From the IMG/VR virus record IMGVR_UViG_2585427970_000001: 64,000 nt of DNA; one strand, 5' to 3'. A program made the position numbers and the translations under genes. Source of the DNA: a virus (taxonomy: Duplodnaviria; Heunggongvirae; Uroviricota; Caudoviricetes). How positions within the stretch are numbered: the stretch's first letter is position 1; every line of letters starts with the position of its first letter. Positions 1 to 64,000 of the stretch are shown piece after piece. The notes beneath the pieces were generated by a model. That model saw only the letters and a program-made list of their open reading frames with translations, was not told the origin of the DNA and ran no database searches.

Positions 1-16
1 CAGTGTCACTTTTAAT

Positions 17-48
17 GCTGGTGGTGTGCGTCCCACCAGCATTTTTTT
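17..48 (+). terminator. Rho-independent terminator-like hairpin (8-bp GC-rich stem GCTGGTGG/CCACCAGC followed by a T-run)
   Basis: Stem 17-24 / 33-40 with loop 25-32, then ATTTTTTT at 41-48; probably ends a gene upstream of the window. Confidence 0.5.
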
Positions 49-538
49 CGTCCAATGGGGAGGGCATTTGAGTATTTTCAACAAACACGCACACCAGGAG
101 CGTCCGTACATCGTCATAGTCGATATTGATGGAGCAATATCAGAAGCAATTGAAGACAGGCTGCATTTGCTTCCGCTGCCGGGGAAAGGAGCATTAATAT
201 TGATATGGGGCACGTTTACACAGTCTGGTTTGTAACCGGGTGCTGTGAGAACGCCAGGGATAAAACACGAGCCTGGTTGCGGAAAAAATAACAAACGTAG
301 CCGAACTGTGCGACGGAGATGACAAAAGGAGGGTTACAAAATAAATCGGCTCAATAGACATTATCTGCAGTGGCGAAAGCTGTTTTGATACGGATATTGA
401 TGACGCTGATATTTCTGAATGGGGATCTCGGTGTCAGGTGCGAATCTATTATCTCCATTAAATGCCTGCTAGTCAGCAGGCATTTAATCTTCCTATTAGC
501 TTTCCGTTCATGCCTGGCATTTGCCAGTATGTCGGACA

Positions 539-769
539 TCATTTTTCGTATTCAGTTTGCGGACTGAGTTCAGCATCTACCCATAGTGTCTTCGCTCCCC
601 GTTGTGGCGGGCTTCTTCTAATTTTTCCGCTGTTTACCAGTTGTAAAAGATAATGCCTAGCCTGATAGCTGCTTATATTAAATTCTTTAGATATAGTAGG
701 TGTGTTTGTAAAGTTTTTTAATTTAATGTACAGATATATTGAATCCATCATGAATTCATTACCTTTCAT
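539..769 (-). CDS. PapI/FaeA-family small regulator (fimbrial-switch type)
   Basis: 76-aa ORF with ...SSYQARHYLLQLVNSGKIRRSPPQRGAKTLWV..., matching the PapI core ([31 protein letters not shown]) recalled from memory; divergent to the PapB-like gene. Confidence 0.65.
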   Translation of the reverse strand: MKGNEFMMDSIYLYIKLKNFTNTPTISKEFNISSYQARHYLLQLVNSGKIRRSPPQRGAKTLWVDAELSPQTEYEK

Positions 770-975
770 ATAGCTTTTATCGATAAGTATTATTAGTTAT
801 TCTGTTTATGGCCTTTAGTATATTTAGTCTTTTTTGCTTGCTTTTGATCTAGGTTAATAAAAGGTGCATTTTATAAACTTTTTTGTTTTTTTATTTTTAA
901 TTTATTTTATATTGCCGACAAAGTGTTATACCAGCATAAAATTCTAAATTTTATTTTCAATGTAGCACAATATTC

Positions 976-1479
976 ATGATATTTGATTTTTTTAGAGTTA
1001 AAGAACGTGTAATTATTTGTTTTCAGATTAAAAAACCTCTATTACTATCACGCACCGGAAAGGCTATGTTTTCGGCGAATGCTTATTACTTAAGATATTT
1101 ATTTAAATGCAACTGCGACGGGAGTAATCTGATGCAGCAAAGAGATACTTACCTTCAAGGGGAGCAAAGGCAGTTATTTCTTAGCAAGAAAAATCAGTAT
1201 CTAGCGATAGGAAAGGTTCCTGAAGATATATTCTGGTTGCTAGTGGAGATGTCAGCCATACGCAGTCAAGGCATCATAAAGGCATTGTATGACTATCTTG
1301 TTCTTGGTGATTCGAGAAAAGTTATCTGCGAGCGATACAATGTAAATAATGGATATATAAGTACCAGTTTATCTCGTCTGGAACGTATGAATGAAATGAT
1401 AAAAGAAATTATACCCCACCATGTAAAATGGTATGCGGACACCAATAATTACTGTGAATGCTGTGCGCGTGCTATATGA
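976..1479 (+). CDS. PapB/FaeB-family transcriptional regulator; true start may be internal (Met at 1066 or 1132)
   Basis: C-terminal ...ALYDYLVLGDSRKVICERYNVNNGYISTSLSRLERMN... resembles PapB (...AMKDYLVGGHSRKEVCEKYQMNNGYFSTTLGRLIRLN...); AT-rich upstream region. Confidence 0.7.
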   Translation: MIFDFFRVKERVIICFQIKKPLLLSRTGKAMFSANAYYLRYLFKCNCDGSNLMQQRDTYLQGEQRQLFLSKKNQYLAIGKVPEDIFWLLVEMSAIRSQGIIKALYDYLVLGDSRKVICERYNVNNGYISTSLSRLERMNEMIKEIIPHHVKWYADTNNYCECCARAI

Positions 1480-1784
1480 ATCAGAGAAGGACTGTCTATT
1501 CATAGATAAAATAATATCTATATAGGCATTTCTGCATGTTATAAAAATTGCACCTATAGCAATTGTGTTGGTAAACTATCTTTTTCGTTTATAAGGAGGC
1601 GTTAATAAAAAAGTCGCAACTAGGTGTTAATTTTTTTCACTATGTATCGGTTATGTGGTCTTGATGATAGTGAAAAGTTATGGATAAAGCTGACATTAAA
1701 TAATTATACAGATAACAAATTCTCAAAATATTATCTCATTGAGATTTTAACTGTAGCTGGTGCGGTAATTTACTGAAGGTATTT

Positions 1785-4700
1785 ATGAATAAAATATATA
1801 AAGTGATATGGAACCACAGTACTCAGCAGTGGGATGTGGTTTCAGAACTTACAGGTAACAAAAAAAAATGTAAATCTGCTCGCTTAAACCTGGCGTTAGC
1901 CGCTGCTCTTTTTACCGGATCTATGGCGGTTAATTGCAGCAGCGCATTCGCGGATATTTCTCTTGATTCGGCATGGCGTCCGGCACAGAACAACAACCTT
2001 GTTGGGGCCGAGACTGTTAACGGCACGACGGAAAATATCATAGGGCCGATATCGGTCGTTTCTGGTTCTTCTGGTCTCGTTGGCATGACTGTTGATGAAG
2101 CAAAAGCAGAGGGATACATTACGGCTGGGGATGATCTTACCGGATTATTATATATTGACACAGGCGGAAGAACCAAAGCCCTTCAGTACTGGGATGCTGC
2201 GACCGGCGCGTACAGAACGGTACAGGTATATGACAATGACGCTTTTTCTCAGCGGGCTGCAGGCTCATCTGCGAATGAACTCATTTCCGGTTTTGCGCCT
2301 GATGCTGGTTTTTTCTATAAAACCCGTTTTGTTACTGTAACCAATGGTGGTACGGCCAATATTGATGTTGGCGCAGATTTTATTGGTCGCTATTTCAAAG
2401 ATACTCAGCTCGCTGTTGCTGATGGAGCTGGATCAACTGTTAACTGGAATTCTGAAAATGAGTTCTACTTGCAGGCCGCAGCAACTTCTACAAACGGGCT
2501 CACATATACCGCCACAATTGACTCAAAAGCATATGCTGGCACATTTACTGACTGGCAGGGACAACAGCATCAGGTTAATTCACAGGCAGACTTACAGCAA
2601 TATAATGATTATCTGACTCAGGCGATTGTTGACGGTAAGCTGACTGCCTCTCAGTATGAGACTGAATTTAACAGGGCTATTATAACCACCACGCATACGT
2701 ATGATGTTGATCGTACTGCAGGGGGTAAAATTGATCCTGCTATATATCAGGCTGGTATCGGAACACTTGCTGTACTTGAAGCTAGAAATGGTGGAACTGC
2801 ACGACTCAGTTCAACCGGCAAATTAACAGGCATATTGCCGAGTGTTGGGCGTGGAGCTGGTATCATTGCTCGCTCGGGCGGTACAGGTATCAACGAGGGT
2901 ATTATAGATGCTACAGGTATTGCGATGCGTGCATACGGTAACAGCACCATTGTTAATGATGGCACTATCTATTCAGGGATCAACAATTCTAAACACGGAC
3001 GACATGGTGAGGGAATGGTGGCAATTGATGCCGATTCCCTCGCAATAAATAATGGTGTTATTAATATCCGGCCATATAAAGTTGCAACAGTTAATCAGGA
3101 TGGCATCAACACGGCAATGCTAGTGGCTGGTGGCGGTGAAGGAATTAATAATGGCACCATCAATATTACGGCGGATGCTTCAGTTATTGACAGTAAGGGA
3201 CTAACCCGGGGGATCAGTGTGGGTGACGGAGGTTCCTTTACCAATGCATCCACTGGCAAAATCACCGTCGGTGTGGCTGAAGATGGCAGCGCAGCGCATT
3301 CAGCTGTCGGCTCTGTTGCGATTGAGGTTGCGCAAGGGGCAACCCGTGTTATTAATGAAGGGACAATTCTCCTGGGGGAAGGGGCTCAGGGGAACTACGG
3401 TATTTCAGCATCGAACGTCGGAGCAGTAAATACAGTCATCAATAAAGGGACTATCACAGTTGAAGGGCATGACAGCGATACACCTGCACTGAATGTCGGC
3501 ATGTTTGCAAATAACAGCACCGGGCTGAAAAACACCGGGGTTATTAATGTGAATGGCCTGAACAGTGCCGGATTACAGGTCATAAACGGAGGCCAGATAG
3601 CGTCTGACGGTACTGTAAATGTTGGTGGCGTGGATATCAGTAGTGGTTTCCGTAACTATGGTGCATGGGTGGAAGGCACCGGAAGCCGTGTTGATATATC
3701 CGGCGAAATTAGCCTTACTGGTGACGGTGCAGTGGGGGTTTTTGCCAAAGATGGCGGAGACCTGACCCTGTCAGGGAATGGTGCGGTGGTATTCGGTGGC
3801 AGTAACCAGGTGGGGTTTTATGTCTACGGTGATGGTTCCACCATTCATAATACCGGGAACAGTGTTATGGATGTTTCCACCGAAAATTCAACGTTATTCC
3901 GTATTGCCAGCGGGGCGGTATACCGGGGGGGCACAGGGGCATCCTCTGATCTGACGGCATCCGGTAAGAACTCGTATGCGCTTGTTGCCACTGGCAGGTC
4001 TGACACAGGCACTGCCTCAACCGTCACATCCGGAGGGATGACCATCAACCTGACGGGAGAGGGGGCGACTGCTGTCTTGGTAGAGGGCGGGGCACAGGGC
4101 TCAATTGACAGTAATGCCACTATCAATATGGATAATGCCAGCGCGATTGCCGGTATTGCGGATGGCAACGGGTATGATATTTCCGGCAATCTTATTAATC
4201 CAAAAGACAAGACTACATTATTAACAGCAGGTGCTCAGCTGAGCTCTTCTCAGGATAAAGTAACCGGGTATATCGCCCGCAATGGGGCAACCCTGGAGAA
4301 CACCGGTAATATCACCTTTACCGGAAAGAACACGACCGGTATCCGGGTCGAGGAAGGCGCTGCTGGCACCAACAGTGGAAATATCCTCGTTCAGGATGGC
4401 GGTGTGGGATTACTTGCCCGCGGCTCACAGGACGCCACGACCATTAATAACACCGGTAATCTGGTCCTCAGTGGGGGGAATAATGCCAACCGTACTACCG
4501 GGATTAAAGCTTCCGGTGCAGCAACAACAGTTAATATGACCGCTGGCACACTCGATCTGCAGGGGCAGGGGGCGATTGGCGTTGAGGTCAGTGAACAGGG
4601 AACGGTGAATCTTGAGGGGACTGCCATTCCTAAGTTTGCTGCTGACGATTCCGGCATTACCGATCAGATTGCTTTCCGTATTATCGGAGATGGTGCAACC

Positions 4701-7700
4701 ATCAATACGAAGGTTGCACAGGGAACGCTGCTGGAAGCCAGTGGGCAGCGGTCAGTGCTCTTCCGTATTGAAGACGGGGCAAAACAGATTGGCTCTCTGC
4801 AGATGAAAACCTCCGGGACAGGCAGCCGGGGGATCTGGGCCACCGGTAAAGGCAGTGATGTACAGGCGGAGGCCGGCAGTGATTTCCAGATCCTGGGGGA
4901 CCTAGCTCAGGGATTGTATGTCACTGGCGGTGCAACAGCGACCCTGAAACAGGGGATATCCGTTGATCTTGTGGGTGACGGGGCCGTGGTCGCGGAAGTG
5001 GACGGTAATGAGTACGCGCTCGATGGCAGTATTACACAAACGAATACTGGCTCGGTTATTACCAATGAGGCAGATATCTCTTCGCCGCTGAATAATGCCA
5101 AGGGCTTTATTACGCGTAATCAGGGACTGTTGATTAACAGCGGCAACATTGATTTCACTGCCGGTACCGATAATATCGGCGTCTGGGTTGATAACGGTCG
5201 CTTTGAAAATACGGGAAACCGTATTGCGGTCAATGGTGTTGCTTTATTTGTTGAAGGCGCACAGTCTCAGATCACCAGCACGGGAGGGGATATCGTCGCT
5301 GTGGACGGTGAGGCTGCCATTAAGCTGGGGGCGGGCGCGTCACTGAACCTGGCAGGGAGTGGGCTGGGAACGATTGAGGGCCAGAAAAATGCACATGGCA
5401 TCCTGCTGGATACAGGGGCTGTGGGGCTGGTTATTGATGGTGCGAAAATTAATGTGAATGCTGCAGGTGCGGTTGGTCACGGGATTGAGAACCGCGCAGA
5501 AATTGAAGGCATTCAGTTAACCAATACGACTGAAATTAATGTGGCTGATGGCATTGGTGTGCGTACTTCAGCTTCGCTGGCTAAGACCAACAGCGGCACT
5601 ATTAATGTAGATGGCAGCGGAATTGCACTGGCGTTCCGGAAAGCTGACGGAAGTGAAACCGATAATAACCTGGATATGTCTGACTCCGGCGGATTAGTCA
5701 TTAATCTGAAAGGCACGGGCGGCACGGGTATTTTCGCCAACACTAAAGATGGTGCTGTCGTGAAGAGTGGTGCAAGTGTCAATGTTACACAGGCCGATGG
5801 CGGTTCCGCTCTGGTGGTTAACAATGCGGCCAGTGAAGTGGTTCAGAGCGGTAATCTCATTTCTGTTTCTCTGAATCATGCTGTAGTGGATGCATCAAAA
5901 GCACTGTCCTTTACCAATACAGGTCAGATTAAAGCCGCGTCCGCTGCCGGGACTGCAATGGCGTTTGATGACGCCGTGAATACCACCGTACTGAATGACA
6001 GCGGTGCTGAAATTCAGGGGGTTGTGGCTCTGAACGGCGGTGATAACACATTTACCAATAAAGGCAGTATTACCGGAACCGTCAGTGCAAAAGATGGCAA
6101 CAACACATTGTTATTTGATGACGGCAGCACACTGACAGGTGAAGCGACTGCAGGAAACGGCAATAACAATGTAACGCTTAACGGCAGGACACATGTTGAC
6201 CAGGTGATTGCAGGTACAGGACAGAATACCTTCACCATTAAAGGTGAAGGGGCAACCTGGGATCTGCTGGATGGCGGGCAGGGAGATTCTGATTCCCTGA
6301 TTTTTGATAACGCCATTCATACGCTGGATTCTGCTGCAAAGATACAGAACTTTGAACATGTCGGGCTGAAAAATGGTTCCGTTGTCACCCTGAAGGAGGC
6401 ACTGGTGCTGACGGACGGTGGCGCCGGGGCGGGCTCTGTCGATATTGAATCGGGCAGTGAACTGAGCATTACCCCTGCCACAGCAGGCGACTTTACCTTT
6501 GATCCATTGTTAACGGGCAAAGGCACGCTGTCCGCTCAGCTTGATGCCGACACCTCTGCTTTTGAATTCAGCCATAACGTCGGGGATCAGTTTGCCGGCA
6601 CCCTGAAACTGGGCACCAGCAGTTTTGCGCTGGAAGGGCTGAATACGAAGGGGTTGACCCATGCCATGTTGGTGTCTGAAACCGGAAATATCACAACGGT
6701 TGGCTCCGGTGTTCAGAGGATTGGCGGTCTTGGATTCAGTGGCGGAACACTGAATTTTGGTTCTGTCAGCCCGGGAGATATTGTTGCCGGCAACCGTATT
6801 GAAACCTCTGCCGCAGGTACACTGGATCTTCGCGGTCAGGGCACAATTCAGGTCACCATGCCGGTGGTGGTTAATGATATTCCGGTGGTTGATACCCGTA
6901 AGAATCTGCTTGAGCAGGACGATGCGCAGACCCTGGTCACACTGGTGGATGCTAAGGGAACCGTTACCGGCACCGGTGGACAGTTGCAACTGGTGGATGA
7001 AAATGGCCAGGTCATTTCTCACAGTCAGACGTTCGATGTGACTCAGGGCGGTGAAGTGGTGGCCCAGGGGAACTATGACTACAAGATGCTGGGAAGTTCC
7101 GACGGTATTAACGGTGATGGGCTGTATATCGGCTATGGCCTGAAATCGCTGAATTTGCAAGGGACAGGTGATAAAGCGCTGGTGCTGACCCCGAGAGCGA
7201 ACGCACAGGGGCTGCAGTCAGATCTCGGTGCTCAGTTAACGGGAACAGGGGATCTGGCGATAGACGCTGTGGGGCAGGTTGTCACACTGTCCAACGGTGG
7301 TAATAACTACACCGGTGATACGCTGGTGCGCAGCGGCACACTGCAGATGGCAAATGATAATGTGCTTGGCGCTACAGGCAGCCTGAACGTTGCCAGCAAT
7401 GCCGTCTTCAGAACAGACGGATACAGCCAGACGGTGGGTGCACTGCAGACAGAAACGGGAGCGCACATTCAGCTTGATAGCGGTAGTGTACTCACGGTCA
7501 GCGGCACGCAGCGTCAGCCGGGCGATAATAATGGTGGCATCATTGAAAACAATGTGCTGACCGGAGACGGTACGCTGGCTGTCACGGGCAGCAATCTGAC
7601 GGTACATGGCACCAATATCGGGTTCTCCGGTAATGTCAGCCTTACCCGGGGTTCGCTGGTTGAAATGAACGGCGCACAGGGGCTGGGAAGTCTGGGGACC

Positions 7701-9734
7701 GTCAGCTTTGAAAGCCTGAATGACCGTCTGGCGATTGATATCGCCGACGGTAGCGGAGTCAGCAGTAACCTGAGTAAATCGCTTTCCGGAGAAGGTTCAG
7801 TGGACATACTGAACACGACTGATCTGACGCTTTCCGGGGATAACAGTAATTTCAGCGGTGAATTCCGTGTGCAGAAAGATGCTGCTATGCGGGCTTCAGA
7901 TGAAAAACACCTGGGCACCGGGCTGATTGACAGCGAGGGTGTCACCTGGCTTACTGCCAGCGACAGCTGGTTGCTGAAAAATGACATTACGGGTTCCGGT
8001 GCGCTGGTGAAACAGGGGGCGGGTAATCTGATCATTAATCATGAGCTGGCTTATACCGGTGATACCACTGTTGAGAACGGTGTCCTGATTGTCGGTGATG
8101 ATTCAGTCACCAGCGCCGCTGATGCGACGCTGTCAGGCTCCGGAAATATTCATGTTCTCAATGGCGGCACACTCAGTGGGCAGGGTACCGTTGCAGGTCA
8201 TGTAAATAACCAGGGAACGCTGGCATCACTGAATGCACTTTCAGGCTATGAGAACGCAGAAGTAAGCAATTTTACGGTTGGCTCACTGACCAATACCGGC
8301 GTCATTCGTCTGGCCGGTGGTAAGACAGGAAATACCCTGACCGTAAATGGCGATTACACCGGTGGCGGTACGTTAATTATCAATACCGTGCTGGGGGATG
8401 ATACCTCTGCCACTGACAAATTGATTGTCACGGGTAACACTTCCGGCGATACCGGCGTGGTGGTGAATAACGTCCGGGGCCAGGGTGCTCAGACCGCTGA
8501 CGGCATTGAGATTGTGCATGTCGGTGGTCAGTCTGACGGTAACTTCAGACTGGAGAATCGTGCTGTGGCCGGGGCATGGGAATATTTCCTGCATAAAGGT
8601 AATGCGGGTGGTACCGACGGTAACTGGTATCTGCGCTCTGAATTGCCGCCGGAGCCGGGGACAAAACCGGAGACAAAACCGGAGACAAAACCGGAGACAA
8701 AACCGGAGACAAAACCGGAGACAAAACCAACACCGGATAAACCTGTGCAGACGGTCTATCGCCCGGAGGCTGGCTCATATATTTCGAACATTGCGGCGGC
8801 TAACACGCTGTTCAACACCAGAATGCACGATCGTGAGGGGGAAACTTACTATACCGACGTGTTTACTGGTGAGAAAAAAGCAACCAGTATGTGGATGCGT
8901 CATGTTGGCGGTCATAATCGCTGGAAGGACAGTAGTTCACAACTGAATACGCAAAGCAACCGCTATGTTGTGCAACTGGGTGGCAGCATTGCACAGTGGA
9001 CTGACGGTCAGGAGCGTCTGCAGCTGGGTATTATGGCCGGTTACGGGAATGAGAAGAGCTCCACGACATCCTCGGTTTCGGGATATAAATCTAAAGGCTC
9101 GATCAGCGGTTACAGTACCGGTTTATACGGAACGTGGCAGCAGAATGACGGCAATGACACCGGGGCTTATGTTGACACCTGGATCCAGTACGGCTGGTTT
9201 AATAATACTGTTAATGGTGAAAAACTGGCGGCGGAGTCCTGGAAATCCCGTGGATTTACCGGTTCAGTGGAAGCAGGTTATACCTTCAAAGCCGGCGAAT
9301 TTACCGGCAGTCAGGGAAGTCACTATGACTGGTATATTCAGCCACAGTCCCAGCTTACGTGGATGAATGTAAGAGCCGGCGAACATAAGGAGAAAAACGG
9401 CACGAAAGTTCAGCTTAACGGAGACGGCAATATCCAGAGTCGTCTGGGCGTCAGAACTTACCTGAAAGGTAAGAGTGCGTCTGATGACAATAAGGCGCAT
9501 CAGTTCGAGCCTTTTGTGGAGGTTAACTGGATCCATAATACACAGGACTGGAGTGTCAAAATGGATAATACGGTACTCAGTCAGGACGGAGCCACAAATA
9601 TTGCTGAAGTCAAAACGGGGGTTCAGGGTAAATTGTCAGACAACCTGAATATCTGGGGCAATGTTGGCGTTCAGGTCGGCGATAAAGGGTACAGTGATGC
9701 CCAGGCAATGCTGGGTATTAAATATACATTTTAA
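1785..9734 (+). CDS. Type Va (AIDA-I/Ag43-like) autotransporter adhesin, 2649 aa
   Basis: N-terminal extended signal peptide region MNKIYKVIWNHSTQQW...AFA; long Gly/Thr/Asn-rich beta-helix-type passenger; (PETK)n linker; C-terminal beta-barrel with YRPEAGSYI...MWMRHVGGHNRW... ending GIKYTF. Confidence 0.9.
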   Translation: MNKIYKVIWNHSTQQWDVVSELTGNKKKCKSARLNLALAAALFTGSMAVNCSSAFADISLDSAWRPAQNNNLVGAETVNGTTENIIGPISVVSGSSGLVGMTVDEAKAEGYITAGDDLTGLLYIDTGGRTKALQYWDAATGAYRTVQVYDNDAFSQRAAGSSANELISGFAPDAGFFYKTRFVTVTNGGTANIDVGADFIGRYFKDTQLAVADGAGSTVNWNSENEFYLQAAATSTNGLTYTATIDSKAYAGTFTDWQGQQHQVNSQADLQQYNDYLTQAIVDGKLTASQYETEFNRAIITTTHTYDVDRTAGGKIDPAIYQAGIGTLAVLEARNGGTARLSSTGKLTGILPSVGRGAGIIARSGGTGINEGIIDATGIAMRAYGNSTIVNDGTIYSGINNSKHGRHGEGMVAIDADSLAINNGVINIRPYKVATVNQDGINTAMLVAGGGEGINNGTINITADASVIDSKGLTRGISVGDGGSFTNASTGKITVGVAEDGSAAHSAVGSVAIEVAQGATRVINEGTILLGEGAQGNYGISASNVGAVNTVINKGTITVEGHDSDTPALNVGMFANNSTGLKNTGVINVNGLNSAGLQVINGGQIASDGTVNVGGVDISSGFRNYGAWVEGTGSRVDISGEISLTGDGAVGVFAKDGGDLTLSGNGAVVFGGSNQVGFYVYGDGSTIHNTGNSVMDVSTENSTLFRIASGAVYRGGTGASSDLTASGKNSYALVATGRSDTGTASTVTSGGMTINLTGEGATAVLVEGGAQGSIDSNATINMDNASAIAGIADGNGYDISGNLINPKDKTTLLTAGAQLSSSQDKVTGYIARNGATLENTGNITFTGKNTTGIRVEEGAAGTNSGNILVQDGGVGLLARGSQDATTINNTGNLVLSGGNNANRTTGIKASGAATTVNMTAGTLDLQGQGAIGVEVSEQGTVNLEGTAIPKFAADDSGITDQIAFRIIGDGATINTKVAQGTLLEASGQRSVLFRIEDGAKQIGSLQMKTSGTGSRGIWATGKGSDVQAEAGSDFQILGDLAQGLYVTGGATATLKQGISVDLVGDGAVVAEVDGNEYALDGSITQTNTGSVITNEADISSPLNNAKGFITRNQGLLINSGNIDFTAGTDNIGVWVDNGRFENTGNRIAVNGVALFVEGAQSQITSTGGDIVAVDGEAAIKLGAGASLNLAGSGLGTIEGQKNAHGILLDTGAVGLVIDGAKINVNAAGAVGHGIENRAEIEGIQLTNTTEINVADGIGVRTSASLAKTNSGTINVDGSGIALAFRKADGSETDNNLDMSDSGGLVINLKGTGGTGIFANTKDGAVVKSGASVNVTQADGGSALVVNNAASEVVQSGNLISVSLNHAVVDASKALSFTNTGQIKAASAAGTAMAFDDAVNTTVLNDSGAEIQGVVALNGGDNTFTNKGSITGTVSAKDGNNTLLFDDGSTLTGEATAGNGNNNVTLNGRTHVDQVIAGTGQNTFTIKGEGATWDLLDGGQGDSDSLIFDNAIHTLDSAAKIQNFEHVGLKNGSVVTLKEALVLTDGGAGAGSVDIESGSELSITPATAGDFTFDPLLTGKGTLSAQLDADTSAFEFSHNVGDQFAGTLKLGTSSFALEGLNTKGLTHAMLVSETGNITTVGSGVQRIGGLGFSGGTLNFGSVSPGDIVAGNRIETSAAGTLDLRGQGTIQVTMPVVVNDIPVVDTRKNLLEQDDAQTLVTLVDAKGTVTGTGGQLQLVDENGQVISHSQTFDVTQGGEVVAQGNYDYKMLGSSDGINGDGLYIGYGLKSLNLQGTGDKALVLTPRANAQGLQSDLGAQLTGTGDLAIDAVGQVVTLSNGGNNYTGDTLVRSGTLQMANDNVLGATGSLNVASNAVFRTDGYSQTVGALQTETGAHIQLDSGSVLTVSGTQRQPGDNNGGIIENNVLTGDGTLAVTGSNLTVHGTNIGFSGNVSLTRGSLVEMNGAQGLGSLGTVSFESLNDRLAIDIADGSGVSSNLSKSLSGEGSVDILNTTDLTLSGDNSNFSGEFRVQKDAAMRASDEKHLGTGLIDSEGVTWLTASDSWLLKNDITGSGALVKQGAGNLIINHELAYTGDTTVENGVLIVGDDSVTSAADATLSGSGNIHVLNGGTLSGQGTVAGHVNNQGTLASLNALSGYENAEVSNFTVGSLTNTGVIRLAGGKTGNTLTVNGDYTGGGTLIINTVLGDDTSATDKLIVTGNTSGDTGVVVNNVRGQGAQTADGIEIVHVGGQSDGNFRLENRAVAGAWEYFLHKGNAGGTDGNWYLRSELPPEPGTKPETKPETKPETKPETKPETKPTPDKPVQTVYRPEAGSYISNIAAANTLFNTRMHDREGETYYTDVFTGEKKATSMWMRHVGGHNRWKDSSSQLNTQSNRYVVQLGGSIAQWTDGQERLQLGIMAGYGNEKSSTTSSVSGYKSKGSISGYSTGLYGTWQQNDGNDTGAYVDTWIQYGWFNNTVNGEKLAAESWKSRGFTGSVEAGYTFKAGEFTGSQGSHYDWYIQPQSQLTWMNVRAGEHKEKNGTKVQLNGDGNIQSRLGVRTYLKGKSASDDNKAHQFEPFVEVNWIHNTQDWSVKMDNTVLSQDGATNIAEVKTGVQGKLSDNLNIWGNVGVQVGDKGYSDAQAMLGIKYTF
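8655..8726 (+). repeat. 6 x 12-bp in-frame tandem repeat (CCGGAGACAAAA) encoding (PETK)n in the autotransporter linker
   Basis: Direct read: one CCGGGGACAAAA unit followed by five CCGGAGACAAAA units. Confidence 0.9.
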
Positions 9735-9781
9735 TCACATAGTGGCAGGAGGATCCCTCCTGCCACATCCGGGTAGTCATA

Positions 9782-10324
9782 ATGAGTTCTGTAATGAAAT
9801 TTTCTGTTGCTAATGCAGTATTGTTGCTGTTGCTGATTGGATTTACTGGTGTTATTTATATGAATAAATCAAAAGAAATTGCAGTTGTTAATATTGATGC
9901 TGTTTATAATCAGTCTTCTGCCGGAGAACTGGTCAGAACGCATCTGAGTGAAGTTAAGATTATTCTTGAAAAGGGATACAAGGATGCGCTAAAAGCATTC
10001 GCAGATAATGAAAATAAAGATGTGCTGCTTCTTGATGCCAGACAAAAACTGGAAAGACAATATGTTATCGAGGAGCACAATGCAAAGATGGTATTATCCC
10101 GTGCAATAGATAATGCCATAAATAACTGGAGAAAAGATAACACAGGAAATATTGCTGTATTGTCTTCAGGTGTTGTGCTTTCACATAACGATTCAGCCGA
10201 TATCACAAAAGAAATCATGGCTCTGGTTGAAAAAGAACATCTGGTTTTTAGTCAGTTACCGAAAGTGGAAGTGAAAGCTCAGGAGGAGATAAAAAGTAAA
10301 GAGGGAACGGAAGAAGGTAAATAA
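9782..10324 (+). CDS. Skp/OmpH-like periplasmic chaperone (alternative start at 9794)
   Basis: N-terminal hydrophobic signal/anchor, then a charged coiled-coil-like body (...EIAVVNIDAVYNQSSAGELVRTH...NIAVLSSGVVLSHNDSADITKEIMALV...) typical of OmpH-family chaperones; sits directly after the autotransporter. Confidence 0.55.
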   Translation: MSSVMKFSVANAVLLLLLIGFTGVIYMNKSKEIAVVNIDAVYNQSSAGELVRTHLSEVKIILEKGYKDALKAFADNENKDVLLLDARQKLERQYVIEEHNAKMVLSRAIDNAINNWRKDNTGNIAVLSSGVVLSHNDSADITKEIMALVEKEHLVFSQLPKVEVKAQEEIKSKEGTEEGK

Positions 10325-10361
10325 TCATTAGTTCCCGGTAACGTCTGTTAAGGCGATTCAC

Positions 10362-10402
10362 AAGCCGGTATCTGTTATCACTCAGATACCGGCTTGTTGT
10401 TG
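10362..10402 (+). terminator. Terminator-like hairpin after the Skp-like gene
   Basis: AAGCCGGTATCTG / AGATACCGGCTT inverted repeat followed by a GTTGTTG tract. Confidence 0.45.
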
Positions 10403-10577
10403 AGTCCGGGAACCGTCCGGCAACAGCGTCAGATATCAGGGGGAGAAAGACTGGTTCAGTAACGTTATCATCTTCGGACTCAAATTCTGATAAATGACAG
10501 GGATATGCGACATGCATTACTTAACGTATACCATCTGTAGTCAGATAAAAATTTATCTTTGATGTGGGGAATGACAT

Positions 10578-10964
10578 ATGGAAATGAAAAAAAACATTTG
10601 CTATATAAAGAGCGAAATAAAAGAGCATAGTATTACTGTTCACCTGTGGGTATTTGCATCGCTGACAAAAATTGAGTGTGATGTGCTTGAGTTAATAATG
10701 AAAGGGTATAGCTCTACAAAAATATCACACCTCCGGAATCGTAGTGATAAAACTGTATCGTCACAAAAGAGACAGATATACAAAAAACTGGGTGTCCGAA
10801 ATGATCTTACATTCTGGATTGATATTTTTTTGTCACCATCGATAAGAACAGTTTTTTACCGGAAAGGGGACGTTGTTCACATAGGAAATGAAATTTTCGG
10901 AATGTCCGGTGATGCATTAAAGCTTTGGAATAATTCACTGAACACATCACCGGACAAAAAGTGA
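10578..10964 (+). CDS. LuxR/GerE-type HTH regulator (HTH-only, 128 aa)
   Basis: ...LTKIECDVLELIMKGYSSTKISHLRNRSDKTVSSQKRQIYKKLGV... matches the LuxR-family HTH pattern. Confidence 0.55.
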   Translation: MEMKKNICYIKSEIKEHSITVHLWVFASLTKIECDVLELIMKGYSSTKISHLRNRSDKTVSSQKRQIYKKLGVRNDLTFWIDIFLSPSIRTVFYRKGDVVHIGNEIFGMSGDALKLWNNSLNTSPDKK

Positions 10965-11034
10965 GTATTAATAATTACTGCTGTATCAGTTTGAAGAAGG
11001 TTTAATTAACAAACTGGTTATCATATACACGCCG

Positions 11035-11064
11035 GCTCAGACCGGCGATTTCTTTTTTGTATGT
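11035..11064 (+). terminator. Rho-independent terminator (CGCCGG-loop-CCGGCG, then T-run)
   Basis: Perfect 6-bp GC stem at 11035-11040 / 11047-11052 followed by ATTTCTTTTTTG. Confidence 0.7.
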
Positions 11065-11259
11065 AGATCTTCTATGCTTCTCACGTGTTTGTGAATTAAA
11101 ACACCTAAAGGTGTTAAGCGCTAGCAAGAAGGAGGGTGGTGGCAGTAATGTTGTATTTGGCATGCTCACTCACATAATCAATGACGCAAGAAGTGGGAAA
11201 TTTTATGATTGTCCGGTTATTTAATACGCAAAGAGCTGGTGCTTTATGCCTGTGAAGTT

Positions 11260-11290
11260 TATAATTGTGTACACATGACGAGTACACGAG
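11260..11290 (+). promoter_or_regulatory. phd-doc promoter/operator: TATAAT -10 followed by palindromic Phd operator half-sites (TGTGTACACA, GAGTACAC)
   Basis: TATAAT at 11260-11265; perfect 10-bp palindrome at 11266-11275 and a related site at about 11280-11287, immediately upstream of phd. Confidence 0.6.
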
Positions 11291-11296
11291 GTGTTT

Positions 11297-11518
11297 ATGC
11301 AATCCATTAACTTCCGTACCGCGCGCGGCAACCTTTCTGAAGTGCTCAACAATGTTGAAGCCGGGGAAGAGGTTGAAATCACCCGCAGAGGCCGTGAGCC
11401 AGCAGTAATTGTCAGCAAGGCTACTTTCGAAGCCTACAAAAAAGCGGCGCTGGATGCTGAATTTGCATCCCTGTTTGACACCCTGGACTCCACCAACAAG
11501 GAACTGGTTAACCGATAA
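11297..11518 (+). CDS. phd: Phd antitoxin (prevent-host-death), P1-type
   Basis: Matches P1 Phd as remembered: [73 protein letters not shown]. Confidence 0.95.
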
Positions 11519-11898
11519 TGAGGCATATATCACCGGAAGAACTTATTGCGCTTCATGATGCGAATATAAACCGCTACGGCGGCCTGCCGGGAATGTCAGA
11601 TCCGGGTAGGGCAGAGGCCATTATCGGGAGAGTTCAGGCCAGAGTTGCCTACGAAGAGATCACCGACCTTTTCGAAGTCTCCGCCACCTACCTGGTGGCT
11701 ACAGCGAGAGGGCATATATTCAATGATGCCAATAAGCGTACCGCGCTAAACAGTGCGTTGTTATTTCTACGCCGTAACGGGGTGCAGGTATTTGATTCAC
11801 CTGAACTGGCAGACCTTACCGTAGGGGCTGCGACCGGAGAGATATCTGTATCTTCTGTCGCCGACACGTTACGTAGATTGTATGGTTCCGCGGAGTAG
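11518..11898 (+). CDS. doc: Doc toxin (death on curing; Fic-fold kinase)
   Basis: 126 aa, [22 protein letters not shown]...; ATG overlaps the phd stop (TAATG), the classic phd-doc arrangement. Confidence 0.95.
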
Positions 11899-12082
11899 AT
11901 TAATGGCACGTAAATACAACAAATTGTCCCGTGAAGCGTTAAAGATGCTTCTTGATGGCGTGAGTCGCCGCGAGGTAAAGCAATACCTGGTTGGTAAGCA
12001 AATTGGAGCCAGGACTGCTATTGCTGTGTTATGCCGTCAGGAAATGGTTGTGCTTAAACAGAGAATGCCGGGCAGCAGATAA
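11882..12082 (+). CDS. Small post-doc protein (P1 PdcA-like by position)
   Basis: 66-aa ORF immediately after doc; named by synteny with P1 only. Confidence 0.35.
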
Positions 12083-12109
12083 AGCCCAATCAGTGATGAA
12101 AGGTGTGAT

Positions 12110-13153
12110 GTGAAAGCCGTAATTACTCCCTTTGTACAAAAAGAGCTTGGCGTCGCCACATTCAAAGTGGATCAGGAAGTCAGAAAGCTGGTGGAGGCTG
12201 GCCGTAAATTTATTATGGAGCCGGTGCCGCGTGAGTTAATCGAGCACATGGACGACGGCCTCGTTGTTTCCGAGCAAACCATGGCAACAAATGAGGCGTT
12301 GCAGCCGTTTTTTAACAGCGATGAGCTGTTTCGTCGTATTGGTGGAATTGACGCGCTGGTGGCGTGGTTGCGCAGGAAAGAGGGGCGATGCCAGGCCGCA
12401 GATCGTAGTTGGTGTGACAACCATATTGTCCACGCTGAACGAGACAATAGCGCGGTGTTGCTGTGCTGGCATCACGATAACCATTACTGGATGCGTGGTT
12501 TTAATGAGCTGAAAGAAACGCTGCATAATAATCGCGTTAACTGGATACTGGATGTCGCCCGTCAGGAAATGGGGCTTTCAGATGGCTATGATTTAAGTAT
12601 TCAGGAACTGTGCTGGTGGGCTTTCATGCGCAACATGATGCACCTGATGCCGGAAGAAGTTTGCCGTATATCAATAAATAAGATGAAGGCTGCTCCGCAG
12701 GATAGCGGACCTTTGAAAGAGGCGGATATTCGCCCGTATGACGATCGTGCTACAGCATATGTTCAGATGATGGAAGAACGCGCCGCGCCGATGCGTGCAA
12801 AAGTATGCCCTGTGGATGTTGACTCCGACCCTGGCACGGCGCATTTCAAAATACCAAAACTGCAATCGCTAAAATTACCTGAGTACATGGACTTTGTTGC
12901 TTCCCGTCCATGCTGTGGGTGTGGAGCGGCGGGAGCTGGCGCTCACATTACGCCTTATATCGTTCGTCATAGTCGATTATGCGCGCATGACATTTACGCA
13001 ATTCCTCTGTGCCAGTCATGCCAGCGTGATATTGAGCGTGACCGCGATAATTGGGAGAAGACGCACGGTAGGCTGGCGATGCATCAACGATTGTTCTTTG
13101 ATTACGCGCTTGGAGTCGGCGCTATCACAAGTCACTCGTCTAGCGTTAGATAA
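12110..13153 (+). CDS. Post-doc protein (P1 PdcB-like by position), Cys-rich C-terminus
   Basis: 347-aa ORF between doc and lpa; C-terminal CCGC...CQSC cysteine cluster; function unknown. Confidence 0.45.
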
Positions 13154-13154
13154 A

Positions 13155-13171
13155 ATTGCTCTAATGTATTG
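13155..13171 (+). promoter_or_regulatory. C1 operator-like site (14/17 to ATTGCTCTAATAAATTT) upstream of lpa
   Basis: ATTGCTCTAATGTATTG; the conserved ATTGCTCTAAT core is present. Confidence 0.45.
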
Positions 13172-13241
13172 CTATTTCTTTAATCGATGGTATTATATTC
13201 CACGTTGATTAGTTGACATGGGCTAATCAGTAGGTGACAGG

Positions 13242-13694
13242 ATGTTACTTAACTGGCAGGGACGCCACTTCATGGAAATAAATCACTCACGAATAACATC
13301 GTATGAGATTGCGGATTACATGATCCGCACTAAATCTCTTCTATCAGCGAAAGAACTCGCAGCAATTCTTGAAAAGGAATACCCGCATCTGGATGTCGAT
13401 AAGCGCGATGTTTATCTGCGCTTAAAGGCTATCGCTGTGTCTAAGTATTCGTCTGTTTTGATTGATGACAGTACACGCCCACGTAGATTTCAGATCCACT
13501 CTCTGAATCCTGAATTCTTTCGCCGTAGCCGCGCTCCGCGCCGGTTTGATGAAAAACTCCAGAACGAACTCTATATGACGCAGGACGAAAAGGAACGCCG
13601 GGAGCACCAGCCTTGGGTAATGGCGCGTCAACTTTTCAATAAGGTGGCCCGTCAGCACCGTCATTACGGTAATGCCACATCCGCACGTATCTGA
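13242..13694 (+). CDS. lpa: Late promoter activator Lpa-like protein
   Basis: 150-aa basic protein in the P1 position between pdcB and pacA, preceded by a C1 operator-like site. Confidence 0.55.
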   Translation: MLLNWQGRHFMEINHSRITSYEIADYMIRTKSLLSAKELAAILEKEYPHLDVDKRDVYLRLKAIAVSKYSSVLIDDSTRPRRFQIHSLNPEFFRRSRAPRRFDEKLQNELYMTQDEKERREHQPWVMARQLFNKVARQHRHYGNATSARI

Positions 13695-13779
13695 TTGATT
13701 GCTTGCCCGTTCCGGGCCTTTTGACATGTGACTTTCGTTACCCTCGCGTCAAAAAGAGTTTTTACGAAAGGAAGCATAA

Positions 13780-14973
13780 GTGACCTGGGACGATCACAAG
13801 AAGAATTTTGCTCGCCTGGCGCGAGATGGTGGTTACACCATCGCACAGTATGCCGCCGAGTTTAATCTTAACCCTAATACCGCACGTCGTTATCTCCGTG
13901 CCTTCAAAGAAGACACCAGGACTGCGGACAGCCGCAAGCCAAATAAGCCAGTCAGGAAGCCACTAAAAAGCATGATCATTGATCACTCTAATGATCAACA
14001 TGCAGGTGATCATATTGCGGCTGAAATAGCGGAAAAACAGAGAGTTAATGCCGTTGTCAGTGCCGCAGTCGAGAATGCGAAGCGCCAAAATAAGCGCATA
14101 AATGATCGTTCAGATGATCATGACGTGATCACCCGCGCCCACCGGACCTTACGTGATCGCCTGGAACGCGACACCCTGGATGATGATGGTGAACGCTTTG
14201 AATTCGAAGCTGACGATTACCTGATAGATAACGTTGAAGCGCGGAAGGCCGCGCGCGCTATGTTGCGTCGGTCCGGGGCCGATGTTCTGGAAACCACTCT
14301 TCTTGAAAAGTCTCTTTCTCATCTCCTTATGCTGGAGAACGCCAGGGATACGTGTATTCGCCTGGTGCAGGAAATGCGCGATCAGCAAAAAAACGATGAT
14401 GAAGGTACTCCGCCTGAATACCGTATCGCGAGCATGCTAAACAGCTGTTCCGCGCAGATAAGCAGTCTGATCAACACCATTTACAGCATCCGGAATAACT
14501 ATCGAAAAGAAAGCCGGGAGGCGGAAAAGCACGCTTTATCTATGGGGCAAGCTGGCATTGTTAAGCTGGCATACGAACGAAAGCGTGAAAATAACTGGTC
14601 AGTGCTGGAAGCAGCTGAATTCATCGAGGCGCATGGCGGGAAAGTGCCGCCCCTGATGCTGGAGCAAATCAAAGCCGATCTGCGTGCTCCTAAGACCAAT
14701 ACCGATGATGAGGAAAGGCAAACTGCCGTCGGTGGCCCTTCTCTTGAAGATCTGGACAAAGTTGCGCGAGAACGGGCCGCCAACCGCCGCGCCGATGCCG
14801 CATTGTGGATTGAGCAACGTAGGGAAGAAATCGCCGATATCGTTGATACAGGCGGTTATGGAGATGTTGATACTGAAGGTGTATCAAACGAACCATGGCT
14901 GGAACAAGACCTGGACGAAGACGAGGAGGAAGACGAAGAAGTTACCCGCAAGCTATACGGGGATGATGATTAA
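13780..14973 (+). CDS. pacA: Terminase small/pac-recognition subunit PacA (GTG start)
   Basis: 397 aa; contains the pac-type clustered TGATCA/G hexamers in its 5' part; followed directly by pacB. Confidence 0.8.
13971..14160 (+). promoter_or_regulatory. P1-type pac site: two clusters of Dam-methylatable GATC hexamers (4 + 4) flanking the presumed cleavage region
   Basis: GATC at 13974, 13981, 13993, 14008 and at 14104, 14117, 14127, 14154, all in TGATCA/G-type context. Confidence 0.7.
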
Positions 14974-15358
14974 TGGCCAGAAGTTGCGTAACGGATCCAC
15001 GTTGGCGCGAGCTGGTGGCGCTATATCGTTATGACTGGATTGCGGCCGCTGATGTTTTGTTCGGCAAAACACCTACCTGGCAGCAGGATCTGATTATTGA
15101 GTCTGTGCAGGAACAGGGTAGCAAGACATCTGTTTCGTCTGGTCACGGTACCGGGAAATCAGACATGACTTCTATCATGATCATGTTGTTCATAATCATG
15201 TATCCCGGTGCCCGCGCCATTATCGTTGCGAACAAAATTCAGCAGGTAATGACCGGTATATTCAAGTACATCAAGATAAACTGGGCTACTGCCACCAGCC
15301 GTTTTCCATGGCTTGCTGATTATTTTGTTCTGACAGAAACCGCTTTCTATGAGGTTAC
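14973..15358 (+). pseudogene. pacB: pacB (terminase large subunit), 5' fragment interrupted by an IS element
   Basis: Reading frame ...ETAFYEVT runs straight into the IS left inverted repeat at 15359. Confidence 0.85.
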
Positions 15359-15412
15359 TGAACCGCCCCGGGAATCCTGGAGACTAAACTTCCTGAGAAA
15401 GAGGTAAACAGG

Positions 15413-15739
15413 ATGACTAAAAATACTCGTTTTTCCCCCGAAGTCCGTCAACGGGCAGTCCGTATGGTTCTGGAAAGTCAGAGCGAATATGACTCACAAT
15501 GGGCGACAATTTGTTCCATTGCTCCAAAGATTGGCTGTACGCCGGAGACTCTGCGTGTCTGGGTTCGCCAGCATGAGCGGGATACCGGGGGCGGTGATGG
15601 AGGGCTCACCACCGCTGAACGTCAGCGTCTGAAAGAGCTGGAACGTGAAAATCGTGAACTGCGCCGCAGTAACGATATCCTTCGCCAGGCTTCCGCTTAT
15701 TTTGCGAAGGCGGAGTTCGACCGCCTCTGGAAAAAGTGA
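15413..15739 (+). CDS. IS3-family transposase OrfA (HTH)
   Basis: 108 aa, [23 protein letters not shown]...; leucine-zipper-like C-terminus. Confidence 0.9.
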
Positions 15740-16626
15740 TGCCACTGCTGGATAAGCTGCGTAAGCTGTACGGGGTCGGACCGGTATGCAGTGAACTACA
15801 TATTGCCCCGTCAACGTATTACCACTGTCAGCAACAGCGACATCATCCGGATAAACGCAGTGCCCGTGCGCAGCGCGATGACTGGCTGAAGAAAGAGATA
15901 CAGCGCGTATACGATGAAAATCACAAGGTATACGGTGTGCGTAAAGTCTGGCGTCAGTTGTTACGGGAAGGTATCAGAGTGGCCAGATGCACTGTGGCAC
16001 GTCTCATGGCGGTTATGGGACTTGCCGGTGTTCTCCGGGGTAAAAAGGTCCGTACGACCATCAGCCGGAAAGCCGTTGCCGCAGGCGACCGCGTAAACCG
16101 TCAGTTCGTGGCAGAACGACCTGACCAGCTGTGGGTGGCTGATTTTACTTACGTCAGCACATGGCGGGGCTTCGTCTATGTGGCGTTCATCATTGATGTG
16201 TTTGCCGGATACATCGTGGGGTGGCGGGTCTCATCGTCCATGGAAACGACATTCGTGCTGGATGCACTGGAGCAGGCGTTATGGGCCCGTCGACCGTCCG
16301 GCACGGTCCATCACAGTGATAAAGGTTCTCAGTATGTATCGCTGGCCTACACACAGCGGCTTAAGGAAGCCGGATTACTGGCATCAACAGGAAGTACAGG
16401 CGACTCGTATGACAACGCGATGGCGGAGAGCATCAATGGTCTTTACAAAGCGGAGGTAATACACCGTAAGAGCTGGAAAAACCGTGCAGAAGTGGAACTG
16501 GCCACACTCACGTGGGTGGACTGGTATAACAATCGACGATTGCTGGAAAGGCTGGGCCATACTCCTCCGGCAGAAGCAGAAAAAGCTTATTATGCTTCCA
16601 TCGGAAACGATGATCTGGCAGCCTGA
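15736..16626 (+). CDS. IS3-family transposase OrfB (DDE catalytic domain), expressed by -1 frameshift as OrfAB
   Basis: 296 aa with an integrase-type core (...[10 protein letters not shown]...[15 protein letters not shown]...); overlaps orfA in the -1 frame. Confidence 0.9.
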
Positions 16627-16668
16627 GTTCACAGATAAAACACTCTCCAGGAAACCCGGGGCGGTTCA

Positions 16669-17770
16669 TACTGGTAAAGGTGTATGGACTGTAGTACCGA
16701 AGGGCTTTCGTCTGGGAAGTGAAGAAGCTCTCGCCGGTGAACACGCAGATCATCTTCTGTATATTATCGATGAAGCCTCCGGTGTCAGTGATAGAGCTTT
16801 CGGTATCATCACCGGTGCTCTTACCGGACAGGATAACCGCATCTTATTACTGTCACAGCCTACACGCCCAAGCGGCTATTTCTACGATACTCACCATAAA
16901 CTGGCCAAGCGTCCTGGTAACCCTGATGGCGTTTATACGGCGATCACGCTTAACAGTGAGGAATCACCGCTGGTAACGCCAGCATTTATCAAAATGAAGC
17001 TGGCGGAGTACGGCGGGCGCGATAACCCTATGTACATGATTAAGGTACGCGGCCTATTCCCTAAATCACAGGATGGCTTCCTTCTTGGACGTGATGAGGT
17101 TGAACGTGCAACGCGGCGGAAAGTCAAGATTGCCAAAGGATGGGGCTGGCTTGCATGTGTGGACGTTGCTGGTGGTACGGGAAGGGATAAGTCCGTTATC
17201 AATATCATGATGGTGTCCGGCCAGAGAAATAAACGCCGTGTAATCAACTATCGAATGCTGGAATACACAGACGTTACAGAAACGCAGCTTGCCGCCAAAA
17301 TTTTCGCAGAATGTAATCCTGAGCGATTCCCAAATATCACCATAGCGATAGACGGCGATGGGCTGGGTAAAGCAACAGCGGATCTGATGTACGAGTATTA
17401 TGGTATTACCGTACAGCGTATACGCTGGGGTAAAAAGATGCATAGCCGTGAAGATAAGAGCCTGTACTTTGATAAACGTGCTTATGCCAACGTTCAAGCC
17501 GCAGAGGCCGTAAAATCTGGTCGTATGAGACTGGATAAGGGTAATGAAACTATTGAGGAAGCGTCGAAAATCCCTGTAGGGATTAACTCCGCAGGTCAAT
17601 GGAAGGTGATGAGTAAGGAGGATATGAAGAAAAAACTCAACCTGCACTCACCAGACCATTGGGATACATATTGTTTCGCTATGCTGGCGGATTATGTTCC
17701 CCAGGACGAAGTGCTTAGCGTCGAAGACGAAGCGCAGGTTGATGAAGCTCTTGCATGGCTTAATGAATGA
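16669..17770 (+). pseudogene. pacB: pacB, 3' fragment
   Basis: After removing the IS and one TAC copy the frame reads through continuously (...FYEVT|[12 protein letters not shown]...); the two parts sum to about 496 aa. Confidence 0.85.
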
Positions 17771-17773
17771 ATA

Positions 17774-17790
17774 TTTGCTCTAATAAATTG
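17774..17790 (+). promoter_or_regulatory. C1 operator-like site (15/17) upstream of the icd-ant module
   Basis: TTTGCTCTAATAAATTG versus consensus ATTGCTCTAATAAATTT. Confidence 0.55.
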
Positions 17791-17799
17791 TGTTTTTTA

Positions 17800-17945
17800 A
17801 CTACCGATGTTACATTGAACCTGACCTCTTGCGCCTTGAGGCATTTTCGGTTTATGCTTATCAGGCACCTCAGTAAAACGGGTGCCGGGATTGGCCTCCC
17901 GCTTAAGTCTAAGGCGATACAGACGCCGCTCGCGTCTTTTTTTTG
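17800..17945 (+). ncRNA. Candidate small regulatory RNA (c4-like antisense RNA region) ending in a strong intrinsic terminator
   Basis: No protein-coding signal; terminator GACGC-CGCTC-GCGTC plus T8 at 17921-17945; contains GTCTAAGG, also present in the icd leader, and a stretch partly complementary to the icd RBS. Confidence 0.3.
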
Positions 17946-18109
17946 TATCGGCGTACACGCACACCTCTACAATGGTGGGCTGTATGGGGCTACCTTCGGG
18001 TAGGCTGGTTACCTTGGACGCCAGTAAGGCCAACTCCGTACAGTCCACCGCCAGCAAGATTGGTCTCTTCTGCGGTGGTTACATACCAACGTCTAAGGAG
18101 GCTGCCAAT

Positions 18110-18331
18110 ATGGCTACTATCCCTACCCCAACTCATCCTGAATTTATCTGGCGCTTTTACTCCTGCCAAAAACGTCACTATCACTTCGTTATTGCACCGA
18201 CAGAAGATGAGGCACGTTCTCAGCTTCCTGACGCCCCATGTATTTTCTCTGCCCGTTTTTCCACTGATTCACGCAATTCTCTCAGTTACTGGTGCCTCCC
18301 TGTTAACGCTTCTGCTCAGGAGGGACTATGA
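18110..18331 (+). CDS. Icd-like small protein (host cell-division inhibitor family)
   Basis: Strong SD (AAGGAGG) 7 nt upstream; motif FIWRF...VIAPTEDEARSQL...FSARF resembles Icd-like proteins; stop overlaps the ant start. Confidence 0.5.
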   Translation: MATIPTPTHPEFIWRFYSCQKRHYHFVIAPTEDEARSQLPDAPCIFSARFSTDSRNSLSYWCLPVNASAQEGL

Positions 18332-19446
18332 GAACATCGTTAGTTACCCGTGAAGAGATGATCGAGGCAATTGAACAGCACACTGCCTGTATCAGTACCA
18401 GGGATATACCAGGCGTTATTGCCAACTACTTCATGATCACCAAACAACTTTACCGGAGAAAGGACAAGAACGCGGTTCACCGTATCCTGTTGTCTGATAT
18501 CCGCGAATACCTGCTCGAACAGGGTCATCTGAATTACGCAACCGTCGCAGCCGAATCACGCAAGGAGGCACACAGAATGAAAGCAACTAACGTTAAATCA
18601 GAAAAAATTCATGCACCTTCAGTTCAGGAATCGGAGCTGGTGGTTGTTCAGAATCAGTCTGATGAAATTCCCGTTCTGGAATGGCAGGGAGTGCGTGTAG
18701 TGACAACCGAGACTCTTGCTAGAGGGTATGGGACAGAAACAATCCGTATTCGCCAAAATCATCATGAGAACAAAGTACGCTTTGTTGAAGGGAAGCACTT
18801 TTTCAAAGTTGAAGGAGAATCATTGCGCGAGTTGAAGCACAGAGTAGCTTTAAACTACTCTGTAAAAATTGCTCGCAATGTTCGCTCACTCACCCTCTGG
18901 ACAGAACGCGGCGCAGCCCGCCACGCTAAAATGCTCGAAACCGATCAGGCATGGGCATTCTTTGAAAAACTGGAAGACAGCTACTTCCGGCAAAAAGAAC
19001 AGCAACCGGTTGCAATCCCCCAGACGCTTCCAGAAGCTCTGCGCCTGGCTGCCGAACTGGCTGAACAAAAGCAGCTTCTGGAACAGAAAGCCCACCAGCT
19101 AAATCAGCAGCTGGTGGCCGCCGCTCCTAAAGTCGATTTTGCCGACCGGGTATCAGTAGCTAAAGGGATCCTGATTGGGAATTTTGCAAAGGTTGTTGGA
19201 CTTAAGCAAAACGCGCTGTTTGCCTGGTTACGGGAGAACGGCATCCTGATAGCGTCCGGTGGACGTAAAAATGTGCCGTTCCAGCAGTACATCAATGCGG
19301 GGTATTTCACGGTGAAAGAAGTGGTGCTGGATGATGAAGATGGCTACCAGATACGGTTGACGCCTCAATTAACGGGTAAAGGCCAGCAGTGGTTGACGCG
19401 TAAACTGCTCGATGCTGGCTTGTTAAAACCGGTGGCGGCTGAATAA
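18328..19446 (+). CDS. Antirepressor-like protein (ORF6N/KilA-N type domain plus C-terminal KilAC-type domain)
   Basis: 372 aa; ...IPVLEWQGVRVVTTETLARGYG...FFKVEGESLRELK... and C-terminal ...VAKGILIGNFAKVVGLKQNALFAWLRENGIL...; the true start could be the internal Met at 18577. Confidence 0.6.
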   Translation: MRTSLVTREEMIEAIEQHTACISTRDIPGVIANYFMITKQLYRRKDKNAVHRILLSDIREYLLEQGHLNYATVAAESRKEAHRMKATNVKSEKIHAPSVQESELVVVQNQSDEIPVLEWQGVRVVTTETLARGYGTETIRIRQNHHENKVRFVEGKHFFKVEGESLRELKHRVALNYSVKIARNVRSLTLWTERGAARHAKMLETDQAWAFFEKLEDSYFRQKEQQPVAIPQTLPEALRLAAELAEQKQLLEQKAHQLNQQLVAAAPKVDFADRVSVAKGILIGNFAKVVGLKQNALFAWLRENGILIASGGRKNVPFQQYINAGYFTVKEVVLDDEDGYQIRLTPQLTGKGQQWLTRKLLDAGLLKPVAAE

Positions 19447-19478
19447 TGGAAGAATGCCCGGTTGATGCCGGGCATAAT

Positions 19479-20330
19479 TTATTGCGCGCTTTCGGGGTTG
19501 TCGTTTACTGGCTGCCCCTTCTTGGTTTTACGGCTGCGCGTAACTGATGCGGCTGACTTAACCTTTTTCTCTTCGCGAGTGATGGCAATTTGTTTTTTTA
19601 CATTTTCAATATCTGCCAGGCGATATATTTTTGCTTGCGGCCAGCGGTCGCAGATGATCGGTTCTATGGAGTCATAAAGGCTAAATTTTGCTTTTTCGAA
19701 TTCACCGTTGATGATAATTCCATCACGGAGAGTTTCATCGCAGATAAACACGCCACACAGTGGCACATGGTAACTAACTGATTTACCATCATTGTAGTTA
19801 GGGCTACTGGAAATGTAGTGGACGCGCAGCATTGTTTCGCTAAAGCCGTGTACGCGCATACGGAATTTTTCATCCTCCGGGTACTGCCTCATTAGCTCTT
19901 TTGTTGCTTCCAGGTTCTCTATGTATTTCGCACTGTGCTCATTGATCCCCGCGCTTTTTTGGATGCGAATGTCCTTATCAATCAGATGAATAATGCGGCC
20001 AGCGGTCATGTTGACGCTGTTCACAGCTTCTGTCTGATAAGTTGTAACCTTGCGCACACCGCGAAGGATGTTAGGCACTGGATATAAAATAGTCTTTGGG
20101 ATATTGAGGTCTGGGTACTGTTCCAGTTCCCGCGCCATTAAAGTCCATTTATCAATTTCAGCCTGAATGCTGTCAGTTTCTTTGAACGGTAGAACGACAA
20201 CCGGGCGTACAGGACGACCGTCGCTGGCTGTATCAACGTGTTGGGCGCGTGCAACAGCTTTTTTTAGAAAGAGATCCCTGAAGCTGACGAACTCCTGGTA
20301 CAGTTGTTCGCCGTAGACATAATTTATCAT
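19479..20330 (-). CDS. c1: C1 repressor of lysis (primary immunity repressor)
   Basis: 283 aa, the length of P1 C1; N-terminus MINYVYGEQLYQEFVSFRDLFLKK...; flanked by multiple C1 operators, next to coi and loxP. Confidence 0.85.
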   Translation of the reverse strand: MINYVYGEQLYQEFVSFRDLFLKKAVARAQHVDTASDGRPVRPVVVLPFKETDSIQAEIDKWTLMARELEQYPDLNIPKTILYPVPNILRGVRKVTTYQTEAVNSVNMTAGRIIHLIDKDIRIQKSAGINEHSAKYIENLEATKELMRQYPEDEKFRMRVHGFSETMLRVHYISSSPNYNDGKSVSYHVPLCGVFICDETLRDGIIINGEFEKAKFSLYDSIEPIICDRWPQAKIYRLADIENVKKQIAITREEKKVKSAASVTRSRKTKKGQPVNDNPESAQ

Positions 20331-20440
20331 TGATCCTCCTCCAGAATTGACATGGTCAATAACGCCCGGCTGAGAAAACCGGTCATTACTGACCTATATT
20401 ATAGAGGGATCAAACAAAAATAATAGATTTATTAGTGCAT

Positions 20441-20650
20441 TTATTGTGAGTCTAACTGGTTAGTTGCCATGAGATATTCGATTGTGTCAGTGAGGTCATC
20501 CAGGTCGTCTTGGGTGATGCGGTACTCCTGATTGGATATCTTTGAGTAGTGTTCAGCAATGGCGCGGGCAGCGTCGGTTTCGGCAGGGTCTACAGATAAA
20601 GCGTTAGAGCAATGTCTAACGTCGTCGATGGTTGGTTGAATGAAAGCCAT
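20441..20650 (-). CDS. coi: Coi (C1 inactivator)
   Basis: 69-aa acidic protein immediately upstream of c1 on the same strand, with C1 operators upstream. Confidence 0.7.
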   Translation of the reverse strand: MAFIQPTIDDVRHCSNALSVDPAETDAARAIAEHYSKISNQEYRITQDDLDDLTDTIEYLMATNQLDSQ

Positions 20651-20888
20651 AATTATGCCTCACTGTATTGACAACACAGAGCCTGAAGCTCTGACCTACT
20701 GTTTCACCCATGATCCATGCTGGGGTAATCTAACAACATTGCGCTGTGTGTAAGATGAGCAATGCATAGCTGTAATGCCGTTGTATAAGGTTTCCCTGTT
20801 TGCTCATTTCCTTCTGAGCCGCTCTACAACGCTGAAGACACATTAAATAGTGAATCCAAAGTCGTATTACGTAACGGCGGCAAAACTA

Positions 20889-20905
20889 TAATTTATTAGA
20901 GCAAT
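20889..20905 (-). promoter_or_regulatory. C1 operator (16/17), Op99-type, upstream of coi-c1
   Basis: Reverse complement reads ATTGCTCTAATAAATTA. Confidence 0.7.
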
Positions 20906-20971
20906 TGTCAAACAACTATGAAAAACAATCCAGTTTTTAGCTGGTGGAGTGGGATTTTTCTCTCAAAATTT

Positions 20972-20988
20972 ATTGCTCTAATAATTCT
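20972..20988 (+). promoter_or_regulatory. C1 operator (15/17), Op99-type
   Basis: ATTGCTCTAATAATTCT. Confidence 0.65.
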
Positions 20989-21031
20989 TGATTTTTGTGC
21001 GCGGCTGGACGTAAACTCCTCTTCGGACCTG

Positions 21032-21065
21032 ATAACTTCGTATAGCATACATTATACGAAGTTAT
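21032..21065. other. loxP: loxP site-specific recombination site (34 bp)
   Basis: Exact ATAACTTCGTATA-GCATACAT-TATACGAAGTTAT. Confidence 0.98.
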
Positions 21066-21084
21066 CTTAAGGGTTATTGAACAT

Positions 21085-21157
21085 GATCAATTTACCTGTA
21101 AATCCATACAGTTCAATACCTTACCAGGTCAAATAGTGATCACTTGATCATTTGATC
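21085..21157. promoter_or_regulatory. Cluster of four Dam GATC sites in the loxP-cre interval (cre promoter region)
   Basis: GATC at 21085, 21138, 21146 and 21154; three lie within 20 bp. Confidence 0.5.
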
Positions 21158-21483
21158 AAGGTTGCGCTACGTAAAATCTGCGAAATGTTGGCAGTGTTAG
21201 TGCTCCAGATTTCGCGTAGCGCACTTAGCACCACCAATCAATCAGAGGTGAAAAATGGGATATTCAGCTGCTAAAGTGTCCACTCATCTTGAGCTTGAGA
21301 AAAATCGTGGTTACTGGCGGGCAAAAGGGTTTGATCGTGATAGTTGTCAACTGTCATTATCGCGCGGTGAAGAAAAGATAGAACGCAGTCGCGGTCGTTG
21401 GCGTTTCTATGACGAGAACCATAAACAGGTAAAGGCAGAGCCGATCCTGTACACTTTACTTAAAACCATTATCTGAGTGTCAA

Positions 21484-22515
21484 ATGTCCAATTTACTGAC
21501 CGTACACCAAAATTTGCCTGCATTGCCGGTCGATGCAACGAGTGATGAGGTTCGCAAGAACCTGATGGACATGTTCAGGGATCGCCAGGCGTTTTCTGAG
21601 CATACCTGGAAAATGCTTCTGTCCGTTTGCCGGTCATGGGCGGCATGGTGCAAGTTGAATAACCGGAAATGGTTTCCCGCAGAACCTGAAGATGTTCGCG
21701 ATTATCTTCTATATCTTCAGGCGCGCGGTCTGGCAGTAAAAACTATCCAGCAACATTTGGGCCAGCTAAACATGCTTCATCGTCGGTCCGGGCTGCCGCG
21801 ACCAAGTGACAGCAATGCTGTTTCACTGGTTATGCGGCGGATCCGAAAAGAAAACGTTGATGCCGGTGAACGTGCAAAACAGGCACTAGCGTTCGAACGC
21901 ACTGATTTCGACCAGGTTCGTTCACTCATGGAAAATAGCGATCGCTGCCAGGATATACGTAATCTGGCATTTCTGGGGATTGCTTATAACACCCTGTTAC
22001 GTATAGCCGAAATTGCCAGGATCAGGGTTAAAGATATCTCACGTACTGACGGTGGGAGAATGTTAATCCATATTGGCAGAACGAAAACGCTGGTTAGCAC
22101 CGCAGGTGTAGAGAAGGCACTTAGCCTGGGGGTAACTAAACTGGTCGAGCGATGGATTTCTGTCTCTGGTGTGGCTGATGATCCGAATAACTACTTGTTT
22201 TGCCGGGTCAGAAAAAATGGTGTTGCCTCGCCATCACCCACCAGCCAGCTATCAACTCGCGCCCTGGAAGGGATTTTTGAAGCAACTCACCGATTGATTT
22301 ACGGGGCTAAGGATGACTCTGGCCAGAGGTACCTGGCCTGGTCTGGACACAGTGCCCGTGTCGGAGCCGCGCGAGATATGGCCCGTGCCGGAGTTTCAAT
22401 ACCGGAGATCATGCAAGCTGGTGGCTGGACCAACGTAAATATTGTCATGAACTATATCCGTAACCTGGATAGTGAAACAGGGGCAATGGTGCGCCTGCTG
22501 GAAGATGGCGATTAG
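21484..22515 (+). CDS. cre: Cre tyrosine recombinase
   Basis: 343 aa, MSNLLTVHQNLPALPVDATSDEVRKNLMDMFRDRQAFSEHTWKMLLSVCRSWAAWCKLNNRKWFPAEPEDVRDYLLYLQARGLAVKTIQQHLGQLNMLHRRSGLPRPSDSNAVSLVMRRIRKENVDAGERAKQALAFERTDFDQVRSLMENSDRCQDIRNLAFLGIAYNTLLRIAEIARIRVKDISRTDGGRMLIHIGRTKTLVSTAGVEKALSLGVTKLVERWISVSGVADDPNNYLFCRVRKNGVASPSPTSQLSTRALEGIFEATHRLIYGAKDDSGQRYLAWSGHSARVGAARDMARAGVSIPEIMQAGGWTNVNIVMNYIRNLDSETGAMVRLLEDGD matches Cre as remembered over the whole length apart from the short ...GVASPSPTSQ... stretch (remembered as ...GVAAPSATSQ...). Confidence 0.98.
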   Translation: MSNLLTVHQNLPALPVDATSDEVRKNLMDMFRDRQAFSEHTWKMLLSVCRSWAAWCKLNNRKWFPAEPEDVRDYLLYLQARGLAVKTIQQHLGQLNMLHRRSGLPRPSDSNAVSLVMRRIRKENVDAGERAKQALAFERTDFDQVRSLMENSDRCQDIRNLAFLGIAYNTLLRIAEIARIRVKDISRTDGGRMLIHIGRTKTLVSTAGVEKALSLGVTKLVERWISVSGVADDPNNYLFCRVRKNGVASPSPTSQLSTRALEGIFEATHRLIYGAKDDSGQRYLAWSGHSARVGAARDMARAGVSIPEIMQAGGWTNVNIVMNYIRNLDSETGAMVRLLEDGD

Positions 22516-22532
22516 CCATTAACGCGTAAATG

Positions 22533-22549
22533 ATTGCTCTAATTCTTTG
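22533..22549 (+). promoter_or_regulatory. C1 operator-like site (13/17) between cre and cra
   Basis: ATTGCTCTAATTCTTTG. Confidence 0.4.
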
Positions 22550-22565
22550 ATATTTATGGTGACAT

Positions 22566-22877
22566 ATGAGAAAGGATTTCAACATCGACGGAAAATATGT
22601 AGTGCTGTCTGTAAGCACTAATATTCAGTCGCCAGCCGTCATTGTCACTGTAAAGCTGAGCGATAGAATGCCTGATATTGATTCAATATCCGTTGCGTTC
22701 CCTGTCAAAAGTATGCGTGGTGCTGAACATTTCGTGATGAATGCCACCGAGGAAGAAGCACGGCGCGGTTTTGCTAAAGTGATGTCTGAGTTTGGCGAAT
22801 TTTTGGGGCACGTTGACAAAGCCCTCTCAATCAGTTCAGCAAGGTCCAAAGCGTTAACAGCTTCCATGATGAAATAA
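22566..22877 (+). CDS. Cra-like protein (cre-associated, function unknown)
   Basis: 103-aa ORF in the P1 position between cre and ref; named by synteny only. Confidence 0.45.
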   Translation: MRKDFNIDGKYVVLSVSTNIQSPAVIVTVKLSDRMPDIDSISVAFPVKSMRGAEHFVMNATEEEARRGFAKVMSEFGEFLGHVDKALSISSARSKALTASMMK

Positions 22878-23008
22878 AAAAAAGCCTGGCAAGGAGCCAG
22901 GCTGCACAAAAGAGCGGGTTTGTATTCCGCATCCAATCAATCAAGAAGGAGTATAGCACACAGGTACTGAAGTGAAAAAATGTGATTCGCGATAAATAAA
23001 CAACTTTA

Positions 23009-23025
23009 ATTGCTCTAATTGGTTG
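23009..23025 (+). promoter_or_regulatory. C1 operator-like site (13/17) upstream of ref
   Basis: ATTGCTCTAATTGGTTG; ref is C1-controlled in P1. Confidence 0.5.
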
Positions 23026-23124
23026 CTATAATTGAGTCGCAGTTTTTGCCAACTACGAAGACGTTGCCATTACTTCACTCCTTGACATCATAGGCGGCCA
23101 TTAGGCCGCCTTTTTTTTGACCAT

Positions 23125-23685
23125 ATGAAAACAATCGAACAAAAAATTGAACAGTGCCGCAAGTGGCAGAAGGCAGCCAGAGAACGAGCGATCGCTCGGC
23201 AACGGGAGAAGTTGGCTGATCCGGTCTGGCGAGAATCTCAATATCAGAAAATGCGGGATACTATCGACCGCCGTATCGCTAAACAGAAAGAGCGCCCACC
23301 AGCCAGCAAAACGCGGAAAAGCGCGGTAAAAATAAAATCTCGTGGCTTGAAGGGGAGAACACCAACGGCGGAGGAACGGCGCATCGCCAATGCTCTTGGC
23401 ACTCTCCCCTGCATTGCCTGCTATATGCATGGAGTAATATCTAATGAGGTGTCTCTGCACCATATCGCCGGTCGTACCGCGCCGGGTTGTCATAAAAAGC
23501 AATTGCCACTTTGTAGATGGCACCACCAGCATGCAGCACCGGCTGAAGTAAGAGCAAAATACCCCTGGCTGGTCCCTGTTCATGCCGATGGTGTGGTTGG
23601 AGGCAAGAAAGAATTCACCCTGCTGAACAAGTCAGAGATGGAGTTACTGGCTGACGCCTATGAGATGGCAAACATCATGCACTAA
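23125..23685 (+). CDS. ref: Ref (recombination enhancement function; HNH-type endonuclease)
   Basis: 186 aa; basic N-terminus, C-terminal Cys/His cluster (CIACYMHG...HHIAGR...CRWHHQH). Confidence 0.8.
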   Translation: MKTIEQKIEQCRKWQKAARERAIARQREKLADPVWRESQYQKMRDTIDRRIAKQKERPPASKTRKSAVKIKSRGLKGRTPTAEERRIANALGTLPCIACYMHGVISNEVSLHHIAGRTAPGCHKKQLPLCRWHHQHAAPAEVRAKYPWLVPVHADGVVGGKKEFTLLNKSEMELLADAYEMANIMH

Positions 23686-23723
23686 TAAATATATTATTTT
23701 TAATGATAAATGATTGACAACTG

Positions 23724-23733
23724 ACAAGTGACT
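23724..23733 (+). promoter_or_regulatory. Conserved ACAAGTGACT motif (candidate late-promoter element) upstream of mat
   Basis: Identical 10-mer also at 37105-37114 upstream of prt; 9/10 (ACATGTGACT) at 13724-13733 upstream of pacA. Confidence 0.3.
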
Positions 23734-23874
23734 TCAGTCAGAATCATCACACGCCCGGTACGGATGGATCCCTTTTCAAATATTCCATGGACGGCACAGT
23801 CTGAGTACCGGGCGCTACCTTCAGTTGTATTGCTAAGCCGCCGCTGGTGGCTTTTCTTTTTTGTAGGGGGCGCT

Positions 23875-24516
23875 ATGGATAAGAAAATATGCGTTGTTTC
23901 GATGAGCGTCGGCAAACCGGCGTCAATGACTGCTGCATGGATCAATAACGAGCTGATAATGGCTGAGCGGACCAGCTACCCTGAACGCCGCCGCGATATG
24001 GAACTCCAGCTGCTGCGCGAATTGCGAGAAAAAGAGGAAAAGGGTTTTATCGTGCTGGTGGAAGAGGAAAACAGCTTTATTACTGGTCGAGTTGGCCAGC
24101 GTGTAAGGTTGCGCGATCCCTTCATGAACGGCAGGCCGGTACTAATTGAGGCAATGCAGATTTATAAGGAGCTGGAACGCCAGAAAGCAATCAAGTTACC
24201 GCGCAAGGAATCCGGCAAATACATCCTCCACCAAAGCATCTTCGATTCCGAACACGATAAAAAAGGCGATGAATTTTTCAACATCAACTGGAGCGAAATA
24301 ACGACAGAGCATGTTCTGACGTTACTATGTTGCTTTGCGACGGAATACAACAACGTTGCCAGCGCCGACTACATCAGGGCAATGGCTGGAGAAGTTGAGG
24401 CACACCAGGAACCATCGTTACTAAGCCCTCTCATTAACATAATTCGGGGCACACAGAGACTTGCAGAAAAAAGAGTTCCTCATGGAATCTTAACTGGAGA
24501 GGGGAACTATTTTTAA
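23875..24516 (+). CDS. mat: Mat-like particle maturation protein (start chosen at the SD-preceded ATG; ORF opens at 23728)
   Basis: ORF in the P1 position between ref and res; SD AGGGGG precedes the ATG at 23875. Confidence 0.5.
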   Translation: MDKKICVVSMSVGKPASMTAAWINNELIMAERTSYPERRRDMELQLLRELREKEEKGFIVLVEEENSFITGRVGQRVRLRDPFMNGRPVLIEAMQIYKELERQKAIKLPRKESGKYILHQSIFDSEHDKKGDEFFNINWSEITTEHVLTLLCCFATEYNNVASADYIRAMAGEVEAHQEPSLLSPLINIIRGTQRLAEKRVPHGILTGEGNYF

Positions 24517-24555
24517 CGGCCTAAACGCCACTTCTTTCAGGTCGTGTAGGATGTC

Positions 24556-24582
24556 AAAAAAGGAGGTTTTCACCTCCTTTTA
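24556..24582. terminator. Bidirectional terminator hairpin between mat and res
   Basis: AAAAAGGAGG-TTTTCA-CCTCCTTTT. Confidence 0.6.
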
Positions 24583-24590
24583 AACTAGCA

Positions 24591-27503
24591 TTATGGTAAT
24601 GCGCTCTTGATTAACTGATAAATATCATCATTAGCAAACTGCGTTCTGAATTCAACTTTAACAGACTGACTTATTTGATTGAAAAGCGCTTGGGCATGTT
24701 CAATTTTCCGTTTTTCTTCAAGCCGTAAACTATCCTTACTATCTACGTTTTTTGTTTCAATGATAAAATTAAGATAATCACCTTCCGCTGTTTTTACAAC
24801 ATAAGCAAAATCGGGTGAGTAAGTGTATCCACCAGCTACCGGGATCTTAATAGAATTCTTCGGTATCTTTGAAAAAACAACAACAGACTGGATCTCTCTA
24901 TCTGTTATATTACGCCTTTCAAGCTCTGAATCATAAAAAACTTCTTCAAAAAGATAAGTATCTAATGGTGCTTTTGCATTATCCTGCAATACACCAAGAT
25001 CACTTGATAATACCTCGCCTAGAGGATTACCATCAGCATTTGTGAACTTTGTAGGATGAATTGAACCCGAAATCAAATTATATCCGAGGCTGAATTTATT
25101 AAACGAATTGTTCAACAAATACTTACTAAAACCAGATTTAATTTTTCTGATTGTTTGAATATTAAGGTATTCAGTGATATTAATAGTGTCTTTTATATCA
25201 CAAAAAACTTTATGTAAAGTACCGTGTTTAACAAAAATAGTCTGTGATAAGTTATCGAGAAACTCTCGATAGCTCATTGTGTTCAGCTTAGCAAAGTCAT
25301 CGTCATCACTGACAATGCTTTTCGACATTGCCATATCATTGTGGATGTAAATTTTATCAATGCGAGTATGAACGCCTGATTTGGTAAATCGTTCTGTTTC
25401 TTCGAGCATGAATGACTTGAAAATGGATAAAAATTCACTTTCACTGTTTATTTTGTACTCAATCACCGCTTTTTGATTGATCAAATCCCATAGTTCTTTC
25501 AGCTCACTGAACTTACCAACACGCATTTTAGTGCGTCTTTTTCCATCAGTAGCTTTTTTGATTTTACCAGGTTTCACTCCTATAGGGAATGCTGCTGGAT
25601 ATTTGGATTTTAAGCGGCTATAGGCATCTGAATCTTTGAAATTATCATTGTCATCAATGATTTCATCATTGAAAAGTTCATTCATTAGTGCTCTGGATGA
25701 AAGCTCAGGATACTGAGCCATGATTTGTTCCTTAAGCTCTTGAGTAAACTTACTTGGAACCCTTTCTTTGAAAGAACTCTCGTTGACCTCTTTAACAAGT
25801 GAGTCAACAAAATCCTTTTCTGTAAAATCAACATAATATTTAAGGGTAAAATTGCGGTCTTTCACTCGACACATGTATTCATTCACAGGAAGACGCAAAC
25901 CGCGCCCTACCTCTTGAAGCTTAGATGTGGTACTACCGCTCGAACGGAGCTTACAGATCTGAAAAACATTAGGATTATCCCACCCCTCACGCAACGTCCA
26001 TTTTGAGAAAATAAACCGACGGGGATTATCTAAAGACAGCAAAAGCTCTTTGTCATGAAGGATTTCGTTGATTTCCTGCTCGATTTTATCATCCTTATCA
26101 CTGTTATCTTTTGAGAAATAACCACCATGAACGGAAGATATATTTGTGACTGTTTTTTCAAGATAGTTTTTATAAAACGCATCTTGCTCTGTTTTTAACA
26201 GTTCATTAGCTTCTGCCAGAACGTATTCTTCGAATTTGGTCTTCAGGCTTCCGGAAATATCATTACCGTCACGATAGCCTTCAATATCGTCAATAAAGAA
26301 AAGAGTAAGAGGCTTTATGCGTGGCCTTTGTGTCAGAAGTTCTTTTTCTAACTTAAAGTGTTCTTTGACAGCCTTACGCATCATGTTATCAGCGAGTGTC
26401 TGATCGTAAGAATAGGGATTTATTGAGCTACCAATCTTCAACTCAATACCATTACTCAACACTGCTGTGCTCTTGTTTAAAGCATCAAGAGTTAAATCAT
26501 GGATCGCACTATGCGTCTTAGACAGTGATTCACCTTTAGCTAACTTAAACGATTTTTTGTTGTTGTTTTCATTCAGTTCAAATGTAGCTTCCTTTCCGTC
26601 AGATTTGACGAATTTGAGGTTTGCGTTACCATCGCCGACTATATCCTCAATATATGCATCAATACCTTTAACGAGATCATCGTTAAATGCGTCCACGGCT
26701 GTAAGACGATAAACCAGGTTCTTATAGCCTTCGCTAAAGGTTGCGCCATAGCGGATAATATATTGTGCGTTAAATTTCTCTATGTTTTCCCATGTTTTTT
26801 TACCAGTAGGAAATCTATGTGGTTCGTCAATGATGATAAATGGTTTTACAGCTCTGAGCGCGTCAACTGGAGTATTAAACTGATTATCAAGCAAGCCAGT
26901 ATCGTAAGTATCCGTTAAAGACTTAGAGTTGATCATTCCTGAGTTAATAACAAGAACGTGTATATATTTTTTATTGAAGTTACTTGCTTCAACAAAATCA
27001 TGTATAGCCTGAGGCATATACGATTTTGTATTTTTGCCAGCGTTTTTCTGACTTTCAACAACGTAAGTTCTCAGCTCACGCTTGTAATCATCCCGGAAGT
27101 GTTCTTTTAAAGCATCACTTTTTAAAAAGTTAACGGTTCCGGCCTTGATAGATAGAGTCGGAACAATGATGATAAACTTGTTAATACCAAATGATTTATT
27201 CAGGTCAAAAATAGTTTTGATATAGGTGTACGTCTTGCCTGTACCTGTCTCCATAGAAACATCAATGATGTTGCTTTTAGCATTGTGATTATCTTTTGAG
27301 TGCGCAATACCATTGAACGCCTGAACATTTTTTATATTGTTGTAGTATTGTTGTTCAGACAGCTTCAGTTCAGGATTAGCTAAAAGGCGAACAGCAACAT
27401 TATCCGTCAGGTGAGGTGTTGCGGAAACAAAAACATTCATCACCGCATCGACTCCTGCTTTCTGATGCGGCAAGTTCTTTTCGAGAGTGAACCCTTTTGA
27501 CAT
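24591..27503 (-). CDS. res: Type III restriction endonuclease, Res subunit (helicase-nuclease)
   Basis: 970 aa; Walker A-like ETGTGKTYT and DEPH box (IIIDEPHRF); start overlaps the mod stop. Confidence 0.9.
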   Translation of the reverse strand: MSKGFTLEKNLPHQKAGVDAVMNVFVSATPHLTDNVAVRLLANPELKLSEQQYYNNIKNVQAFNGIAHSKDNHNAKSNIIDVSMETGTGKTYTYIKTIFDLNKSFGINKFIIIVPTLSIKAGTVNFLKSDALKEHFRDDYKRELRTYVVESQKNAGKNTKSYMPQAIHDFVEASNFNKKYIHVLVINSGMINSKSLTDTYDTGLLDNQFNTPVDALRAVKPFIIIDEPHRFPTGKKTWENIEKFNAQYIIRYGATFSEGYKNLVYRLTAVDAFNDDLVKGIDAYIEDIVGDGNANLKFVKSDGKEATFELNENNNKKSFKLAKGESLSKTHSAIHDLTLDALNKSTAVLSNGIELKIGSSINPYSYDQTLADNMMRKAVKEHFKLEKELLTQRPRIKPLTLFFIDDIEGYRDGNDISGSLKTKFEEYVLAEANELLKTEQDAFYKNYLEKTVTNISSVHGGYFSKDNSDKDDKIEQEINEILHDKELLLSLDNPRRFIFSKWTLREGWDNPNVFQICKLRSSGSTTSKLQEVGRGLRLPVNEYMCRVKDRNFTLKYYVDFTEKDFVDSLVKEVNESSFKERVPSKFTQELKEQIMAQYPELSSRALMNELFNDEIIDDNDNFKDSDAYSRLKSKYPAAFPIGVKPGKIKKATDGKRRTKMRVGKFSELKELWDLINQKAVIEYKINSESEFLSIFKSFMLEETERFTKSGVHTRIDKIYIHNDMAMSKSIVSDDDDFAKLNTMSYREFLDNLSQTIFVKHGTLHKVFCDIKDTINITEYLNIQTIRKIKSGFSKYLLNNSFNKFSLGYNLISGSIHPTKFTNADGNPLGEVLSSDLGVLQDNAKAPLDTYLFEEVFYDSELERRNITDREIQSVVVFSKIPKNSIKIPVAGGYTYSPDFAYVVKTAEGDYLNFIIETKNVDSKDSLRLEEKRKIEHAQALFNQISQSVKVEFRTQFANDDIYQLIKSALP

Positions 27504-27505
27504 GA

Positions 27506-29461
27506 TTAGTTCCTCACCACCAAATCTAACTCAATAGATTTTTTATTAGCATAACTTTTTAGTGCTTCATTGAGTTCCATTTGCTTTGCGCTTTCAAAGT
27601 TGCTGCCATAAAACACGACTTTGTTTGGAGCAAAGTCTTTGTCTGAATCCACCTTTTGAAGTAACGCTTTCAATGCTTCGCTAGTAAAATTAGGTGCAAT
27701 CAAATACAGACGACCATCGCACAAATGTGCTTTGTAGCCACCAAGATCAACATCTTCAATAGGTGTTGTTAGCAAACTGCCATCATACAGGCACCATGTA
27801 GTTAATAGAGTGTCATATTGTTCAGGCGTCAAGACAACATCATCAAAGAATGTATGATTAGACAGTGTAAGTTCTGATTCGTCTTTAGCGCGAAAATCTG
27901 GCATTAGTTGATATACCTTAAACCCCTGATCCCTATTTTTTTTAGACGCCCTAATTAAACGCTCCTTTGTTAAGTCAAATATTGTATTATAGCCATGCTT
28001 CATGGCATCAGATTTATCTTTTGTAGGTTCATCTAGTTGAACTGTAATAAACTGATACGACGTTTTATTTTTGTTATTCAAATTAAAAACTGTATGCGCT
28101 GTAGTTCCTGACCCAGCAAAAAAATCCAAAACAATACCCTCTCCATCACATGCAAAAGATATTAAATCTTCTACTAATTTTATAGTTTTAGCATTTGTGA
28201 ATGGTTGAGTCATTTCTGGGAACAGCTCTTTAAGTTCGTTCGTTGCAACACGCCCATCAAGATGGATAACGGAGCTTAATTTCTGTTTGTAATCCTTAGC
28301 ATAAACTTTTAGTTCTATAATTTTGTTTTCATCATCACCGAAGATGATCTTTTCTTCAGACAGAAGCCTATCCATTGTATCTAATGGAAAACGATATCCC
28401 ATAAGAGGTTGTTTGCATGGCTTCTTAGTTTTTGGATGTATAATATCATATCTGTAACCCTCTTTTCCGGGGTTGTGGACGCTCTGACTACCAGTATAGA
28501 TGCCGTCTTTGTCTATATATTTGTATCGGTCAAGAGGCCATAATTCAGTTCTGTGTTCACGAAACCACTGGGTATATTTTTCCTGAAGTTCATTGCCAGT
28601 GTATTTTGATGCAAATTCTTCACCTATGTTGACAAGTAAGTTTTTTACATCGGAGATATTAGATTTCCACTCACTTATAAGCTGCTCTTTGTTTTTTGTG
28701 TAAACAATAATATATTCATGCTCTACAGCGATATTTGAAGGGTTGTTATCAGTTGCATTTTTCCATACTAGATCCCCAACATGGTTTTGCTCACCAAAGA
28801 TCTCGTCGCAAACTAGTTTTAATTGACTGAACTCATTATGGTCAATAGAAATAAAAATAGTCCCGTCTTCTCTCATTAATTCACGAGCAATATAAAGGCG
28901 TGGGTAAATGAATGTCAGCCATGCACTATGACTGCTTGACCCCTTGGTGGTAAATTCTAATATGCGTTTAGCCTCATCGAGGTCGATGCCTGCTAGTTCA
29001 GAAAGCTGCTCAGGTGTAAATTTGCGATCATCATTATAAACGAACCCATCCTTACCTGTATTGTATGGTGGGTCAATGTAAATCATCTTCACCTTTTCAG
29101 CGTAAGCATTAACCATATGCTTCAATACTTCGAGATTATCCCCTTTGATTAACAGGTGTTGACTGTTCTTGTTCTCTTCTTGTTGGTTATGAGTTTTATC
29201 TTCTGCCAACAACGTTTTCGGTGGTAGATTGGCCAACAAACGGGCATAAGATTTACCCAGCCAGTTCAAGCTGTATGATTCTTTAGAGAGTTCAACTTCC
29301 GATGCCCTAATAATCTCAAGCAATTTTTCTTGAATGAAGGCTCCGTTTTTATCAAAACACTGAGGGAAATTAGCTTTCAACACAGCCAGTTGCTTGCTGT
29401 TAGCCGTTTCTACTTCGGAAAAAATCGTTTCTTTTTTCATATCCATTTTAAACCAGATCAT
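27506..29461 (-). CDS. mod: Type III N6-adenine DNA methyltransferase, Mod subunit
   Basis: 651-aa ORF; motif IV DPPY (...IYIDPPYN...) precedes motif I FxGxG (...DFFAGSGTT...), the beta-class order; variable central region; alternative starts 5 or 7 codons in. Confidence 0.9.
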   Translation of the reverse strand: MIWFKMDMKKETIFSEVETANSKQLAVLKANFPQCFDKNGAFIQEKLLEIIRASEVELSKESYSLNWLGKSYARLLANLPPKTLLAEDKTHNQQEENKNSQHLLIKGDNLEVLKHMVNAYAEKVKMIYIDPPYNTGKDGFVYNDDRKFTPEQLSELAGIDLDEAKRILEFTTKGSSSHSAWLTFIYPRLYIARELMREDGTIFISIDHNEFSQLKLVCDEIFGEQNHVGDLVWKNATDNNPSNIAVEHEYIIVYTKNKEQLISEWKSNISDVKNLLVNIGEEFASKYTGNELQEKYTQWFREHRTELWPLDRYKYIDKDGIYTGSQSVHNPGKEGYRYDIIHPKTKKPCKQPLMGYRFPLDTMDRLLSEEKIIFGDDENKIIELKVYAKDYKQKLSSVIHLDGRVATNELKELFPEMTQPFTNAKTIKLVEDLISFACDGEGIVLDFFAGSGTTAHTVFNLNNKNKTSYQFITVQLDEPTKDKSDAMKHGYNTIFDLTKERLIRASKKNRDQGFKVYQLMPDFRAKDESELTLSNHTFFDDVVLTPEQYDTLLTTWCLYDGSLLTTPIEDVDLGGYKAHLCDGRLYLIAPNFTSEALKALLQKVDSDKDFAPNKVVFYGSNFESAKQMELNEALKSYANKKSIELDLVVRN

Positions 29462-29605
29462 TTAGCAACAAAGCGCCGCCTCCCCAGCCCACTAGAGCCA
29501 GAAGTTGTCACACTTATACGAGGGCACTATCACTATCTATATGTTTGAATAATCGTGTTTCTTTGAGCGATGCTCGGCGAGCAAACAGCCATTATTTGGG
29601 GAAGT

Positions 29606-29854
29606 TTAATCCGCATTGAGAAGCAATGCATTATCTATGATGATCTGCTCCCATTCTTCGAATGCCCGATCGCGGACGCCCTGGGGAACGCTGTTAGTTT
29701 TGAAATCGACGACCGTACGCCATTTCCCGTCCGGACGGTACATGCGCAGAGCTTTACTTCCCCCCTCCCTGCGCACCTCAACGTTATGCTTATCAGCAAA
29801 CTCTTGTAATGCTCGTAGCGTCCCATGCTTTACTGTGTAGTATCGCTTTTTCAA
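29606..29854 (-). CDS. Lxc/Bof-like small protein (C1 co-regulator) by position
   Basis: 82-aa basic ORF downstream of darB and ulx on the same strand. Confidence 0.4.
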   Translation of the reverse strand: MKKRYYTVKHGTLRALQEFADKHNVEVRREGGSKALRMYRPDGKWRTVVDFKTNSVPQGVRDRAFEEWEQIIIDNALLLNAD

Positions 29855-30291
29855 GTTTTCTCTCCAGCCTGTGCTAAGGCTTCAACTTCCAAATCGTAAG
29901 ACTCAAACTCATAGTCCTGGTCGTCAACCTCTTCAGGTACTGGCAGTAAATGCCAGGCTGAGTATATCTGACCATTATCAAAACGCTCCTGGCTGTAGAG
30001 CGTCGCGGCTATGAGCGTCAGCGCCGGGCGGTCATAACGGTAAATTTTGCGAACGTCACGGTCAACGAGACGACCGAAATTACCATAACCGCGCTCCAGT
30101 AATAATTTTTTAATTTCCGGCCAGTATGGACCATAGCTGCGGTACAGGCGGGGATTTTTCAGTAATCGCCCGCGTAGCCCTGACAGGAAGAAATCAACGT
30201 ATTCGTCTTCTGTCTTTCCTAACAACGCTGTACGGAGTACCGCCTCAAGATATGTTTTATTCGGTTTTATTGTATCAGATAGTGTGGCCAT
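29851..30291 (-). CDS. Ulx-like protein by position
   Basis: 146-aa ORF between darB and the lxc-like gene. Confidence 0.4.
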   Translation of the reverse strand: MATLSDTIKPNKTYLEAVLRTALLGKTEDEYVDFFLSGLRGRLLKNPRLYRSYGPYWPEIKKLLLERGYGNFGRLVDRDVRKIYRYDRPALTLIAATLYSQERFDNGQIYSAWHLLPVPEEVDDQDYEFESYDLEVEALAQAGEKT

Positions 30292-30324
30292 ATTATGCGA
30301 CGCCCGGCGAACCGGGCGCTCCTG

Positions 30325-33300
30325 TTATGCGTATTGTTGGATGACGGCCAGAACGTCCGCCACGTTGTGTTTTGTCTCGATAATCCACCAGTTACCCGGG
30401 AAATCGCTGTTCTTCGCCTTCGCTGGCAGCCAGCGAGCGCCGAATTTCGCCTTGATTGCGTCTTTCGCACGGAAAAGAACGCCTTTCATGCCTGAGGCTT
30501 CCTGAAGCCCAAATACCTCGCCAGCGGCGAATTTTGGTGCGTACATCATCTTCAGGTCGGCGGTGGATACGCGATAATTCAGACCAAGAGACTGAGCTAT
30601 GCTGGTGGCATCACCCTGTATTGATGATAACTCTTCTTGTTTCTCGTTTCTGGCGGCAATCTCTTCCTCCGTGATGTTGCCAAGGGCTAGGTTTATCCGA
30701 TCAGCGTCGGCCTGTTTCTCTTCATCGGTGCGCCCGGCAAGAACCGTGTTAATTCTCTGCAATATCTCCACATGATTCTTGCGCATGCTGAGCAATTCCG
30801 GCGTAACCTCGTTAAGATCCACCAGCCCAAGGATGGCAAGGTCGGAAAACATTGATACCAGGTTGTAGGTCATGCGATAGCTGAGTTGACCATAGGCTGA
30901 TGGCAACTTCACCGCATCCATTTGATAGGCATCCATAAATTTAGAGCCGTCGTTTACGACATCCGCTATTGCAGGTGTGATTTTCCCTGTGGTGGCGGCC
31001 TCCCTGATTGCTGTTACCCACGATTGAGTCAGCGCGGCGACTGCATGATTCAGATTGGCTTCCCGTTCTGCTGCGATGCGCGCGCTTGCTGCGTCCATTG
31101 CCTGCTTGATCTCGGCTTTATTGCTGTAAATGCCAATGGTGCCAAACTGTGCTGTGGTGATCTCATAATCTGACCCCCGGAACTCATTGGTACCGAAAAT
31201 GGCATTGGTGACTTCAAGTTCAGAATCCCCGTTACGAGTAGCCCCCTGGCTTGTTTTTTCCGGCATTCTGGCGATCGCATCCGCTATTTTCTCCTGAATT
31301 GCTTCAGGGGATAGCGTATCTCCGTATGACGCGATTACATCGCCATAATTGGAGCCAAACAATTCAACCAGGAATGTTTCTGCCGAACGGATCTGGCGGT
31401 TATTCCCTTCCGACATCATACCAAGCACCCATTTTGCAATTGACGACTTCAGCGCGCCGTCACGGCGATCCGGGTAAACCGCATGCTTCAGTGGGTCCGT
31501 ATAGGTACCAACAAAATCAATGCTATAGCCTGACTCTGTAGTCTGAACGCCGTACGAGTCAGTTATTTTGATCATGCCGCGCTGCTGGAAACGGTAGAAA
31601 TCGTCACAGGAAATGATGTCGTTAATCCCGGCGATGGAGACGCCACCACTGATTTTCTGCATAACAGCATCTTCATCGGGAGTTACATCCACCTGTTTAT
31701 CCAGCGTCTTCACATCCCAGTTACCCGATTTGGTGCCTTTGAAGGTAAAGATGATCTCCACGTCTGCGCGCTGGCTGTCGAAGTCCAGCGACTTAATGCG
31801 AACGATATCACCGGCACAATCGTAGTATTGGCCTACACGCCATGAGCGATCGCCGATAACAAGGAACTCACTCGCATGGTTAACCAGGTCAGGATCAACA
31901 TCCAGAATGCCTTTATTTATTGCATCCTCCACCAGCGGGCGCAGGCGTTTGATATCCGTCGCGGCCTTCTGAGTACGGTTCAATAATTTCTCATAGCGGG
32001 AGATGGCTTGAGAGATATTAGCCTTGCGCTGAATGGCGTTTTTCAACGACGCGCGATACTGTGCTAACAACATACGGTCTGTGTGATGGACGCTCCCCCA
32101 GCGGGCCTTCCAGTCTGCGTTATCAGCTGCTTTGGCCATTACCGCCTGTTTGAATTTAGCTACCTCGGCGGTGGTCTTTTCAAGTTCCGCTTTGCTTCGC
32201 TCTAATTCAGCGGTAAGTACCTCCACATCCTCGCCAGCTGCGTGCTGCGCCTTGATGTAGTTCTGAAGGTCGATAGTAGCCTGTTCTTTCTGGCGAGCGC
32301 GTTGCGCGGCTTTCGCCTTATCCATTTGAACCTGCATCATTGCCAGACGTTCGCCATCATCCTTAGCGGTATACATCTGCATTTCGATCATATCGTTGGC
32401 GTCGGCGTTCTCCATTTCAGACTTATCTGAGCGGAGGATATCGGAGATCCAGCCTGCTTTACGCTTCAGCGTCTTCAGTCGGTATTCATCGAAAGAACCC
32501 TTGCCGCAGTAGTAGTGAACGCGAACGCTTGCACGGTTGGAACCAACTCGGGCACCGCGACCGTTACGCTGTGCGATACTGGCTGGTGTCCATGGCAACG
32601 TCAGATGATGGATGTCAGTCGTTCCTCGATGCAGGTTGATACCCACCTCTGCCTTTTTGTTGCAGATGATAATCGGAGTCCGGCCCTCCTGGAAGTCGGC
32701 AGCAATCTTTTCCAGCCCACCCAGCGACATTTCATTTTGCTGCGCGATATAGGCGTCATACAGAGCCATTTGCTCGTTGTATTTCGCTATCTGTGCATCT
32801 GTTGGTTCATCCGGTAGCTCTTTCGGTGGTTTAACCGCTTTCAGTTTCTTACCGGTTTTACCTGCCTCGGCAACCGTCTGAGCATTCAGGATCCCCACCT
32901 TTGAAGGTTCAAGGTTAAGAGCATTGCAGATAATGCGCTTGAGCTTCTGGTGCTGCGTTTTTTCATCGGTGAAGATGATTTGCTTACCTTCCGGGAAAAA
33001 CTCCTTCAGCGTGGCAATCAGCTTCGCGTATTTGGGCGTAACGGGGTGAGTTACGGTCTGTTCGTCAATGCCAAACCTGGCCAGGCGCTTATTCACTTCC
33101 TGCTCGAACGCTTCCGGAACCTGTAACTGAATAAACTCGCCCTTATCTATCAGGGAGTATTGCGATTGCTGCGTGATTGAATCATCACTGTCGTCGTCTT
33201 CGCTGGTGGCTTGTTTAGGCAAACTGTCCGCCAGCTGCTGCACCGCATCGGCGTACTCCGGCAGGAAACGATAGGTGATCCGGCGATAGTACAGGTCCAT

Positions 33301-36300
33301 GTCAGTACATACGCGGTCCATATCCCTGATTATTGAGAAGATCGGACGGGCCTTCTCGTGCTCAATCACGCCGTCTTCATTGACCGAGGTCGTTACGCCA
33401 TTGTTGGCTTTTGCTGTCGCTTCCGCCTGCTGACGCAATTCTTCATACGCCGCCAGTTGTTCTTCAGTAAGTGGTGCATCCTGCTGGTGTTCGTCCAGTG
33501 CCGGGATCTCCACGGTATCCTTAACGTCTTCCGCCGTTTTAAGCGTTGTCCAGCGATGGAATATGCCGCGCAGCGCATCAAGGTTTTCAAAGCCCACCAG
33601 CGCCATTTTTTCTTCAACTTCACCGCTGATTTTCTGTACCGTTTCCAGCCTGGTCTTGCCGAAGAATTTAACGAAGTCATCAGGACCGTAGATCCCCATC
33701 TTCTGCCAGTATTCCTTCGGCAGAACATGAGAAAGCATGTTGTATGCATCGATCGGGGTGTTAACGACTGGCGTTGCAGTCAGGAGAACCGGTCCGCGCC
33801 CGCCATTCTTTTTCATCAGGTACGCGTTTTTGATTGCCATATCTCGCGCCGATTGCGCTACCGCGCTGGTGGGCAGATAGGCCAGCTGTGACGCTTCGCG
33901 ACCATTTTTATAGCTATTGCGGTAGTTGTGGCCTTCGTCGGCGATCACGCTGTCGAAGCCCATATCCTCAAAGTACGGATACTTCTCTGCTTTTTCGGTA
34001 CCGGTATCTGAATACTCCGACAATACCCGGCGACGCGCCGCCTCTTTGCGATGGGAATCGGAATCCATTGCGCTGGCTACGCGCCCAGCGGCAACGAAGT
34101 CATAAAGCATATCCTGTGCATGCTCATCTACGGTGTCATCACGTAGCGGAATGCGGGCGTATTGTTCTTTGGTAAACACGACTGCACGGTAATTTGAGTG
34201 CGGGATCGCGTTCATCCGCGCCGTGATAGTGGCTTCATCTGCCAGCTTAAGAGCATCGCGCATAACTGGAGTGCCATCAGTACCAAGAACTGGTTTACCG
34301 TTCTCATCGAGCACCGGCACCTGGCGAATCTGATCGCCATCCATCAGCACATCAAGACCGACGAACAGGTAGTTACTGAATGCCTCTTCACTCAGGAATT
34401 CTTTTGCTTCGTAATACCAGTTTTCCAGCACTGATTTAGGCACTACATACGCAGTACGGGTGGAGCGACCGTTCTCATAGTTGAACGCCTCAAGCGCCAG
34501 CGCGGTCGTTGTTTTACCCAGCCCGGTGCCGAAGCCCAGGATGCCGCGCCCATCTTCGGACAGTCGGCGCACCTCGCTATTCTGGTAATCAAATGGCTGG
34601 CGCTTACCGCTTAATCCCTTCAACCCAAGCGGATCGCCAGAGTGTTCATACGGGATATTGCTATTGAACACATCGTTGTATTTGGCAACCAGCTCATCGT
34701 AGCGATCGTGCGTCTTGATCCACTTATTGAACTGGTCCTCAAGCAGTGCCATCTGCTCGCGGTAGCCGTTCGCCGTCGCGCTATCTTTGCCACCGATACG
34801 CGCACCATTGAGATACTTTTCCAGCTGTGCCGGGAACCCGGTCGCGTTTTCACCTGATTTACGGTCCCACTCGTAGCGGATCTCGCCTGTTTCTTTATCC
34901 TTACGCTGGACGACACCGTATCGGTGCCCGACGAACAGGCCATCACCACCGTGATAGGTGTCAGAAACCATTTCGTCGCCTTCCAACTGCACTGACTGCA
35001 CATAGCGCAGATCCGGATAGCCGTTTTCCTGCAAAAACTCCAGAATGACGGAACGGTCGAACCAACGGCTATTGAGCTTAAAGCGGATATTCTCTGCTGG
35101 CGTCTTGATGCGCTTCTCTTCGATCGCTGCCAGCTGATTAAGGACGTTGTTCTTTACTGGACCGTCGGGGAGCGTGGCGAGGAATTCCTGTTTTGGAGCC
35201 ACTATCTCGTTAATGTCGCCGCTGGTGGCGCGGGCGAACGGAACAATCCCGCCATACGGTGAAACCGCAATGCCAGGGGTGCTGGCCAATAAATTAAGCA
35301 ACTCGTCATCACTGGCTGGCAGTTCGCCGGTAAACGCAAGGCGGAAATCATCGAGCTGGATTGGATCGCGAGTGAGATCACTGTAGAGATAACGCAGGGT
35401 GTCCTGATAGCTGGTGGAGTCATAACTGGCGCTGGAATCATGCGTAACCAGTTTTCCTGTCAGCTCGTCAGAAATAGTGCCATCCAGCTTAATTGCACCA
35501 CGGAAAGCAAACCAGGCGCGCGCACCGCTCCCCGATAATTTCGCTATCGGACCGCGACCGGGGTTACCAAAACGGTCAATCTCTGCCTGCAAACGGGATA
35601 CCAGAGAAAGGCGCTGCTGTTCGATTTGTTCAGCACTATGCCCGGCGGCCTTCATGTCCTGATATTCAATTAACATCCGGCCAATCATCGCCCCGCGATA
35701 CAAGCGTTCACGGTATTTTTCAGGCTGGCTGTTAATCCAGTCCACCAGCTGCACCATATCGTCGCTGATTGATGTGGTGTACTTATCGCGGACATTTGCC
35801 ATCTGGGTAAATGTCATGCCGAGACGGCCTTCTGTTGTAGTCAGGTTACGCTGAAGAGCCTCCCAGCTATCCGCGCCATAACTGGCAGCATCGATCTTAA
35901 GTTCCTTCCCGGCATCAGCTTCAATCCAGCGACCACCAGCATATTTTTGCCATACGCCATTAATCAGGCGCATTTCCCCTTCACCAACAACGTCTGCGGT
36001 CGGTGACGGTTCAGCCATATCGAGCAAAGACCAGTCGATACGGCTTTCGAAACGATGAATCAGCTTCGCTTTAAGAGCCTGGTTATCAATCTGACCGTCG
36101 GCACGAACCTCAATACGCCCCTGGAAGCCCTTTTCCTGGGTGCCATGAACAAACCGGCGACCGTCCTTTTCAAACCACTTGCCAGAAATAAACGTTGGCC
36201 AAAGCACATTTGCCGATTCAAGAGTGCTTTCATCCACCAGGGGGATTTTCTCAGCCATCTCTGCCGGATGTTTGCGCATCAGCACCACATCAACGACTGT

Positions 36301-37092
36301 ACTGGTCCCGTTTGCGTCAAAAGTACCGGTAGGCAAGCGGTGAGCGCCAAGAAATTCAGCTTTACGGGATAAGCGCAGGCGTAACCGCTTCATGTTTGAA
36401 CCTGAAACAATGGACGGCGGCACAATCACACACATGAATCCGCCAGGTTTTATCTTGTCCAGCATGCGGAGCATGAAGTAAGACCCCATGTCCGTTTCTT
36501 CTGCGTAAGGCTTATCGATGTTGCGTGTGTTATCACGACCGCCGAACGGAACGTTACCCACAACATGGTCGAATGAATCGTTAGGCGTGTTTATAGCCAG
36601 CTGTTCGAACGGGGAAATCTGTACGCTGTCTTCCGGGTGTAACAACTGGTTTATACGACCGGAAACACTGCTGATCTCAGTCGCGGTCATCACCGTACCA
36701 ACCGGTTTTGTCTCATTAAAAACGCCGGTTCCCGCCGATGGTTCCAGAGTGTTACCTACGTCCGCGCCGTAGAGCTTCATGATCTCCCAGACACCTTCAG
36801 CGATAGGCTTTGGTGTGTAATATTCGGAGACGGACCCGCCAATGCCGCCTTCACCAGTGTACCCGGCCAGGATCTGGCGCTGTTCATCTGTCAGTGTCGC
36901 GCCGTCCACCAGCGAATTAAGCAAATCTATCGCCTTCTGATTCGCCTCCCGGCGCAGTCGGTCATAGCTTTTGCCTTCCACCTTTTCCACGCCGTATTTA
37001 ATCGGCGCTCGGTGAGATGTTATTGCCCTAATGTATTTCAATATTTCGCTGACACTTGAACAGCGAAACACACCCATAGATAGCTTGTTCAT
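30325..37092 (-). CDS. darB: DarB-like antirestriction protein (methyltransferase-like plus helicase domains)
   Basis: 2255 aa, the length of P1 DarB; SAM-MTase-like GxG motif, helicase Walker A (GFGTGLGKTTT) and DEGH box. Confidence 0.85.
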   Translation of the reverse strand: MNKLSMGVFRCSSVSEILKYIRAITSHRAPIKYGVEKVEGKSYDRLRREANQKAIDLLNSLVDGATLTDEQRQILAGYTGEGGIGGSVSEYYTPKPIAEGVWEIMKLYGADVGNTLEPSAGTGVFNETKPVGTVMTATEISSVSGRINQLLHPEDSVQISPFEQLAINTPNDSFDHVVGNVPFGGRDNTRNIDKPYAEETDMGSYFMLRMLDKIKPGGFMCVIVPPSIVSGSNMKRLRLRLSRKAEFLGAHRLPTGTFDANGTSTVVDVVLMRKHPAEMAEKIPLVDESTLESANVLWPTFISGKWFEKDGRRFVHGTQEKGFQGRIEVRADGQIDNQALKAKLIHRFESRIDWSLLDMAEPSPTADVVGEGEMRLINGVWQKYAGGRWIEADAGKELKIDAASYGADSWEALQRNLTTTEGRLGMTFTQMANVRDKYTTSISDDMVQLVDWINSQPEKYRERLYRGAMIGRMLIEYQDMKAAGHSAEQIEQQRLSLVSRLQAEIDRFGNPGRGPIAKLSGSGARAWFAFRGAIKLDGTISDELTGKLVTHDSSASYDSTSYQDTLRYLYSDLTRDPIQLDDFRLAFTGELPASDDELLNLLASTPGIAVSPYGGIVPFARATSGDINEIVAPKQEFLATLPDGPVKNNVLNQLAAIEEKRIKTPAENIRFKLNSRWFDRSVILEFLQENGYPDLRYVQSVQLEGDEMVSDTYHGGDGLFVGHRYGVVQRKDKETGEIRYEWDRKSGENATGFPAQLEKYLNGARIGGKDSATANGYREQMALLEDQFNKWIKTHDRYDELVAKYNDVFNSNIPYEHSGDPLGLKGLSGKRQPFDYQNSEVRRLSEDGRGILGFGTGLGKTTTALALEAFNYENGRSTRTAYVVPKSVLENWYYEAKEFLSEEAFSNYLFVGLDVLMDGDQIRQVPVLDENGKPVLGTDGTPVMRDALKLADEATITARMNAIPHSNYRAVVFTKEQYARIPLRDDTVDEHAQDMLYDFVAAGRVASAMDSDSHRKEAARRRVLSEYSDTGTEKAEKYPYFEDMGFDSVIADEGHNYRNSYKNGREASQLAYLPTSAVAQSARDMAIKNAYLMKKNGGRGPVLLTATPVVNTPIDAYNMLSHVLPKEYWQKMGIYGPDDFVKFFGKTRLETVQKISGEVEEKMALVGFENLDALRGIFHRWTTLKTAEDVKDTVEIPALDEHQQDAPLTEEQLAAYEELRQQAEATAKANNGVTTSVNEDGVIEHEKARPIFSIIRDMDRVCTDMDLYYRRITYRFLPEYADAVQQLADSLPKQATSEDDDSDDSITQQSQYSLIDKGEFIQLQVPEAFEQEVNKRLARFGIDEQTVTHPVTPKYAKLIATLKEFFPEGKQIIFTDEKTQHQKLKRIICNALNLEPSKVGILNAQTVAEAGKTGKKLKAVKPPKELPDEPTDAQIAKYNEQMALYDAYIAQQNEMSLGGLEKIAADFQEGRTPIIICNKKAEVGINLHRGTTDIHHLTLPWTPASIAQRNGRGARVGSNRASVRVHYYCGKGSFDEYRLKTLKRKAGWISDILRSDKSEMENADANDMIEMQMYTAKDDGERLAMMQVQMDKAKAAQRARQKEQATIDLQNYIKAQHAAGEDVEVLTAELERSKAELEKTTAEVAKFKQAVMAKAADNADWKARWGSVHHTDRMLLAQYRASLKNAIQRKANISQAISRYEKLLNRTQKAATDIKRLRPLVEDAINKGILDVDPDLVNHASEFLVIGDRSWRVGQYYDCAGDIVRIKSLDFDSQRADVEIIFTFKGTKSGNWDVKTLDKQVDVTPDEDAVMQKISGGVSIAGINDIISCDDFYRFQQRGMIKITDSYGVQTTESGYSIDFVGTYTDPLKHAVYPDRRDGALKSSIAKWVLGMMSEGNNRQIRSAETFLVELFGSNYGDVIASYGDTLSPEAIQEKIADAIARMPEKTSQGATRNGDSELEVTNAIFGTNEFRGSDYEITTAQFGTIGIYSNKAEIKQAMDAASARIAAEREANLNHAVAALTQSWVTAIREAATTGKITPAIADVVNDGSKFMDAYQMDAVKLPSAYGQLSYRMTYNLVSMFSDLAILGLVDLNEVTPELLSMRKNHVEILQRINTVLAGRTDEEKQADADRINLALGNITEEEIAARNEKQEELSSIQGDATSIAQSLGLNYRVSTADLKMMYAPKFAAGEVFGLQEASGMKGVLFRAKDAIKAKFGARWLPAKAKNSDFPGNWWIIETKHNVADVLAVIQQYA

Positions 37093-37104
37093 TGGTAATC
37101 CTTA

Positions 37105-37114
37105 ACAAGTGACT
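37105..37114 (+). promoter_or_regulatory. Conserved ACAAGTGACT motif (candidate late-promoter element) upstream of prt
   Basis: Same 10-mer as upstream of mat; followed by a TTAAAT -10-like hexamer; 54 bp before the prt start. Confidence 0.3.
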
Positions 37115-37158
37115 AGTGTTAAATTCCGTTCAAACACGATGCGAATTATTCTAATTAA

Positions 37159-39887
<2,729 letters not shown>

Positions 39888-39889
<2 letters not shown>

Positions 39890-41215
39890 CACCCTCCACG
39901 CCCTGACGGGCGTGGATTCCTGCTACGTTCAGGCTGTCGCCTGAATCATTTCGGTGGGTTCCTGCTTCAACGGGCGGCCTGACTGCACCATCCCTCCACA
40001 GGCAAGTACGGCGTGCCCCGCCGCTAAAATGTTACGAGCGCCGTTTACATCGGCGTTCGCTGTATATCCACATACCTGGCATCTGAATTTACTTTGTGAC
40101 AGGCGATTTTCTTTCGCTGTATGACCACAGCACGCGCAACGCTGGCTTGTGTACGCTGGCGGAACAGCAAGCACCTGACCGCCACGCCAGAGCTGCTTGT
40201 ACTCAAGCTGGCGGCGCATTTCATACCAGCCCTGATCCAGTATCGAACGGTTTAAACCTGATTTTGCCCGGACATTGCGACCCGGATGACTTATCGTTCC
40301 CGCCGCTGACTTTGACATGTATTTAACCTTCAAATCCTCAATGACAATCATTGCGTGGTTTTTGCTGACGGTCGTTGTGACTTTGTGAAGGTAGTCCCTG
40401 CGGATATTTGCGATACGGGAATGCAGTCGCTGTATTTTGCGTTTCTGCTTCTGCCAGTTGTTGCTGAATTTGACCTTGCGGCTTAACTGGCGCTGAAGTC
40501 TCGCCAGCTTTTTCTGGTTTTTCTGGAAACTGTTTACAGGCTCAAAGACTGTGCCATCTGACAGCGTGGCGAGCCTGGCCACGCCAGCATCCAGTCCGAC
40601 CATTGATGCTGAAGGGTGAACAGGAGTGGATACTTCACTTTCTGTCTGAATACTGATGTACCATTTACCGCAGGACTGGCTGACAGTGACATTTTTCACA
40701 ATCCCCGTGACCTGCCGGCTGTTCCGGTAGCGCACCCAGCCAAGTTTCGGCAGAAAAATACGGCTGTTTTCCTGGTCGAGCTTAACACCCTGCGGGTAGC
40801 GGAATGCATCATTCTGTCCCCGCTTTTTGAATCGGGGAAAAGCCGCCCGCTTCTGGAAGAAATTTTTGTAGGCCCGCTCAAGGTCTTTCAGTGACTGCTG
40901 CAATGGCTGTGAGGGAGAATCTTTAAGCCATTCGGTTTCAGTGTCTTTTTTCCACTCAACCAACCAGGAAGCCATTTTCGTGTAAGGGATGTATTTATTC
41001 CCGGCCTCATAATTTTCATTCTGAAGTGCCAGTGCACGATTGAAAACGAAACGACAAGCTCCGGCAAAGAGCCTCATTTGACGCTCCTGTTGACCACCGG
41101 GTCTTAACTGGAATTTAAATGCTTGTAGTCGCTTCATCCCACTATTTTAAACAAAAACAGTTAGGTGGAAAACCACGCCTTATATCCCCGCCCTGAAGGA
41201 CGGGATTTTACGGCG
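39888..41215 (-). mobile_element. IS200/IS605-family element, tnpB-only (IS1341-type), copy 1; boundaries approximate
   Basis: TnpB ORF plus conserved 3' end with hairpin CCACGCCC-N5-GGGCGTGG and terminal TGTCA; left end homologous (about 80%) to copy 2. Confidence 0.75.
39929..41137 (-). CDS. tnpB: TnpB (OrfB_IS605, RuvC-like with Zn-finger) RNA-guided nuclease homologue
   Basis: 402 aa; CxxC...CxxC zinc finger (CACCGH...CQVCG); about 97% identical to the copy at 48216-49424. Confidence 0.9.
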
Positions 41216-41230
41216 CACCGGATAACCACC

Positions 41231-41256
41231 AAAAATAACCCCGGCGGCTGCCGGGG
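41231..41256 (-). terminator. Intrinsic terminator downstream of lyz (minus strand)
   Basis: CCCCGGC-GGCT-GCCGGGG hairpin followed on the minus strand by TTATTTTT. Confidence 0.6.
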
Positions 41257-41516
41257 TTCTCGTTAACTATTATCGCCTTCGCCTGCGTGCCATATATTTT
41301 CGCACCGCGCGGCGTGGACAATCTGAAGCGGTTTCTTTCTGTTGCATCAATCTCGCAGCCATGCTCAAAAATGTCAGGCACAGCCGAAGCCCGGCATACA
41401 ATAGCGGTTCCAGTGGCCACGTCTCATTGAGCACATATACCGCCATGAAAATCGAGTCAAAAACTATCGCCGCCAGCGATAACTTCATTGTCGAAAGTCG
41501 GCGGAGCTGCCGGAGT

Positions 41517-42074
41517 TTATTCATTGACAAGCCCCGTCAGGCAAAGCTGGCGTTCTTCTTCACGGCGAATCTTTAACCCGGGCAGGGGGACGCCGTTACT
41601 GTTCACGAAATCAGGGAGATGGTTACACATATTCACCCATTCCCCTTTCTGCGCCCACTTGTGGATGGACGTTTCTACTCGCATGCCTCGCGCTTTGCTG
41701 TAGTAGGTCCGTAAGCTATTGCATCCCATATTGAATGCCGCGCTTGTCATTGCACTGAAGGCATTATCGGGCATGTCTTTGCCCCGGAAGTGCTGATTAA
41801 TACAGCGTTCAGCGATCAGGATATTCTTTTCCCAATCAGCGGCGATTTGCTGGTCTGTTTTTCGCACACCCGGCGTTACCCCGTGTGTATTACCGATCCC
41901 GTCAGTCCATACCCCTGCCGGGCACATGTATGGATCACGTCGGCAACCTTCAGCGTTACCAATCAGCTCAAGCCCAGCCTGGTTGGTTCGCACATTGCCA
42001 TTACCCATCACGATGGTAATCATCACCGCGATAGCGCAAATTGCACCGCCTCCTGCGGCTGTTTTTCCCTTCAT
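41517..42074 (-). CDS. lyz: SAR-endolysin Lyz (T4-lysozyme-type with N-terminal signal-anchor-release domain)
   Basis: 185 aa from MKGKTAAGGGAICAIAVMITIVMGNGNVRTNQAGLELIGNAEGCRRDPY...; the ORF extends 33 codons upstream to 42173. Confidence 0.9.
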   Translation of the reverse strand: MKGKTAAGGGAICAIAVMITIVMGNGNVRTNQAGLELIGNAEGCRRDPYMCPAGVWTDGIGNTHGVTPGVRKTDQQIAADWEKNILIAERCINQHFRGKDMPDNAFSAMTSAAFNMGCNSLRTYYSKARGMRVETSIHKWAQKGEWVNMCNHLPDFVNSNGVPLPGLKIRREEERQLCLTGLVNE

Positions 42075-42207
42075 AAAGACCTCATAAGCGAATTTTTTAC
42101 GCTCCAGGACAAACACCCATTCACAGCCAATACCGACTGACTCGATCCCTTTAGAAGGCACAGGATAATGCAAATCACTTGTTAGCTACGTTTCAAAGAT
42201 ATACATT

Positions 42208-42224
42208 ATTGCTCTAATTAATTT
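42208..42224 (+). promoter_or_regulatory. C1 operator (16/17) in the lyz-ssb divergent intergenic region
   Basis: ATTGCTCTAATTAATTT. Confidence 0.65.
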
Positions 42225-42243
42225 ATTTTATTAGGTAAGATAA

Positions 42244-42768
42244 GTGGCACAACGCGGTGTAAACAAAGTCATCCTGATTGGTACCCTGGGGCAAGACCCG
42301 GAGATCATGTATATACCAAATGGCGGAGCGGTCGGAAGACTCAGCATCGCAACGAATGAATCATGGCGCGACAAGCAAACGGGCCAACAGAAAGAGCAAA
42401 CAGAATGGCATAAAGTCGTTTTGTTCGGAAAACTTGCTGAAATTGCGAGTGAGTATTTACGAAAAGGTTCTCAGGTCTACATCGAAGGGAAACTTAAAAC
42501 CCGTAAGTGGACAGATGACGCCGGTGTAGAACGTTACACGACGGAAATTATCGTCAGCCAGGGCGGCACCATGCAAATGATCGGCGCTCGCCGCGACGAT
42601 TCACAATTCTCAAATGGCTGGGGGCAGTCAAACCAACCTCAAAACCTCAAAACCACCAGCAATACAGCGGTGGCAGTAAACCTCAGAGCAACGCCAATAG
42701 CGAACCTCCAATGGACTTTGAAGACGATATTCCATTTTGAGAGGGCTGAAAGTTGCTCGATTACTTAA
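42244..42768 (+). CDS. ssb: Single-stranded DNA-binding protein; frame disrupted near 42640-42660, canonical C-terminus in another frame ending at 42740
   Basis: N-terminal OB-fold [20 protein letters not shown]...[50 protein letters not shown]; ...[12 protein letters not shown] is read in the -1 frame at 42702-42740. Confidence 0.8.
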
Positions 42769-42873
42769 AAATAACTTTACCTAATTGGTGTAAAAAAATG
42801 GGCGCAACAAAGCGCCCCAACAATAGAGTTTCAAATTAATAAAAAGGTAATAAATAACATGAAGTTAAATTGA

Positions 42874-42960
42874 GAAGAGGCAATTTTATTGCCTCTTCAA
42901 AGGTGGCATGAGGGTGCCACCTATATGCGGGCAGTGACATCACTCCCTTCCCGCATATTC
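42874..42960. terminator. Cluster of three stem-loops between ssb and the porin 3' end (likely bidirectional terminators)
   Basis: GAAGAGGCAA-TTTTA-TTGCCTCTTC (42874-42898); GGTGGCA-N5-TGCCACC; ATATGCGGG-N21-CCCGCATAT. Confidence 0.5.
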
Positions 42961-42973
42961 TTACCTACCAAAA

Positions 42974-44086
42974 TTAGAATTGGTAGGTCATACCAACAGC
43001 AACGATGTTGTCGGTTGCAACCTCAGATCTTTTGGTAAATTCACTTTCATCAATCAGGTTGATCTTGTAGTCAACGAAAGCGGACATATTTTTGTTGAAG
43101 TAATAAGTCGCACCCAAGTCGATGTATTCAACCAGATCCTGGCTGCCGAACGCACCAATATTTTCACCGCGAGAGTGCAGATAAGCGATGGACGGACGCA
43201 GGCCGAAATCAAACTGGTATTGAGCAACAGCTTCAAAGTTTTTCGCCTTGTTCGCGATAAAGTCATCACCGAAGACAGTCATATTCTGAGTTTCAGAATA
43301 AGTTGCAGCCAGGTAAATGTTATTTGCGTCATATTTCAGGCCAGTAGCCCATACTTCAGCAGTTTTACCAGAAGCATTCAGAGGATCCTTTTTAGCATAG
43401 GATACCTGCCCATCAGTACGATCAGATTTTGCATAGGTTGCACCAACGCCAAATCCTTCATAATCGTAAGTAGCAGACAGACCAAAGCCATCACCATTAG
43501 ATTCAACTACGTCACGGCCTTTCCAGTTGTTCACTTTTGCAGCACTATCATTTTTACCTTGATACTGCAAAGCAAAGTTCAGACCATCAACCAGGCCGAA
43601 GAAATCATTGTTACGGTAGGTGGCTACGCCAGTAGCACGCTGGGTCATAAATACATCGGTCTGAGTCCAGGTATCTCCACCAAACTCAGGCAGCACGTCA
43701 GTCCAAGCGCCAATATCATAAGCTACACCATAGTTGCGACCATAGTCGATTGAACCATAATCAGCAAAACGGAGGCCAGCAAATGCAAGACGAGTTTTAT
43801 CTTTATCAGAGCCCTCAGATTCAGTACGGTTACCTTTAAATTCGTACTCCCACTGACCAAAACCGGTTAACTGGTCATTAATCTGAGTTTCACCTTTGAA
43901 TCCCAGACGAGCATAAGTCTTATCTCCGTCATCACTAGCTGAAGAAGAGAAGTAATGTTCTGCGTTAACTTTGCCGTACAGATCCAGTTTATTACCGTCT
44001 TTGTTGTAGATTTCAGCTGCTTGCGCAGACATTGCCATCAGGACAGATGCTGCAACCGCAGAGAGTGCCACTGTGATTTTTTTCAT
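42974..44086 (-). CDS. General bacterial porin, OmpC/OmpF/PhoE family
   Basis: 370 aa; signal peptide [39 protein letters not shown]; beta-strand-rich body; C-terminal ...VGMTYQF. Confidence 0.9.
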
Positions 44087-44195
44087 TTTTTTTGCCCTTT
44101 AGATTGAACTTTTCAGTAGAAAAGAAGTCACTGCGGACAAATGTTTATCTTTTTTGGATTCGTGTTTCAAGTTTTGCAAATAAAAATCAAGGTAT

Positions 44196-44217
44196 TTTTG
44201 TGATCAAAATCACAAAT
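44196..44217. promoter_or_regulatory. Candidate CRP binding site (perfect TGTGA-N6-TCACA) about 113 bp upstream of the porin start
   Basis: TGTGATCAAAATCACA at 44199-44214 within a 740-bp AT-rich leader. Confidence 0.5.
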
Positions 44218-44827
44218 AATAGCCTTGAAAACCCAATGGACTATTAGAAAAAACTCAATTCACAGAATAAAAATTGACAAAATAGATCAAAAAACAATCA
44301 AAAATAAGCACAAAAGACAAACAATTAAATTATCACAAAAATAATAACTGTCAAAAATAGATAGCCTGTTAATTAACAGGGCTTTAATGGATGTAGACTT
44401 GAAATCTACTTAAAAATTAGAATCAAATTAATTACTGCCGATTGGGTATTAAATTGAATCTATATTGTGAGAGTTAAAGACGATGTGTTTTAGTTATAAA
44501 TGTTATTCCCTAAAATGGAGCGGTCTCATCGAATCCTGATTAATAACGAGCTAAGCTAATTCATTTTAGTATGTGTATATCTTTACCCTCTGAATATGCA
44601 ATAAAGAAGAGATATTAAACAATATGTAGCTTCAGGATTGACTCTGGAAGAATTAAAAGATCGACTAAAGTGTTCAATATGTGGTGAGCGAAACGCAAAA
44701 ATTAATTTTTTTTGATCTAACATATTAGGTAACGGCTTGCTTCCATAACCTAAAGCAAGCCACTACGCGTTTACTTTAAGTACACAATTAACATATCAGA
44801 ACAGATTATTTTTGCACAATCAGGGAG

Positions 44828-45139
44828 TTAATATACGATCTGGTCTACATGATCACCAAAATCATCATCGTCGTCGTCATCATCGCCACCATCTACTGCT
44901 GGCCAATCAACAAACCAGCCAGCGTAAAGATGCAGCGTTCGGAGAACATCACTTGCGGGAGCATCAAGGGTGTTAACGAATCCCATATAGCTATTGGGAT
45001 TTGCCCCAGCTATGGCTTCAGCGATCATGTCCTCGGTAATGTCACCGGAGATAATGCTTAAACGCCCGGAAACTTCTTCATTATCATCAAATTCGATAAT
45101 GGCATCTCCGCCTAATGGCGCTGCGATTTTAATCTGCAT
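44828..45139 (-). CDS. IddB-like small acidic protein (dar operon, by position)
   Basis: 103 aa with C-terminal poly-Asp tract; overlaps the ddrB stop. Confidence 0.4.
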   Translation of the reverse strand: MQIKIAAPLGGDAIIEFDDNEEVSGRLSIISGDITEDMIAEAIAGANPNSYMGFVNTLDAPASDVLRTLHLYAGWFVDWPAVDGGDDDDDDDDFGDHVDQIVY

Positions 45140-48116
45140 TATTTAGCTCCTTTGCCACACCTAATAACAGTTCCAGCAATCCGTCACCATTCATCAGTGA
45201 TGCGGCAGCGGCCTCTTTGTCATGATACAACTGAAGAGCCATAGAGAATACTTCCGTTGCTGACGTTTTGGAAATAGTCGGTGATTTCTGCCGAATTTTC
45301 CCGGAGTTACTCACTGAGGCTGGCGGGTATACCTTCGCCATATAAATATTACTCAATCGAGATCTGAAGCACCATTCAGGCTTGCCACGCCCACCGATAT
45401 TAACGAAAGATGGCTTATCCCCTTCAACATTGGCCTTCAGGAATGACCGGGCTTTCTCTAACAAACCAGGGTTACTGTACTCAAGATGATGACCCAGCTC
45501 GTGCCACAGTGCATTTGCATTTTCATCGTGCAAATCGACAGCAACAACACCATTAAGATTTGCATACGCCCTACCCTTGTGGTGAATTACCCTTGATAAG
45601 GTTGATATTTTCCCGCCGGTCAGGCGATAAATATCAGCAAGTTCCTTGCGCAGGTCTATTCCACCATTCTGTCCAGCGCGGGCTTCTTCCACTTCTTCCG
45701 TGATAAAAGAGTCGGCCCACTCAAGAGCTTTTTCTTCTGATACAGATGAGTTGGCGATCGCACTGTTCATGGCAGATAACACTTTCTCGTAGACCGAATC
45801 CATACTTCGCTGATTCATTTGCCAGCGTGTCTGCGGGTTATATGAGAATCGCTTAAGTAGTTGGTCAAGCTGCTCAAGTTCTTCTTCACTGACATACTTT
45901 TTAGCCTCACCAATAATGCCAGGGAGAATATTGCCGTTAGGATTAAACGCTCGCGAAAGGAAGAGTTTCAGCGCCCCCATGCCCTCCGATGCTTCAATAT
46001 CACCAATAACCCGGTTAACAATGGCCGCACTCTTCGGATTAGCATCCGCCAACGCTCTGGCTACGATTTGCAGGGACGATACGACCTCACGCTGCATATC
46101 AGTCCTGATCTCATCAATAAACTCTGGCGTTATGCCGTGCTCTTTAAGGATATCCCGGCCTTCCGCCGTTACCCCATCGATATCACCGACATGTTTATTA
46201 ACACGACTTTGCAATGCCTTAAATGCCTTCAGAATTCCACGGGAATCATCCGCTTTACTAACGGCCTTCCTGAATGCTGGCAAGAAGTCTGAGTTAACCT
46301 CATTTTGTTGATCGGCCCACTGAATGGAGGCTTCTTTCATCTCGTCCAGAGTCAGATCACCCAACGCGGTATGGTCTGTGAATATGAGCGACAACCTCTG
46401 AACCATTTCTGCCAATGGTGATGCCGAATGCGCCGCGCTAAGGAATGCTTTCACCCTGGTTGGGCGAATGGAAAACCAGTCAATAGCTGGTGGCATATCT
46501 CCGTTTTGTATCGCCTGCGCTATCTCATCAAAGCCATCGCGCCCAAGGGAAGATGCGTGATTTAACAATCCGCGAAGTAACGAATTGCTGATACCGAATA
46601 ATCGGCACCATTTATTCACGTCGGCAACAGGCATTCGAACAAAATGCGCAAGCACTTGTACAAGCTGTTCATCCTGGGGATCTGTACGGGAAAGCAGCCT
46701 GATCAGATGAATAATGTCTTTGATGCCGGATGCCCGATGTAATAGCAAGCTGGTATATGGAGCAACACCGTTGTAACTACCGCCGGAAGCTGACTCGAAA
46801 AGACCGCCGGATATCCCTTGCATACCTTCGTTTTCCAGTTCCTGAGATACCTGGCGAAGGATATCCTGTAACGACACATCGCCGCCGCCAAACATATCCC
46901 CGAGCGCCTGGCCCTGATGCTGTAACTCATCATTGATACGTTGCGCCATCAATTTAAAGGCGGTGGCCATACGCTTCGCGCTACGGTTATTCGCGACGAT
47001 GAACAACGCGAGTGCTTTCACTTCCGGGGCCGTTTCGCTGAACATATCCCCCTGAGCAATAACATCGGTAATATGCTGGCCTGACTCCTTCGATTGCCTT
47101 ACCAGGTCTACCGCATCTTTCAATGCCGCCAGCGCCTTTTTATCGAGGCTATCCGCTGTCTCAATGCCATCAACAATAGTTGTCACAGCCTGCTTGTGCG
47201 CTTCTCCTGATAAAGCCTGCATCTGGACAAAATCATTGGCTGCCGCATTAAGCGCCGTCAGAACATTACGCATATCCGGATCAGGTTCTTCTGCAACCAT
47301 CCTTACTAGGCGCGCATCCTTATATGCCTTGGCAAAGATCGCGTTTTGTATACGGTCTACAAGTTGCCGTGTTGGTCGCCCATCTTCAGTTACAAGGCCA
47401 GCCGCCTGTGTGGCACCAACTTGCGTCATAAATCCGCGAATAAACGCGTCATTACTGCGGCTAAGCAGATCTCCGCTTTCTGACGGATTAAACAGCGCCA
47501 TCATCGCCGGTGTTATGCTGTCGGCATCAACAAAAGCCTTTTCACTGGCTGCCATTTCCTGAAGATCAGAAATATTTGAGTCCTTGGCAAACTGAACGCG
47601 GTCAACCTTCGTTAACCGGCGGCGCACCAGTACCGGAGCCGTCATTGATTCAACCTTTTCAGTACGTATGCCGAATTCGGTCGCATGTTCAATCAGGTAC
47701 TCCCGATACCGATCCGCATTACCGTCCTGATAGGCTTTAATGATCCCCATGGTACGTCCATTACCTGACTCAACTGCATTGTCCTCACCAATTATCGGTG
47801 CGCCATGGCTGGATAATCCGGAATCGGTAAGCTGAGCAGGCCGCAAATCTTTGGATATCTGGTTAACCTGAAGAAGGCTGGATGCGCGGGTCCGGTCGCG
47901 CGGCTGAAGTTCCTGGGGATAGTCAGGATTAATTTTCCCATCCAGAGTATTGGATACCAAAATAGCTGAGGCATCGACGATATCAAACGCTGTTTTTACC
48001 TCGTCTCCCTTCGCTGTCACCACATACGAAACCCGCCCATAATCGGGCAGGTTCTTTAGCAGCTCGATCAGCGTTTCTATGCTGGTGGCCATTACCACCT
48101 GATCGCTTAAGCTCAT
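45129..48116 (-). CDS. ddrB: DdrB-like large Dar-operon protein
   Basis: 995-aa ORF following darA-ddrA on the same strand (P1 dar operon order). Confidence 0.55.
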   Translation of the reverse strand: MSLSDQVVMATSIETLIELLKNLPDYGRVSYVVTAKGDEVKTAFDIVDASAILVSNTLDGKINPDYPQELQPRDRTRASSLLQVNQISKDLRPAQLTDSGLSSHGAPIIGEDNAVESGNGRTMGIIKAYQDGNADRYREYLIEHATEFGIRTEKVESMTAPVLVRRRLTKVDRVQFAKDSNISDLQEMAASEKAFVDADSITPAMMALFNPSESGDLLSRSNDAFIRGFMTQVGATQAAGLVTEDGRPTRQLVDRIQNAIFAKAYKDARLVRMVAEEPDPDMRNVLTALNAAANDFVQMQALSGEAHKQAVTTIVDGIETADSLDKKALAALKDAVDLVRQSKESGQHITDVIAQGDMFSETAPEVKALALFIVANNRSAKRMATAFKLMAQRINDELQHQGQALGDMFGGGDVSLQDILRQVSQELENEGMQGISGGLFESASGGSYNGVAPYTSLLLHRASGIKDIIHLIRLLSRTDPQDEQLVQVLAHFVRMPVADVNKWCRLFGISNSLLRGLLNHASSLGRDGFDEIAQAIQNGDMPPAIDWFSIRPTRVKAFLSAAHSASPLAEMVQRLSLIFTDHTALGDLTLDEMKEASIQWADQQNEVNSDFLPAFRKAVSKADDSRGILKAFKALQSRVNKHVGDIDGVTAEGRDILKEHGITPEFIDEIRTDMQREVVSSLQIVARALADANPKSAAIVNRVIGDIEASEGMGALKLFLSRAFNPNGNILPGIIGEAKKYVSEEELEQLDQLLKRFSYNPQTRWQMNQRSMDSVYEKVLSAMNSAIANSSVSEEKALEWADSFITEEVEEARAGQNGGIDLRKELADIYRLTGGKISTLSRVIHHKGRAYANLNGVVAVDLHDENANALWHELGHHLEYSNPGLLEKARSFLKANVEGDKPSFVNIGGRGKPEWCFRSRLSNIYMAKVYPPASVSNSGKIRQKSPTISKTSATEVFSMALQLYHDKEAAAASLMNGDGLLELLLGVAKELNNAD

Positions 48117-48125
48117 CCCTGTTAC

Positions 48126-49466
48126 GCCTTATCCAATGTGCCGCCCCCTACGCTCCTCATAGTGGGGATATAAGGCACAGTTTTCCTCCCGGCTATTTTT
48201 GCTTAAAATAGTGACATGAAACAACAGGTGTCATTCAAATTCCGGTTAAAACCAGATGGTCAACAGGAGCGTCAAATGAGGCGCTTTGCCGGAGCTTGTC
48301 GTTTCGTTTTCAACCGTGCTCTGGCGCTTCAGAATGAGAATCATGAGGCCGGTAAAAAATACATCCCTTACACGAAAATGGCTTCCTGGTTGGTTGAGTG
48401 GAAAAAAGACACTGAAACCGAATGGCTTAAAGATTCTCCCTCACAGCCATTGCAACAGTCACTGAAAGACCTTGAGCGGGCTTACAAAAACTTCTTCCGG
48501 AAGCGGGCAGCTTTTCCCCGATTCAAAAAGCGGGGACAGAATGATGCATTCCGCTACCCGCAGGGTGTTAAGCTCGATCAGGAAAACAGCCGTATTTTTC
48601 TGCCGAAACTTGGCTGGATGCGCTACCGGAATAGCCGTCAGGTCACGGGTATTGTGAAAAATGTTACTGTCAGCCAGTCCTGCGGTAAGTGGTACATCAG
48701 TATTCAGACAGAAAGAGAGGTATCCACTCCTGTTCACCCTTCAGCATCAATGGTCGGACTGGATGCTGGCGTGGCTAAACTCGCCACGCTGTCAGATGGC
48801 ACAGTCTTTGAACCTGTAAATAGTTTTCAGAAAAACCAGAAGAAGCTGGCGAGACTTCAGCGACAGTTAAGCCGCAAGGTCAAATTCAGCAACAACTGGC
48901 AGAAGCAGAAACGCAAAATACAGCGACTGCATTCCCGTATCGCAAATATCCGCAGGGACTACCTTCACAAAGTCACAACGACCGTCAGCAAAAACCACGC
49001 AATGATTGTCATTGAGGATTTGAAGGTTAAATACATGTCAAAGTCAGCGGCGGGAACGATAAGTCATCCGGGTCGCAATGTCCGGGCAAAATCAGGTTTA
49101 AACCGTTCGATACTGGATCAGGGCTGGTATGAAATGCGCCGCCAGCTTGAGTACAAGCAGCTCTGGCGTGGCGGTCAGGTGCTTGCTGTTCCGCCAGCGT
49201 ACACAAGCCAGCGTTGCGCGTGCTGTGGTCATACAGCGAAAGAAAATCGCCTGTCACAAAGTAAATTCAGATGCCAGGTATGTGGATATACAGCGAACGC
49301 CGATGTAAACGGCGCTCGTAACATTTTAGCGGCGGGGCACGCCGTACTTGCCTGTGGAGGGATGGTGCAGTCAGGCCGCCCGTTGAAGCAGGAACCCACC
49401 GAAATGATTCAGGCGACAGCCTGAACGTAGCAGGAATCCACGCCCTTCGGGGCGTGGAGGATGTCA
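48126..49466 (+). mobile_element. IS200/IS605-family element, tnpB-only, copy 2 (inverted relative to copy 1); boundaries approximate
   Basis: Left end follows TTAC at 48122-48125; right end ...GGAGGATGTCA overlaps the ddrA stop codon; inserted between ddrB and ddrA. Confidence 0.75.
48216..49424 (+). CDS. tnpB: TnpB (OrfB_IS605) RNA-guided nuclease homologue
   Basis: 402 aa, near-identical to copy 1; same Zn-finger and RuvC-like motifs. Confidence 0.9.
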
Positions 49467-49829
49467 CGCTGCCTCTTTAATGTTGGCGGCTATCCATGCC
49501 GCCGTGTGCTGTTTAACCTGGTCCAGGTCGATGTATGTGCCAACATATTGACTCAAGTCCTGTAACGTACCGATAAATGCATCAGTGCTCTGATCGACGA
49601 ATTTATCAGCCAGGAAATCAGCAACCAGTTTTGGCACACCATCATGTACCGAAGGTTGTTTTTCCTCGCCACTACTGCCGCCGGACGCGCCGTACCCCAT
49701 CTGTTGCATGATCTGGTCAATTTCATCGCTGATATCCAGCAACTCCATGCCACTCGCGGTAGCCGCTTTGGACATCAGAGCATCCAACTTATCGCTGAGG
49801 TCCATTAACTCAATAGCTGATAGTGTCAT
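49464..49829 (-). CDS. ddrA: DdrA-like protein
   Basis: 121-aa acidic ORF overlapping the darA stop. Confidence 0.5.
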   Translation of the reverse strand: MTLSAIELMDLSDKLDALMSKAATASGMELLDISDEIDQIMQQMGYGASGGSSGEEKQPSVHDGVPKLVADFLADKFVDQSTDAFIGTLQDLSQYVGTYIDLDQVKQHTAAWIAANIKEAA

Positions 49830-51745
49830 GCCGCTACCCCCGCTTTCTGGATTGCTACCAGCAGATCAGCCAGGTGGCGAGCAGCACCGTTAACCAGCTC
49901 TTCGTTTTCCTCAAAACGTCCGGCAGCCTGAAGGGCAGCAATCGCTTCCCGGACATTGCCCCGGGCGTTACGGATCTCCGCCATGTCAGTGCTTTGCATA
50001 TCCATCACGCTATTGAGATATTCAATGGCTTTATTAGCCTCTGCATCTGCTTCGCTAACCGTTTCATCAGGCTGTGCCGGGACCGGTTCTGGTTGAGTAA
50101 TCTCACCGACTTCGGCCTGCAATGCATTGATCATGCTCTGCACCATTTTCTCGATGCCAGCGCCCCCAGGAAACGCAATATTGGGGAAAGTTTTTTGAAA
50201 CTGAGTTTTCAGCATTACGCGGAACTCGTCTGGTGAGCTGGTGGCCAGCTCCAGAGCTTTTTGTGCATATTTGCCAAACGGACCATTAGTAAGTGTCTTC
50301 GCCAGGAAGTCGAAAGAATCCTCGCGAGGCAATAACTTCAGGTCGTACTCACTCATTTGCTGATCAGAAAGCGGGGTATCGTAAGTAACAATGCCGTAGC
50401 GTGCATATTCATAATACGGGTCACCTTCATCAGGGCGCGGCAGAATTGCTTTGTTACCTTCAGGTATTGCGCCAGGGGCCGCCGGACGCATTTGCAGGGC
50501 ATATCGATATGCACCTACAGAGACTTCTGGTTCAGGCAAAGAGCTACCGGTATCCTCCGCTGATTCAGGTTCGACGTTTTCCGGTTTATGTTCTTCTGGT
50601 TGGACCAGATATTCCGATACATTACCCGCTTTATAGGCTTTAAACAGCTTGCCGATCGCATCTGCCATGTCCACACCCTGTATGGATTTAGCCTTGATCA
50701 TGTACACGCTGCCATCCGAATCGGTTAACTGGATATACCCTTCGCCGTCCTCAATGAATTGCTTCATTGATGCACCATTACTGAGCGTCACTTCCCCGTT
50801 CATATGCATACGATTTTTGATACTGGCAAGGCGATCCGTCAGCGCGCGAGAGTACCCACCAGTCATCCCCGCAGGAGCAATGGTATCGCGCCCACCAGTG
50901 CGATTGAGCTGATCAATCTCCGTCTGCAAACGCTCATTCTCTTCATAAAGAGAATCCGCTTCCGATGCAACAGCGTTAATTTTCTGCTCCAGATCTGCCT
51001 TCTGCCCTTCTACCGCTGCCACCTGATCCGCGAGGTCGCTCATGGCATCCTCTTTCTGGTCACTGTCAGCCTGTAGTTGGGTTATTTCATCAACAAGGGC
51101 TTTTTTCTTCTTCTGCGCACGCTGGAATTTTGCCGAGTTTTTCTCTGCAAGGTTGGCAAGTTTCATGGTGACCTGCGCCAGCGTCATATCACGTCCACTC
51201 ATCGGAGCAACGGTGTGAGTAACGTCTTTTTTATTCAGTAAGAACTGGAAAGCAACCAGCGTATCGCTATTGGTGATCCGGTTTTCCGCTGTCGGGCTAT
51301 GAAACAGAATGCTGATAGTCTGACCATCACTGAGCGGAATAATGGCTGGCAGGACCGGCAGCCCGTTAACGTTACGTGCCCGACCAATTTCAGCGCCGCC
51401 GATCGCGCGCGCGCCGCTCTGGGCCACATCGCCCGTTTTATCACTCCCCGCAGAGATTCCGGTACCATTCAGCTTCTGGTTCAATGCCCGGACAAATGCC
51501 TGCATGGTCCGGTGTAACTGCAAACGAGTAGAACTAATCGCCTCCAGTAAATCCGTAGCACACCAGTGGATCGGCGTGTCATAGAAGAACGTAGCCTCGA
51601 TTTCCTCCAGGGTGTTGGATTCCGTCATCAGATAGCGGTCCTCACCGGCCATTAATGCGCGATATTCATCATCAGTCACTGGCGGGGGAAGCGCGTCAAG
51701 CCCAGGTTTGATCGTCACCCCTTTATTGATATTGAACTGTTCCAT
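49826..51745 (-). CDS. darA: DarA-like antirestriction / internal head protein
   Basis: 639 aa, the length of P1 DarA; coiled-coil-rich; in hdf-darA-ddrA-ddrB order. Confidence 0.75.
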   Translation of the reverse strand: MEQFNINKGVTIKPGLDALPPPVTDDEYRALMAGEDRYLMTESNTLEEIEATFFYDTPIHWCATDLLEAISSTRLQLHRTMQAFVRALNQKLNGTGISAGSDKTGDVAQSGARAIGGAEIGRARNVNGLPVLPAIIPLSDGQTISILFHSPTAENRITNSDTLVAFQFLLNKKDVTHTVAPMSGRDMTLAQVTMKLANLAEKNSAKFQRAQKKKKALVDEITQLQADSDQKEDAMSDLADQVAAVEGQKADLEQKINAVASEADSLYEENERLQTEIDQLNRTGGRDTIAPAGMTGGYSRALTDRLASIKNRMHMNGEVTLSNGASMKQFIEDGEGYIQLTDSDGSVYMIKAKSIQGVDMADAIGKLFKAYKAGNVSEYLVQPEEHKPENVEPESAEDTGSSLPEPEVSVGAYRYALQMRPAAPGAIPEGNKAILPRPDEGDPYYEYARYGIVTYDTPLSDQQMSEYDLKLLPREDSFDFLAKTLTNGPFGKYAQKALELATSSPDEFRVMLKTQFQKTFPNIAFPGGAGIEKMVQSMINALQAEVGEITQPEPVPAQPDETVSEADAEANKAIEYLNSVMDMQSTDMAEIRNARGNVREAIAALQAAGRFEENEELVNGAARHLADLLVAIQKAGVAA

Positions 51746-51746
51746 G

Positions 51747-52358
51747 TTAATTTCCTGCTTTCAGTTGCTTAAGACGGCGTTTGAGTTCGCCATTTCGGGC
51801 CTTTTCGTTATTGAGTCGGCCTGTCTCCTTATCCAGCTTCGCCCGCAAATCAGTGATCTGCTGTTGATTGAAAGACACCGAGTTCTGCGCTGATTTATAA
51901 GCGGCAACCACCTGAACATTCCGCTGTTTTGCCTCTTGCAGGCGCTGAAAGTTGGATTTTACTGCCGGTTTCTTGTCTACCGGATTGGCAACACGTTTCG
52001 CTTTGGCGATCAGTGATTTCTGGAATTTTGCGGAGTTTTTGCGGGCCGCTTGCCCCATGACGGTACCAAGCGTCTTGATATCCGGCGACTGAGCGTTAGG
52101 AATAGCTTTTCCATTCAGCTTCACAGACGATATATCGCCAGTATCGTTTACCTGTATGGCAAGAATTTGTCCATCGTTAAGAACCAGCTTTGCGGTTTTA
52201 ACTTTAACGCCATCTTTCGTTGTTGCGCGGTTGCTGGAGTCAACCTCAATTACCGTAACACCGGTTTTATTGATCGCCGCGATAAGGGATTTCAGCCCCT
52301 TTTCATTAACCTGGTCAAAATCGACCGTTGCATACTTATTTTTCGTCATCTGACACAT
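51747..52358 (-). CDS. hdf: Hdf-like protein (head morphogenesis / Dar assembly)
   Basis: About 200-aa ORF immediately upstream of darA; named by synteny. Confidence 0.45.
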   Translation of the reverse strand: MCQMTKNKYATVDFDQVNEKGLKSLIAAINKTGVTVIEVDSSNRATTKDGVKVKTAKLVLNDGQILAIQVNDTGDISSVKLNGKAIPNAQSPDIKTLGTVMGQAARKNSAKFQKSLIAKAKRVANPVDKKPAVKSNFQRLQEAKQRNVQVVAAYKSAQNSVSFNQQQITDLRAKLDKETGRLNNEKARNGELKRRLKQLKAGN

Positions 52359-52779
52359 CCTGTGCGAGATTTATTACGTAACTTCTGCGGATTTGCTGAG
52401 TAACAGGGAAAATCCGATACAACGGGTTAATGAACGAGTCGCCATGCGTAACCATGACGTTGAAATGCCACAGTCGCTCTCCTTTACCCATATATTCAGT
52501 GGGTATGTACAACCATTCACTGTTTTCGCCCTGTTCAGCCGACGTCAAACAACGTTGTTCGCCTTCAATCACTGTCGTCGGCTTCTGAACATCGCGGATC
52601 CAATATCTGACCGTTGCGCCGCGCAAAAACGGGAATTTAGACCGGTATTTGAACGGCACCCGGATGAAACCCGGTTTAATTTCCACATCACCAAGTTCTA
52701 AATGCGTGATGTCCTTGCGTTTTAGCAAATAGCGATCGGCTAAGGCTAACGCAAGAACGCATACACCCCAGCCAATCAT
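52336..52779 (-). CDS. LydB-like antiholin (by position)
   Basis: 147-aa ORF downstream of the holin-like gene. Confidence 0.4.
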   Translation of the reverse strand: MIGWGVCVLALALADRYLLKRKDITHLELGDVEIKPGFIRVPFKYRSKFPFLRGATVRYWIRDVQKPTTVIEGEQRCLTSAEQGENSEWLYIPTEYMGKGERLWHFNVMVTHGDSFINPLYRIFPVTQQIRRSYVINLAQDVSDDEK

Positions 52780-53105
52780 TTCCCGCCTCCCTTTTTCACC
52801 AAACTTGTAAGAACATTCAGAATGCTATCGATATTCACTCGTTTCATCCCTGAAATCACCTCATGACCGTTATTGCTGGCTATCGTTACCATTAAGTACG
52901 TAATTGATAACTCCCAGCCCTCGTGTTGCCCCAATAGGTACGCCACCGCGCCAGCTGTCACTGCAACAAAGATCTCCGTAACCAATCCCAACAAATTGCC
53001 AGACTGGCGACCGTCTCGGACATCCATCAGGAACGTGCCTATCCCACCAATTACTGAAAGCAGGAGCGCAATAGCAACTGGAGCTAATTCCTGTGTGTCA
53101 AGCAC
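52776..53105 (-). CDS. Holin (LydA-like), multi-TM small membrane protein
   Basis: 109 aa with hydrophobic segments (PVAIALLLSVIGGIGTFL..., IFVAVTAGAVAYLLG...) and a charged C-terminus. Confidence 0.55.
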   Translation of the reverse strand: MLDTQELAPVAIALLLSVIGGIGTFLMDVRDGRQSGNLLGLVTEIFVAVTAGAVAYLLGQHEGWELSITYLMVTIASNNGHEVISGMKRVNIDSILNVLTSLVKKGGGK

Positions 53106-53172
53106 AAGTTCCCTCCTACGTTGTCAGGAGGTAATGGTATGCAAAGTAACTTCTCAACCGGTCATTTGTTGC

Positions 53173-53454
53173 TTAAGAGGCATTTCTATTGAGGTACGAA
53201 TCGATAATCCTTTGTAACCGTTCAAGAATGAGCCTGTTATTGATGCTGCAAATAATAGTCACGCAAGTCTGAAGACTTTCATCCATACCCTTATATTCCG
53301 CGAAATACATGCCTATAAAGCCTGCAAGTACGGCAGCAATACACTCGGCCAGCAATTGCCTGCATGACACTTCGTAACGTTTTTCACGAACCCCATTCAG
53401 AAACGAATGCACCCCGCCAAGGATGGAAAGGAGCATTATTGTGAAATCAAACAT
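53173..53454 (-). CDS. Second holin-like small membrane protein
   Basis: 93 aa with two hydrophobic helices; first gene of the leftward lysis/dar operon. Confidence 0.4.
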   Translation of the reverse strand: MFDFTIMLLSILGGVHSFLNGVREKRYEVSCRQLLAECIAAVLAGFIGMYFAEYKGMDESLQTCVTIICSINNRLILERLQRIIDSYLNRNAS

Positions 53455-53581
53455 AACTATTTCCTCAATAGTGAATTAAATATCATTGGGAAACGGTATG
53501 TACTTTGTGATTTCCACACATACTGGTTTTTGTTAATTAAAATCAGCAGCTTGCTATAAATAACGATAGTGAGCAGAAAAT

Positions 53582-54142
53582 ATGCTAATAGGCTATATAC
53601 GCGTATCAACAAATGAACAAAACACTGCTTTACAACGAAATGCCCTTGAAAGCGCAGGATGTGAGCTAATTTTTGAGGACAAGGCGAGCGGCAAAAAGGC
53701 TGAGCGCCCTGGGTTAAAAAAGGTACTCCGTATGCTTTCCAGAGGTGATACCCTGGTCGTATGGAAGTTAGACCGTCTTGGGCGCAGCATGCGTCACTTA
53801 GTTGTGCTGGTGGAAGAGCTGCGTGACAGAGGCATTAACTTCCGGAGTCTCACTGACTCCATCGACACCAGTACACCAATGGGGCGCTTTTTCTTTCACG
53901 TAATGGGGGCGCTGGCAGAAATGGAACGTGAGCTTATCGTTGAACGTACACGCGCTGGACTTGATGCAGCTCGCGCAGAAGGTCGTATAGGTGGGCGTCG
54001 ACCTAAATACCAAGAAGAAACATGGCAGCAAATGCGGCGATTGCTGGAGAAGGGCATCCCCCGTAAGCAGGTTGCAATCATCTATGATGTGGCTGTTTCC
54101 ACGCTTTATAAGAAGTTTCCGGCGTCATCCTTTCAATCCTAA
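53582..54142 (+). CDS. cin: Cin DNA invertase (serine recombinase, Hin/Gin family)
   Basis: 186 aa, MLIGYIRVSTNEQNTALQRNALESAGCELIFEDKASGKKAERPGL...; C-terminal HTH; adjacent to the cix site. Confidence 0.95.
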   Translation: MLIGYIRVSTNEQNTALQRNALESAGCELIFEDKASGKKAERPGLKKVLRMLSRGDTLVVWKLDRLGRSMRHLVVLVEELRDRGINFRSLTDSIDTSTPMGRFFFHVMGALAEMERELIVERTRAGLDAARAEGRIGGRRPKYQEETWQQMRRLLEKGIPRKQVAIIYDVAVSTLYKKFPASSFQS

Positions 54143-54159
54143 ACCTTGGTTTAAGAGAA
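54134..54159. other. cix crossover site (left) for Cin-mediated inversion
   Basis: CAATCCTAAACCTTGGTTTAAGAGAA, the inverted counterpart of the right site; Hin/Gin-type 26-bp dyad with AACC-TTGG core. Confidence 0.75.
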
Positions 54160-55254
54160 CTCGGTACCAGCGGTGAAAAGATCCCCCTGTTGAGTACGGC
54201 TAACACATGGAGTGCGCGCCAGACTTTCAACGGCGGGATCACCGGGGCGCTGACAGGGAACGCCGACACCGCGACGAAATTGAAAATAGCTCGAACAATC
54301 AACGGGGTGGGATTTGATGGTTCTACAGATATTACACTGACTCCTGAAAATCTTGGCTTGACGGATATCGTGTCTCAAGCTGGTAACGCCGTTCAGCGTT
54401 CCGGCGATAAAATGACCGGAGAACTGAAAATTGGTACGGTGAATGCGCTTCGGATATTTGATGAAGCATTCGGTCTTATTTTCCGTCGTTCAGAAGATTT
54501 TCTTCATTTCATTCCGACGGCTGAAGGACAAGGCGAAAACGGTGATATCGGCCCATTAAGGCCATTCGCTATAAATCTGAGAACAGGTGCTATATCTGTC
54601 AGCCACGGGGCCAAAATTGAAGGAGGTCTAGCTATTGGTGCTACTGATAACGCACTGGGTGAAAACTCCATTGTTCTGGGAGATAACGACACCGGATTTA
54701 GGCAAGATGGAGATGGTATTATTAGCTTCTATTCAAATGGTTCGCGCATCGGACATATTGATGAGTTAGGATTACATCTTTATAAAGATATTGAATCTAA
54801 TGGCAGCAATTTTAGATTAAAAAGTAATTACCGCCACCACATTACATTCGCCAACGAAGACGGAAGTATTCGTATGTTTTTATGGAAAGATAACGGTAGT
54901 GATGGTGTTCATATTAATAACGGTTCAGATGGTGGTGGTGATTTCATTTTTAAAACAGATGGGGGATTTGCGCTGGGAAGTGGTGCGCAAGTTGCGTCTA
55001 GTGGCGATATTTATGGTTCAGTGTGGGAAAACAACTGGTTAAGCACATGGCTGCATAATCATGTCGTTCGGGATATTCGTCTTGGCAGCATTGAATATAA
55101 AAACGTATGGCGCGACTACGGCTTTGGCGATGCGTCAGGTTATGTTTTAACAGCCGCAATTAACAGCAATGCGGATGATATTGTCGACACTGTTGCCAGA
55201 AGGCCAATTCAGAAATTGATTGGGGGAATATGGTACAACGTGGGGAGTGTTTAA
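54160..55254 (+). CDS. Sv' alternative tail-fibre variable segment (silent orientation, no own promoter or start)
   Basis: First 55 aa nearly identical to the S segment after the cix site ([31 protein letters not shown]...); divergent thereafter. Confidence 0.75.
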
Positions 55255-55255
55255 G

Positions 55256-55783
55256 ATGATGCACCTGAAAAATATTAAGGCCGGGAATCCGAAAACACCG
55301 GAACAATACCAGCTAACTAAAAAAGCGGGCGTGGTATGGCTCTTTTGCGAAGATGGCAAAAACTGGTATGAGGAACAAAAGAATTTTCAGCCAGACACCA
55401 TAAAAATTGCTTACGATGAGAACAACATCATCGTTGCTGTCAGTAAAGACGTTTCAACTATTAATCCTGAAGGGCTAAGCATAGTTGAAGTTCCTGATAT
55501 TACGGCAAATCGTCGCGCAGACAATAACGGAAAATGGATGTTTCTGGATGGTAAAGTAGTAAAGAGGGAATATACAGAACAGGAACTGCAACAACAGGCC
55601 GAATCACAAAAGGCCGCGTTACTTTCCGAAGCAGAAAGCGTTATTCAGCCACTGGAACGCGCCGTCAGGCTGAATATGGCGACGGATGAGGAACGCGCAC
55701 GACTGGAGTCATGGGAACGCTACAGTGTTCTGGTAAGCCGTGTGGATACGGCAAATCCTGAATGGCCACAAAAGCCTGAATAA
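55256..55783 (+). CDS. U' tail-fibre assembly chaperone (alternative copy)
   Basis: [23 protein letters not shown]..., paralogue of U on the opposite strand. Confidence 0.75.
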
Positions 55784-55788
55784 AAATT

Positions 55789-55815
55789 AAGGCCCGCTAT
55801 CGGGCCTTGTTTCAT
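55789..55815. terminator. Bidirectional terminator between the convergent U' and U genes
   Basis: AAGGCCCG-CTAT-CGGGCCTT hairpin flanked by A/T runs. Confidence 0.65.
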
Positions 55816-56345
55816 TCAGGTTGTTCGGGAAATGTTACTGGTAGGCTGGAGGTGTCTGTGGATTCGACTTTCTGCGCAAAGAGCATCCACTCGGTTAATT
55901 TTTGTTTATTCTCGTCGGAAATGATGCCCAGCCGTAGCTGTGAGTCCCATAGCTGGGTTTTATCCCTGACAAGTTGCAACAGGCTTTGCTTTTCATTCTC
56001 TGCCTGCTGCCTCTGTTCCTCTTCGGTATAAGTTCGCTTTATCACCACGCCATCTTTGAACATCCATTTACCCGAAATATCAGCCCGGCGATTTGCTGTA
56101 ATATCAGGTAATTCAACGACGCTTGCGCCTTCCGGATTAATTGCTGAAACATCCTTTTCAATACAAATAATAACGCCGTTATGGTCATAGGCCATTTTCA
56201 ATGTGTCTGGCCGGAAATTCTTTTGTTCCTCATACCAGTTTTTTCCATCATCTGAATAAAGCCATTTGATGTTAAATTGCTTTGTTAGCTGGTATTGCTC
56301 TTTTGTTTTAGGATTGCCAGCAATAATGTTTTTTAAGTGCATCAT
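55812..56345 (-). CDS. U tail-fibre assembly chaperone (expressed orientation)
   Basis: 177 aa, MMHLKNIIAGNPKTKEQYQLTKQ...; start overlaps the S stop. Confidence 0.8.
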   Translation of the reverse strand: MMHLKNIIAGNPKTKEQYQLTKQFNIKWLYSDDGKNWYEEQKNFRPDTLKMAYDHNGVIICIEKDVSAINPEGASVVELPDITANRRADISGKWMFKDGVVIKRTYTEEEQRQQAENEKQSLLQLVRDKTQLWDSQLRLGIISDENKQKLTEWMLFAQKVESTDTSSLPVTFPEQPE

Positions 56346-56347
56346 AA

Positions 56348-58867
56348 TTAAATACTCCCTGCGTTATACCACGTTCCATTAATGCAATACTGAATTGGCC
56401 TTGCCTGAGTTGTATCAATTAATTCATCACGGTTTCCGTTAACTGAACCCGTAACGACATAACCTGACCTGTCAGACCAGCCGGGACCATTCCATGTCTG
56501 AACAGATGACAGACCGCCAAGGCGAATACCTGTAATAAACCTTGAGTTACATTCTGCCTGCGTGTATGCACCAACATCTCCCGCAGAGGGTTTGCGGGTT
56601 GTGGTGTAAAACTCTGACCAGTCAGCTTCAAAGCCATAACCATCACGAGCTGAACGATAAAAGATTCCGCCATTTCTGTAATTCACGCGGAACTGTACAG
56701 CAGGACAGCTCCCCGTATTCATATTGAAGTGGAGGATTAATGTCGATGCGCCACCAATATTTGCGTTATAGACCCCGCTATTCCAGTTCCAGCCAACAGC
56801 TTTATCATTTCCGACAGTGCTTCCTGTTTGCCCTAAAGCAAATGCAGGTTGCTGGTTTTTTGTGCTGTAGTCACGCCGCCAGCCTGGGGCGTAATCTGCG
56901 CCATGGTTTATATAAGTAAATTGTGCATTAGTAGTTCCGCCACCGCTGGAAGTGCTCGGGGTGGTTACACGGATAGTCATGGCACCTTTATTACCCATAA
57001 CCTCAATAACGCAACCTGCAAGATGAATAGTTCCACAACCAGTATCGGTAATAATTTTATTATTGCCGTATGACCATGAACATTTGCACATCCAGTATGG
57101 GTGATTGAATGCCCCTTGAGAATCCAGCCATTCAATCAATTGTGCCGTCGTCCAGTTTCCTGCACCTGTGCTAATAGCACCATGAAAAGAGCGGCAAGCA
57201 CCTATTGTTTGCGTAAATTTATCTTTGTTTGGAATATCTGCGCCGTTCTGGTTTTTCTGTAATGCTCCTACGGCTAATTCTACGGTTTGTTCAAGATTTA
57301 AATCTTCCGCCGTTAGCTCAATGTTTTTAGAACCATCAAATCCCACCCCGTTGATTGTTCGAGCTGTTTTCAATTTCGTCGCGGTGTCGGCGTTCCCTGT
57401 CAGCGCCCCGGTGATCCCGCCGTTGAAAGTCTGGCGCGCACTCCATGTGTTAGCCGTACTCAACAGGGGGATCTTTTCACCGCTGGTACCGAGTTCTCTT
57501 AAACCAAGGTATTGGATAACGGCCAGTGTGCTTGTTTTAGCCAGAATATCGCGACCGACTGACGTTAAATCAGTCTGAGCTACCGTATCCTTACCAGTGA
57601 AATAAGGCAGTTTGTTTGCACCAGTCGCAAGACCAGCAAGCGCGGTTAAAGTTGCATCAAGTGGCTGTTTCCCTGCCAGCGCATTTGTCATTGTTGTCGC
57701 AAAGTTCGGGTCATTGCCAAGTGCTGCGGCAAGCTCATTCAGGGTATCAAGAGCTTCTGGTGATGAACCAACCAATGCGGATATGGCAGCTCTTACATAA
57801 GCGGTCGTAGCAATCTGCGTGTTATTCGTACCCTGTGCAGCGGTAGGCGCAGTAGGTATTCCCGTTAATGCAGGACTTGCTAAAGGCGCTTTAAGGGCCA
57901 GAGCATTGTTGATAGTTGTGCTGTAATTCGGGTCGTTATTGATCGCAGCCGCTATTTCTTTCAGCGTATCCAGTGTACCAGGCGCACCGTTGATAAGTGC
58001 AGTTATAGCTGCCTTAACAAAGGCTGTATTTGCGATCTGCGTGCTGTTTGTACCTTGCGCTGCCGTCGGCGCGGTTGGCGTTCCTGTCAGACTCGGGCTT
58101 TCTATTGGCGCTTTGGTATCAGCCAGATCTTTTATAGACTTAACAGCTTTAGGGGTAGCCGCCATTGTTTCGCTGTCGCTGTTAGTTGCGCTACTGAGCT
58201 GAACTAATCCCTTTTGCGTTGTGCTTGCATCCTGCGCCGTATACTTGCTTTTCGCCAGATCGTAGGCTTTTTTAACTGCCAGCGAACTTGCAGCAACATC
58301 ACTTCTGGTACTGGTTACAGAGTCTGAAATATCAATGCCGATCGTGCGGTTGATACGCTCGGATGTATCAATCATCTCCTGGGTAATGGCAGATACACCA
58401 GCAGGGATATTCACCGTACAAACAAGCAGCTCCCCATCTCCTAACTGATATGAATCGGTATAGGTTCTGGAAACAAATTCAGCCGCATGAATATGTGACG
58501 CGGTATTCACCTGATAGGTATCTTCTCCAAGGAGGTATCTTCCCTTCAGCACAATTGCATATTTCTTGCCTGCACTAAGTGCAAGAGAAATATCCTTACG
58601 TTGCTGAATAGTTACCTGGTAGAATTCACCAATATCCACCGACGCCGCGCCTGCGGTTTTATCACCATCCACTGAGGTGATTAACAGGTTCATCCCACCG
58701 CCAGGCTTAGGTAAGAAACCGGCATAAAATCCCGGGTCAACAATCCCCCTGAATTTTCGGTTTAGCGCGGCTGACAGATATGGTTCGTGGTATTGCACAT
58801 CAGCCACCAGAGCCAACGACTCGGGTGATGGGTAAGTAACCGATGTGACAACTGTAACGTCATTCAT
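56348..58867 (-). CDS. S tail fibre (Sc constant part 57521-58867 fused across cix to Sv variable part 56348-57494)
   Basis: ORF continuous across the right cix site; start set at MNDVTVVTSV... (ORF opens at 58954); C-terminal variable domain. Confidence 0.75.
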   Translation of the reverse strand: MNDVTVVTSVTYPSPESLALVADVQYHEPYLSAALNRKFRGIVDPGFYAGFLPKPGGGMNLLITSVDGDKTAGAASVDIGEFYQVTIQQRKDISLALSAGKKYAIVLKGRYLLGEDTYQVNTASHIHAAEFVSRTYTDSYQLGDGELLVCTVNIPAGVSAITQEMIDTSERINRTIGIDISDSVTSTRSDVAASSLAVKKAYDLAKSKYTAQDASTTQKGLVQLSSATNSDSETMAATPKAVKSIKDLADTKAPIESPSLTGTPTAPTAAQGTNSTQIANTAFVKAAITALINGAPGTLDTLKEIAAAINNDPNYSTTINNALALKAPLASPALTGIPTAPTAAQGTNNTQIATTAYVRAAISALVGSSPEALDTLNELAAALGNDPNFATTMTNALAGKQPLDATLTALAGLATGANKLPYFTGKDTVAQTDLTSVGRDILAKTSTLAVIQYLGLRELGTSGEKIPLLSTANTWSARQTFNGGITGALTGNADTATKLKTARTINGVGFDGSKNIELTAEDLNLEQTVELAVGALQKNQNGADIPNKDKFTQTIGACRSFHGAISTGAGNWTTAQLIEWLDSQGAFNHPYWMCKCSWSYGNNKIITDTGCGTIHLAGCVIEVMGNKGAMTIRVTTPSTSSGGGTTNAQFTYINHGADYAPGWRRDYSTKNQQPAFALGQTGSTVGNDKAVGWNWNSGVYNANIGGASTLILHFNMNTGSCPAVQFRVNYRNGGIFYRSARDGYGFEADWSEFYTTTRKPSAGDVGAYTQAECNSRFITGIRLGGLSSVQTWNGPGWSDRSGYVVTGSVNGNRDELIDTTQARPIQYCINGTWYNAGSI
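57495..57520. other. cix crossover site (right), inside the S gene at the Sc/Sv junction
   Basis: TTCTCTTAAACCAAGGTATTGGATAA; encodes ...LGLRE... in frame. Confidence 0.75.
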
Positions 58868-58878
58868 CAAGCATATCC

Positions 58879-59313
58879 TTATGCTGTAGTCGTGTTTATG
58901 GCCATAACTGCGGTATATGTTTTGCCCACATACAGCGAGTCTTCCTGGACACAAATAATGGCGATTGGCTTGTTCTCGTTATCCAGAACAACCAGAGTGT
59001 TGAATGGGTAGTTTTTCCCTTCCTGCAACTGGCTTTGATCAAGGTCCATTCGGACAGTAATTATCCCGCCTGAGTAGGTTGGGACGAGGTTGATGGTGCA
59101 AAATTGACTGGTCAGTTCTGCCAGATCGAAAGCCTTTGGCAGTTCTCCAATCTCATAAGTGCCATCTCCTTTCTTAGTAACCAGTGAACTGGTACCGAAA
59201 ACGGCCTTGCTGATTAAAAATCGAGAGCCTTTGTTAATGGACGATTCAGCGCGCCGCTGATAGTAATAGTCCAACAACTGACTCTTATAGAGGTTTGTTG
59301 AGACGTCAGACAT
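58879..59313 (-). CDS. R-like tail protein upstream of S
   Basis: 144-aa ORF in the P1 gene R position. Confidence 0.5.
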   Translation of the reverse strand: MSDVSTNLYKSQLLDYYYQRRAESSINKGSRFLISKAVFGTSSLVTKKGDGTYEIGELPKAFDLAELTSQFCTINLVPTYSGGIITVRMDLDQSQLQEGKNYPFNTLVVLDNENKPIAIICVQEDSLYVGKTYTAVMAINTTTA

Positions 59314-59391
59314 GATTTTCCCTAATCAATGTTGTGAAGCCTCATTGTAAGAGAAGTAACTTGTCACCCCGCCCTGCGGACGGGGTGATTG

Positions 59392-60231
59392 TCAGGCGTC
59401 GCTATCCAGCAACAAATCATCTGCGCGTGTGCGATCAAACGTAGGTGTCGCTTTCACAATAGTGCCACCAGGCGTTGCGGTGATCGGGGTGCTAATCGAC
59501 GTAACTCCAGTAAGCGAAGTTGTATCCGAAGTTTCAAACCAGCAGAATGCTTTTTCGGTATCAGAAATCTCGTTCAAAGTGATCATGTCGGCCTGTTCAT
59601 TTACAACAACCGACAAATAGAGCGTAAGCCCATCAAACACTATATGCAGTGGCAGTAGAGGCTTTACGAACTGATTAAACTTTCTGAGAATTTCTTCTGT
59701 AATTGCGGACTGATCTATCGTGCCAGTAATCCCCATTGTCCGGGCCAGGTCGTTTATGGGAATACTGATCATCCCTCTGGAAGTCAGAAACATCTCGCCG
59801 AATGTGCCGCCGGTAGTCTCCAGTGTGCTTTCTGGTATTAGAACCGTGCCATAGGGATGACGCTCAAGGTCCACCGGTGCATATATCGGATCCCATAAAA
59901 CAGAAATACCGTTAAATTCGCGGTAAATTGTCTGGTTTATAGGGCGTTCAGTCCCCTTAAAGTGAATCTCATCAAGACGCTGTTGTAACAACATCGGAAC
60001 GGAAGATGAGTTCGACGTTCTGATAGTAAAGAACTGGCCAAGTTCATTTGTCCTGGTCTCCAGATCCTCCTTGCTCATGGAAAAAATAGACTTCCGGTTG
60101 GTAATTCGCTCCAACCATGAGTCAACAAAGGTATCCATCATTGACTGAACCAAATCAGCCAATGATTTATAGAGCAATGACTTTTGCTTAGCTGATGTAA
60201 GCCGGTTATTAAACCAGGAACGCTGCATCAC
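59392..60231 (-). CDS. Tail/baseplate protein (P1 gene-16 position)
   Basis: 279-aa ORF, translationally coupled to the upstream baseplate gene. Confidence 0.4.
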   Translation of the reverse strand: MMQRSWFNNRLTSAKQKSLLYKSLADLVQSMMDTFVDSWLERITNRKSIFSMSKEDLETRTNELGQFFTIRTSNSSSVPMLLQQRLDEIHFKGTERPINQTIYREFNGISVLWDPIYAPVDLERHPYGTVLIPESTLETTGGTFGEMFLTSRGMISIPINDLARTMGITGTIDQSAITEEILRKFNQFVKPLLPLHIVFDGLTLYLSVVVNEQADMITLNEISDTEKAFCWFETSDTTSLTGVTSISTPITATPGGTIVKATPTFDRTRADDLLLDSDA

Positions 60232-61661
60232 TCCTCCTCATACGAAATATTAAAGGTGGAGTTTTCTGTATCCAGATAAACGAAATCGTAAAAGTCGTTG
60301 GACTCATTCCACTCGACAAATTCCAGATAAAAGTCGCGGAAATAACCCAGCGTTTCGATAAATGCCCAAACGTCTTTTTTCTTGATTAGGATGTACTTGC
60401 CGACACGGTTCGGATCAAAGAAAGTTGAGTCACGCCCAAATTTTGTTTCCAGTGCCGACTTCAGCTCATCAGTCACGTTCTCAATGGTCAGGCTTGCCGA
60501 TATCCGCCCGGTGATGGTGATCTTAAAGGGTAGTTTTCTGACCTCTTTATACGAGAATTTCTTGTTCAACTCATTCGGCACCTTCTTAAAGGCAGCCAGG
60601 ATCATTTCTTCAAGCTCTGACTGGCTTTTGTTTGGATGCCATCCTGAAATAAATATCTTATTGATATTCCGAACATTATAAGCACCATCTAATTTCTCTT
60701 GCTGGCCTTCGCCCCATGCCTTTACCCAGGACAGTCCCGGGATGTTACGCACCAGAAAATACGTATAGTCCCCGCCCCATACGACCTGATCATCATAGGC
60801 AAGGTAATATTGTGCACGATTACGTGTGATCTCCGTTGTTTCGGCATCGGTACCTGCGGTTATGGGTGTCGTTGTCTTAACTGAAATCAAATTAGCTAAA
60901 TTAGCCGCAGAATCGACAGGCGTCAGGTTTTGGCCAGCAACCAGGGTTATATCGCCGTTGGTGCACCATACCTTAAGCGTAATTGTCGAACCTTCTGGCG
61001 GTATTTGCCCAATTAGCCCATCGCCGAATCGAACCCCCAACTGCTCGGATGGTTTATAAAACTCAACGTAGACCTGGCTTTTACTACCGGCTAACCGGAA
61101 CATAGTGCTGGAAGACCACTGCGTGGTCTTACCATCGGTCGTCACGAATACTTCCAGCTTATAGCAGACAGCAGTGAGAGCCTTTGATAACACGACTTCC
61201 AGAAATTCTTTGGCTGCCGTAACGGTATATGTCACCTCCTGGATTTCCAACTGTGCCACTTCTACCGTACCGGTGCCGTCAACCAACCTGCATACATCCA
61301 TAGTCATGTAAGGGTACTGGTCGTCAGATATTAAAGGCATGTTTTTGGGGATTACCGCTGGGGCATCTTCACTTGTGGCGGTGATCTCAATCATCCCCGA
61401 TGACGGTGTTGGCTTGGTACCAACGTAACTATTCGTTTCTGCCGCTGCCAGGATAGAGGAACGCCGCGTCGCGGTCGATATAAAGCCTTCAGCCAGCGCC
61501 GCATCGGCATACTGAAAGCACCTGTAGACAATCTGGGTAATAAACAATGTCAGCATCGAGACAAATTGAGAGCCGACAAACTTCGACCAGAATGAATCTT
61601 TCTCGACAAGCTCTTCAAACTCTGCACGAATACTGTCTTTAGTCGGTGTTGTTTTACTCAT
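60228..61661 (-). CDS. Baseplate protein (gpJ-like / P1 BplA-like)
   Basis: 477-aa ORF between a gp25/GpW-like gene and the gene-16-like gene. Confidence 0.45.
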   Translation of the reverse strand: MSKTTPTKDSIRAEFEELVEKDSFWSKFVGSQFVSMLTLFITQIVYRCFQYADAALAEGFISTATRRSSILAAAETNSYVGTKPTPSSGMIEITATSEDAPAVIPKNMPLISDDQYPYMTMDVCRLVDGTGTVEVAQLEIQEVTYTVTAAKEFLEVVLSKALTAVCYKLEVFVTTDGKTTQWSSSTMFRLAGSKSQVYVEFYKPSEQLGVRFGDGLIGQIPPEGSTITLKVWCTNGDITLVAGQNLTPVDSAANLANLISVKTTTPITAGTDAETTEITRNRAQYYLAYDDQVVWGGDYTYFLVRNIPGLSWVKAWGEGQQEKLDGAYNVRNINKIFISGWHPNKSQSELEEMILAAFKKVPNELNKKFSYKEVRKLPFKITITGRISASLTIENVTDELKSALETKFGRDSTFFDPNRVGKYILIKKKDVWAFIETLGYFRDFYLEFVEWNESNDFYDFVYLDTENSTFNISYEEE

Positions 61662-62017
61662 AGCACCACGTCCTGTGTGATAGTTATATCCCTGATACGA
61701 ATGGATATTTTCAACTTATCAAAAGCATCTCCCTCGGCTACTGACAAGCCAGAAATCGGTATGTCAGGTAAATCTACCGTCAGTTTTTGCAACAGCATTG
61801 CCTCAACCGCAATTTGAACATGCGACAAGTTGGTCGGTTCGTGTTTAAACTGCGGTAAAACATTGCCCCATGACGGATCTCCGTATACCTCACCCTGATA
61901 AGTGTTTAGCCACTCATATAAACGAGCGCCCCAGGCCTCCTCCTGGGACTCATACGTTTTTACGCCGGATAACTCCAGCGTCAGCAAAGGATCAATTTCG
62001 TTATTGTTGGCCATCAA
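61658..62017 (-). CDS. Baseplate wedge protein, gp25/GpW-like
   Basis: 119 aa; size and position typical of the GPW/gp25 family. Confidence 0.4.
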   Translation of the reverse strand: MMANNNEIDPLLTLELSGVKTYESQEEAWGARLYEWLNTYQGEVYGDPSWGNVLPQFKHEPTNLSHVQIAVEAMLLQKLTVDLPDIPISGLSVAEGDAFDKLKISIRIRDITITQDVVL

Positions 62018-63663
62018 TCAACTCTCGCGTAGTCATTCATCAACGGATCATCAATTAACAGTGGCACCGTGCGCATAACGCCCGGCTGAGGCGTGCTGAC
62101 CTTTACGACAGTTCCCTGGCCTTTCGCCGAGTCTTTGGTGTGCTCTTCAATCCTGGCAAGCAATGAGGTCATCTGCGCAAACAGCCGCTTCGTTTCACCA
62201 TCAAGTGAAACGGTATTATCAGCCAACTGCATTGTCGGCTTGGCACCGGAGCCGCCAAGGTCACTAATAACCTGTCCGTCTATCTGCATACGACCGGTTG
62301 GTTGCTGCAAATCGTTGGCGGCAGTCGTCACCTGGGACGTGGAGGCTGGTTCAGGCTCATTATTTTTCCGCATCCCCGGCGAGTTGCGGAGTTTATCGAA
62401 TAGTCCATCAATCCCCATTTGTGCGCCGAGCTGGTCAAAGTAACTTGAGTTGTTGGCCACCGGACGCGCCTCTTCAACTGGCATCTGGGTATCAACATAC
62501 ACATTGCCAGCTGCTGTTGCGGTCCCCTTCCCTCGTGCACGTTCTTCGAGCGTTCCCTGAACGACTTCCCGACGCATACCCCGGCCATTCATGAATTTGT
62601 TGACCAGATCGTTAACGCCAACAGCATTGCCGATTTTGTCTACCAGACCGCCTTTCTCAAACGGGCTATCACCAGGGGTAAACGCCAAGCCAGTAGACTG
62701 ATCGATAACAGCGTTATCAGGCAGTGGTCCCCTCACTCCATATTGCGCCCCACCCTGTGCTCCTGCTCCAGGTGTATAGATTTCACCACCTAAATAGCGA
62801 GCACGATGAGTATTGACCTTGATCGCGTACTCACGGTTTTCTTTCGATAAGTCACCTGTGCCTTTTTTCCACTTATTGATAGTGCCAAACCCAGCGTTAT
62901 ATGCAGTGATGGCCTCGTTTAAGTCTCCATTGGCTTGCTTCAGATACTTGCTCATGAGAAGAGCCGCAGCTTCTGCCGATTTTTCCGGATTAAAAGAATC
63001 TTCCCGGGATAATCCAGTTTCCTCACGAGCAACGCTCGTAAACTGGAACATTCCGAGAGCGCCACCACTTAGCTTTCCATTTGGTGATCTTGTAAGCGTA
63101 GATTTTGCGTTAGGATCACCACCAGATTCAGTTGCAGCGATCGCGTAAAGAGTACCTTCAGGAAGGCCATATTTATTCTCTAGTTCAGCAAAATACGGAG
63201 CCAACTTATCGAGATTTGCCTTACCTTCAGCGCCAAGACTTCCGACTTTTACATCCAAGTTGCCATTATTATAGGTATCCGCAGCTTTCTGAATGTCATT
63301 CCTGGTGCCAGTGGTATTAAGCGAGGATGATGACGAGCTATTTTGACCAATAGCTTTATCAATTTTCTGCAACGCGCTATTGCCCGTTTCTACGGCATTT
63401 GCATTGATAATCTGATTGGCAGTTTGTTTAACTGTTTTATTGCTATCTTTCGCTGTGTCCAGTGCCGCATTTATCACGCGGGTAGCAATATTACTCTGTT
63501 TGGCATCGGATTCAGTTTTAGAATCAGACGTCTCCTGGTGGCTATTAACCGGAGCTTTTAACTCTGGAGTGATTTCTTTCGCATTAGCCTCGCCGATCGG
63601 ATTGGGTATTTTTGATACAATCATTGCCGCAGGGGTATCTTTTAACGGCATCAACCGCTGCAT
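62014..63663 (-). CDS. Tail-associated lytic transglycosylase (SLT domain), Sit-like
   Basis: 549 aa; SLT motif region ...AIAATESGGDPNAKS...GMFQFTSVAREETGL...AYNAG...; Ser-rich linker. Confidence 0.65.
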   Translation of the reverse strand: MQRLMPLKDTPAAMIVSKIPNPIGEANAKEITPELKAPVNSHQETSDSKTESDAKQSNIATRVINAALDTAKDSNKTVKQTANQIINANAVETGNSALQKIDKAIGQNSSSSSSLNTTGTRNDIQKAADTYNNGNLDVKVGSLGAEGKANLDKLAPYFAELENKYGLPEGTLYAIAATESGGDPNAKSTLTRSPNGKLSGGALGMFQFTSVAREETGLSREDSFNPEKSAEAAALLMSKYLKQANGDLNEAITAYNAGFGTINKWKKGTGDLSKENREYAIKVNTHRARYLGGEIYTPGAGAQGGAQYGVRGPLPDNAVIDQSTGLAFTPGDSPFEKGGLVDKIGNAVGVNDLVNKFMNGRGMRREVVQGTLEERARGKGTATAAGNVYVDTQMPVEEARPVANNSSYFDQLGAQMGIDGLFDKLRNSPGMRKNNEPEPASTSQVTTAANDLQQPTGRMQIDGQVISDLGGSGAKPTMQLADNTVSLDGETKRLFAQMTSLLARIEEHTKDSAKGQGTVVKVSTPQPGVMRTVPLLIDDPLMNDYARVD

Positions 63664-63686
63664 CTAATGCTTTACCTGGTAAATTT

Positions 63687-64000
63687 TTAACCCCATCCCA
63701 AAATATTACCAGCCGCCTCTTTAATGTGTTTCCCTGGGTTCTTAATGAAGTCAATTGCACTATCAAGTTGCATCACTGAAACCTGTTTCAGGTTATCGAC
63801 AGTAAAGAAGTCTTTTATGGCATCCAGCTTTTCAAGCAACTTATTAGATGTATCGCTAAACCATGCTGAAACAGCATCACCAATCTTTGCTGTGTAATCA
63901 TCGAACTTGGTAGAAATGGTGTCGCCAAGGTTAGAAATATATGTTTCTAAGTTGGTAATCCCACTATCAATGGCCTGGGCAATACTTTCCGTCGAAAATG
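63687..64000 (-). CDS. 3' end of an upstream tail gene (5'-partial at the window edge)
   Basis: Minus-strand frame open from 64000 down to a TAA at 63687-63689; ends 24 bp before the Sit-like start. Confidence 0.35.
   Translation of the reverse strand, partial: FSTESIAQAIDSGITNLETYISNLGDTISTKFDDYTAKIGDAVSAWFSDTSNKLLEKLDAIKDFFTVDNLKQVSVMQLDSAIDFIKNPGKHIKEAAGNILGWG

Follow-up and report, generated by a model that had tools for sequence, protein, structure and literature searches.

A PapI/PapB-type regulatory cassette in front of a UpaE-type autotransporter gene: a recurrent five-gene adhesin module on a P1-like phage-plasmid of Escherichia coli

In the pap system, divergent PapI- and PapB-family genes lie on either side of some 400 bp of AT-rich DNA and control chaperone-usher pili, and the switch needs two intergenic GATC sites whose methylation state sets the ON or OFF phase (PMC4921776). 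Control by the PapB family is also known for a non-fimbrial adhesin followed by 3' LuxR-type genes (PMC5956150 and its reference 20, PMC4187811). In this case, the tos operon (tosR-tosCBD-tosA-tosEF) of UPEC, the PapB-family protein TosR controls TosA together with H-NS and Lrp, and the LuxR-type proteins TosE and TosF suppress motility; the paper on tos regulation mentions neither GATC nor PapI (PMC5956150). The LuxR-type proteins AutA and AutR control the autotransporter UpaB (PMC4844996). UpaE is a further adhesin of E. coli, driven in strain CFT073 by the invertible promoter ipuS, a 260-bp element with 7-bp inverted repeats that is accompanied by the recombinases ipuA and ipuB and, upstream, by ipuR, whose product is without a phenotype in CFT073 (PMC6083910).

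The window analysed here, a 64-kb stretch of DNA, is a P1-like phage-plasmid of E. coli that carries a five-gene adhesin cassette, in the order papI-like and papB-like (divergent), upaE-like autotransporter, skp-like and luxR-like. All five open reading frames lie within 539-10964, where the initial annotation had placed them. The features of the region are as follows.

1-297, + strand: end of the P1-type backbone, comprising the spacer between pmgS and pap and the 5' portion of the truncated pap (phosphatase) gene; by homology
298-486, unstranded: left junction DNA of unassigned origin with a hairpin inside; PLSDB match to pAPEC201602 only
487-1569, unstranded: regulatory cassette of papI-like gene, intergenic region, papB-like gene and 90-bp 3' spacer; by match to a chaperone-usher operon
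539-751, - strand: PapI/FaeA-family regulator, 70 aa (reading frame open back to 769); Pfam FaeA
752-1131, unstranded: AT-rich divergent promoter region, 380 bp, 27% GC; by alignment with homologs
846-849, unstranded: sole GATC of the regulatory region, not conserved (GATT in 10 of 12 homologous regions)
932-946, unstranded: candidate Lrp-consensus-like site, a 1-mismatch match to YAGHAWATTWTDCTR
1132-1479, + strand: PapB/FocB-family regulator, 115 aa (open reading frame from 976); Pfam PapB
1570-1774, unstranded: recombination joint, variable and indel-rich among modules; by the end and start of homologies
1785-9734, + strand: UpaE-family type Va autotransporter adhesin, 2649 aa; ESPR, AC_1, PATR and TIGR01414
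8655-8728, + strand: in-frame 12-nt tandem repeat, 6.2 copies, encoding a (PETK)n linker before the barrel
9782-10324, + strand: Skp/OmpH-like protein with an N-terminal hydrophobic helix; weak Pfam OmpH match and fold match
10578-10964, + strand: stand-alone LuxR/GerE-type HTH protein, 128 aa; Pfam GerE
11030-11056, + strand: terminator-like GC hairpin and T run 3' of the luxR-like gene; by sequence scan
11144-11898, + strand: P1 backbone again, with the humD end, phd (11291-11518) and doc (11518-11898); 96.3% identity to P1 87893-89749

The gene identities first proposed are borne out by Pfam, TIGR and PDB matches, with the FaeA, PapB and autotransporter beta-barrel families above cut-off and OmpH, weak by sequence, below it. 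The papI-like product matches Pfam FaeA (PF04703; E=7.5e-16, 58.7 bits against a cut-off of 20.7) and the PapI structure 2HTJ (E=5.6e-7), and the papB-like product matches Pfam PapB (PF03333; E=3.7e-27, 94.6 bits against a cut-off of 29.4) and the FocB structure 3M8J (E=4.5e-19). Both regulators are above the Pfam cut-off, contrary to the possibility, raised at the outset, that significant PapI/PapB-family matches would be lacking. The most likely starts, judging from alignment, are 1132 for the papB-like gene (115 aa) and 751 for the papI-like gene (70 aa). Both are the PGAP starts in sister records, an invariant GGGAG lies ahead of the ATG at 1132, and the extension of the reading frame from 976 holds a 1-nt gap and more indels that would shift the frame in most homologs (L003c1, L028, L007-L009). 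The true intergenic region would therefore be 752-1131 and not 770-975; of the earlier description of 770-975 as AT-rich with a single GATC at 846-849, the composition and the site hold, but the limits do not.

The autotransporter unites an extended signal peptide, a repetitive passenger, an autochaperone domain and a C-terminal beta-barrel in one polypeptide, with ESPR, AC_1 and PATR domains and a TIGR01414 beta-barrel (E=3.4e-119). In an alignment of 2650 positions with WP_097398726.1, named by PGAP 'phase-variable autotransporter adhesin UpaE', 83% of residues are identical and 90% are positives, and the protein is, judged by this comparison, an allele of the already characterised UpaE. Homologs occur on about 250 chromosomes, and the records listed annotate UpaE and then OmpH; the N-terminal 500 aa of the passenger are far more divergent (64-76% nucleotide identity). 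The downstream OmpH-like gene is common to the module and the CFT073 locus, with which a LuxR-type gene is also associated (PMC6083910). However, ipuS, ipuR and the nearby tyrosine recombinases are missing from the module, which has the PapI/PapB cassette upstream instead. No recombinase genes were found in 1-12000, and the inverted repeats are chance-level ones only. Control by an ipuS-type invertible promoter was therefore rejected, since homology to upaE loci starts at 1775 and the module has neither a recombinase gene nor IpuR.

The two genes behind the adhesin were proposed to be of Skp and LuxR type, and both proposals find support, the former, tentatively, in Foldseek matches to Skp/OmpH and the latter in Pfam GerE. 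The skp-like product scores below the cut-off for Pfam OmpH (PF03938; E=0.0044, 17.7 bits against 32.4), and a profile search of PDB sequences returned no Skp. Its AlphaFold2 model, of medium confidence (pLDDT 73.7), contains strands at residues 32-37 and 124-129, with long helices spanning 46-119, and the best 10 Foldseek matches in the PDB are all Skp/OmpH (1SG2, 1U2M, 4KQT and SkpA), with E at best 0.012, probabilities of 0.84-1.00 and TM scores of 0.27-0.72. The product of 9782-10324 is, from its predicted fold, a putative Skp/OmpH-like chaperone, and its gene is always found 3' of upaE-type genes. The luxR-like product matches Pfam GerE (PF00196; E=1.2e-10, 41.3 bits against a cut-off of 23.5), and neither a receiver nor an autoinducer-binding domain was found in its 128 aa. 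It is 59% identical to a 126-aa HTH protein encoded 3' of another autotransporter gene, and homologs of at least 94% identity lie 3' of autotransporter and OmpH genes wherever the context was read. Identity with IpuR was rejected; the gene is downstream in the module, unlike the upstream ipuR of CFT073, and no likeness extends beyond the HTH.

The front end of the module has its closest relatives in K88/Pef-like (kappa-type) operons of E. coli islands. The segment 487-1569 is 80-81% identical in nucleotides to four such fimbrial loci (L007-L010), with identical geometry, and the match stops at 1569. In these loci the cassette is followed by genes for the major subunit, usher, chaperone, a DsbA-like protein and a minor subunit, whereas in the module it is followed by the autotransporter, Skp-like and LuxR-type genes. 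Operons of the order faeA-papB-subunit-usher-chaperone-DsbA, in which the spacer likewise measures 380 bp, encode a PapB protein (P0003) with 88% amino acid identity. These operons are without GATC, and they occupy the same type of island with a DUF805 gene downstream. Beyond a joint of 205 bp, 1775-10403 matches the upaE-ompH locus, the homology beginning 10 bp before the ATG. Taken together, the alignments show that the module is a recombinant of a K88/Pef-like fimbrial regulatory cassette and a upaE-ompH locus. In the chromosomal islands, they likewise show the autotransporter genes in the very position that fimbrial structural genes hold, between papB and the DUF805 gene; positions 19104-19900 of locus L003 match the DUF805 region 3' of the fimbrial operon in L008. 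The divergent PapI/PapB pair thus stands before an autotransporter in place of chaperone-usher genes, as first described.

The vehicle shows the features of a Punavirus-type element, namely collinear P1/P7 identity on both sides, phd/doc (identified by Pfam PhdYeFM and Fic/DOC) and a sister record that is circular and typed IncY. Positions 1-197 are 89.8% identical to P1 83721-83916, and genes named '3'-phosphatase' in further P1-like plasmids remain homologous up to about 297. The left junction DNA (298-486), with a perfect 14-bp-stem hairpin at 457-488, has no match in PLSDB besides the sister plasmid pAPEC201602. Comparison with P1 thus delimits the insertion to between about 297, inside pap, and 11144, at the humD end, which implies loss of the segment pap-pmgT-pmgU-pmgV-upfMNO-hot-lxr-humD, about 4 kb of backbone. 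The block had been placed where P1 has hot/lxr/humD, directly upstream of phd-doc; the latter position stands, but the replaced segment is larger and begins in pap. In other P1-like phage-plasmids (SJ46, RCS47, IncY plasmids) the region upstream of phd-doc is likewise variable (acyltransferase, IS1 and other genes), whereas the window carries a regulated adhesin module there. A search of 1-12000 found no P1 C1 operator, and thus no obvious sign that the lysogen represses the cargo.

The five-gene block recurs as a module and is also found in chromosomal islands. It is present in three P1-like plasmids, namely the window, pAPEC201602 (complete, circular, 102 kb, typed IncY, 99.4% identical) and GCA_042581045, and in five chromosomal copies (two in SY038, and one each in GCA_024608665, GCA_045573185 and GCA_907175235). 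It occurs in only 1 of the 72,556 plasmids in PLSDB and in 2 of 5,426 complete genomes of E. coli.

The occurrence of the same module in chromosomal islands, with 93-100% identity over the autotransporter body, might suggest that a host island was wrongly joined to phage-plasmid DNA during assembly. However, the 102-kb circular IncY plasmid has both junctions (about 297-487 and 11010-11144) at 98-100% identity, as does a contig of 97.6 kb from a third strain, and from 12 to 64 kb the window shares 96-98% identity with P1, P7, SJ46 and RCS47. Because the same junctions are present in two other P1-like plasmids, the block is not a misassembly as had been considered at the start, and an artefact is extremely improbable. 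The Dam/Lrp phase variation of the initial annotation, in which Lrp and the PapI-like protein would shift between two sets of sites and Dam methylation would lock the ON or OFF state, has in its favour the divergent PapI/PapB pair, the pap-like intergenic length of 380 bp, the GATC at 846-849 and the candidate Lrp site at 932-946. This last site is the only 1-mismatch match to YAGHAWATTWTDCTR, the Lrp SELEX-type consensus used for the scan, in the 64-kb window, although such a scan is unspecific in AT-rich DNA, and the block around it is partly conserved among homologs; in the pap-type switch, arrays of Lrp sites flank the promoter. No other GATC lies between 428 and 1917, whereas pap requires two (PMC4921776), and about 0.9 would be expected by chance in 380 bp of such composition. 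The length of 380 bp is equal in the fimbrial cousins, and conserved blocks lie around 775-805, 868-890 and 995-1040. The site reads GATT in pAPEC201602, in each of the five chromosomal copies and in the four fimbrial cousins that were compared; 10 of the 12 homologous regions have no GATC, and the single GATC of the window is a strain-specific T-to-C SNP. Its context is TTGATC, in contrast to ACGATC in pap. The Dam switch therefore fails and, from these alignments, appears largely refuted; this reading is very unlikely, and the early suspicion that the control logic differs from that of pap is supported by the missing GATC pair.

One might also regard the regulator pair as a hitch-hiking fimbrial remnant, with the autotransporter genes using their own promoter within 1570-1784. 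The joint is of separate origin and variable, and this 205-bp segment (1570-1774) could hold an independent promoter, which would make the regulators dispensable; in addition, orphan PapB paralogs, with no structural genes beside them, are frequent in related islands and on IncF plasmids, and autotransporters are often single-gene loci. A scan for promoters found sigma-70-like sites no more often than in shuffled sequence. However, both regulator genes are intact in 8 of 8 module copies examined, and despite dS values up to about 1 their dN/dS ratios are low (0.06-0.12 for the papI-like gene and 0.05-0.07 for the papB-like gene against homologs), so that both regulators are evidently under strong purifying selection (0.05-0.12). 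The order and orientation of papI, papB and the autotransporter gene do not vary among module copies; no terminator-like structure was found in the joint between papB and the autotransporter gene, and one such site follows the luxR-like gene. Furthermore, the autotransporter-linked papB alleles are not monophyletic, so the pairing has survived, or been restored, in the course of several recombination events. A dispensable remnant is thus unlikely. The locus is probably a self-contained five-gene adhesin module that serves as lysogenic-conversion cargo of a P1/P7-type phage-plasmid under PapB/PapI-type, GATC-independent control.

For this module we infer, by analogy with TosR, a PapB/PapI-type control that is independent of methylation. 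Transcription would begin in the AT-rich 380-bp papI-papB region and pass through papB into the autotransporter gene, probably continuing to the skp-like and luxR-like genes. The PapB-like protein may regulate its own gene in a dose-dependent way and counter silencing on AT-rich DNA, like PapB, FocB and TosR, and the PapI-like protein may modulate this action, possibly via Lrp. Lacking a conserved GATC, the region cannot support the heritable imprint by Dam methylation known from pap, and protein feedback would be the sole source of any ON/OFF heterogeneity. The Skp-like protein could serve the 2649-aa passenger and the barrel as a dedicated holdase in the periplasm. The LuxR-type 3' protein might couple adhesin expression to other genes, as TosE/TosF do with motility, its target being a proposal by pure analogy; the likeness to tosEF consists of LuxR family and 3' position, just as a PapB-family gene lies 5' in both systems. 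The two systems also differ, in that TosA is an RTX protein that leaves the cell by type 1 secretion rather than a type V autotransporter, and tos has no PapI partner.

Overall, the locus is made of known kinds in a new combination, with two regulators from a pilus operon preceding the gene of a giant UpaE-type adhesin on a phage-plasmid. A wider view, which we regard as quite unlikely, is that the PapI/PapB cassette works as a bistable switch, portable and independent of methylation, which has repeatedly been put before pili and a type V autotransporter and would convert lysogens to heterogeneous UpaE-type adhesion while the PapB- and LuxR-like products cross-regulate host fimbriae and flagella. 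If true, this would mean that PapI can function without the need for GATC sites, and that the phage-plasmid carries a regulator of the surface phenotype of its host.

The five genes proposed in the initial annotation are all present in the ORF listing, and searches for the FaeA/PapI, PapB, autotransporter barrel and OmpH families returned matches for all, the OmpH match being a weak one. The module is built throughout from known families, its adhesin has been described before, and RefSeq automatic annotation already names its single genes correctly.

Genes of the module and the genes that follow it
539-769, minus strand: PapI-family gene (Pfam FaeA, E=7.5e-16; PapI NMR structure 2HTJ, E=5.6e-7)
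976-1479, plus strand: PapB-family gene (Pfam PapB, E=3.7e-27; FocB crystal structure 3M8J, E=4.5e-19)
1785-9734, plus strand: autotransporter of 2649 aa (ESPR extended signal peptide, PATR repeats, type 1 autochaperone domain, TIGR01414 barrel, E=3.4e-119)
9782-10324, plus strand: OmpH-like gene (Pfam OmpH, E=0.0044, under the curated cut-off)
10578-10964, plus strand: LuxR-type gene (GerE/LuxR HTH, E=1.2e-10; receiver domain absent)
11291-11898: phd and doc, downstream of the module

The start coordinates first assigned to the two regulators need correction. In near-identical records, PGAP places them at the equivalents of 751 (70 aa) and 1132 (115 aa), an invariant GGGAG lies ahead of the ATG at 1132, and the frame of the longer papB ORF from 976 is broken by a 1-nt gap and further indels in most homologs (the SY038 chromosomal copy L003c1, L028 and the fimbrial loci L007-L009). 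Therefore, the real papI-papB spacer is 752-1131, a stretch of 380 bp with 27% GC. The conserved front-end cassette has its left boundary at 487-533. A 63-aa ORF at 351-542 on the minus strand was taken as spurious, as it has no family match and falls for the most part (351-486) outside the cassette, in the junction DNA to its left. Exactly at the cassette's left edge, within the junction DNA, is a perfect hairpin with a 14-bp stem (457-488; ATTAAATGCCTGCT/AGCAGGCATTTAAT, 4-nt loop), which could be a terminator of the papI-like gene or a recombination scar.

The module is cargo of a P1-like phage-plasmid. Window positions 1-197 match P1 83721-83916 (89.8% identity), running from the end of pmgS into the beginning of the P1 pap phosphatase gene, and homology to the backbone of other P1-like plasmids extends to about 297; P1 homology returns at 11144, corresponding to P1 87893 at the end of humD, with 96.3% identity. 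A P1 segment running from the 3' part of pap to humD has therefore been replaced by approximately 10.85 kb, and the P1 genes absent here are pap (3' part), pmgT, pmgU, pmgV, upfM/N/O, hot, lxr and humD. The remainder of the window is 96-98% identical to P1, P7, SJ46 and RCS47. The possibility that host chromosome had been joined to phage DNA by misassembly, which would have undone the initial reading, is excluded because the complete, circular IncY plasmid pAPEC201602 carries the same block, joined to its surroundings at the same points (97.9% identity), as does a 97.6-kb contig from a third strain. Separately, two tight GATC clusters lie inside pacA at 13974-14155 (four sites at 13974-14011, followed by 14104, 14116, 14127 and 14155), in the same position as the P1 pac cleavage site; they are genuine clusters of Dam targets, unrelated to the adhesin.

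The nearest kin of the module by descent are the upaE locus and a K88/Pef-like chaperone-usher fimbrial operon. Chromosomal homologs of the autotransporter occur in about 250 of 5,426 complete E. coli genomes; in the records listed their annotation reads "phase-variable autotransporter adhesin UpaE", and an OmpH-family gene comes next. Aligned over its full length with one such PGAP-annotated chromosomal UpaE, the window protein shows 83% identity (90% positives) and, by this measure, is an UpaE allele. In uropathogenic E. coli CFT073, UpaE is surface-located and promotes biofilm formation and binding to extracellular matrix, and upaE shares a transcript with the LuxR-type gene ipuR; the promoter lies on a 260-bp invertible element, ipuS, which is inverted by the tyrosine recombinases IpuA/IpuB and others (PMC6083910). 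Nucleotide homology between upaE loci and the window begins only at 1775, 10 bp 5' of the ATG, and ends at 10403, past the OmpH-like gene, so all upstream DNA has been exchanged.

The first 1.5 kb of the adhesin gene (1785-3296) is 64-98% identical in nucleotide sequence among alleles, compared with 86-100% for 3297-9734, suggesting that the distal tip of the passenger has diversified or been swapped between alleles. The linker before the beta-barrel, (PETK)n, is encoded by a 12-nt in-frame tandem repeat at 8655-8728 (6.2 copies, 98% matches), and the lengths of 2641, 2645 and 2649 aa found among copies may reflect variation in repeat number. In addition, the 88-kb record of Escherichia phage GER2 (MG710528.1) contains at 4284-12775 a UpaE homolog split into two CDS, with an OmpH-like gene after it; its label, "long tail fiber proximal subunit", looks like a misannotation, and the region may be chromosomal flank inside a prophage record.

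The front end has a different source. The closest PapB relatives outside the module are represented by P0003 (88% amino acid identity), whose locus comprises a divergent faeA-like gene, a 380-bp spacer, papB, a 182-aa major subunit, usher, chaperone, a DsbA-like gene and a minor fimbrial subunit, and is an operon of the K88/Pef-like chaperone-usher type. The fimbrial cassette is 80-81% identical to window 487-1569, and homology ends 90 bp past papB; the joint that follows (1570-1774) carries many indels among module copies. These fimbrial operons lie in the same type of island as the chromosomal module of strain SY038, with GTPase, AlpA-like and YagK/YfjJ-type genes upstream and DUF805 downstream. 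In SY038, a stretch lying 0.5-1.3 kb 3' of the luxR-like gene, with a DUF805 gene in it, has its match in the DUF805 region behind the fimbrial operon of L008, and from this shared flank it follows that the autotransporter, Skp-like and LuxR-type genes fill the slot of the fimbrial structural genes. Orphan PapB paralogs with 81-87% amino acid identity to that of the window (L011-L014, L019-L025) form a small network without adjacent structural genes, beside genes for EAL-domain proteins and AraC-type regulators; some are on IncF plasmids adjoining a Pef-like operon, and others are in integrase-bearing islands by yicI/yicJ-like genes.

The five-gene unit is also found in SY038 (two tandem copies), GCA_024608665, GCA_045573185, GCA_907175235 and several metagenome contigs, with gene order and orientation invariant among copies. 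Its regulatory region is rare: among 5,426 complete genomes only 2 have it, and in PLSDB only 1 of 72,556 plasmids does. The SY038 copies (NZ_CM185151.1) occupy 8040-18527 and 22048 onward, the locus as read stopping within the second autotransporter gene, with DUF805 and IS remnants between them; the N-terminal parts of the two autotransporters are about 80% identical to each other. Compared segment by segment with chromosomal copies, the window is 93-100% identical in the autotransporter body, OmpH-like and luxR-like genes, 88-93% in papI, 84-86% in papB and 72-74% in the spacer. In the papB tree, autotransporter-linked alleles are not monophyletic relative to fimbria-linked and orphan alleles. 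Together, these mosaic identities and the tree indicate that front ends have been paired anew with bodies on more than one occasion. Purifying selection on both regulators is strong (dN/dS of 0.05-0.10 in papB and 0.06-0.12 in papI, dS reaching about 1), which counts against their being decaying passengers.

How this front end might switch the adhesin was considered against known mechanisms. The pap switch requires two GATC sites in its spacer, whose methylation state sets it (PMC4921776). Here, exactly one GATC (846-849) lies between 428 and 1917. In an alignment of ten spacers from three P1-like plasmids, three chromosomal module copies and four fimbrial cousins, this site is GATT in eight, including the 99.4%-identical pAPEC201602, and only the window and L018 have GATC. 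When two further chromosomal copies are counted, 10 of 12 spacers are free of GATC, with about 0.9 sites per 380 bp expected by chance at the spacer's base composition. The two-GATC arrangement that defines the pap switch is thus lacking from the window locus and from the whole regulator clade represented by these 12 spacers, and a Dam methylation switch is rejected. The initial suggestion that control may differ from that of pap is borne out more strongly than it was put, as a conserved methylation target is absent altogether. Inversion of the ipuS kind is likewise rejected, since a search for repeats across 430-1900 returned nothing beyond short, AT-rich chance matches and the region is flanked by no recombinase gene. 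Slipped-strand switching is rejected because the sole tandem repeat in 1-12000 is the in-frame PETK array, which is unable to shift the frame. Control by the P1 C1 repressor was also rejected: no match to its operator occurs in 1-12000, so nothing points to silencing of the cargo in the lysogen. Rfam gave zero matches in 1-13000.

The account of structure and evolution has good support; how the module is regulated we infer from what is known of the families. Scans for sigma-70 promoters and terminators found no more sites than in shuffled sequence and are uninformative in such AT-rich DNA; in the same kind of scan, no terminator-like structure appeared between papB and the autotransporter gene. 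The gap between the autotransporter and skp-like genes is 47 bp, and a terminator-like hairpin lies 3' of luxR at 11030-11056. The spacer contains conserved blocks in the alignment, and the best Lrp-consensus match in the whole window marks a candidate site at 932-946. The PapI family acts at methylation-sensitive Lrp sites. PapB, FocB and TosR form oligomers on AT-rich DNA, activate at low dose and repress at high dose, and counter silencing by H-NS and Lrp (PMC5956150). By analogy with these three proteins, the PapB-like protein probably autoregulates a papB-autotransporter-skp-luxR transcript. The PapI-like protein would probably tune this PapB-type control, perhaps through Lrp, without methylation memory.

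The 180-aa Skp-like protein has an N-terminal hydrophobic helix, and the ten best PDB matches of its AF2 model (pLDDT 73.7) are all Skp/OmpH chaperones, with E from 0.012. A profile search of the PDB with the protein gave no sequence-level link to Skp, and fold comparison alone favors the assignment. The protein plausibly serves the very large passenger and barrel as their dedicated holdase. The LuxR-type protein has homologs after autotransporter-OmpH genes wherever context was read, and its identification with IpuR was rejected. It is 59% identical to a 126-aa protein encoded 3' of another autotransporter, upstream of upaE in the ordinary upaE loci L004 and L005. In these loci, upaE is preceded by an ipuR-like gene, and the 6 kb covered upstream carries no annotated recombinase genes; positions 1-3745 hold the second, smaller autotransporter, the 126-aa LuxR-type gene and then an EAL-domain gene. 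An autotransporter with a small LuxR-type gene 3' of it thus seems to be a recurring pair. The closest functional analogue of the module is the tos operon, whose 3' LuxR-type genes TosE/TosF, which suppress motility (PMC5956150), would correspond to the module's own. Other LuxR-type proteins, AutA/AutR, control the autotransporter UpaB (PMC4844996).

A literature search that covered subscription journals thinly turned up neither a PapI/PapB pair ahead of an autotransporter nor an autotransporter on a P1-like phage-plasmid; given that coverage, this absence is weak evidence. At least in the searchable literature, three things are new: a type V autotransporter controlled, or at least preceded, by a PapI and PapB pair; a PapI/PapB clade without GATC; and P1-like phage-plasmids carrying this module. 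The paradigm is unchanged, because TosR, a PapB-family member, was already known to act on non-fimbrial adhesins, and LuxR-type partners of autotransporters were also known.

The locus offers a clean natural case of regulatory modules swapped between adhesin classes, with a UpaE-type adhesin in three settings: behind an invertible promoter in CFT073, as reported in the literature; behind an ipuR-like gene in L004 and L005; and behind a fimbrial PapI/PapB cassette in the window. The GATC-free clade raises the question of what role a PapI homolog has without methylation-sensitive Lrp sites. Finally, the carrier, a transducing phage-plasmid, occurs in avian and human E. coli, which makes the module a candidate vehicle by which an adhesin and biofilm factor could spread horizontally; the regulators that travel with it could disturb the fimbrial and motility circuits of the host.

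Follow-up and report, generated by a model that had tools for sequence, protein, structure and literature searches.

Classical autotransporters count as 'self-sufficient' secretion systems, which rely on borrowed general chaperones. The first periplasmic chaperone to be crosslinked to one of them, EspP, was Skp, and the extended signal peptide known as the ESPR is thought to prolong association with the inner membrane (PMC8151025). Dedicated helpers of type V secretion, as given in reviews and in a survey from 2026, are limited to SadB and TpgA, both of which serve trimeric autotransporters (PMC8151025, 10.64898/2026.01.22.700529). The survey, which dealt with trimeric autotransporters, judged further helpers unlikely (10.64898/2026.01.22.700529). 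SadB is an inner-membrane trimeric lipoprotein that enhances the display of the adhesin SadA and is not required for it (PMC3953254). TpgA, the helper of AtaA in Acinetobacter, is a periplasmic protein co-transcribed with its autotransporter, and its loss lowers display (PMC8151025). A Skp homologue recruited to one outer-membrane secretion system is known from the Extended Translocon of the T9SS (SkpA; PDB 8gl8; PMC10994853). UpaE is a phase-variable adhesin of uropathogenic E. coli, detected when ipuS is locked ON; ipuR and upaE have been described as a two-gene operon, and the gene downstream of upaE is never mentioned in that description (PMC6083910).

We analysed a small gene that follows an UpaE-type autotransporter gene in a 64,000-nucleotide stretch of viral DNA (Caudoviricetes; IMG/VR record IMGVR_UViG_2585427970_000001), referred to below in its entirety as the window. 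We propose, at a probability of roughly 55%, that the small gene encodes a periplasmic holdase of the Skp/OmpH fold that is tethered to the inner membrane and co-transcribed with the autotransporter. Literature searches found no paper on the small gene, on an autotransporter-linked Skp paralogue or on a membrane-anchored Skp. The assignment to the OmpH family is not in itself new, and many copies of the gene already bear the PGAP name 'OmpH family outer membrane protein'; the novelty lies in an autotransporter-linked, probably membrane-tethered variant of Skp with a putative function.

The small protein is similar in size to E. coli Skp (HlpA/OmpH; PDB 1sg2, 1u2m). Skp has a cleaved signal peptide, whereas the small protein begins with a hydrophobic segment of transmembrane length that is devoid of a conserved cleavage site. 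Its helical hairpin spans about 74 residues and is shorter than that of Skp, which has roughly 90. The small protein carries an additional conserved motif at the C-terminus. Its predicted periplasmic part is net acidic (22 K/R against 26 D/E), whereas Skp is basic; client recognition may therefore differ between the two. The housekeeping skp gene belongs to the bamA-skp-lpxD cluster, whereas the small gene lies between the autotransporter and a LuxR-type gene on the plasmid, and between upaE and tRNA-Arg on chromosomes.

SadB, like the small protein, is a small envelope protein encoded beside a giant ESPR-bearing adhesin, with which it forms an operon. Both genes are lost together with their adhesins in K-12, and in both cases the adhesin is surface-located without the smaller partner. 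SadB has been shown to be tethered to the inner membrane on its periplasmic side, a location that the small protein would share. The folds of the two are unrelated, SadB consisting of a coiled coil and a MATH-like domain. SadB bears the lipobox Cys and the +2 Asp of an inner-membrane lipoprotein; a lipobox is absent from the window protein. The partner of SadB is a trimeric autotransporter of type Vc, and those of the small gene are monomeric ones of type Va. The function of SadB has been shown experimentally, whereas that of the small gene is one that we infer. TpgA is likewise unrelated in fold, being a monomeric protein with BamE-like and OmpA-like peptidoglycan-binding domains that acts at the outer membrane. 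SkpA resembles the small protein in reaching further at the C-terminus than E. coli Skp, but belongs to another phylum and another secretion system, and the two are only about 10% identical. The SkpA gene is part of a conserved skp operon and is not located beside its client, whereas the small gene adjoins the autotransporter.

The autotransporter, the small gene and the intervening signals

The autotransporter encoded upstream of the small gene shares 83% identity along its entire length with the chromosomal UpaE of ABU 83972. It carries an ESPR extended signal peptide (E 2.9e-14), PATR repeats, an AC_1 autochaperone domain and a beta-domain of the PF03797 family (E 1.7e-41, with the last 330 aa scanned alone). 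Scans of the full-length protein miss this beta-domain. Full-length similarity, together with the ESPR, AC_1 and the type Va beta-domain, places it in the UpaE family, the chromosomal copies of which are named 'phase-variable autotransporter adhesin UpaE' by PGAP. Plasmid pAPEC201602, which comes from an avian isolate of E. coli, matches this region of the window at 99.5-100% identity, and the flanking genes (phd/doc, lpa, pacA/pacB, c1, a Cre-like integrase and ref) are those of a P1-like phage-plasmid. The pair in the window is thus located on a phage-plasmid, with regulators of the PapI/PapB type in the place that the ipu invertase switch has in the upaE locus of uropathogenic E. coli. For the papI/papB-like regulators we considered Dam-methylation switching of the Pap type; only one GATC, at 846, is found in the spacer. 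The LuxR-type gene downstream was examined as a displaced ipuR and rejected as such, the similarity to IpuR amounting to 11 identities in 26 positions, confined to the helix-turn-helix.

Table 1. Positions of the pair, of features within it and of neighbouring genes, counted from the first letter of the window
Feature	Position	Strand	Basis or remark
PapI/FaeA-type regulator, divergent from the papB-like gene	539..769	-	PGAP on matching pAPEC201602 gene; ORF list
PapB/FocB-type regulator, upstream of the autotransporter	976..1479	+	Pfam PapB, E 3.7e-27; PGAP in near-identical plasmid
UpaE-family classical (type Va) autotransporter adhesin, 2649 aa, intact	1785..9734	+	ESPR, PATR, AC_1, beta-domain; identity to UpaE
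Intercistronic stem-loop, perfect 11-bp, no U-tract	9742..9766	+	fold -25.2 kcal/mol, z -4.1
Skp/OmpH-fold gene (predicted fold)	9782..10324	+	180 aa, ATG start; alternative start 9794 gives 176 aa
Hydrophobic N-terminal segment, residues 7-27	9800..9862	+	probably an uncleaved signal anchor (type II, N-in)
C-terminal motif F156-x2-L159-P160-x-V162, beyond the Pfam OmpH domain	10247..10267	+	conservation in 25 sequences; pLDDT ~93
Stem-loop of at least 14 bp, then TTGTTGTT; probable end of transcription unit	10361..10404	+	fold -45.9 kcal/mol, z -7.95
LuxR-type helix-turn-helix gene, 128 aa, downstream	10578..10964	+	Pfam GerE, E 1.2e-10

A reading made from the sequence alone had placed an open reading frame immediately downstream of the autotransporter, and its coordinates proved right. 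The distance had been given as 48 bp; the near-adjacency holds, and the measured gap is 47 nt after the stop at 9734. A second in-frame ATG of the small gene is conserved, serves as the PGAP start in the near-identical plasmid and aligns with the start of a homologue from metagenome locus L006, and the true start is one of the two given in Table 1. Homologues of the small gene range from 37% to 95% identity, and pairwise comparisons with five of them yield dN/dS values of 0.14-0.45, with dS reaching or exceeding saturation. Judged by these comparisons, the small gene is a real gene under purifying selection.

The stem-loop between the two genes occurs at the same position in six UpaE-family loci. 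In two of these, L006 and L008, both arms of the stem are altered in sequence while the pairing remains perfect, which represents compensatory change. We examined the possibility that the hairpin sequesters a Shine-Dalgarno sequence, given the AGGAGG in its 5' arm. This was rejected, since L006 and L008 keep the stem but not the sequence of the arm, and since the start codon is about 30 nt away. A promoter scan of the 47-nt gap found no promoter-like site. A terminator-like hairpin is located only 3' of the small gene, where a stem of at least 14 bp is followed by UUGUUGUU; a scan for consensus terminators does not call this hairpin, the T-run of which is interrupted. The short gap, the lack of a promoter-like site within it, a gap hairpin that has no U-tract and the position of the terminator-like hairpin make a single transcription unit comprising the autotransporter and the small gene the simplest reading of the locus. 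The internal hairpin might then stabilise the upstream message or damp read-through.

Fold and probable membrane anchor of the small protein

By sequence the Skp/OmpH label is weak. Pfam OmpH (PF03938) matches the small protein up to residue 147 with a score of 17.7 bits (E 0.0044), below the cut-off of 32.4. NCBIfam returns no match, and a search of PDB sequences with a 7-sequence profile of the family returns no relevant one. Alignment with E. coli Skp by hhalign gives an E of 0.053. The label is confirmed by transitive profile evidence and by structure. An exhaustive profile search collected 212 relatives at E <= 1e-3, only six of them closer than 1e-30, and 25 sequences spanning 24-95% identity were drawn from these relatives to build an alignment for a profile and an AF2 model. 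All but one of the 25 match Pfam OmpH at E <= 0.01, the best with an E of 1.7e-10, and the four best PDB matches of the 25-sequence profile are OmpH chains (E 0.004-0.019).

The AF2 monomer model (mean pLDDT 87.2, pTM 0.70) consists of a helix at residues 3-27, a strand at 32-36, a short helix, a helical hairpin formed by residues 46-72 and 79-119, a strand at 123-128 and a helix at 142-149. In a Foldseek search with an independent shallow model, the top seven matches are Skp/OmpH proteins. The predicted structure shows the body strands flanking a long alpha-helical hairpin that characterise the Skp protomer, and the small protein, as modelled, has the Skp protomer fold, at an identity to Skp of only 14-16% in structural alignments. 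The sequence-only reading had called the protein Skp/OmpH-like and had named fold prediction as a check. The prediction returned the expected succession of strand, helical hairpin, strand and helix, which upholds the fold. The protein is not a plain Skp, from which it is set apart by its anchor-like N-terminus and by a C-terminal motif specific to the family.

The N-terminal segment, modelled as one helix, contains an uncharged run of 21-22 residues (7-27 or 7-28), and runs of 21-24 residues are found across the homologues. The best 19-residue Kyte-Doolittle value is 2.3 in the window protein and 2.3-3.0 in close homologues, against 1.17 in the signal peptide of Skp. Candidate cleavage sites of the -3/-1 type are poor and not conserved among homologues. 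The residues Y26, M27 and K29, which form a Y-M-x-K pattern at the end of the segment, are invariant in the seven closest homologues, and the first strand of the body begins four residues after the segment. From these sequence properties, the N-terminus is probably an uncleaved inner-membrane anchor. Many of the distant relatives have lipoprotein signals at the same position of the alignment. The Yersinia ruckeri relative possesses the lipobox L-S-G-C-D, in which the Cys is followed by Asp at +2. Asp in this position is an inner-membrane retention signal in enterobacteria, a rule that has been applied to SadB (PMC3953254). Two different types of anchor would thus lead to the same destination, which strengthens the idea of tethering.

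The motif at the C-terminus is best conserved at P160, which is invariant among the 25 sequences; F156 and V162 are each conserved in at least 90% of them. Past the motif, the model ends in a charged tail of low confidence.

Linkage to autotransporters

The small gene is present in 253 of 5426 complete E. coli genomes (~5%), including CFT073, ABU 83972 and Nissle 1917. Two queries, one of 2 kb comprising the 3' end of upaE and the small gene, the other a sensitive query with the small gene only, each returned 253 genomes. In 251 of these copies the match extends over 80% or more of the gene, and no copy away from upaE was found among the listed E. coli matches. On chromosomes, the gene order is ipuB, ipuA, (ipuS), ipuR, upaE, an unnamed gene of 172 aa and tRNA-Arg, and the 172-aa gene is the orthologue of the small gene in the window, with 77% identity. 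The small gene had been called private; a restriction to the mobile element is contradicted by its fixed place in the chromosomal upaE locus of these 253 genomes. K-12 has the CPS-53 prophage at argW in place of the upaE locus.

The pair with its gap of about 47 nt and the intervening hairpin recurs in chromosomes of E. coli, in Salmonella diarizonae and in the metagenome loci L005, L006 and L008, the L006 pair being located on the contig of a mobilisable plasmid. Close homologues with sufficient flanking sequence follow an autotransporter of the UpaE family, with the exception of an orphan at 42% identity (L007). We examined a 48-aa open reading frame upstream of this orphan as a possible autotransporter remnant and rejected it, since it has no Pfam match and its C-terminus is unlike the ...GIKYTF ends of UpaE-family autotransporters. 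Within UpaE-family pairs the small proteins are 41-77% identical to that of the window, against 72-97% for the beta-domains of the autotransporters. By these sequence comparisons, the two genes have stayed paired while diverging considerably, the small gene at the faster rate. Since a single autotransporter family accompanies all the close homologues, their linkage within enterobacteria amounts essentially to one inherited event.

A distant clade of relatives, at 25-31% identity, is found in Yersinia ruckeri and in Desulfovibrionaceae. The lipoprotein version in Y. ruckeri lies 24 nt after an autotransporter of 1675 aa that is only 27% identical to UpaE, and a Desulfovibrio version (L011/L012) lies 21 nt after an autotransporter of 1627 aa that has no BLAST similarity to UpaE. 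Two further relatives precede their autotransporters, one located 237 nt before a protein of 1742 aa (L019) and the other 32 nt before a protein of 1720 aa (L025). Long signal regions, of 43-46 residues, are present at the N-termini of the Desulfovibrio autotransporters. A profile scan of species-representative genomes found no relatives when one alignment was used and only two, both in Desulfovibrionaceae MAGs, when another was used. Five relatives do not adjoin an autotransporter: besides L007, one follows a hybrid histidine kinase (L013), one stands alone (L015/16), and two follow a methyltransferase (L017/18 and L023), the contig of L023 ending just downstream. Fewer than one gene in a hundred encodes an autotransporter, so that the presence of the small gene beside four different autotransporter families, whether before or after them, provides strong guilt-by-association, although the association is not universal.

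The relatives in other contexts (all of the above five except L023) are what would be expected of a general additional Skp paralogue, which would buffer envelope stress or serve many outer-membrane proteins and merely travel with the adhesin island. The breadth of E. coli Skp clients and the overlap of chaperone requirements (PMC8151025) agree with such a role, as does the display of UpaE in K-12 without the small gene, considered below. Against it stands the frequency with which the gene adjoins autotransporters, at gaps of 21-59 nt apart from the one of 237 nt, which is far above expectation; within E. coli, moreover, either query leads to the same number of genomes, with each listed copy next to upaE. 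We consider this explanation unlikely.

Proposed function

Under the preferred reading, that of a tethered holdase, the hydrophobic N-terminal helix would remain uncleaved and anchor the protein with its N-terminus inside and its C-terminus outside. The Skp-like body, beginning some four residues past the anchor, would then sit on the periplasmic surface of the inner membrane, from which its helical arms would reach into the periplasm. In this position the tethered chaperone could capture the chain of the ESPR-bearing autotransporter, of approximately 270 kDa, as it leaves SecYEG, and keep it unfolded and protected until it is handed off to SurA and BAM. The small protein would raise the yield or the quality of display and would be non-essential, since the host chaperones Skp, SurA and DegP overlap with it. 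The formation of a trimer, the anchoring in the inner membrane, co-transcription, the binding of the autotransporter and the effect on display are all steps that we infer.

Published experiments with UpaE place a bound on the role of the small gene. The upaE gene has been cloned alone, with a reverse primer ending at its stop codon, and expressed in E. coli K-12 MS427, where the UpaE produced is full-size and surface-located, forms biofilm and binds ECM proteins (PMC6083910). Since UpaE alone reaches the surface of K-12, and since K-12 lacks the locus, the small gene can be an enhancer at most. Its role is auxiliary, that of a factor in efficiency or quality at most, at least under over-expression in the presence of host Skp. 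The sequence-only reading had suggested a secretion helper co-transferred with the adhesin; the conserved linkage to autotransporters agrees with this, whereas a strict requirement for the helper is contradicted by the display of UpaE in K-12.

A broader version of the preferred reading can be drawn from the distant relatives. The small protein might belong to a widespread family of membrane-tethered Skp-like proteins, anchored by a signal or by a lipid, that extends from Enterobacterales to Desulfovibrionaceae and is dedicated to type Va autotransporters. Such proteins would be the first dedicated periplasmic helpers of monomeric autotransporters and would act at the exit from the inner membrane in conjunction with the ESPR. 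We hold this version tentatively, at somewhat less than an even chance.

The Skp scaffold might alternatively serve as a structural adaptor, the trimer enclosing and ordering one specific segment of the autotransporter, such as the ESPR/N-terminal region or the linker, or joining it to another component of the envelope, with the C-terminal F-x2-L-P-x-V motif as the docking element. SkpA provides a precedent for such an arrangement, since it immobilises the N-terminus of SprA in its cavity and contacts PorV through its C-terminal extension (PMC10994853). The conserved extension beyond the OmpH domain and the shorter arms of the small protein family are in line with an adaptor, and the probable tethering to the membrane would suit a fixed structural role. 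UpaE, however, is displayed in K-12 without the small gene, and the linked autotransporters of Yersinia and Desulfovibrio have little or no sequence similarity to UpaE, so that no one docking segment is evidently conserved. An adaptor thus appears somewhat less probable still than a general paralogue. The small gene is very improbably a decaying or functionless passenger of the upaE island: a number of the copies in databases are incomplete or carry frameshifts (P0020, P0023 and entries marked 'partial'), the L008 copy has a broken frame in the anchor-coding part and the protein evolves faster than the autotransporter, but the dN/dS values over saturated dS, the conservation of the fold and of invariant residues across 24-95% identity, and the near-complete coverage of the gene in almost all E. 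coli copies argue against decay.

If the preferred reading of a tethered, autotransporter-linked holdase is correct, the concept of the dedicated helper would extend to type Va autotransporters, and the poorly understood step of ESPR/inner-membrane retention would gain a concrete partner. The small protein would also represent a second case, after SkpA of the T9SS, of the Skp scaffold specialised for one secretion pathway. The presence of the gene beside UpaE in uropathogenic E. coli, in Nissle 1917 and in the phage-plasmid of an avian isolate means that it may influence adhesin display in these strains, and it may bear on the design of autotransporter-based surface display for very long passengers.

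We also asked whether phage GER2 is another phage that carries the pair. This is probably not the case: the pair in the GER2 record corresponds to the chromosomal ipuA-ipuR-upaE locus, is located at one end of the record amid several annotated attL candidates, and looks like flanking chromosome and not like phage cargo. In this record the locus is mis-annotated as a tail fibre.

Carrier and regulatory setting of the adhesin cassette

The window, a P1-like (Punavirus) phage-plasmid, matches pAPEC201602 (NZ_CP127299.1) at 99.5–100% identity over the range checked (window 1..21000); the adhesin gene is intact in the window, whereas it is frameshifted by annotation in pAPEC201602. The UpaE-type adhesin cassette, with phd/doc directly downstream, is cargo of the P1-like phage-plasmid, and pAPEC201602 stands alone among the true plasmids of PLSDB in carrying the small gene for the Skp/OmpH-fold protein.

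Regulatory genes upstream of the adhesin differ from those of the chromosomal upaE locus, where the ipuA/ipuB invertases, the ipuS switch and ipuR occupy the place of the PapI-like and PapB-like genes. No classical Pap Dam switch is evident from the GATC sites in the papI–papB spacer of the window, since the spacer contains a single GATC (position 846). The downstream LuxR-type gene was considered as an IpuR orthologue and rejected.

The record of Stx phage GER2 (MG710528.1) also holds an ipuA–ipuR–upaE–small gene locus (2447..12531). This locus is probably flanking chromosome, since it sits at one end of the record with several candidate attL sites annotated around it. Its upaE is split and bears the annotation 'long tail fiber proximal subunit'.

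Features of the window associated with the adhesin cassette
Feature	Window position	Location
PapI-like and PapB-like genes	539..1479	upstream of adhesin
(PETK)5 tandem peptide repeat	8667..8726	adhesin aa 2295-2314
Intercistronic stem-loop, 11 bp	9742..9766	between adhesin stop and small ORF
Hairpin (stem ≥14 bp), then TTGTTGTT	10361..10404	3' of small ORF
LuxR-type gene, 128 aa	10578..10964	downstream of small ORF

Hairpins flanking the small gene

The intercistronic stem-loop is kept in six UpaE loci, with compensatory changes in both of its arms in L006 and L008, metagenome loci that have an autotransporter of this family and a small-gene homologue. The structure may stabilise the mRNA or damp read-through. 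The hairpin 3' of the small ORF is very stable (z -7.95) and was not called in a consensus terminator scan of the window.

On the Yersinia ruckeri plasmid CP084645, a GC-rich hairpin followed by a T-run (6280..6332) lies at the 3' end of the autotransporter gene, overlapping its stop and final codons; it looks like a terminator, immediately upstream of the Skp-like lipoprotein gene. The small gene of L008 contains, in the stretch at about 2750..2830, a T7 run where T8 is needed to keep the anchor-coding part in frame, and gene callers therefore use an internal Met start (143 aa). Either the assembly is in error here or the tract is prone to slippage.

Repeat and beta-domain of the adhesin

The (PETK)5 repeat, which may vary in length, lies shortly C-terminal to the AC_1 autochaperone domain (2165-2269) and N-terminal to the beta-domain. 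Searches by hmmscan with the full-length giant autotransporters (window 1785..9734, and 4572..9734 of L025, where a distant-clade relative of the small gene precedes the autotransporter) did not report the PF03797 beta-domain. The C-terminal ~310-330 residues of the same two proteins, searched alone, give PF03797 at E-values of 1e-34 to 1e-41, so autotransporters can be missed where Pfam matches are taken from precomputed tables.

Follow-up and report, generated by a model that had tools for sequence, protein, structure and literature searches.

The pacB gene of the P1-like phage-plasmid of Escherichia coli JA65 is interrupted by a complete copy of IS629, and this insertion very probably explains the locus as that of a recently formed, packaging-null prophage maintained as a plasmid. 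The window analyzed here comprises 64,000 nucleotides and forms the end of a PacBio contig of 121 kb (JMJD01000001.1) of JA65, a uropathogenic E. coli recovered from blood in urosepsis. The 121-kb element is probably a packaging-dead prophage that would now spread only vertically as a plasmid with an autotransporter adhesin. IS629 and P1 pacB are both already well known; the event is real but ordinary, and it reveals no new element, mechanism, or gene. It offers a clean, very recent illustration that one IS hit can convert a phage-plasmid into a plasmid, and it is relevant to counts of "functional" phage-plasmids and to transduction predictions made from sequence alone.

A complete IS629 element within pacB

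The original prediction, made from the DNA letters alone, described a 1310-bp IS3-family element with intact ends inside the gene for the terminase large subunit. The element was located at 15359-16668 (plus strand, same orientation as pacB), measured exactly 1310 bp, and was identified as IS629. Both predicted 25-bp inverted repeats are present, the left one (IRL, TGAACCGCCCCGGGAATCCTGGAGA) at 15359-15383 on the plus strand and the right one (IRR, TGAACCGCCCCGGGTTTCCTGGAGA) at 16644-16668 on the minus strand; they match at 23 of the 25 bases, the first 14 perfectly. The ends of the element, TGAACC... and ...GGTTCA, together with its length, fit the IS3 family, which has imperfect inverted repeats with 5'-TG/CA-3' termini and a size of 1.2-1.5 kb.

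The coding capacity is likewise complete. The orfA frame (15413-15739, plus strand) encodes 108 aa with an HTH_Tnp_1 domain, and orfB (15736-16626, plus strand) encodes 296 aa with HTH_21 and the rve DDE integrase core (Pfam; E=8.3e-28 for rve). The two ORFs overlap, with orfA in frame 2 and orfB in frame 1, that is, in the -1 frame relative to orfA. The frameshift site foreseen in this overlap was found as the slippery motif AAAAAG (A5G) at 15731-15736 on the plus strand, where a computed -1 shift yields a 404-aa OrfAB without stops. The frameshift-stimulating ALIL pseudoknot (RF01497) was detected by Rfam at 15694-15810 (plus strand) as a full-length match (model positions 1-117 of 117) scoring 116.2 bits (gathering score, 50). 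OrfB alone scored 311.6 bits against the IS3 transposase equivalog NF033516 of NCBIfam, the cutoff of which is 160.

The name IS629 rests on the mobile_element annotation "IS3 family IS629" in the Stx2a phage LC567824.1, which was taken as the reference and differs from the window copy at 12 of 1310 positions (99.1% nucleotide identity). According to the ISfinder convention, elements sharing about 95% nucleotide identity or more are the same IS. The window copy is also 96% identical to a copy named IS1203 by PGAP. Nothing in the element itself differs from the IS629 of Shigella sonnei and E. coli O157:H7, of which IS1203 and IS3411 are close isoforms; the shared features are the length of 1310 bp, an orfA of 327 nt, an orfB of 891 nt, and the ALIL pseudoknot. 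Many E. coli genomes carry copies 100% identical to that of the window, which is far beyond chance. Because its parts are intact and so many identical copies exist, the element looks functional and is predicted to be active in transposition.

Target-site duplication and products of the split gene

The element is flanked by the triplet TAC on the left (15356-15358) and on the right (16669-16671). The empty site in the uninterrupted pacB of plasmid CP099053.1, GAGGTTACTGGTAAAGG, carries one TAC, and so does the empty site of P1. The TAC pair is therefore a true target-site duplication (TSD), as had been proposed, and not a chance triplet. Its length of 3 bp falls within the 3-4 bp range of the IS3 family, whereas the IS629 copy in LC567824.1 is flanked by a 4-bp duplication (CCAG).

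At nt 384-386 of pacB, in codon 129, the insertion falls after the Walker A motif of the terminase ATPase and ahead of Walker B. The 5' fragment (14973-15358, plus strand) holds codons 1-128 plus 2 nt and includes Walker A (GHGTGKS, aa 57-63). The 3' fragment (16672-17770, plus strand) holds codons 129-494 and the stop, and encodes Walker B (LLYIIDE, aa 157-163) as well as the C-terminal part. The truncated product encoded at 14973-15407 (plus strand) has 144 aa, comprising PacB aa 1-129 followed by 15 aa from the left end of the IS. On the other side, an open frame of 428 aa with a GTG start, a mechanical ORF only, extends from the right end of the IS across the pacB 3' fragment (16484-17770, plus strand). 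Because this frame leaves the IS in the pacB frame, a C-terminal PacB fragment might be produced from it, without Walker A (P-loop).

The rejoined PacB

With the IS and one TAC taken out, a single frame is restored, as predicted: 14973-15358 and 16672-17770 together make 1485 nt that encode a 494-aa PacB reading ...FYEVT|GKGVWT... across the junction. The coordinates first proposed for this join (14973-15358 plus 16669-17770) need a correction, for they retain both TACs and add one Thr codon; the right part should start at 16672. The rejoined protein aligned colinearly with P1 PacB over the full length (494 aa against 494 aa), with 89% identity and 0 gaps, the alignment that had been suggested as a check on the frame. 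At the nucleotide level, the 3' part of pacB is only 82% identical to P1. The intact PacB of CP099053.1 is 100% identical in amino acid sequence, and the 3 nucleotide differences between the two genes are all synonymous.

PHROGs and direct alignment to P1 were used to identify PacB because no Pfam or NCBIfam model matched it and a PDB sequence search returned insignificant matches (E ~0.8). The rejoined protein matched PHROG 2, "terminase large subunit", from aa 33 to 474 and thus across the junction (E=3.3e-40). This match, the P1 alignment, and the Walker motifs bear out the assignment of the gene as pacB.

The packaging region upstream of the insertion

The pac site and pacA had been described as intact, and both proved to be so. 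The pacA gene (pacase A subunit; 13780-14973, plus strand, from the ORF list) encodes 397 aa that match P1 PacA at 385 positions without gaps and match PHROG 1711, "terminase", with E=4.9e-203. The late promoter LPpac upstream of pacA was placed at 13726-13744 (plus strand) by identity to the annotated P1 region, to which the window is identical at all 76 positions of 13710-13785. The pac site lies within pacA (13973-14131) and consists of HEX4 (hexamers at 13973, 13980, 13992, and 14007), an IHF site, the cleavage region, and HEX3 (14103, 14115, and 14126). All seven TGATC[A/G] hexamers, four plus three, and the cleavage region are conserved.

The pac region differs from P1 by 2 substitutions in the 211 bp compared, one of them an A>G change in the annotated IHF site. 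This change was considered as a new lesion and rejected; because plasmid pIDPH8234-2 shares it, we regard it as a lineage polymorphism. The gene order lpa, pacA (with pac), and pacB is that of P1, and positions 11144-15360 are colinear with P1 from humD to pacB at 94.9% identity.

Predicted consequences for packaging and state of the backbone

In P1, pacB is essential, with an efficiency of plating (EOP) under CRISPRi of <1.2e-7 and reported amber mutants (PMC10695390). The pacase consists of PacA and PacB acting on the hexamers (PMC10028697), and that paper cites Skorupski et al. 1994 for the joint cleavage of pac by the two proteins. We infer that packaging was lost, that the element is kept as a plasmid, and that the insertion is reversible. 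A copy of IS629 transposed into codon 129 of pacB of the P1-like phage-plasmid in JA65, duplicating TAC and parting Walker A from Walker B and the remaining protein. The gene now encodes the 144-aa stub, and any downstream fragment would be devoid of the P-loop. The prophage would still replicate, partition, and stay repressed as a plasmid. Since pac cleavage and headful packaging require both PacA and PacB, and since pacB is essential for P1 plaques, no DNA-filled infectious particles would be expected on induction. The insertion almost certainly stops the phage from making infectious particles, and a packaging-defective prophage is a sound deduction from the essentiality of P1 pacB.

As nothing else in pacB has decayed, a deletion that took out precisely the IS and a single TAC would restore the wild-type gene. 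The claim that precise excision could reverse the event therefore stands for the sequence, but it was overstated as a mechanism, because gene reactivation by precise IS excision "rarely occurs" without the IS-excision enhancer IEE (PMC9397093). IEE also promotes the excision of IS629 (PMC9943667). Reversion by precise excision is thus possible and should be rare without IEE.

The pacB break could instead be one of several lesions in an already degraded, plasmid-only P1 derivative, and the phage would then stay inviable even without the IS. We consider this unlikely, although it has some weight: the window covers all but about 57 kb of the contig, P1-like plasmids without lytic functions are documented, such as pJIE250-3 (PMC6906374), and the window contains other mobile DNA and cargo, namely two TnpB elements and an 11-kb autotransporter module. 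However, the TnpB elements sit between genes, the backbone ORFs within the window that are colinear with the intact CP099053.1 have matching lengths, and PacB shows no amino acid decay. The window includes full-length ORFs for the P1 functions lpa, pacA, c1 (283 aa), cre, darB, portal, and pro, as well as full-length ORFs colinear with ddrA and the darA/lysis region of CP099053.1. Further lesions outside the 64-kb window are conceivable, as is another terminase encoded in the rest of the genome.

A segment of 1.7 kb between pacB and c1, which is not found in P1, is an immI-like C4/icd/ant module, also present in RCS47 and pTZ20_1P (PMC6906374). It was considered as a second IS-linked rearrangement and rejected, being normal for the sub-lineage (CP099053.1). 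The autotransporter adhesin of the cargo module has 2649 aa.

Recency, distribution, and authenticity of the insertion

The identical insertion was absent from RefSeq complete E. coli genomes, PLSDB plasmids, and INPHARED phages. An exact-junction scan of GTDB representative genomes gave 0 matches, a result that is little informative as the set holds one genome per species. The junction-specific 144-aa product occurred only in two assemblies of one strain, JA65. The finding of the insertion in no other public record fits a recent, strain-specific event, and the identity of the IS to other copies (100%) and the unchanged amino acid sequence of PacB agree with the recency first proposed. The comparisons show the insertion to be recent and confined to one strain.

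Two plasmids were rejected as carriers of the same event. The sole full-coverage match, NZ_CP077454.1, has IS1203 at a different site. Plasmid p812A1-65K was rejected as a descendant despite a 100% identical IS adjoining pacB; its left flank is unrelated, and its right flank begins 86 bp further into pacB, without a TSD. Because the junctions differ, p812A1-65K represents an independent event.

It is most improbable that the split pacB still functions, either by complementation between the stub and an IS-initiated C-terminal fragment or with the IS as a regulated packaging switch. The in-frame ORF leading from the IS into the pacB 3' part would allow the first, and the second recalls IS600 in lacZ of STEC O121:H19, where IEE-mediated excision of an IS3-family element from an otherwise intact gene reactivates it (PMC9397093). 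That reversal depends on IEE, and in JA65 only the IS-bearing allele was seen. The break cuts the ATPase fold at a point between its two Walker motifs, and we found no earlier case of a terminase large subunit working in two pieces. Moreover, the insertion is present in a single strain and so is not a conserved arrangement, and about 90% of the PLSDB plasmids matching pacB have at least 80% of the gene in one piece.

An assembly artefact, with a multicopy IS misplaced into pacB by the assembler, is effectively refuted already and retains next to no probability. IS629 does occur as a repeat in many E. coli genomes, and at both junctions the Illumina contigs of JA65 end about 250 bp into the element, where a repeat would be expected to break an assembly. 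Yet both the left and the right pacB-IS junction are crossed by these independent contigs, the PacBio contig spans the whole insertion, both assemblies match the window at 100%, and a complete IS with a perfect 3-bp TSD is the signature of real transposition.

Other IS insertions and known losses of pacB

Besides the insertion in JA65, three further IS3-family hits were found in pacB. In pIDPH8234-2 (NZ_CP077454.1, E. coli O111:H8), IS1203 occupies nt 1104-1106 with a 3-bp TSD (GTA). In pRHB14-C22_4 (CP057799.1), IS2 lies at nt 274-278, and CP057815.1 gave the identical result. The third is the IS629 of p812A1-65K (NZ_CP116049.1), at about nt 473, where the left flank is lost and pacB is also truncated at the 3' end. 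Their different positions point to events independent of that at nt 384-386, so that sequenced P1-like plasmids include at least four independent IS3-family insertions in pacB.

These repeated hits could reflect selection, with terminase knock-out as a favoured and potentially reversible first step to a plasmid lifestyle, but we regard this as doubtful. If true, pacB knock-out would end virion production and the loss of the element through packaging, and would lock a cargo-carrying phage-plasmid, here with an autotransporter adhesin, into the plasmid lifestyle. The amber and knock-down mutants of P1 pacB likewise lose PacB, but they are laboratory point mutants or CRISPRi in P1 itself, whereas in JA65 a relative of P1 was hit naturally by an IS.

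Anatomy of the pacB disruption

The region 14973-17770 contains the start and stop of a single gene, pacB (terminase large subunit), with a complete insertion sequence in between. The element was classified as IS629 of the IS3 family and spans exactly 1310 bp (15359-16668). Its 5' terminus is TGAACCGCCCCGGG and its 3' terminus the reverse complement of TGAACCGCCCCGGG; the 25-bp ends match at 23 positions, the first 14 perfectly. The element carries orfA (15413-15739, 108 aa, HTH_Tnp_1) and, in the -1 frame relative to it, orfB (15736-16626, 296 aa, HTH_21 and an rve DDE core), the product of which scored by itself 311.6 bits against a cutoff of 160 in the NCBI IS3-transposase equivalog model. 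The AAAAAG frameshift motif lies in the overlap (15731-15736), where a -1 shift yields a stop-free OrfAB of 404 aa, and a full-length match to the Rfam ALIL frameshift pseudoknot was found at 15694-15810 (116 bits; gathering score, 50). The boundaries, inverted repeats, reading frames and frameshift motif of the 1310-bp element with intact ends, as originally predicted, were all verified. Copies 100% identical to this IS occur in many E. coli chromosomes and plasmids, and 4485 records had a match covering at least 80% of its length. The element annotated as "IS3 family IS629" in the Stx2a phage LC567824.1 differs at 12 of 1310 positions with an identical orfA/orfB layout. Identity to a copy named IS1203 by PGAP is 96%.

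The IS is flanked by TAC at 15356-15358 (left) and 16669-16671 (right). The plasmid CP099053.1, which harbors the closest uninterrupted homologue, has a single TAC in its empty site, GAGGTTACTGGTAAAGG; the corresponding position in P1 is GAGGTGACTGGCAAGGG. Judged by this empty site, the predicted 3-bp repeat represents a genuine target-site duplication (TSD). Joining 14973-15358 to 16672-17770 resulted in 1485 nt encoding 494 aa, a continuous frame as had been anticipated for excision. The rejoined protein aligned colinearly with P1 PacB over 494/494 residues without a gap (89% identity), and residues 33-474, spanning the junction, matched PHROG 2 "terminase large subunit". Compared with the intact PacB of CP099053.1, the amino acid identity was 100%; the genes differ at three nucleotides, in each case synonymously. 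The left part of the originally suggested join was correct; its right part, starting at 16669, retains both TAC copies and adds one Thr codon, and a start at 16672 is the only correction needed. Compared with P1, the gene is a mosaic: identity is 94.9% for the sequence running through pacA up to nt 386 of pacB, but just 82% for the 3' 1.1 kb. Both parts share 98-99.8% identity with many P1-like plasmids.

Validation and recency of the insertion

The truncated product of 144 aa comprises PacB residues 1-129 plus 15 residues from the IS end and is specific to the junction. An exact look-up in a large assembly collection retrieved it from just two NCBI assemblies, JMJD01000001.1 (121,080 bp), of which the window is the final 64,000 bases, and JFFN01000013.1 (30,158 bp). 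They are the PacBio (JMJD) and Illumina (JFFN) assemblies of E. coli JA65, which was isolated from the blood of a urosepsis patient (PMC4271156). In IMG/VR, the Illumina contigs UViG_2636416110_000001 and _000003 span the left and right junctions, respectively, with 100% identity to the window. An assembly artefact was therefore rejected, as the PacBio and Illumina assemblies concur on the insertion. Both Illumina contigs end about 250 bp into the IS, and these breaks suggest that the element is multicopy in JA65.

The same insertion was not found in RefSeq complete E. coli genomes, PLSDB or INPHARED. The identical IS copies elsewhere, the unchanged amino acid sequence of the rejoined PacB and the restriction to one strain point to a recent event, in line with the original prediction. 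Precise loss of the IS and one TAC would give back wild-type pacB. The predicted reversibility holds in this respect, but gene reactivation by such an exact loss of an IS "rarely occurs", according to PMC9397093. The exception known so far, in EHEC/STEC, is IEE (the IS-excision enhancer), a factor that stimulates the excision of both IS629 and IS600 (PMC9943667; PMC9397093). In our own reading of the mechanism, the IS transposition route leaves the donor copy in place.

Predicted effect on packaging

The upstream packaging region was preserved. The 76-bp stretch with the late promoter LPpac shows no difference from P1, and 385 positions of PacA (397 aa) match P1 PacA. The pac site keeps its cleavage region and its full set of seven TGATC[A/G] hexamers, of which four lie at 13973-14012 and three at 14103-14131, with two substitutions relative to P1 in the 211 bp compared; pacA and pac thus look intact, as previously proposed. 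One of the substitutions, A>G at 14040 in the CAA core of the annotated IHF site, converts AAACAAAGAGTTA into AAACAGAGAGTTA and is common to pIDPH8234-2. CP099053.1 has another change, two bases downstream.

The IS splits codon 129 between its second and third bases. The 5' fragment retains Walker A (GHGTGKS, residues 57-63), and Walker B (LLYIIDE, residues 157-163) with everything downstream lies on the 3' fragment, so that, by motif position, the ATPase fold is split in two. The interrupted gene now encodes the 144-aa stub; an open frame also extends from 16484, within the IS, to the 3' fragment, and any product of it would be without the P-loop. In P1, pacB is essential, as CRISPRi knock-down reduced plating efficiency to less than 1.2e-7; amber mutants have also been described (PMC10695390). 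According to PMC10028697, citing Skorupski et al. 1994, PacA and PacB jointly bind the hexamers and cleave pac. The window also harbors phd/doc, c1 (283 aa) and cre. We infer that the insertion would leave a repressed, plasmid-maintained prophage unable to package DNA, the expected packaging-null phenotype.

Other pacB disruptions

Among the 617 PLSDB plasmids matching the window pacB, 558 have at least 80% of the gene in one piece; therefore, the intact gene is the norm. JA65 is not the sole strain with an IS in pacB. The plasmid pIDPH8234-2 of an O111:H8 strain has IS1203 at pacB nt 1104-1106 with a GTA TSD (7107-8416 of comparison piece L001), and pRHB14-C22_4 (CP057799.1) has IS2 at nt 274-278 with a 5-bp TSD (L011, 579-1909); CP057815.1 gave an identical search row (search row only). 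In the heavily deleted p812A1-65K, IS629 adjoins pacB nt ~473 with deletions at its flanks (L002, 8001-9310). These three IS3-family insertions are, judged by their differing sites, independent events. The GTA of the IS1203 case is the reverse complement of TAC.

The JA65 insertion is a textbook event of an already known kind, in which both the IS and the gene are known and the signature and consequence are as expected. Defective phage-plasmids are foreseen in the literature (PMC7969092; PMC6906374). The recurrent hits may reflect selection locking cargo-bearing phage-plasmids into plasmid life, the sole mildly interesting angle, on which the data are neutral either way.

Accessory content of the window

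The backbone is colinear with CP099053.1 at 97-99% identity, and the lengths of colinear genes match. As the analysis covered the window, further lesions may lie in the other 57 kb of the plasmid contig. The differences from CP099053.1 are accessory DNA: an adhesin module, a type III restriction-modification pair, two TnpB elements and a variable tail-fibre segment.

The 11-kb module at the left end (flanking ORFs in 1-11140) carries a type V autotransporter adhesin of 2649 aa (1785-9734, plus strand) with an ESPR signal, an AC_1 autochaperone domain and a beta-barrel. This cargo on a P1-like backbone partially matched the ECSE_1600-family model. The whole module was present in one of 72,556 PLSDB plasmids, NZ_CP127299.1 from avian pathogenic E. 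coli, in which pacB is intact. The EcoP1-like restriction-modification pair (24591-29461, minus strand; 970 and 651 aa) is sized like P1 Res and Mod; in CP099053.1, a 2-kb icd/ant segment takes its place.

The two TnpB-only IS200/IS605-type elements (39887-41189, minus; 48164-49466, plus) are inverted and 95.7% identical to each other, and both code for an RNA-guided endonuclease TnpB of 402 aa. They are intergenic (pro/lyz and ddrB/ddrA), enclose about 7 kb of P1 backbone, and neither is present at the corresponding sites of CP099053.1. By its length, the Illumina contig _000003 would end at about window position 40,150, within the first copy.

A 1.7-kb immI-like C4/icd/ant module (17771-19478) separates pacB from c1, which in P1 are just 24 bp apart; it contains an isrK-like RNA (17865-17942), the C4 antisense RNA (17968-18055) and an ORF6N/KilAC antirepressor of 372 aa (18328-19446). 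CP099053.1 has the module at this position too, and it has been reported for RCS47 and pTZ20_1P (PMC6906374).

Follow-up and report, generated by a model that had tools for sequence, protein, structure and literature searches.

A complete immI-type antirepressor operon between pacB and c1 of a P1-like phage-plasmid

In the window, the 64,000-nt stretch of phage DNA analyzed here, 1.7 kb (17771–19446) stands in place of the 24-bp spacer that separates pacB from c1 in P1. The segment is a complete immI-type operon of the RNA-controlled antirepressor switch in a P1-like phage-plasmid. By alignment it is collinear with the P1 series Oc4-P51-a1b1-c4-icd-ant1/2, and the order of parts and the homologous operator and promoter are those of the P1/P7 immI (Table 1). 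The operator begins 3 nt past the pacB stop codon, and pacB itself is disrupted by an IS in this element. The module does not occupy the P1-type position between sim and kilA-repL. Immunity regions immI and immC are about 45 kb apart in P1, in agreement with the original prediction, which placed them far from each other. That prediction, made from the letters and a list of open reading frames, had also proposed a C1 operator, a non-coding stretch ending in a strong terminator, a 73-aa Icd-like ORF with a strong Shine-Dalgarno (SD) sequence and a 372-aa ORF6N plus KilAC antirepressor, all adjoining c1 and coi. Each of these was found at or close to the position given, the protein assignments by profile search.

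Table 1. Features of the module and of the adjoining c1 region (positions in the window)
Feature	Position	Strand	Evidence
C1 repressor operator (Op51/Oc4-like)	17774–17790	+	TTTGCTCTAATAAATTG, 2 mismatches to consensus; aligns with annotated P1 Oc4
Distal promoter (P51a/P2c4-like), predicted	17788–17816	+	Alignment to annotated P1 P2c4
Proximal promoter candidate (P51b/PisrK-like)	17829–17858	+	TTGCGC, 18 nt, TATGCT; start near 17865
IsrK-family leader sRNA (equivalent of the c4-a1b1 element)	17865–17942	+	Rfam RF01394, 60 bits (gathering score 50)
Intrinsic terminator of leader sRNA	17921–17944	+	Hairpin and T-run (terminator scan)
C4-family antisense RNA	17968–18055	+	Rfam RF01695, 75.9 bits against 45, full length
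icd leader with C4 target sites	18060–18101	+	a2 TTGGTCT, 18060–18066; b2 GTCTAAGG, 18091–18098
icd-like gene, 73 aa	18110–18331	+	NCBIfam NF033153 phage_ICD_like, 49.8 bits; 80% identical to P1 Icd
ant1-like antirepressor gene, 372 aa	18328–19446	+	Pfam ORF6N and ANT/KilAC
Hairpin between convergent ant and c1	19454–19475		9-bp stem, 6 GC pairs
c1 repressor gene	19479–20330	-	NCBIfam NF041318 equivalog, 612 bits
coi	20441–20650	-	Directly beyond c1

Sites of the C1 operator type number seven in the window, against 0.4 expected from shuffled sequences. Because a strict consensus sigma-70 scan was negative at the 5′ end of the module, the predicted promoter positions were taken from alignment to the annotated P1 promoters and to Stx-phage leaders. 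The predicted distal promoter has its -35 element, TTGTGT (17788–17793), overlapping the operator as in P2c4, and an extended -10 element, TGtTACATT (17808–17816). The layout of the putative proximal promoter matches both P1c4 of P1 and the TTGACT-17-TATATT arrangement upstream of isrK in Stx phages. At the distal end of the operon, the hairpin between ant and c1 is a possible bidirectional terminator. C1, encoded just beyond it, is presumed to be the target of Ant as well as the protein that binds the operator of the module.

The first RNA of the operon is of the IsrK type. It has the RF01394 score, the three hairpins and the terminator of that family; its predicted fold is no better than that of shuffled sequences (z = -0.7), so that the z-score taken alone is not significant. 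The c4-a1b1 motif is a pair of hairpins; the second loop contains a1, and b1 follows directly on the 3′ side (Weinberg 2010, supplement). The leader follows this layout, with a1, TTGGCCT (17891–17897), in the loop of hairpin 2 and b1, GTCTAAGG, at 17907–17914. The c4-a1b1 model RF03163 itself matched the same hairpins at 17852–17905 below threshold (20.5 bits against 46.7, E = 0.005). The stronger Rfam match of this leader is to isrK, which distinguishes it from the P1/P7 immI. A small RNA had been proposed at 17800–17945 and taken to be c4-like; an RNA does lie there, but it belongs to the IsrK family, and the C4 RNA proper, which had been missed, begins 26 nt further 3′, with the antirepressor gene beyond it. 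The isrK element lies directly 5′ of C4 in all 10 further loci scanned. Hfq binding and activation in trans are known properties of IsrK and may be predicted for the present leader from its family.

The C4 RNA is predicted to fold with a minimum free energy of -41.6 kcal/mol (z = -3.5), leaving a′ and b′ unpaired. The b′ element, CCTTGGAC (18012–18019), is exposed in the loop of hairpin 2, and a′, AGGCCAA (18027–18033), is single-stranded, as in P1 and P7. Both a1 and a2 are complementary to a′, and both b1 and b2 to b′, in a three-way match. The a′-a2 and b′-b2 helices comprise seven and eight pairs, with one G-U pair each; the G-U wobbles of this specificity type are in a2 and in b1/b2. The b2 element overlaps the icd SD, AAGGAGG (18095–18101), and a2/b2 lie over the icd SD in the P1/P7 immI as well. 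By prediction, the free leader can already sequester the SD unaided, which may make the part played by C4 more complex. An ORF on the minus strand (17797–18057) overlaps the RNA genes and was judged spurious.

The three-way match of a and b elements co-varies across 132 related loci, which hold 61 distinct leaders with 9 a-types and 6 b-types. Mean cognate pairing is 6.9 of 7 positions for a and 8 of 8 for b, and only 0.7–1% of the non-cognate combinations at these loci match fully. Predicted duplex energies are -20 to -22 kcal/mol for cognate pairs (-22.2 kcal/mol for the present module). Between the extra module and the canonical immI of phage vB_EcoM-673R5 they are -10.6 and -6.6 kcal/mol. 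The heteroimmune phages P1 and P7, used as a benchmark, give -9.3 and -14.0; the cross-pairs of 673R5 are at this level or weaker. The three modules of plasmid CP099053.1 show the same pattern, with strong cognate and weak non-cognate pairing. The a/b sequences of our module, TTGGCCT/GTCTAAGG, are unlike those of canonical immI modules (TTGACAG/GTTAGTG in P1). Thus, the module would add an independent specificity and would not replace the first one.

Gene icd and gene ant are joined by an ATGA overlap (18328–18331) of the icd stop and the ant start, as in P1 and P7. An internal ant2-like start, with an SD at 18562–18568 and its ATG at 18577, lies at codon 84, and this offset of 249 nt equals that of P1. 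At the sequence level icd is therefore coupled to nested ant1/ant2, whose expression is predicted. The Ant protein matches phrog_63 over residues 1–372 with 443.7 bits, the family that P1 Ant1 also matches, and its C-terminal KilAC domain (PF03374) scores 109.9 bits as ANT. Overall identity to P1 Ant1 is 56%, distributed unevenly: estimated by eye, it is about 66% in the N-terminal 83 residues and about 93% in the C-terminal 140 or so. The middle part is an ORF6N domain, which P1 Ant1 does not have. Both genes are under purifying selection, with dN/dS among module copies of 0.02–0.15 for icd and 0.05–0.45 for ant.

Two other phage systems share parts of this arrangement. The isrK-orf45(STnc1160)-anrP locus of Gifsy-1 in Salmonella (Hershko-Shalev 2016) likewise has an IsrK-family sRNA with a terminator, read-through into a processed RNA of about 80 nt, and then an antirepressor gene. 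Read-through of Gifsy-1 IsrK yields an antirepressor mRNA that is translationally silent and that IsrK activates more than 100-fold in trans (PMC4825925). The start codons of orf45, ATG-N9-ATG, correspond to the 5′ stem of the present C4 RNA (17972–17986), although the paper treats orf45 as a coding sequence. Its compensatory pairs are G28/C162 and G31/C159 (PMC4825925). By our own mapping, through a related IMG/VR locus and the published numbers, their spacing would fit an a1-a′ helix. The Gifsy-1 locus, unlike the module, has no icd and no C1 operator, and its antirepressor acts on a lambdoid repressor. A leader of the isrK-C4 type, about 79% identical in nucleotides over 17866–18115, occurs in about 170 records of lambdoid phages, Stx-converting ones among them, with the same RNA pair and the same SD and start context. 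These loci also differ from the module in having no C1 operator and no icd, and the downstream gene is of the Rha family (Phage_pRha) instead of Ant/KilAC.

The immunity of P4 (CI RNA, seqA/seqC) resembles the module in having a processed antisense RNA with complementary sites on both sides, and differs in having no antirepressor and no icd. The IsrK authors compare their system with P4, not P1, likening IsrK/STnc1160 to SeqA/CI as a structural analogue (PMC4825925); as described there, P4 CI causes transcription of the replication genes to terminate prematurely. Competition by a1b1 was proposed by Citron and Schuster, as quoted in the supplement of Weinberg 2010, and the co-occurrence of isrK and c4 was noted by the APSE study. 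We considered presenting IsrK as the a1b1 decoy of C4 RNA as a novelty, and rejected this on account of these last two sources and the IsrK paper. The comparisons show that the module is a mosaic, as had been surmised: its operator and promoter, its icd and the two ends of its ant resemble P1, whereas its isrK-C4 leader resembles those of Stx phages and the middle of Ant is ORF6N.

The following working is proposed. Transcription would start at the C1-controlled promoter and probably at the second, proximal one, and part of it would halt at the terminator of the IsrK-type leader. Read-through transcripts would contain the C4-type RNA, which is presumably excised as in P1, where C4 is released from its precursor by RNase P. 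The exposed a′ and b′ would then pair with a2 and b2 on the mRNA of the same operon and cover the icd ribosome-binding site. Translation of ant being coupled to that of icd, a lysogen would make neither protein. The a1/b1 copies on the leader RNA may compete for C4 and so turn the operon on, for which IsrK in Gifsy-1 is a precedent. In a cell without the cognate C4, for instance where a relative of another specificity is resident, Ant1/Ant2 would be made and C1 would be inactivated.

The 1.7 kb at the pacB-c1 junction are probably an intact, additional, RNA-switched antirepressor operon of the immI type with its own immunity specificity. It would likely serve as a second immunity specificity that acts on C1 and is orthogonal to the first. 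In P1 Ant binds C1; the ORF6N middle domain is unlike P1 Ant, so C1 may not be the target here. Ant could instead act on the repressors of other prophages, like AnrP of Gifsy-1, or through its ORF6N domain, like Roi, and serve in inter-element warfare or host manipulation. Relatives of this Ant are indeed annotated as 'Roi DNA-binding protein', and in Stx phages the same leader precedes the unrelated Rha-type antirepressors. We regard such a target as unlikely: the protein agrees with P1 Ant1 at both ends and its gene has retained the nested ant2 start, the operon carries a C1 operator, and in plasmid pWP5-S18-ESBL-08_2 an ORF6N-type Ant sits at the canonical immI position.

The gene order had been thought unusual for the P1 family; this was not upheld. 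Among 816 matching plasmid records, 270 carry the module, and the same insertion between pacB and c1 is found in RCS47, pTZ20_1P and other P1-like plasmids. Identity to the present module is 98.6% in vB_EcoM-673R5 and 93% in RCS47, whose insertion is of another specificity type, TTGAGAC/GTCAAAGG. RCS47 annotates ant between pacB and c1, and Venturini 2019 reports 'two short hypothetical orfs and ... ant ... inserted ... between pacB and c1'. In that paper and in the RCS47-type records the operator and the two RNAs go unannotated, and icd is not identified as such; the RNA genes are likewise left unannotated in JL22 and vB_EcoM-673R5, the other reference records checked. Several plasmid records give the C4 RNA as an 'ash family' ORF, and others place the RNAs under 'hypothetical protein' ORFs; we judged these to be spurious overlaps of RNA genes.

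All three sequenced phages with the module (vB_EcoM-673R5, RCS47 and JL22) keep the canonical immI, and in the closest plasmid, CP099053.1, the leader is identical and there are three such modules, of non-cognate specificities. The module is therefore taken as an added copy, and the rearrangement that had been suggested along with mosaicism was not supported. Relocation, in which the element would have no other immI and this one would have come to its place beside c1 from the sim/kilA region, is very unlikely. It would agree with the single C4 RNA in the window, and immI has been lost from some P1-like plasmids (Venturini 2019); against it stand, besides the three phages and CP099053.1, further matching places within the same record in 12 of the 13 listed full-module plasmids. 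The call of an addition is a judgment from relatives, as the window extends to about P1 coordinate 42,972, some 5 kb before the canonical immI position. The mat-proximal third module of CP099053.1 was looked for in the window and is absent there.

The IS in pacB raises the possibility of a defective phage, in which the module might play no role at present. That the added operon is passive cargo, a decaying relic of recombination, is nevertheless highly improbable: some copies are damaged (only a short ant fragment is annotated in pYLMB30b, and the ant ORF of 673R5 is annotated as truncated), but here both ORFs are intact, selection has acted on them, and the RNA complementarities were kept through many changes of specificity in a module present in so many plasmids. 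The module looks functional, yet it is common among P1 relatives and already mentioned in the literature, and it reveals no new kind of system.

Resistance genes in E. coli and Salmonella are widely carried by P1-like phage-plasmids, and it is their immunity system that determines which of these elements can live together and which displaces another. The extra module, with an RNA specificity of its own, is in about a third of the matching plasmid records. A broader reading, which we put forward only tentatively, is that in natural P1-like phage-plasmids one C1 is connected to as many as three antirepressor switches, each RNA-programmed and orthogonal to the others. Each switch would consist of an a1b1/IsrK decoy, a C4 antisense RNA and an a2b2 target, and every cognate C4 would be needed for immunity, giving a combinatorial heteroimmunity code of at least the 9 a-types by 6 b-types seen. 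When derepressed, the copy beside c1 might in addition disturb transcription of c1, with which it is convergent, and IsrK, c4-a1b1 and P4 SeqA would form one family of anti-antisense elements. If the module works as proposed, immunity in this family would depend on several loci in combination, where the textbooks have a single dichotomy of P1 versus P7.

The window derives from a P1-like (Punavirus) phage-plasmid, in which 1.7 kb separates the stop codons of pacB and c1, whereas in P1 the same junction spans only 24 bp. The original prediction placed an immI-like module here and was correct in this, as matches for the operator, the RNAs, Icd and Ant were all found. Alignment shows the module and the annotated P1 immI to be collinear in operator, promoter, leader element, C4, icd and ant. 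PacB, the large terminase gene, is itself split by an IS3-family insertion sequence at 15359–16673. This IS was found at the same pacB site in no PLSDB plasmid (best coverage 92%), and the phage-plasmid can probably not package its DNA.

Features of the pacB–c1 junction and its surroundings (window coordinates)
Feature	Position	Strand	Remarks
pacA	13780–14973		
pacB	14973–17770		split by IS3-family element
IS3-family orfA	15413–15739		
ALIL frameshift pseudoknot of the IS	15694–15810		
IS3-family orfB	15736–16626		
C1 operator	17774–17790		TTTGCTCTAATAAATTG; starts 3 nt past pacB stop codon
Candidate −35	17788–93		TTGTGT; overlaps operator
Candidate extended −10	17808–16		TGtTACATT; downstream of TTGTGT
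Second candidate promoter	17829–58		TTGCGC-18 nt-TATGCT
IsrK-family RNA	17865–17942		60 bits, threshold 50 (Rfam)
a1	17891–97		TTGGCCT; loop of second hairpin of IsrK-type RNA
b1	17907–14		GTCTAAGG; upstream of C4
C4 antisense RNA	17968–18055		75.9 bits, threshold 45 (Rfam)
b′	18012–19		CCTTGGAC; unpaired in predicted fold
a′	18027–33		AGGCCAA; unpaired in predicted fold
a2	18060–66		TTGGTCT; downstream of C4
b2	18091–98		GTCTAAGG; overlaps icd SD
c1	19479–20330	minus	
coi	20441–20650	minus	
cre	21484–22515		

The 73-residue protein proposed as Icd-like matches the NCBIfam Icd-like model and shares 80% identity with P1 Icd. The 372-residue protein, proposed as an antirepressor, contains ORF6N and KilAC domains and shares a PHROG with P1 Ant1. 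The icd stop and ant start overlap as ATGA (18328–31). An internal ant start, with a strong SD at 18562–68 and ATG at 18577 (codon 84), has exactly the offset of P1 ant1/ant2. The module Ant displays 56% overall identity to P1 Ant1; by eye on the alignment, the N-terminal 83 residues are about 66% and the last ~140 residues about 93% identical, while the middle is ORF6N in the module and carries no Pfam domain in P1 Ant1. Copies at the pacB–c1 locus are under purifying selection (dN/dS 0.02–0.15 for icd and 0.05–0.45 for ant). The module is intact and in all likelihood functional. Genes ant and c1 converge across a gap of 32 bp holding a single hairpin (19454–19475) with weak T-runs on both sides; speculatively, a derepressed module could send read-through antisense transcripts into c1.

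The predicted C1 operator is present. Seven C1-operator-like sites with at most 3 mismatches to the consensus occur in the window, against 0.4 expected. The six others (1–3 mismatches) lie at 13155, 20425, 20889, 20972, 37022 and 42208, and those at 20425–20988 are counterparts of the P1 c1/coi operator cluster. The overlap between the candidate −35 and the operator mirrors the arrangement of P2c4/P51a in P1. Transcription from the second candidate promoter would begin exactly where the IsrK-type RNA does; its layout is that of P1c4/P51b in P1 and of the strong promoter before isrK in Stx phages. A strict consensus scan reported neither module promoter, and we infer both.

An Rfam scan of the whole window at gathering threshold identified adjoining IsrK-family and C4 RNA genes in the stretch originally described as non-coding. 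The strong terminator noted originally (17921–17944) is indeed there, as the end of the IsrK-type RNA, but the true c4 homologue further downstream had been overlooked. The predicted fold of the C4 RNA has the C4 shape (−41.6 kcal/mol, z = −3.5). The Rfam c4-a1b1 model gives a sub-threshold match (20.5 bits, E = 0.005) to hairpins 1 and 2 of the IsrK-type RNA, and isrK lies immediately upstream of C4 in 10 of 10 additional loci scanned. The isrK and c4-a1b1 families appear to be two models of one kind of element. Within 17852–17942, isrK (RF01394, no clan) and c4-a1b1 (RF03163, clan CL00128) fall on the same two hairpins. An ATG within the C4 5′ stem opens a stop-free frame (17972–18331) that reaches icd in frame. 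The same ATG-N9-ATG starts the Gifsy-1 'orf45' and PGAP 'ash family protein' ORFs over C4 in relatives; apparently RNA genes have been given protein annotations in these cases.

According to the P1 annotation, b′ in the C4 hairpin loop and single-stranded a′ have two sets of pairing partners: a2/b2, located at the icd ribosome-binding site, and a1/b1 upstream. The relatives used for testing chance pairing came from 16 loci in phage and plasmid records and 120 from IMG/VR. The 132 loci comprise 61 distinct leaders, in which 9 a-types are variously combined with 6 b-types. Complementarity of a′ to both a1 and a2, and of b′ to both b1 and b2, is kept in essentially every locus; a full match occurs in just 0.7–1% of non-cognate combinations. 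This three-way co-variation argues strongly that C4 genuinely partners with both the leader RNA and the icd leader. MFE folding of the free icd leader predicts a base-paired SD GGAGG in every leader examined (18056–18125 of the window and 132 related), often with CCUC(C) directly 3′ of a2.

P1-family references have exactly the same gene order, which by the original prediction's own terms counts against it: the RCS47 record annotates 'ant' between pacB and c1, 270 of 816 plasmid records matching a junction-spanning query contain the full module (in most of the remainder the match is confined to the pacB and c1 flanks), and Venturini et al. described the insertion, citing RCS47, with more icd-ant homologues elsewhere in pSvP1. 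The module is common and already recorded in P1-like phage-plasmids, and this kind of system is well known. What goes beyond the RCS47 record and Venturini et al. is the identity of the two RNAs, the operator and the specificity relations.

The module coexists with the canonical c4-icd-ant1/2 operon in vB_EcoM-673R5, RCS47 and JL22. CP099053.1, the closest plasmid, shares its leader sequence without any difference with the window and harbors three modules: pacB–c1, mat-adjacent and canonical. The b-sites of the three c4-icd-ant modules in this closest full-length relative (comparison sequences L138, 44076–45660, and L139, 33123–34638) are mutually non-cognate. The mat-proximal module is absent from the window, where 24591–29461 holds two large minus-strand ORFs instead; the window ends near P1 coordinate 42,972, about 5 kb short of the canonical immI position. 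Cognate C4/leader pairs have predicted duplex energies of −20 to −22 kcal/mol, as against −5.7 to −12.3 kcal/mol between modules of one genome; the latter values are on a par with, or weaker than, those of the classical heteroimmune pair P1/P7 (−9.3 and −14.0 kcal/mol). Judged from its relatives and the predicted pairing, the pacB–c1 module is probably an additional, orthogonal one.

The suggested mosaicism is borne out. The operator/promoter, icd and both ends of ant are P1-like, and the isrK-C4 leader (17866–18115) shows ~79% identity to leaders of ~170 Stx-converting and other lambdoid phages, where it directly precedes Rha-family antirepressors. In the Stx-type phages Ss-VASD and TL-2011c, the Rha antirepressor gene behind the isrK-C4 leader is closely followed by an sRNA-Xcc1 (RF02221, 79.6 bits; L005, 3524–3607; L007, 3523–3606), which the window lacks. 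Exchange between the pacB–c1 and canonical positions is likely, because in plasmid pWP5-S18-ESBL-08_2 the immI at the canonical position also combines this isrK-type leader with an Ant of the ORF6N type.

In Gifsy-1, transcripts from the isrK promoter partly end as IsrK and partly continue into a translationally silent antirepressor mRNA; IsrK in trans raises antirepressor translation >100-fold, the pairing was defined by IsrK G28A and G31A with downstream C162U and C159U, and the read-through transcript is processed to a stable ~80-nt RNA, STnc1160 (Hershko-Shalev et al., PMC4825925). The mutated positions are compatible with an a1 (UUGGCGU)–a′ (ACGCCAA) helix, and ATGgtgggctgtATG in the C4 5′ stem (17972–86 in the window) would be the counterpart of the pair of 'orf45' start codons, which are spaced 12 nt apart; we infer this mapping onto a1/a′ and the C4 stem. 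The decoy idea is not new, since the IsrK authors likened IsrK/STnc1160 to P4 SeqA/CI (PMC4825925) and competition of a1b1 with a2b2 was proposed by Citron and Schuster, as relayed in the Weinberg 2010 supplement. In the present module, C4 would be released by RNase P processing, the leader RNA may act as its decoy, and C1 is the putative target of Ant. The module's most probable mode of action is that of P1 immI, with an anti-antisense leader of the IsrK type, and it would add a second immunity specificity.
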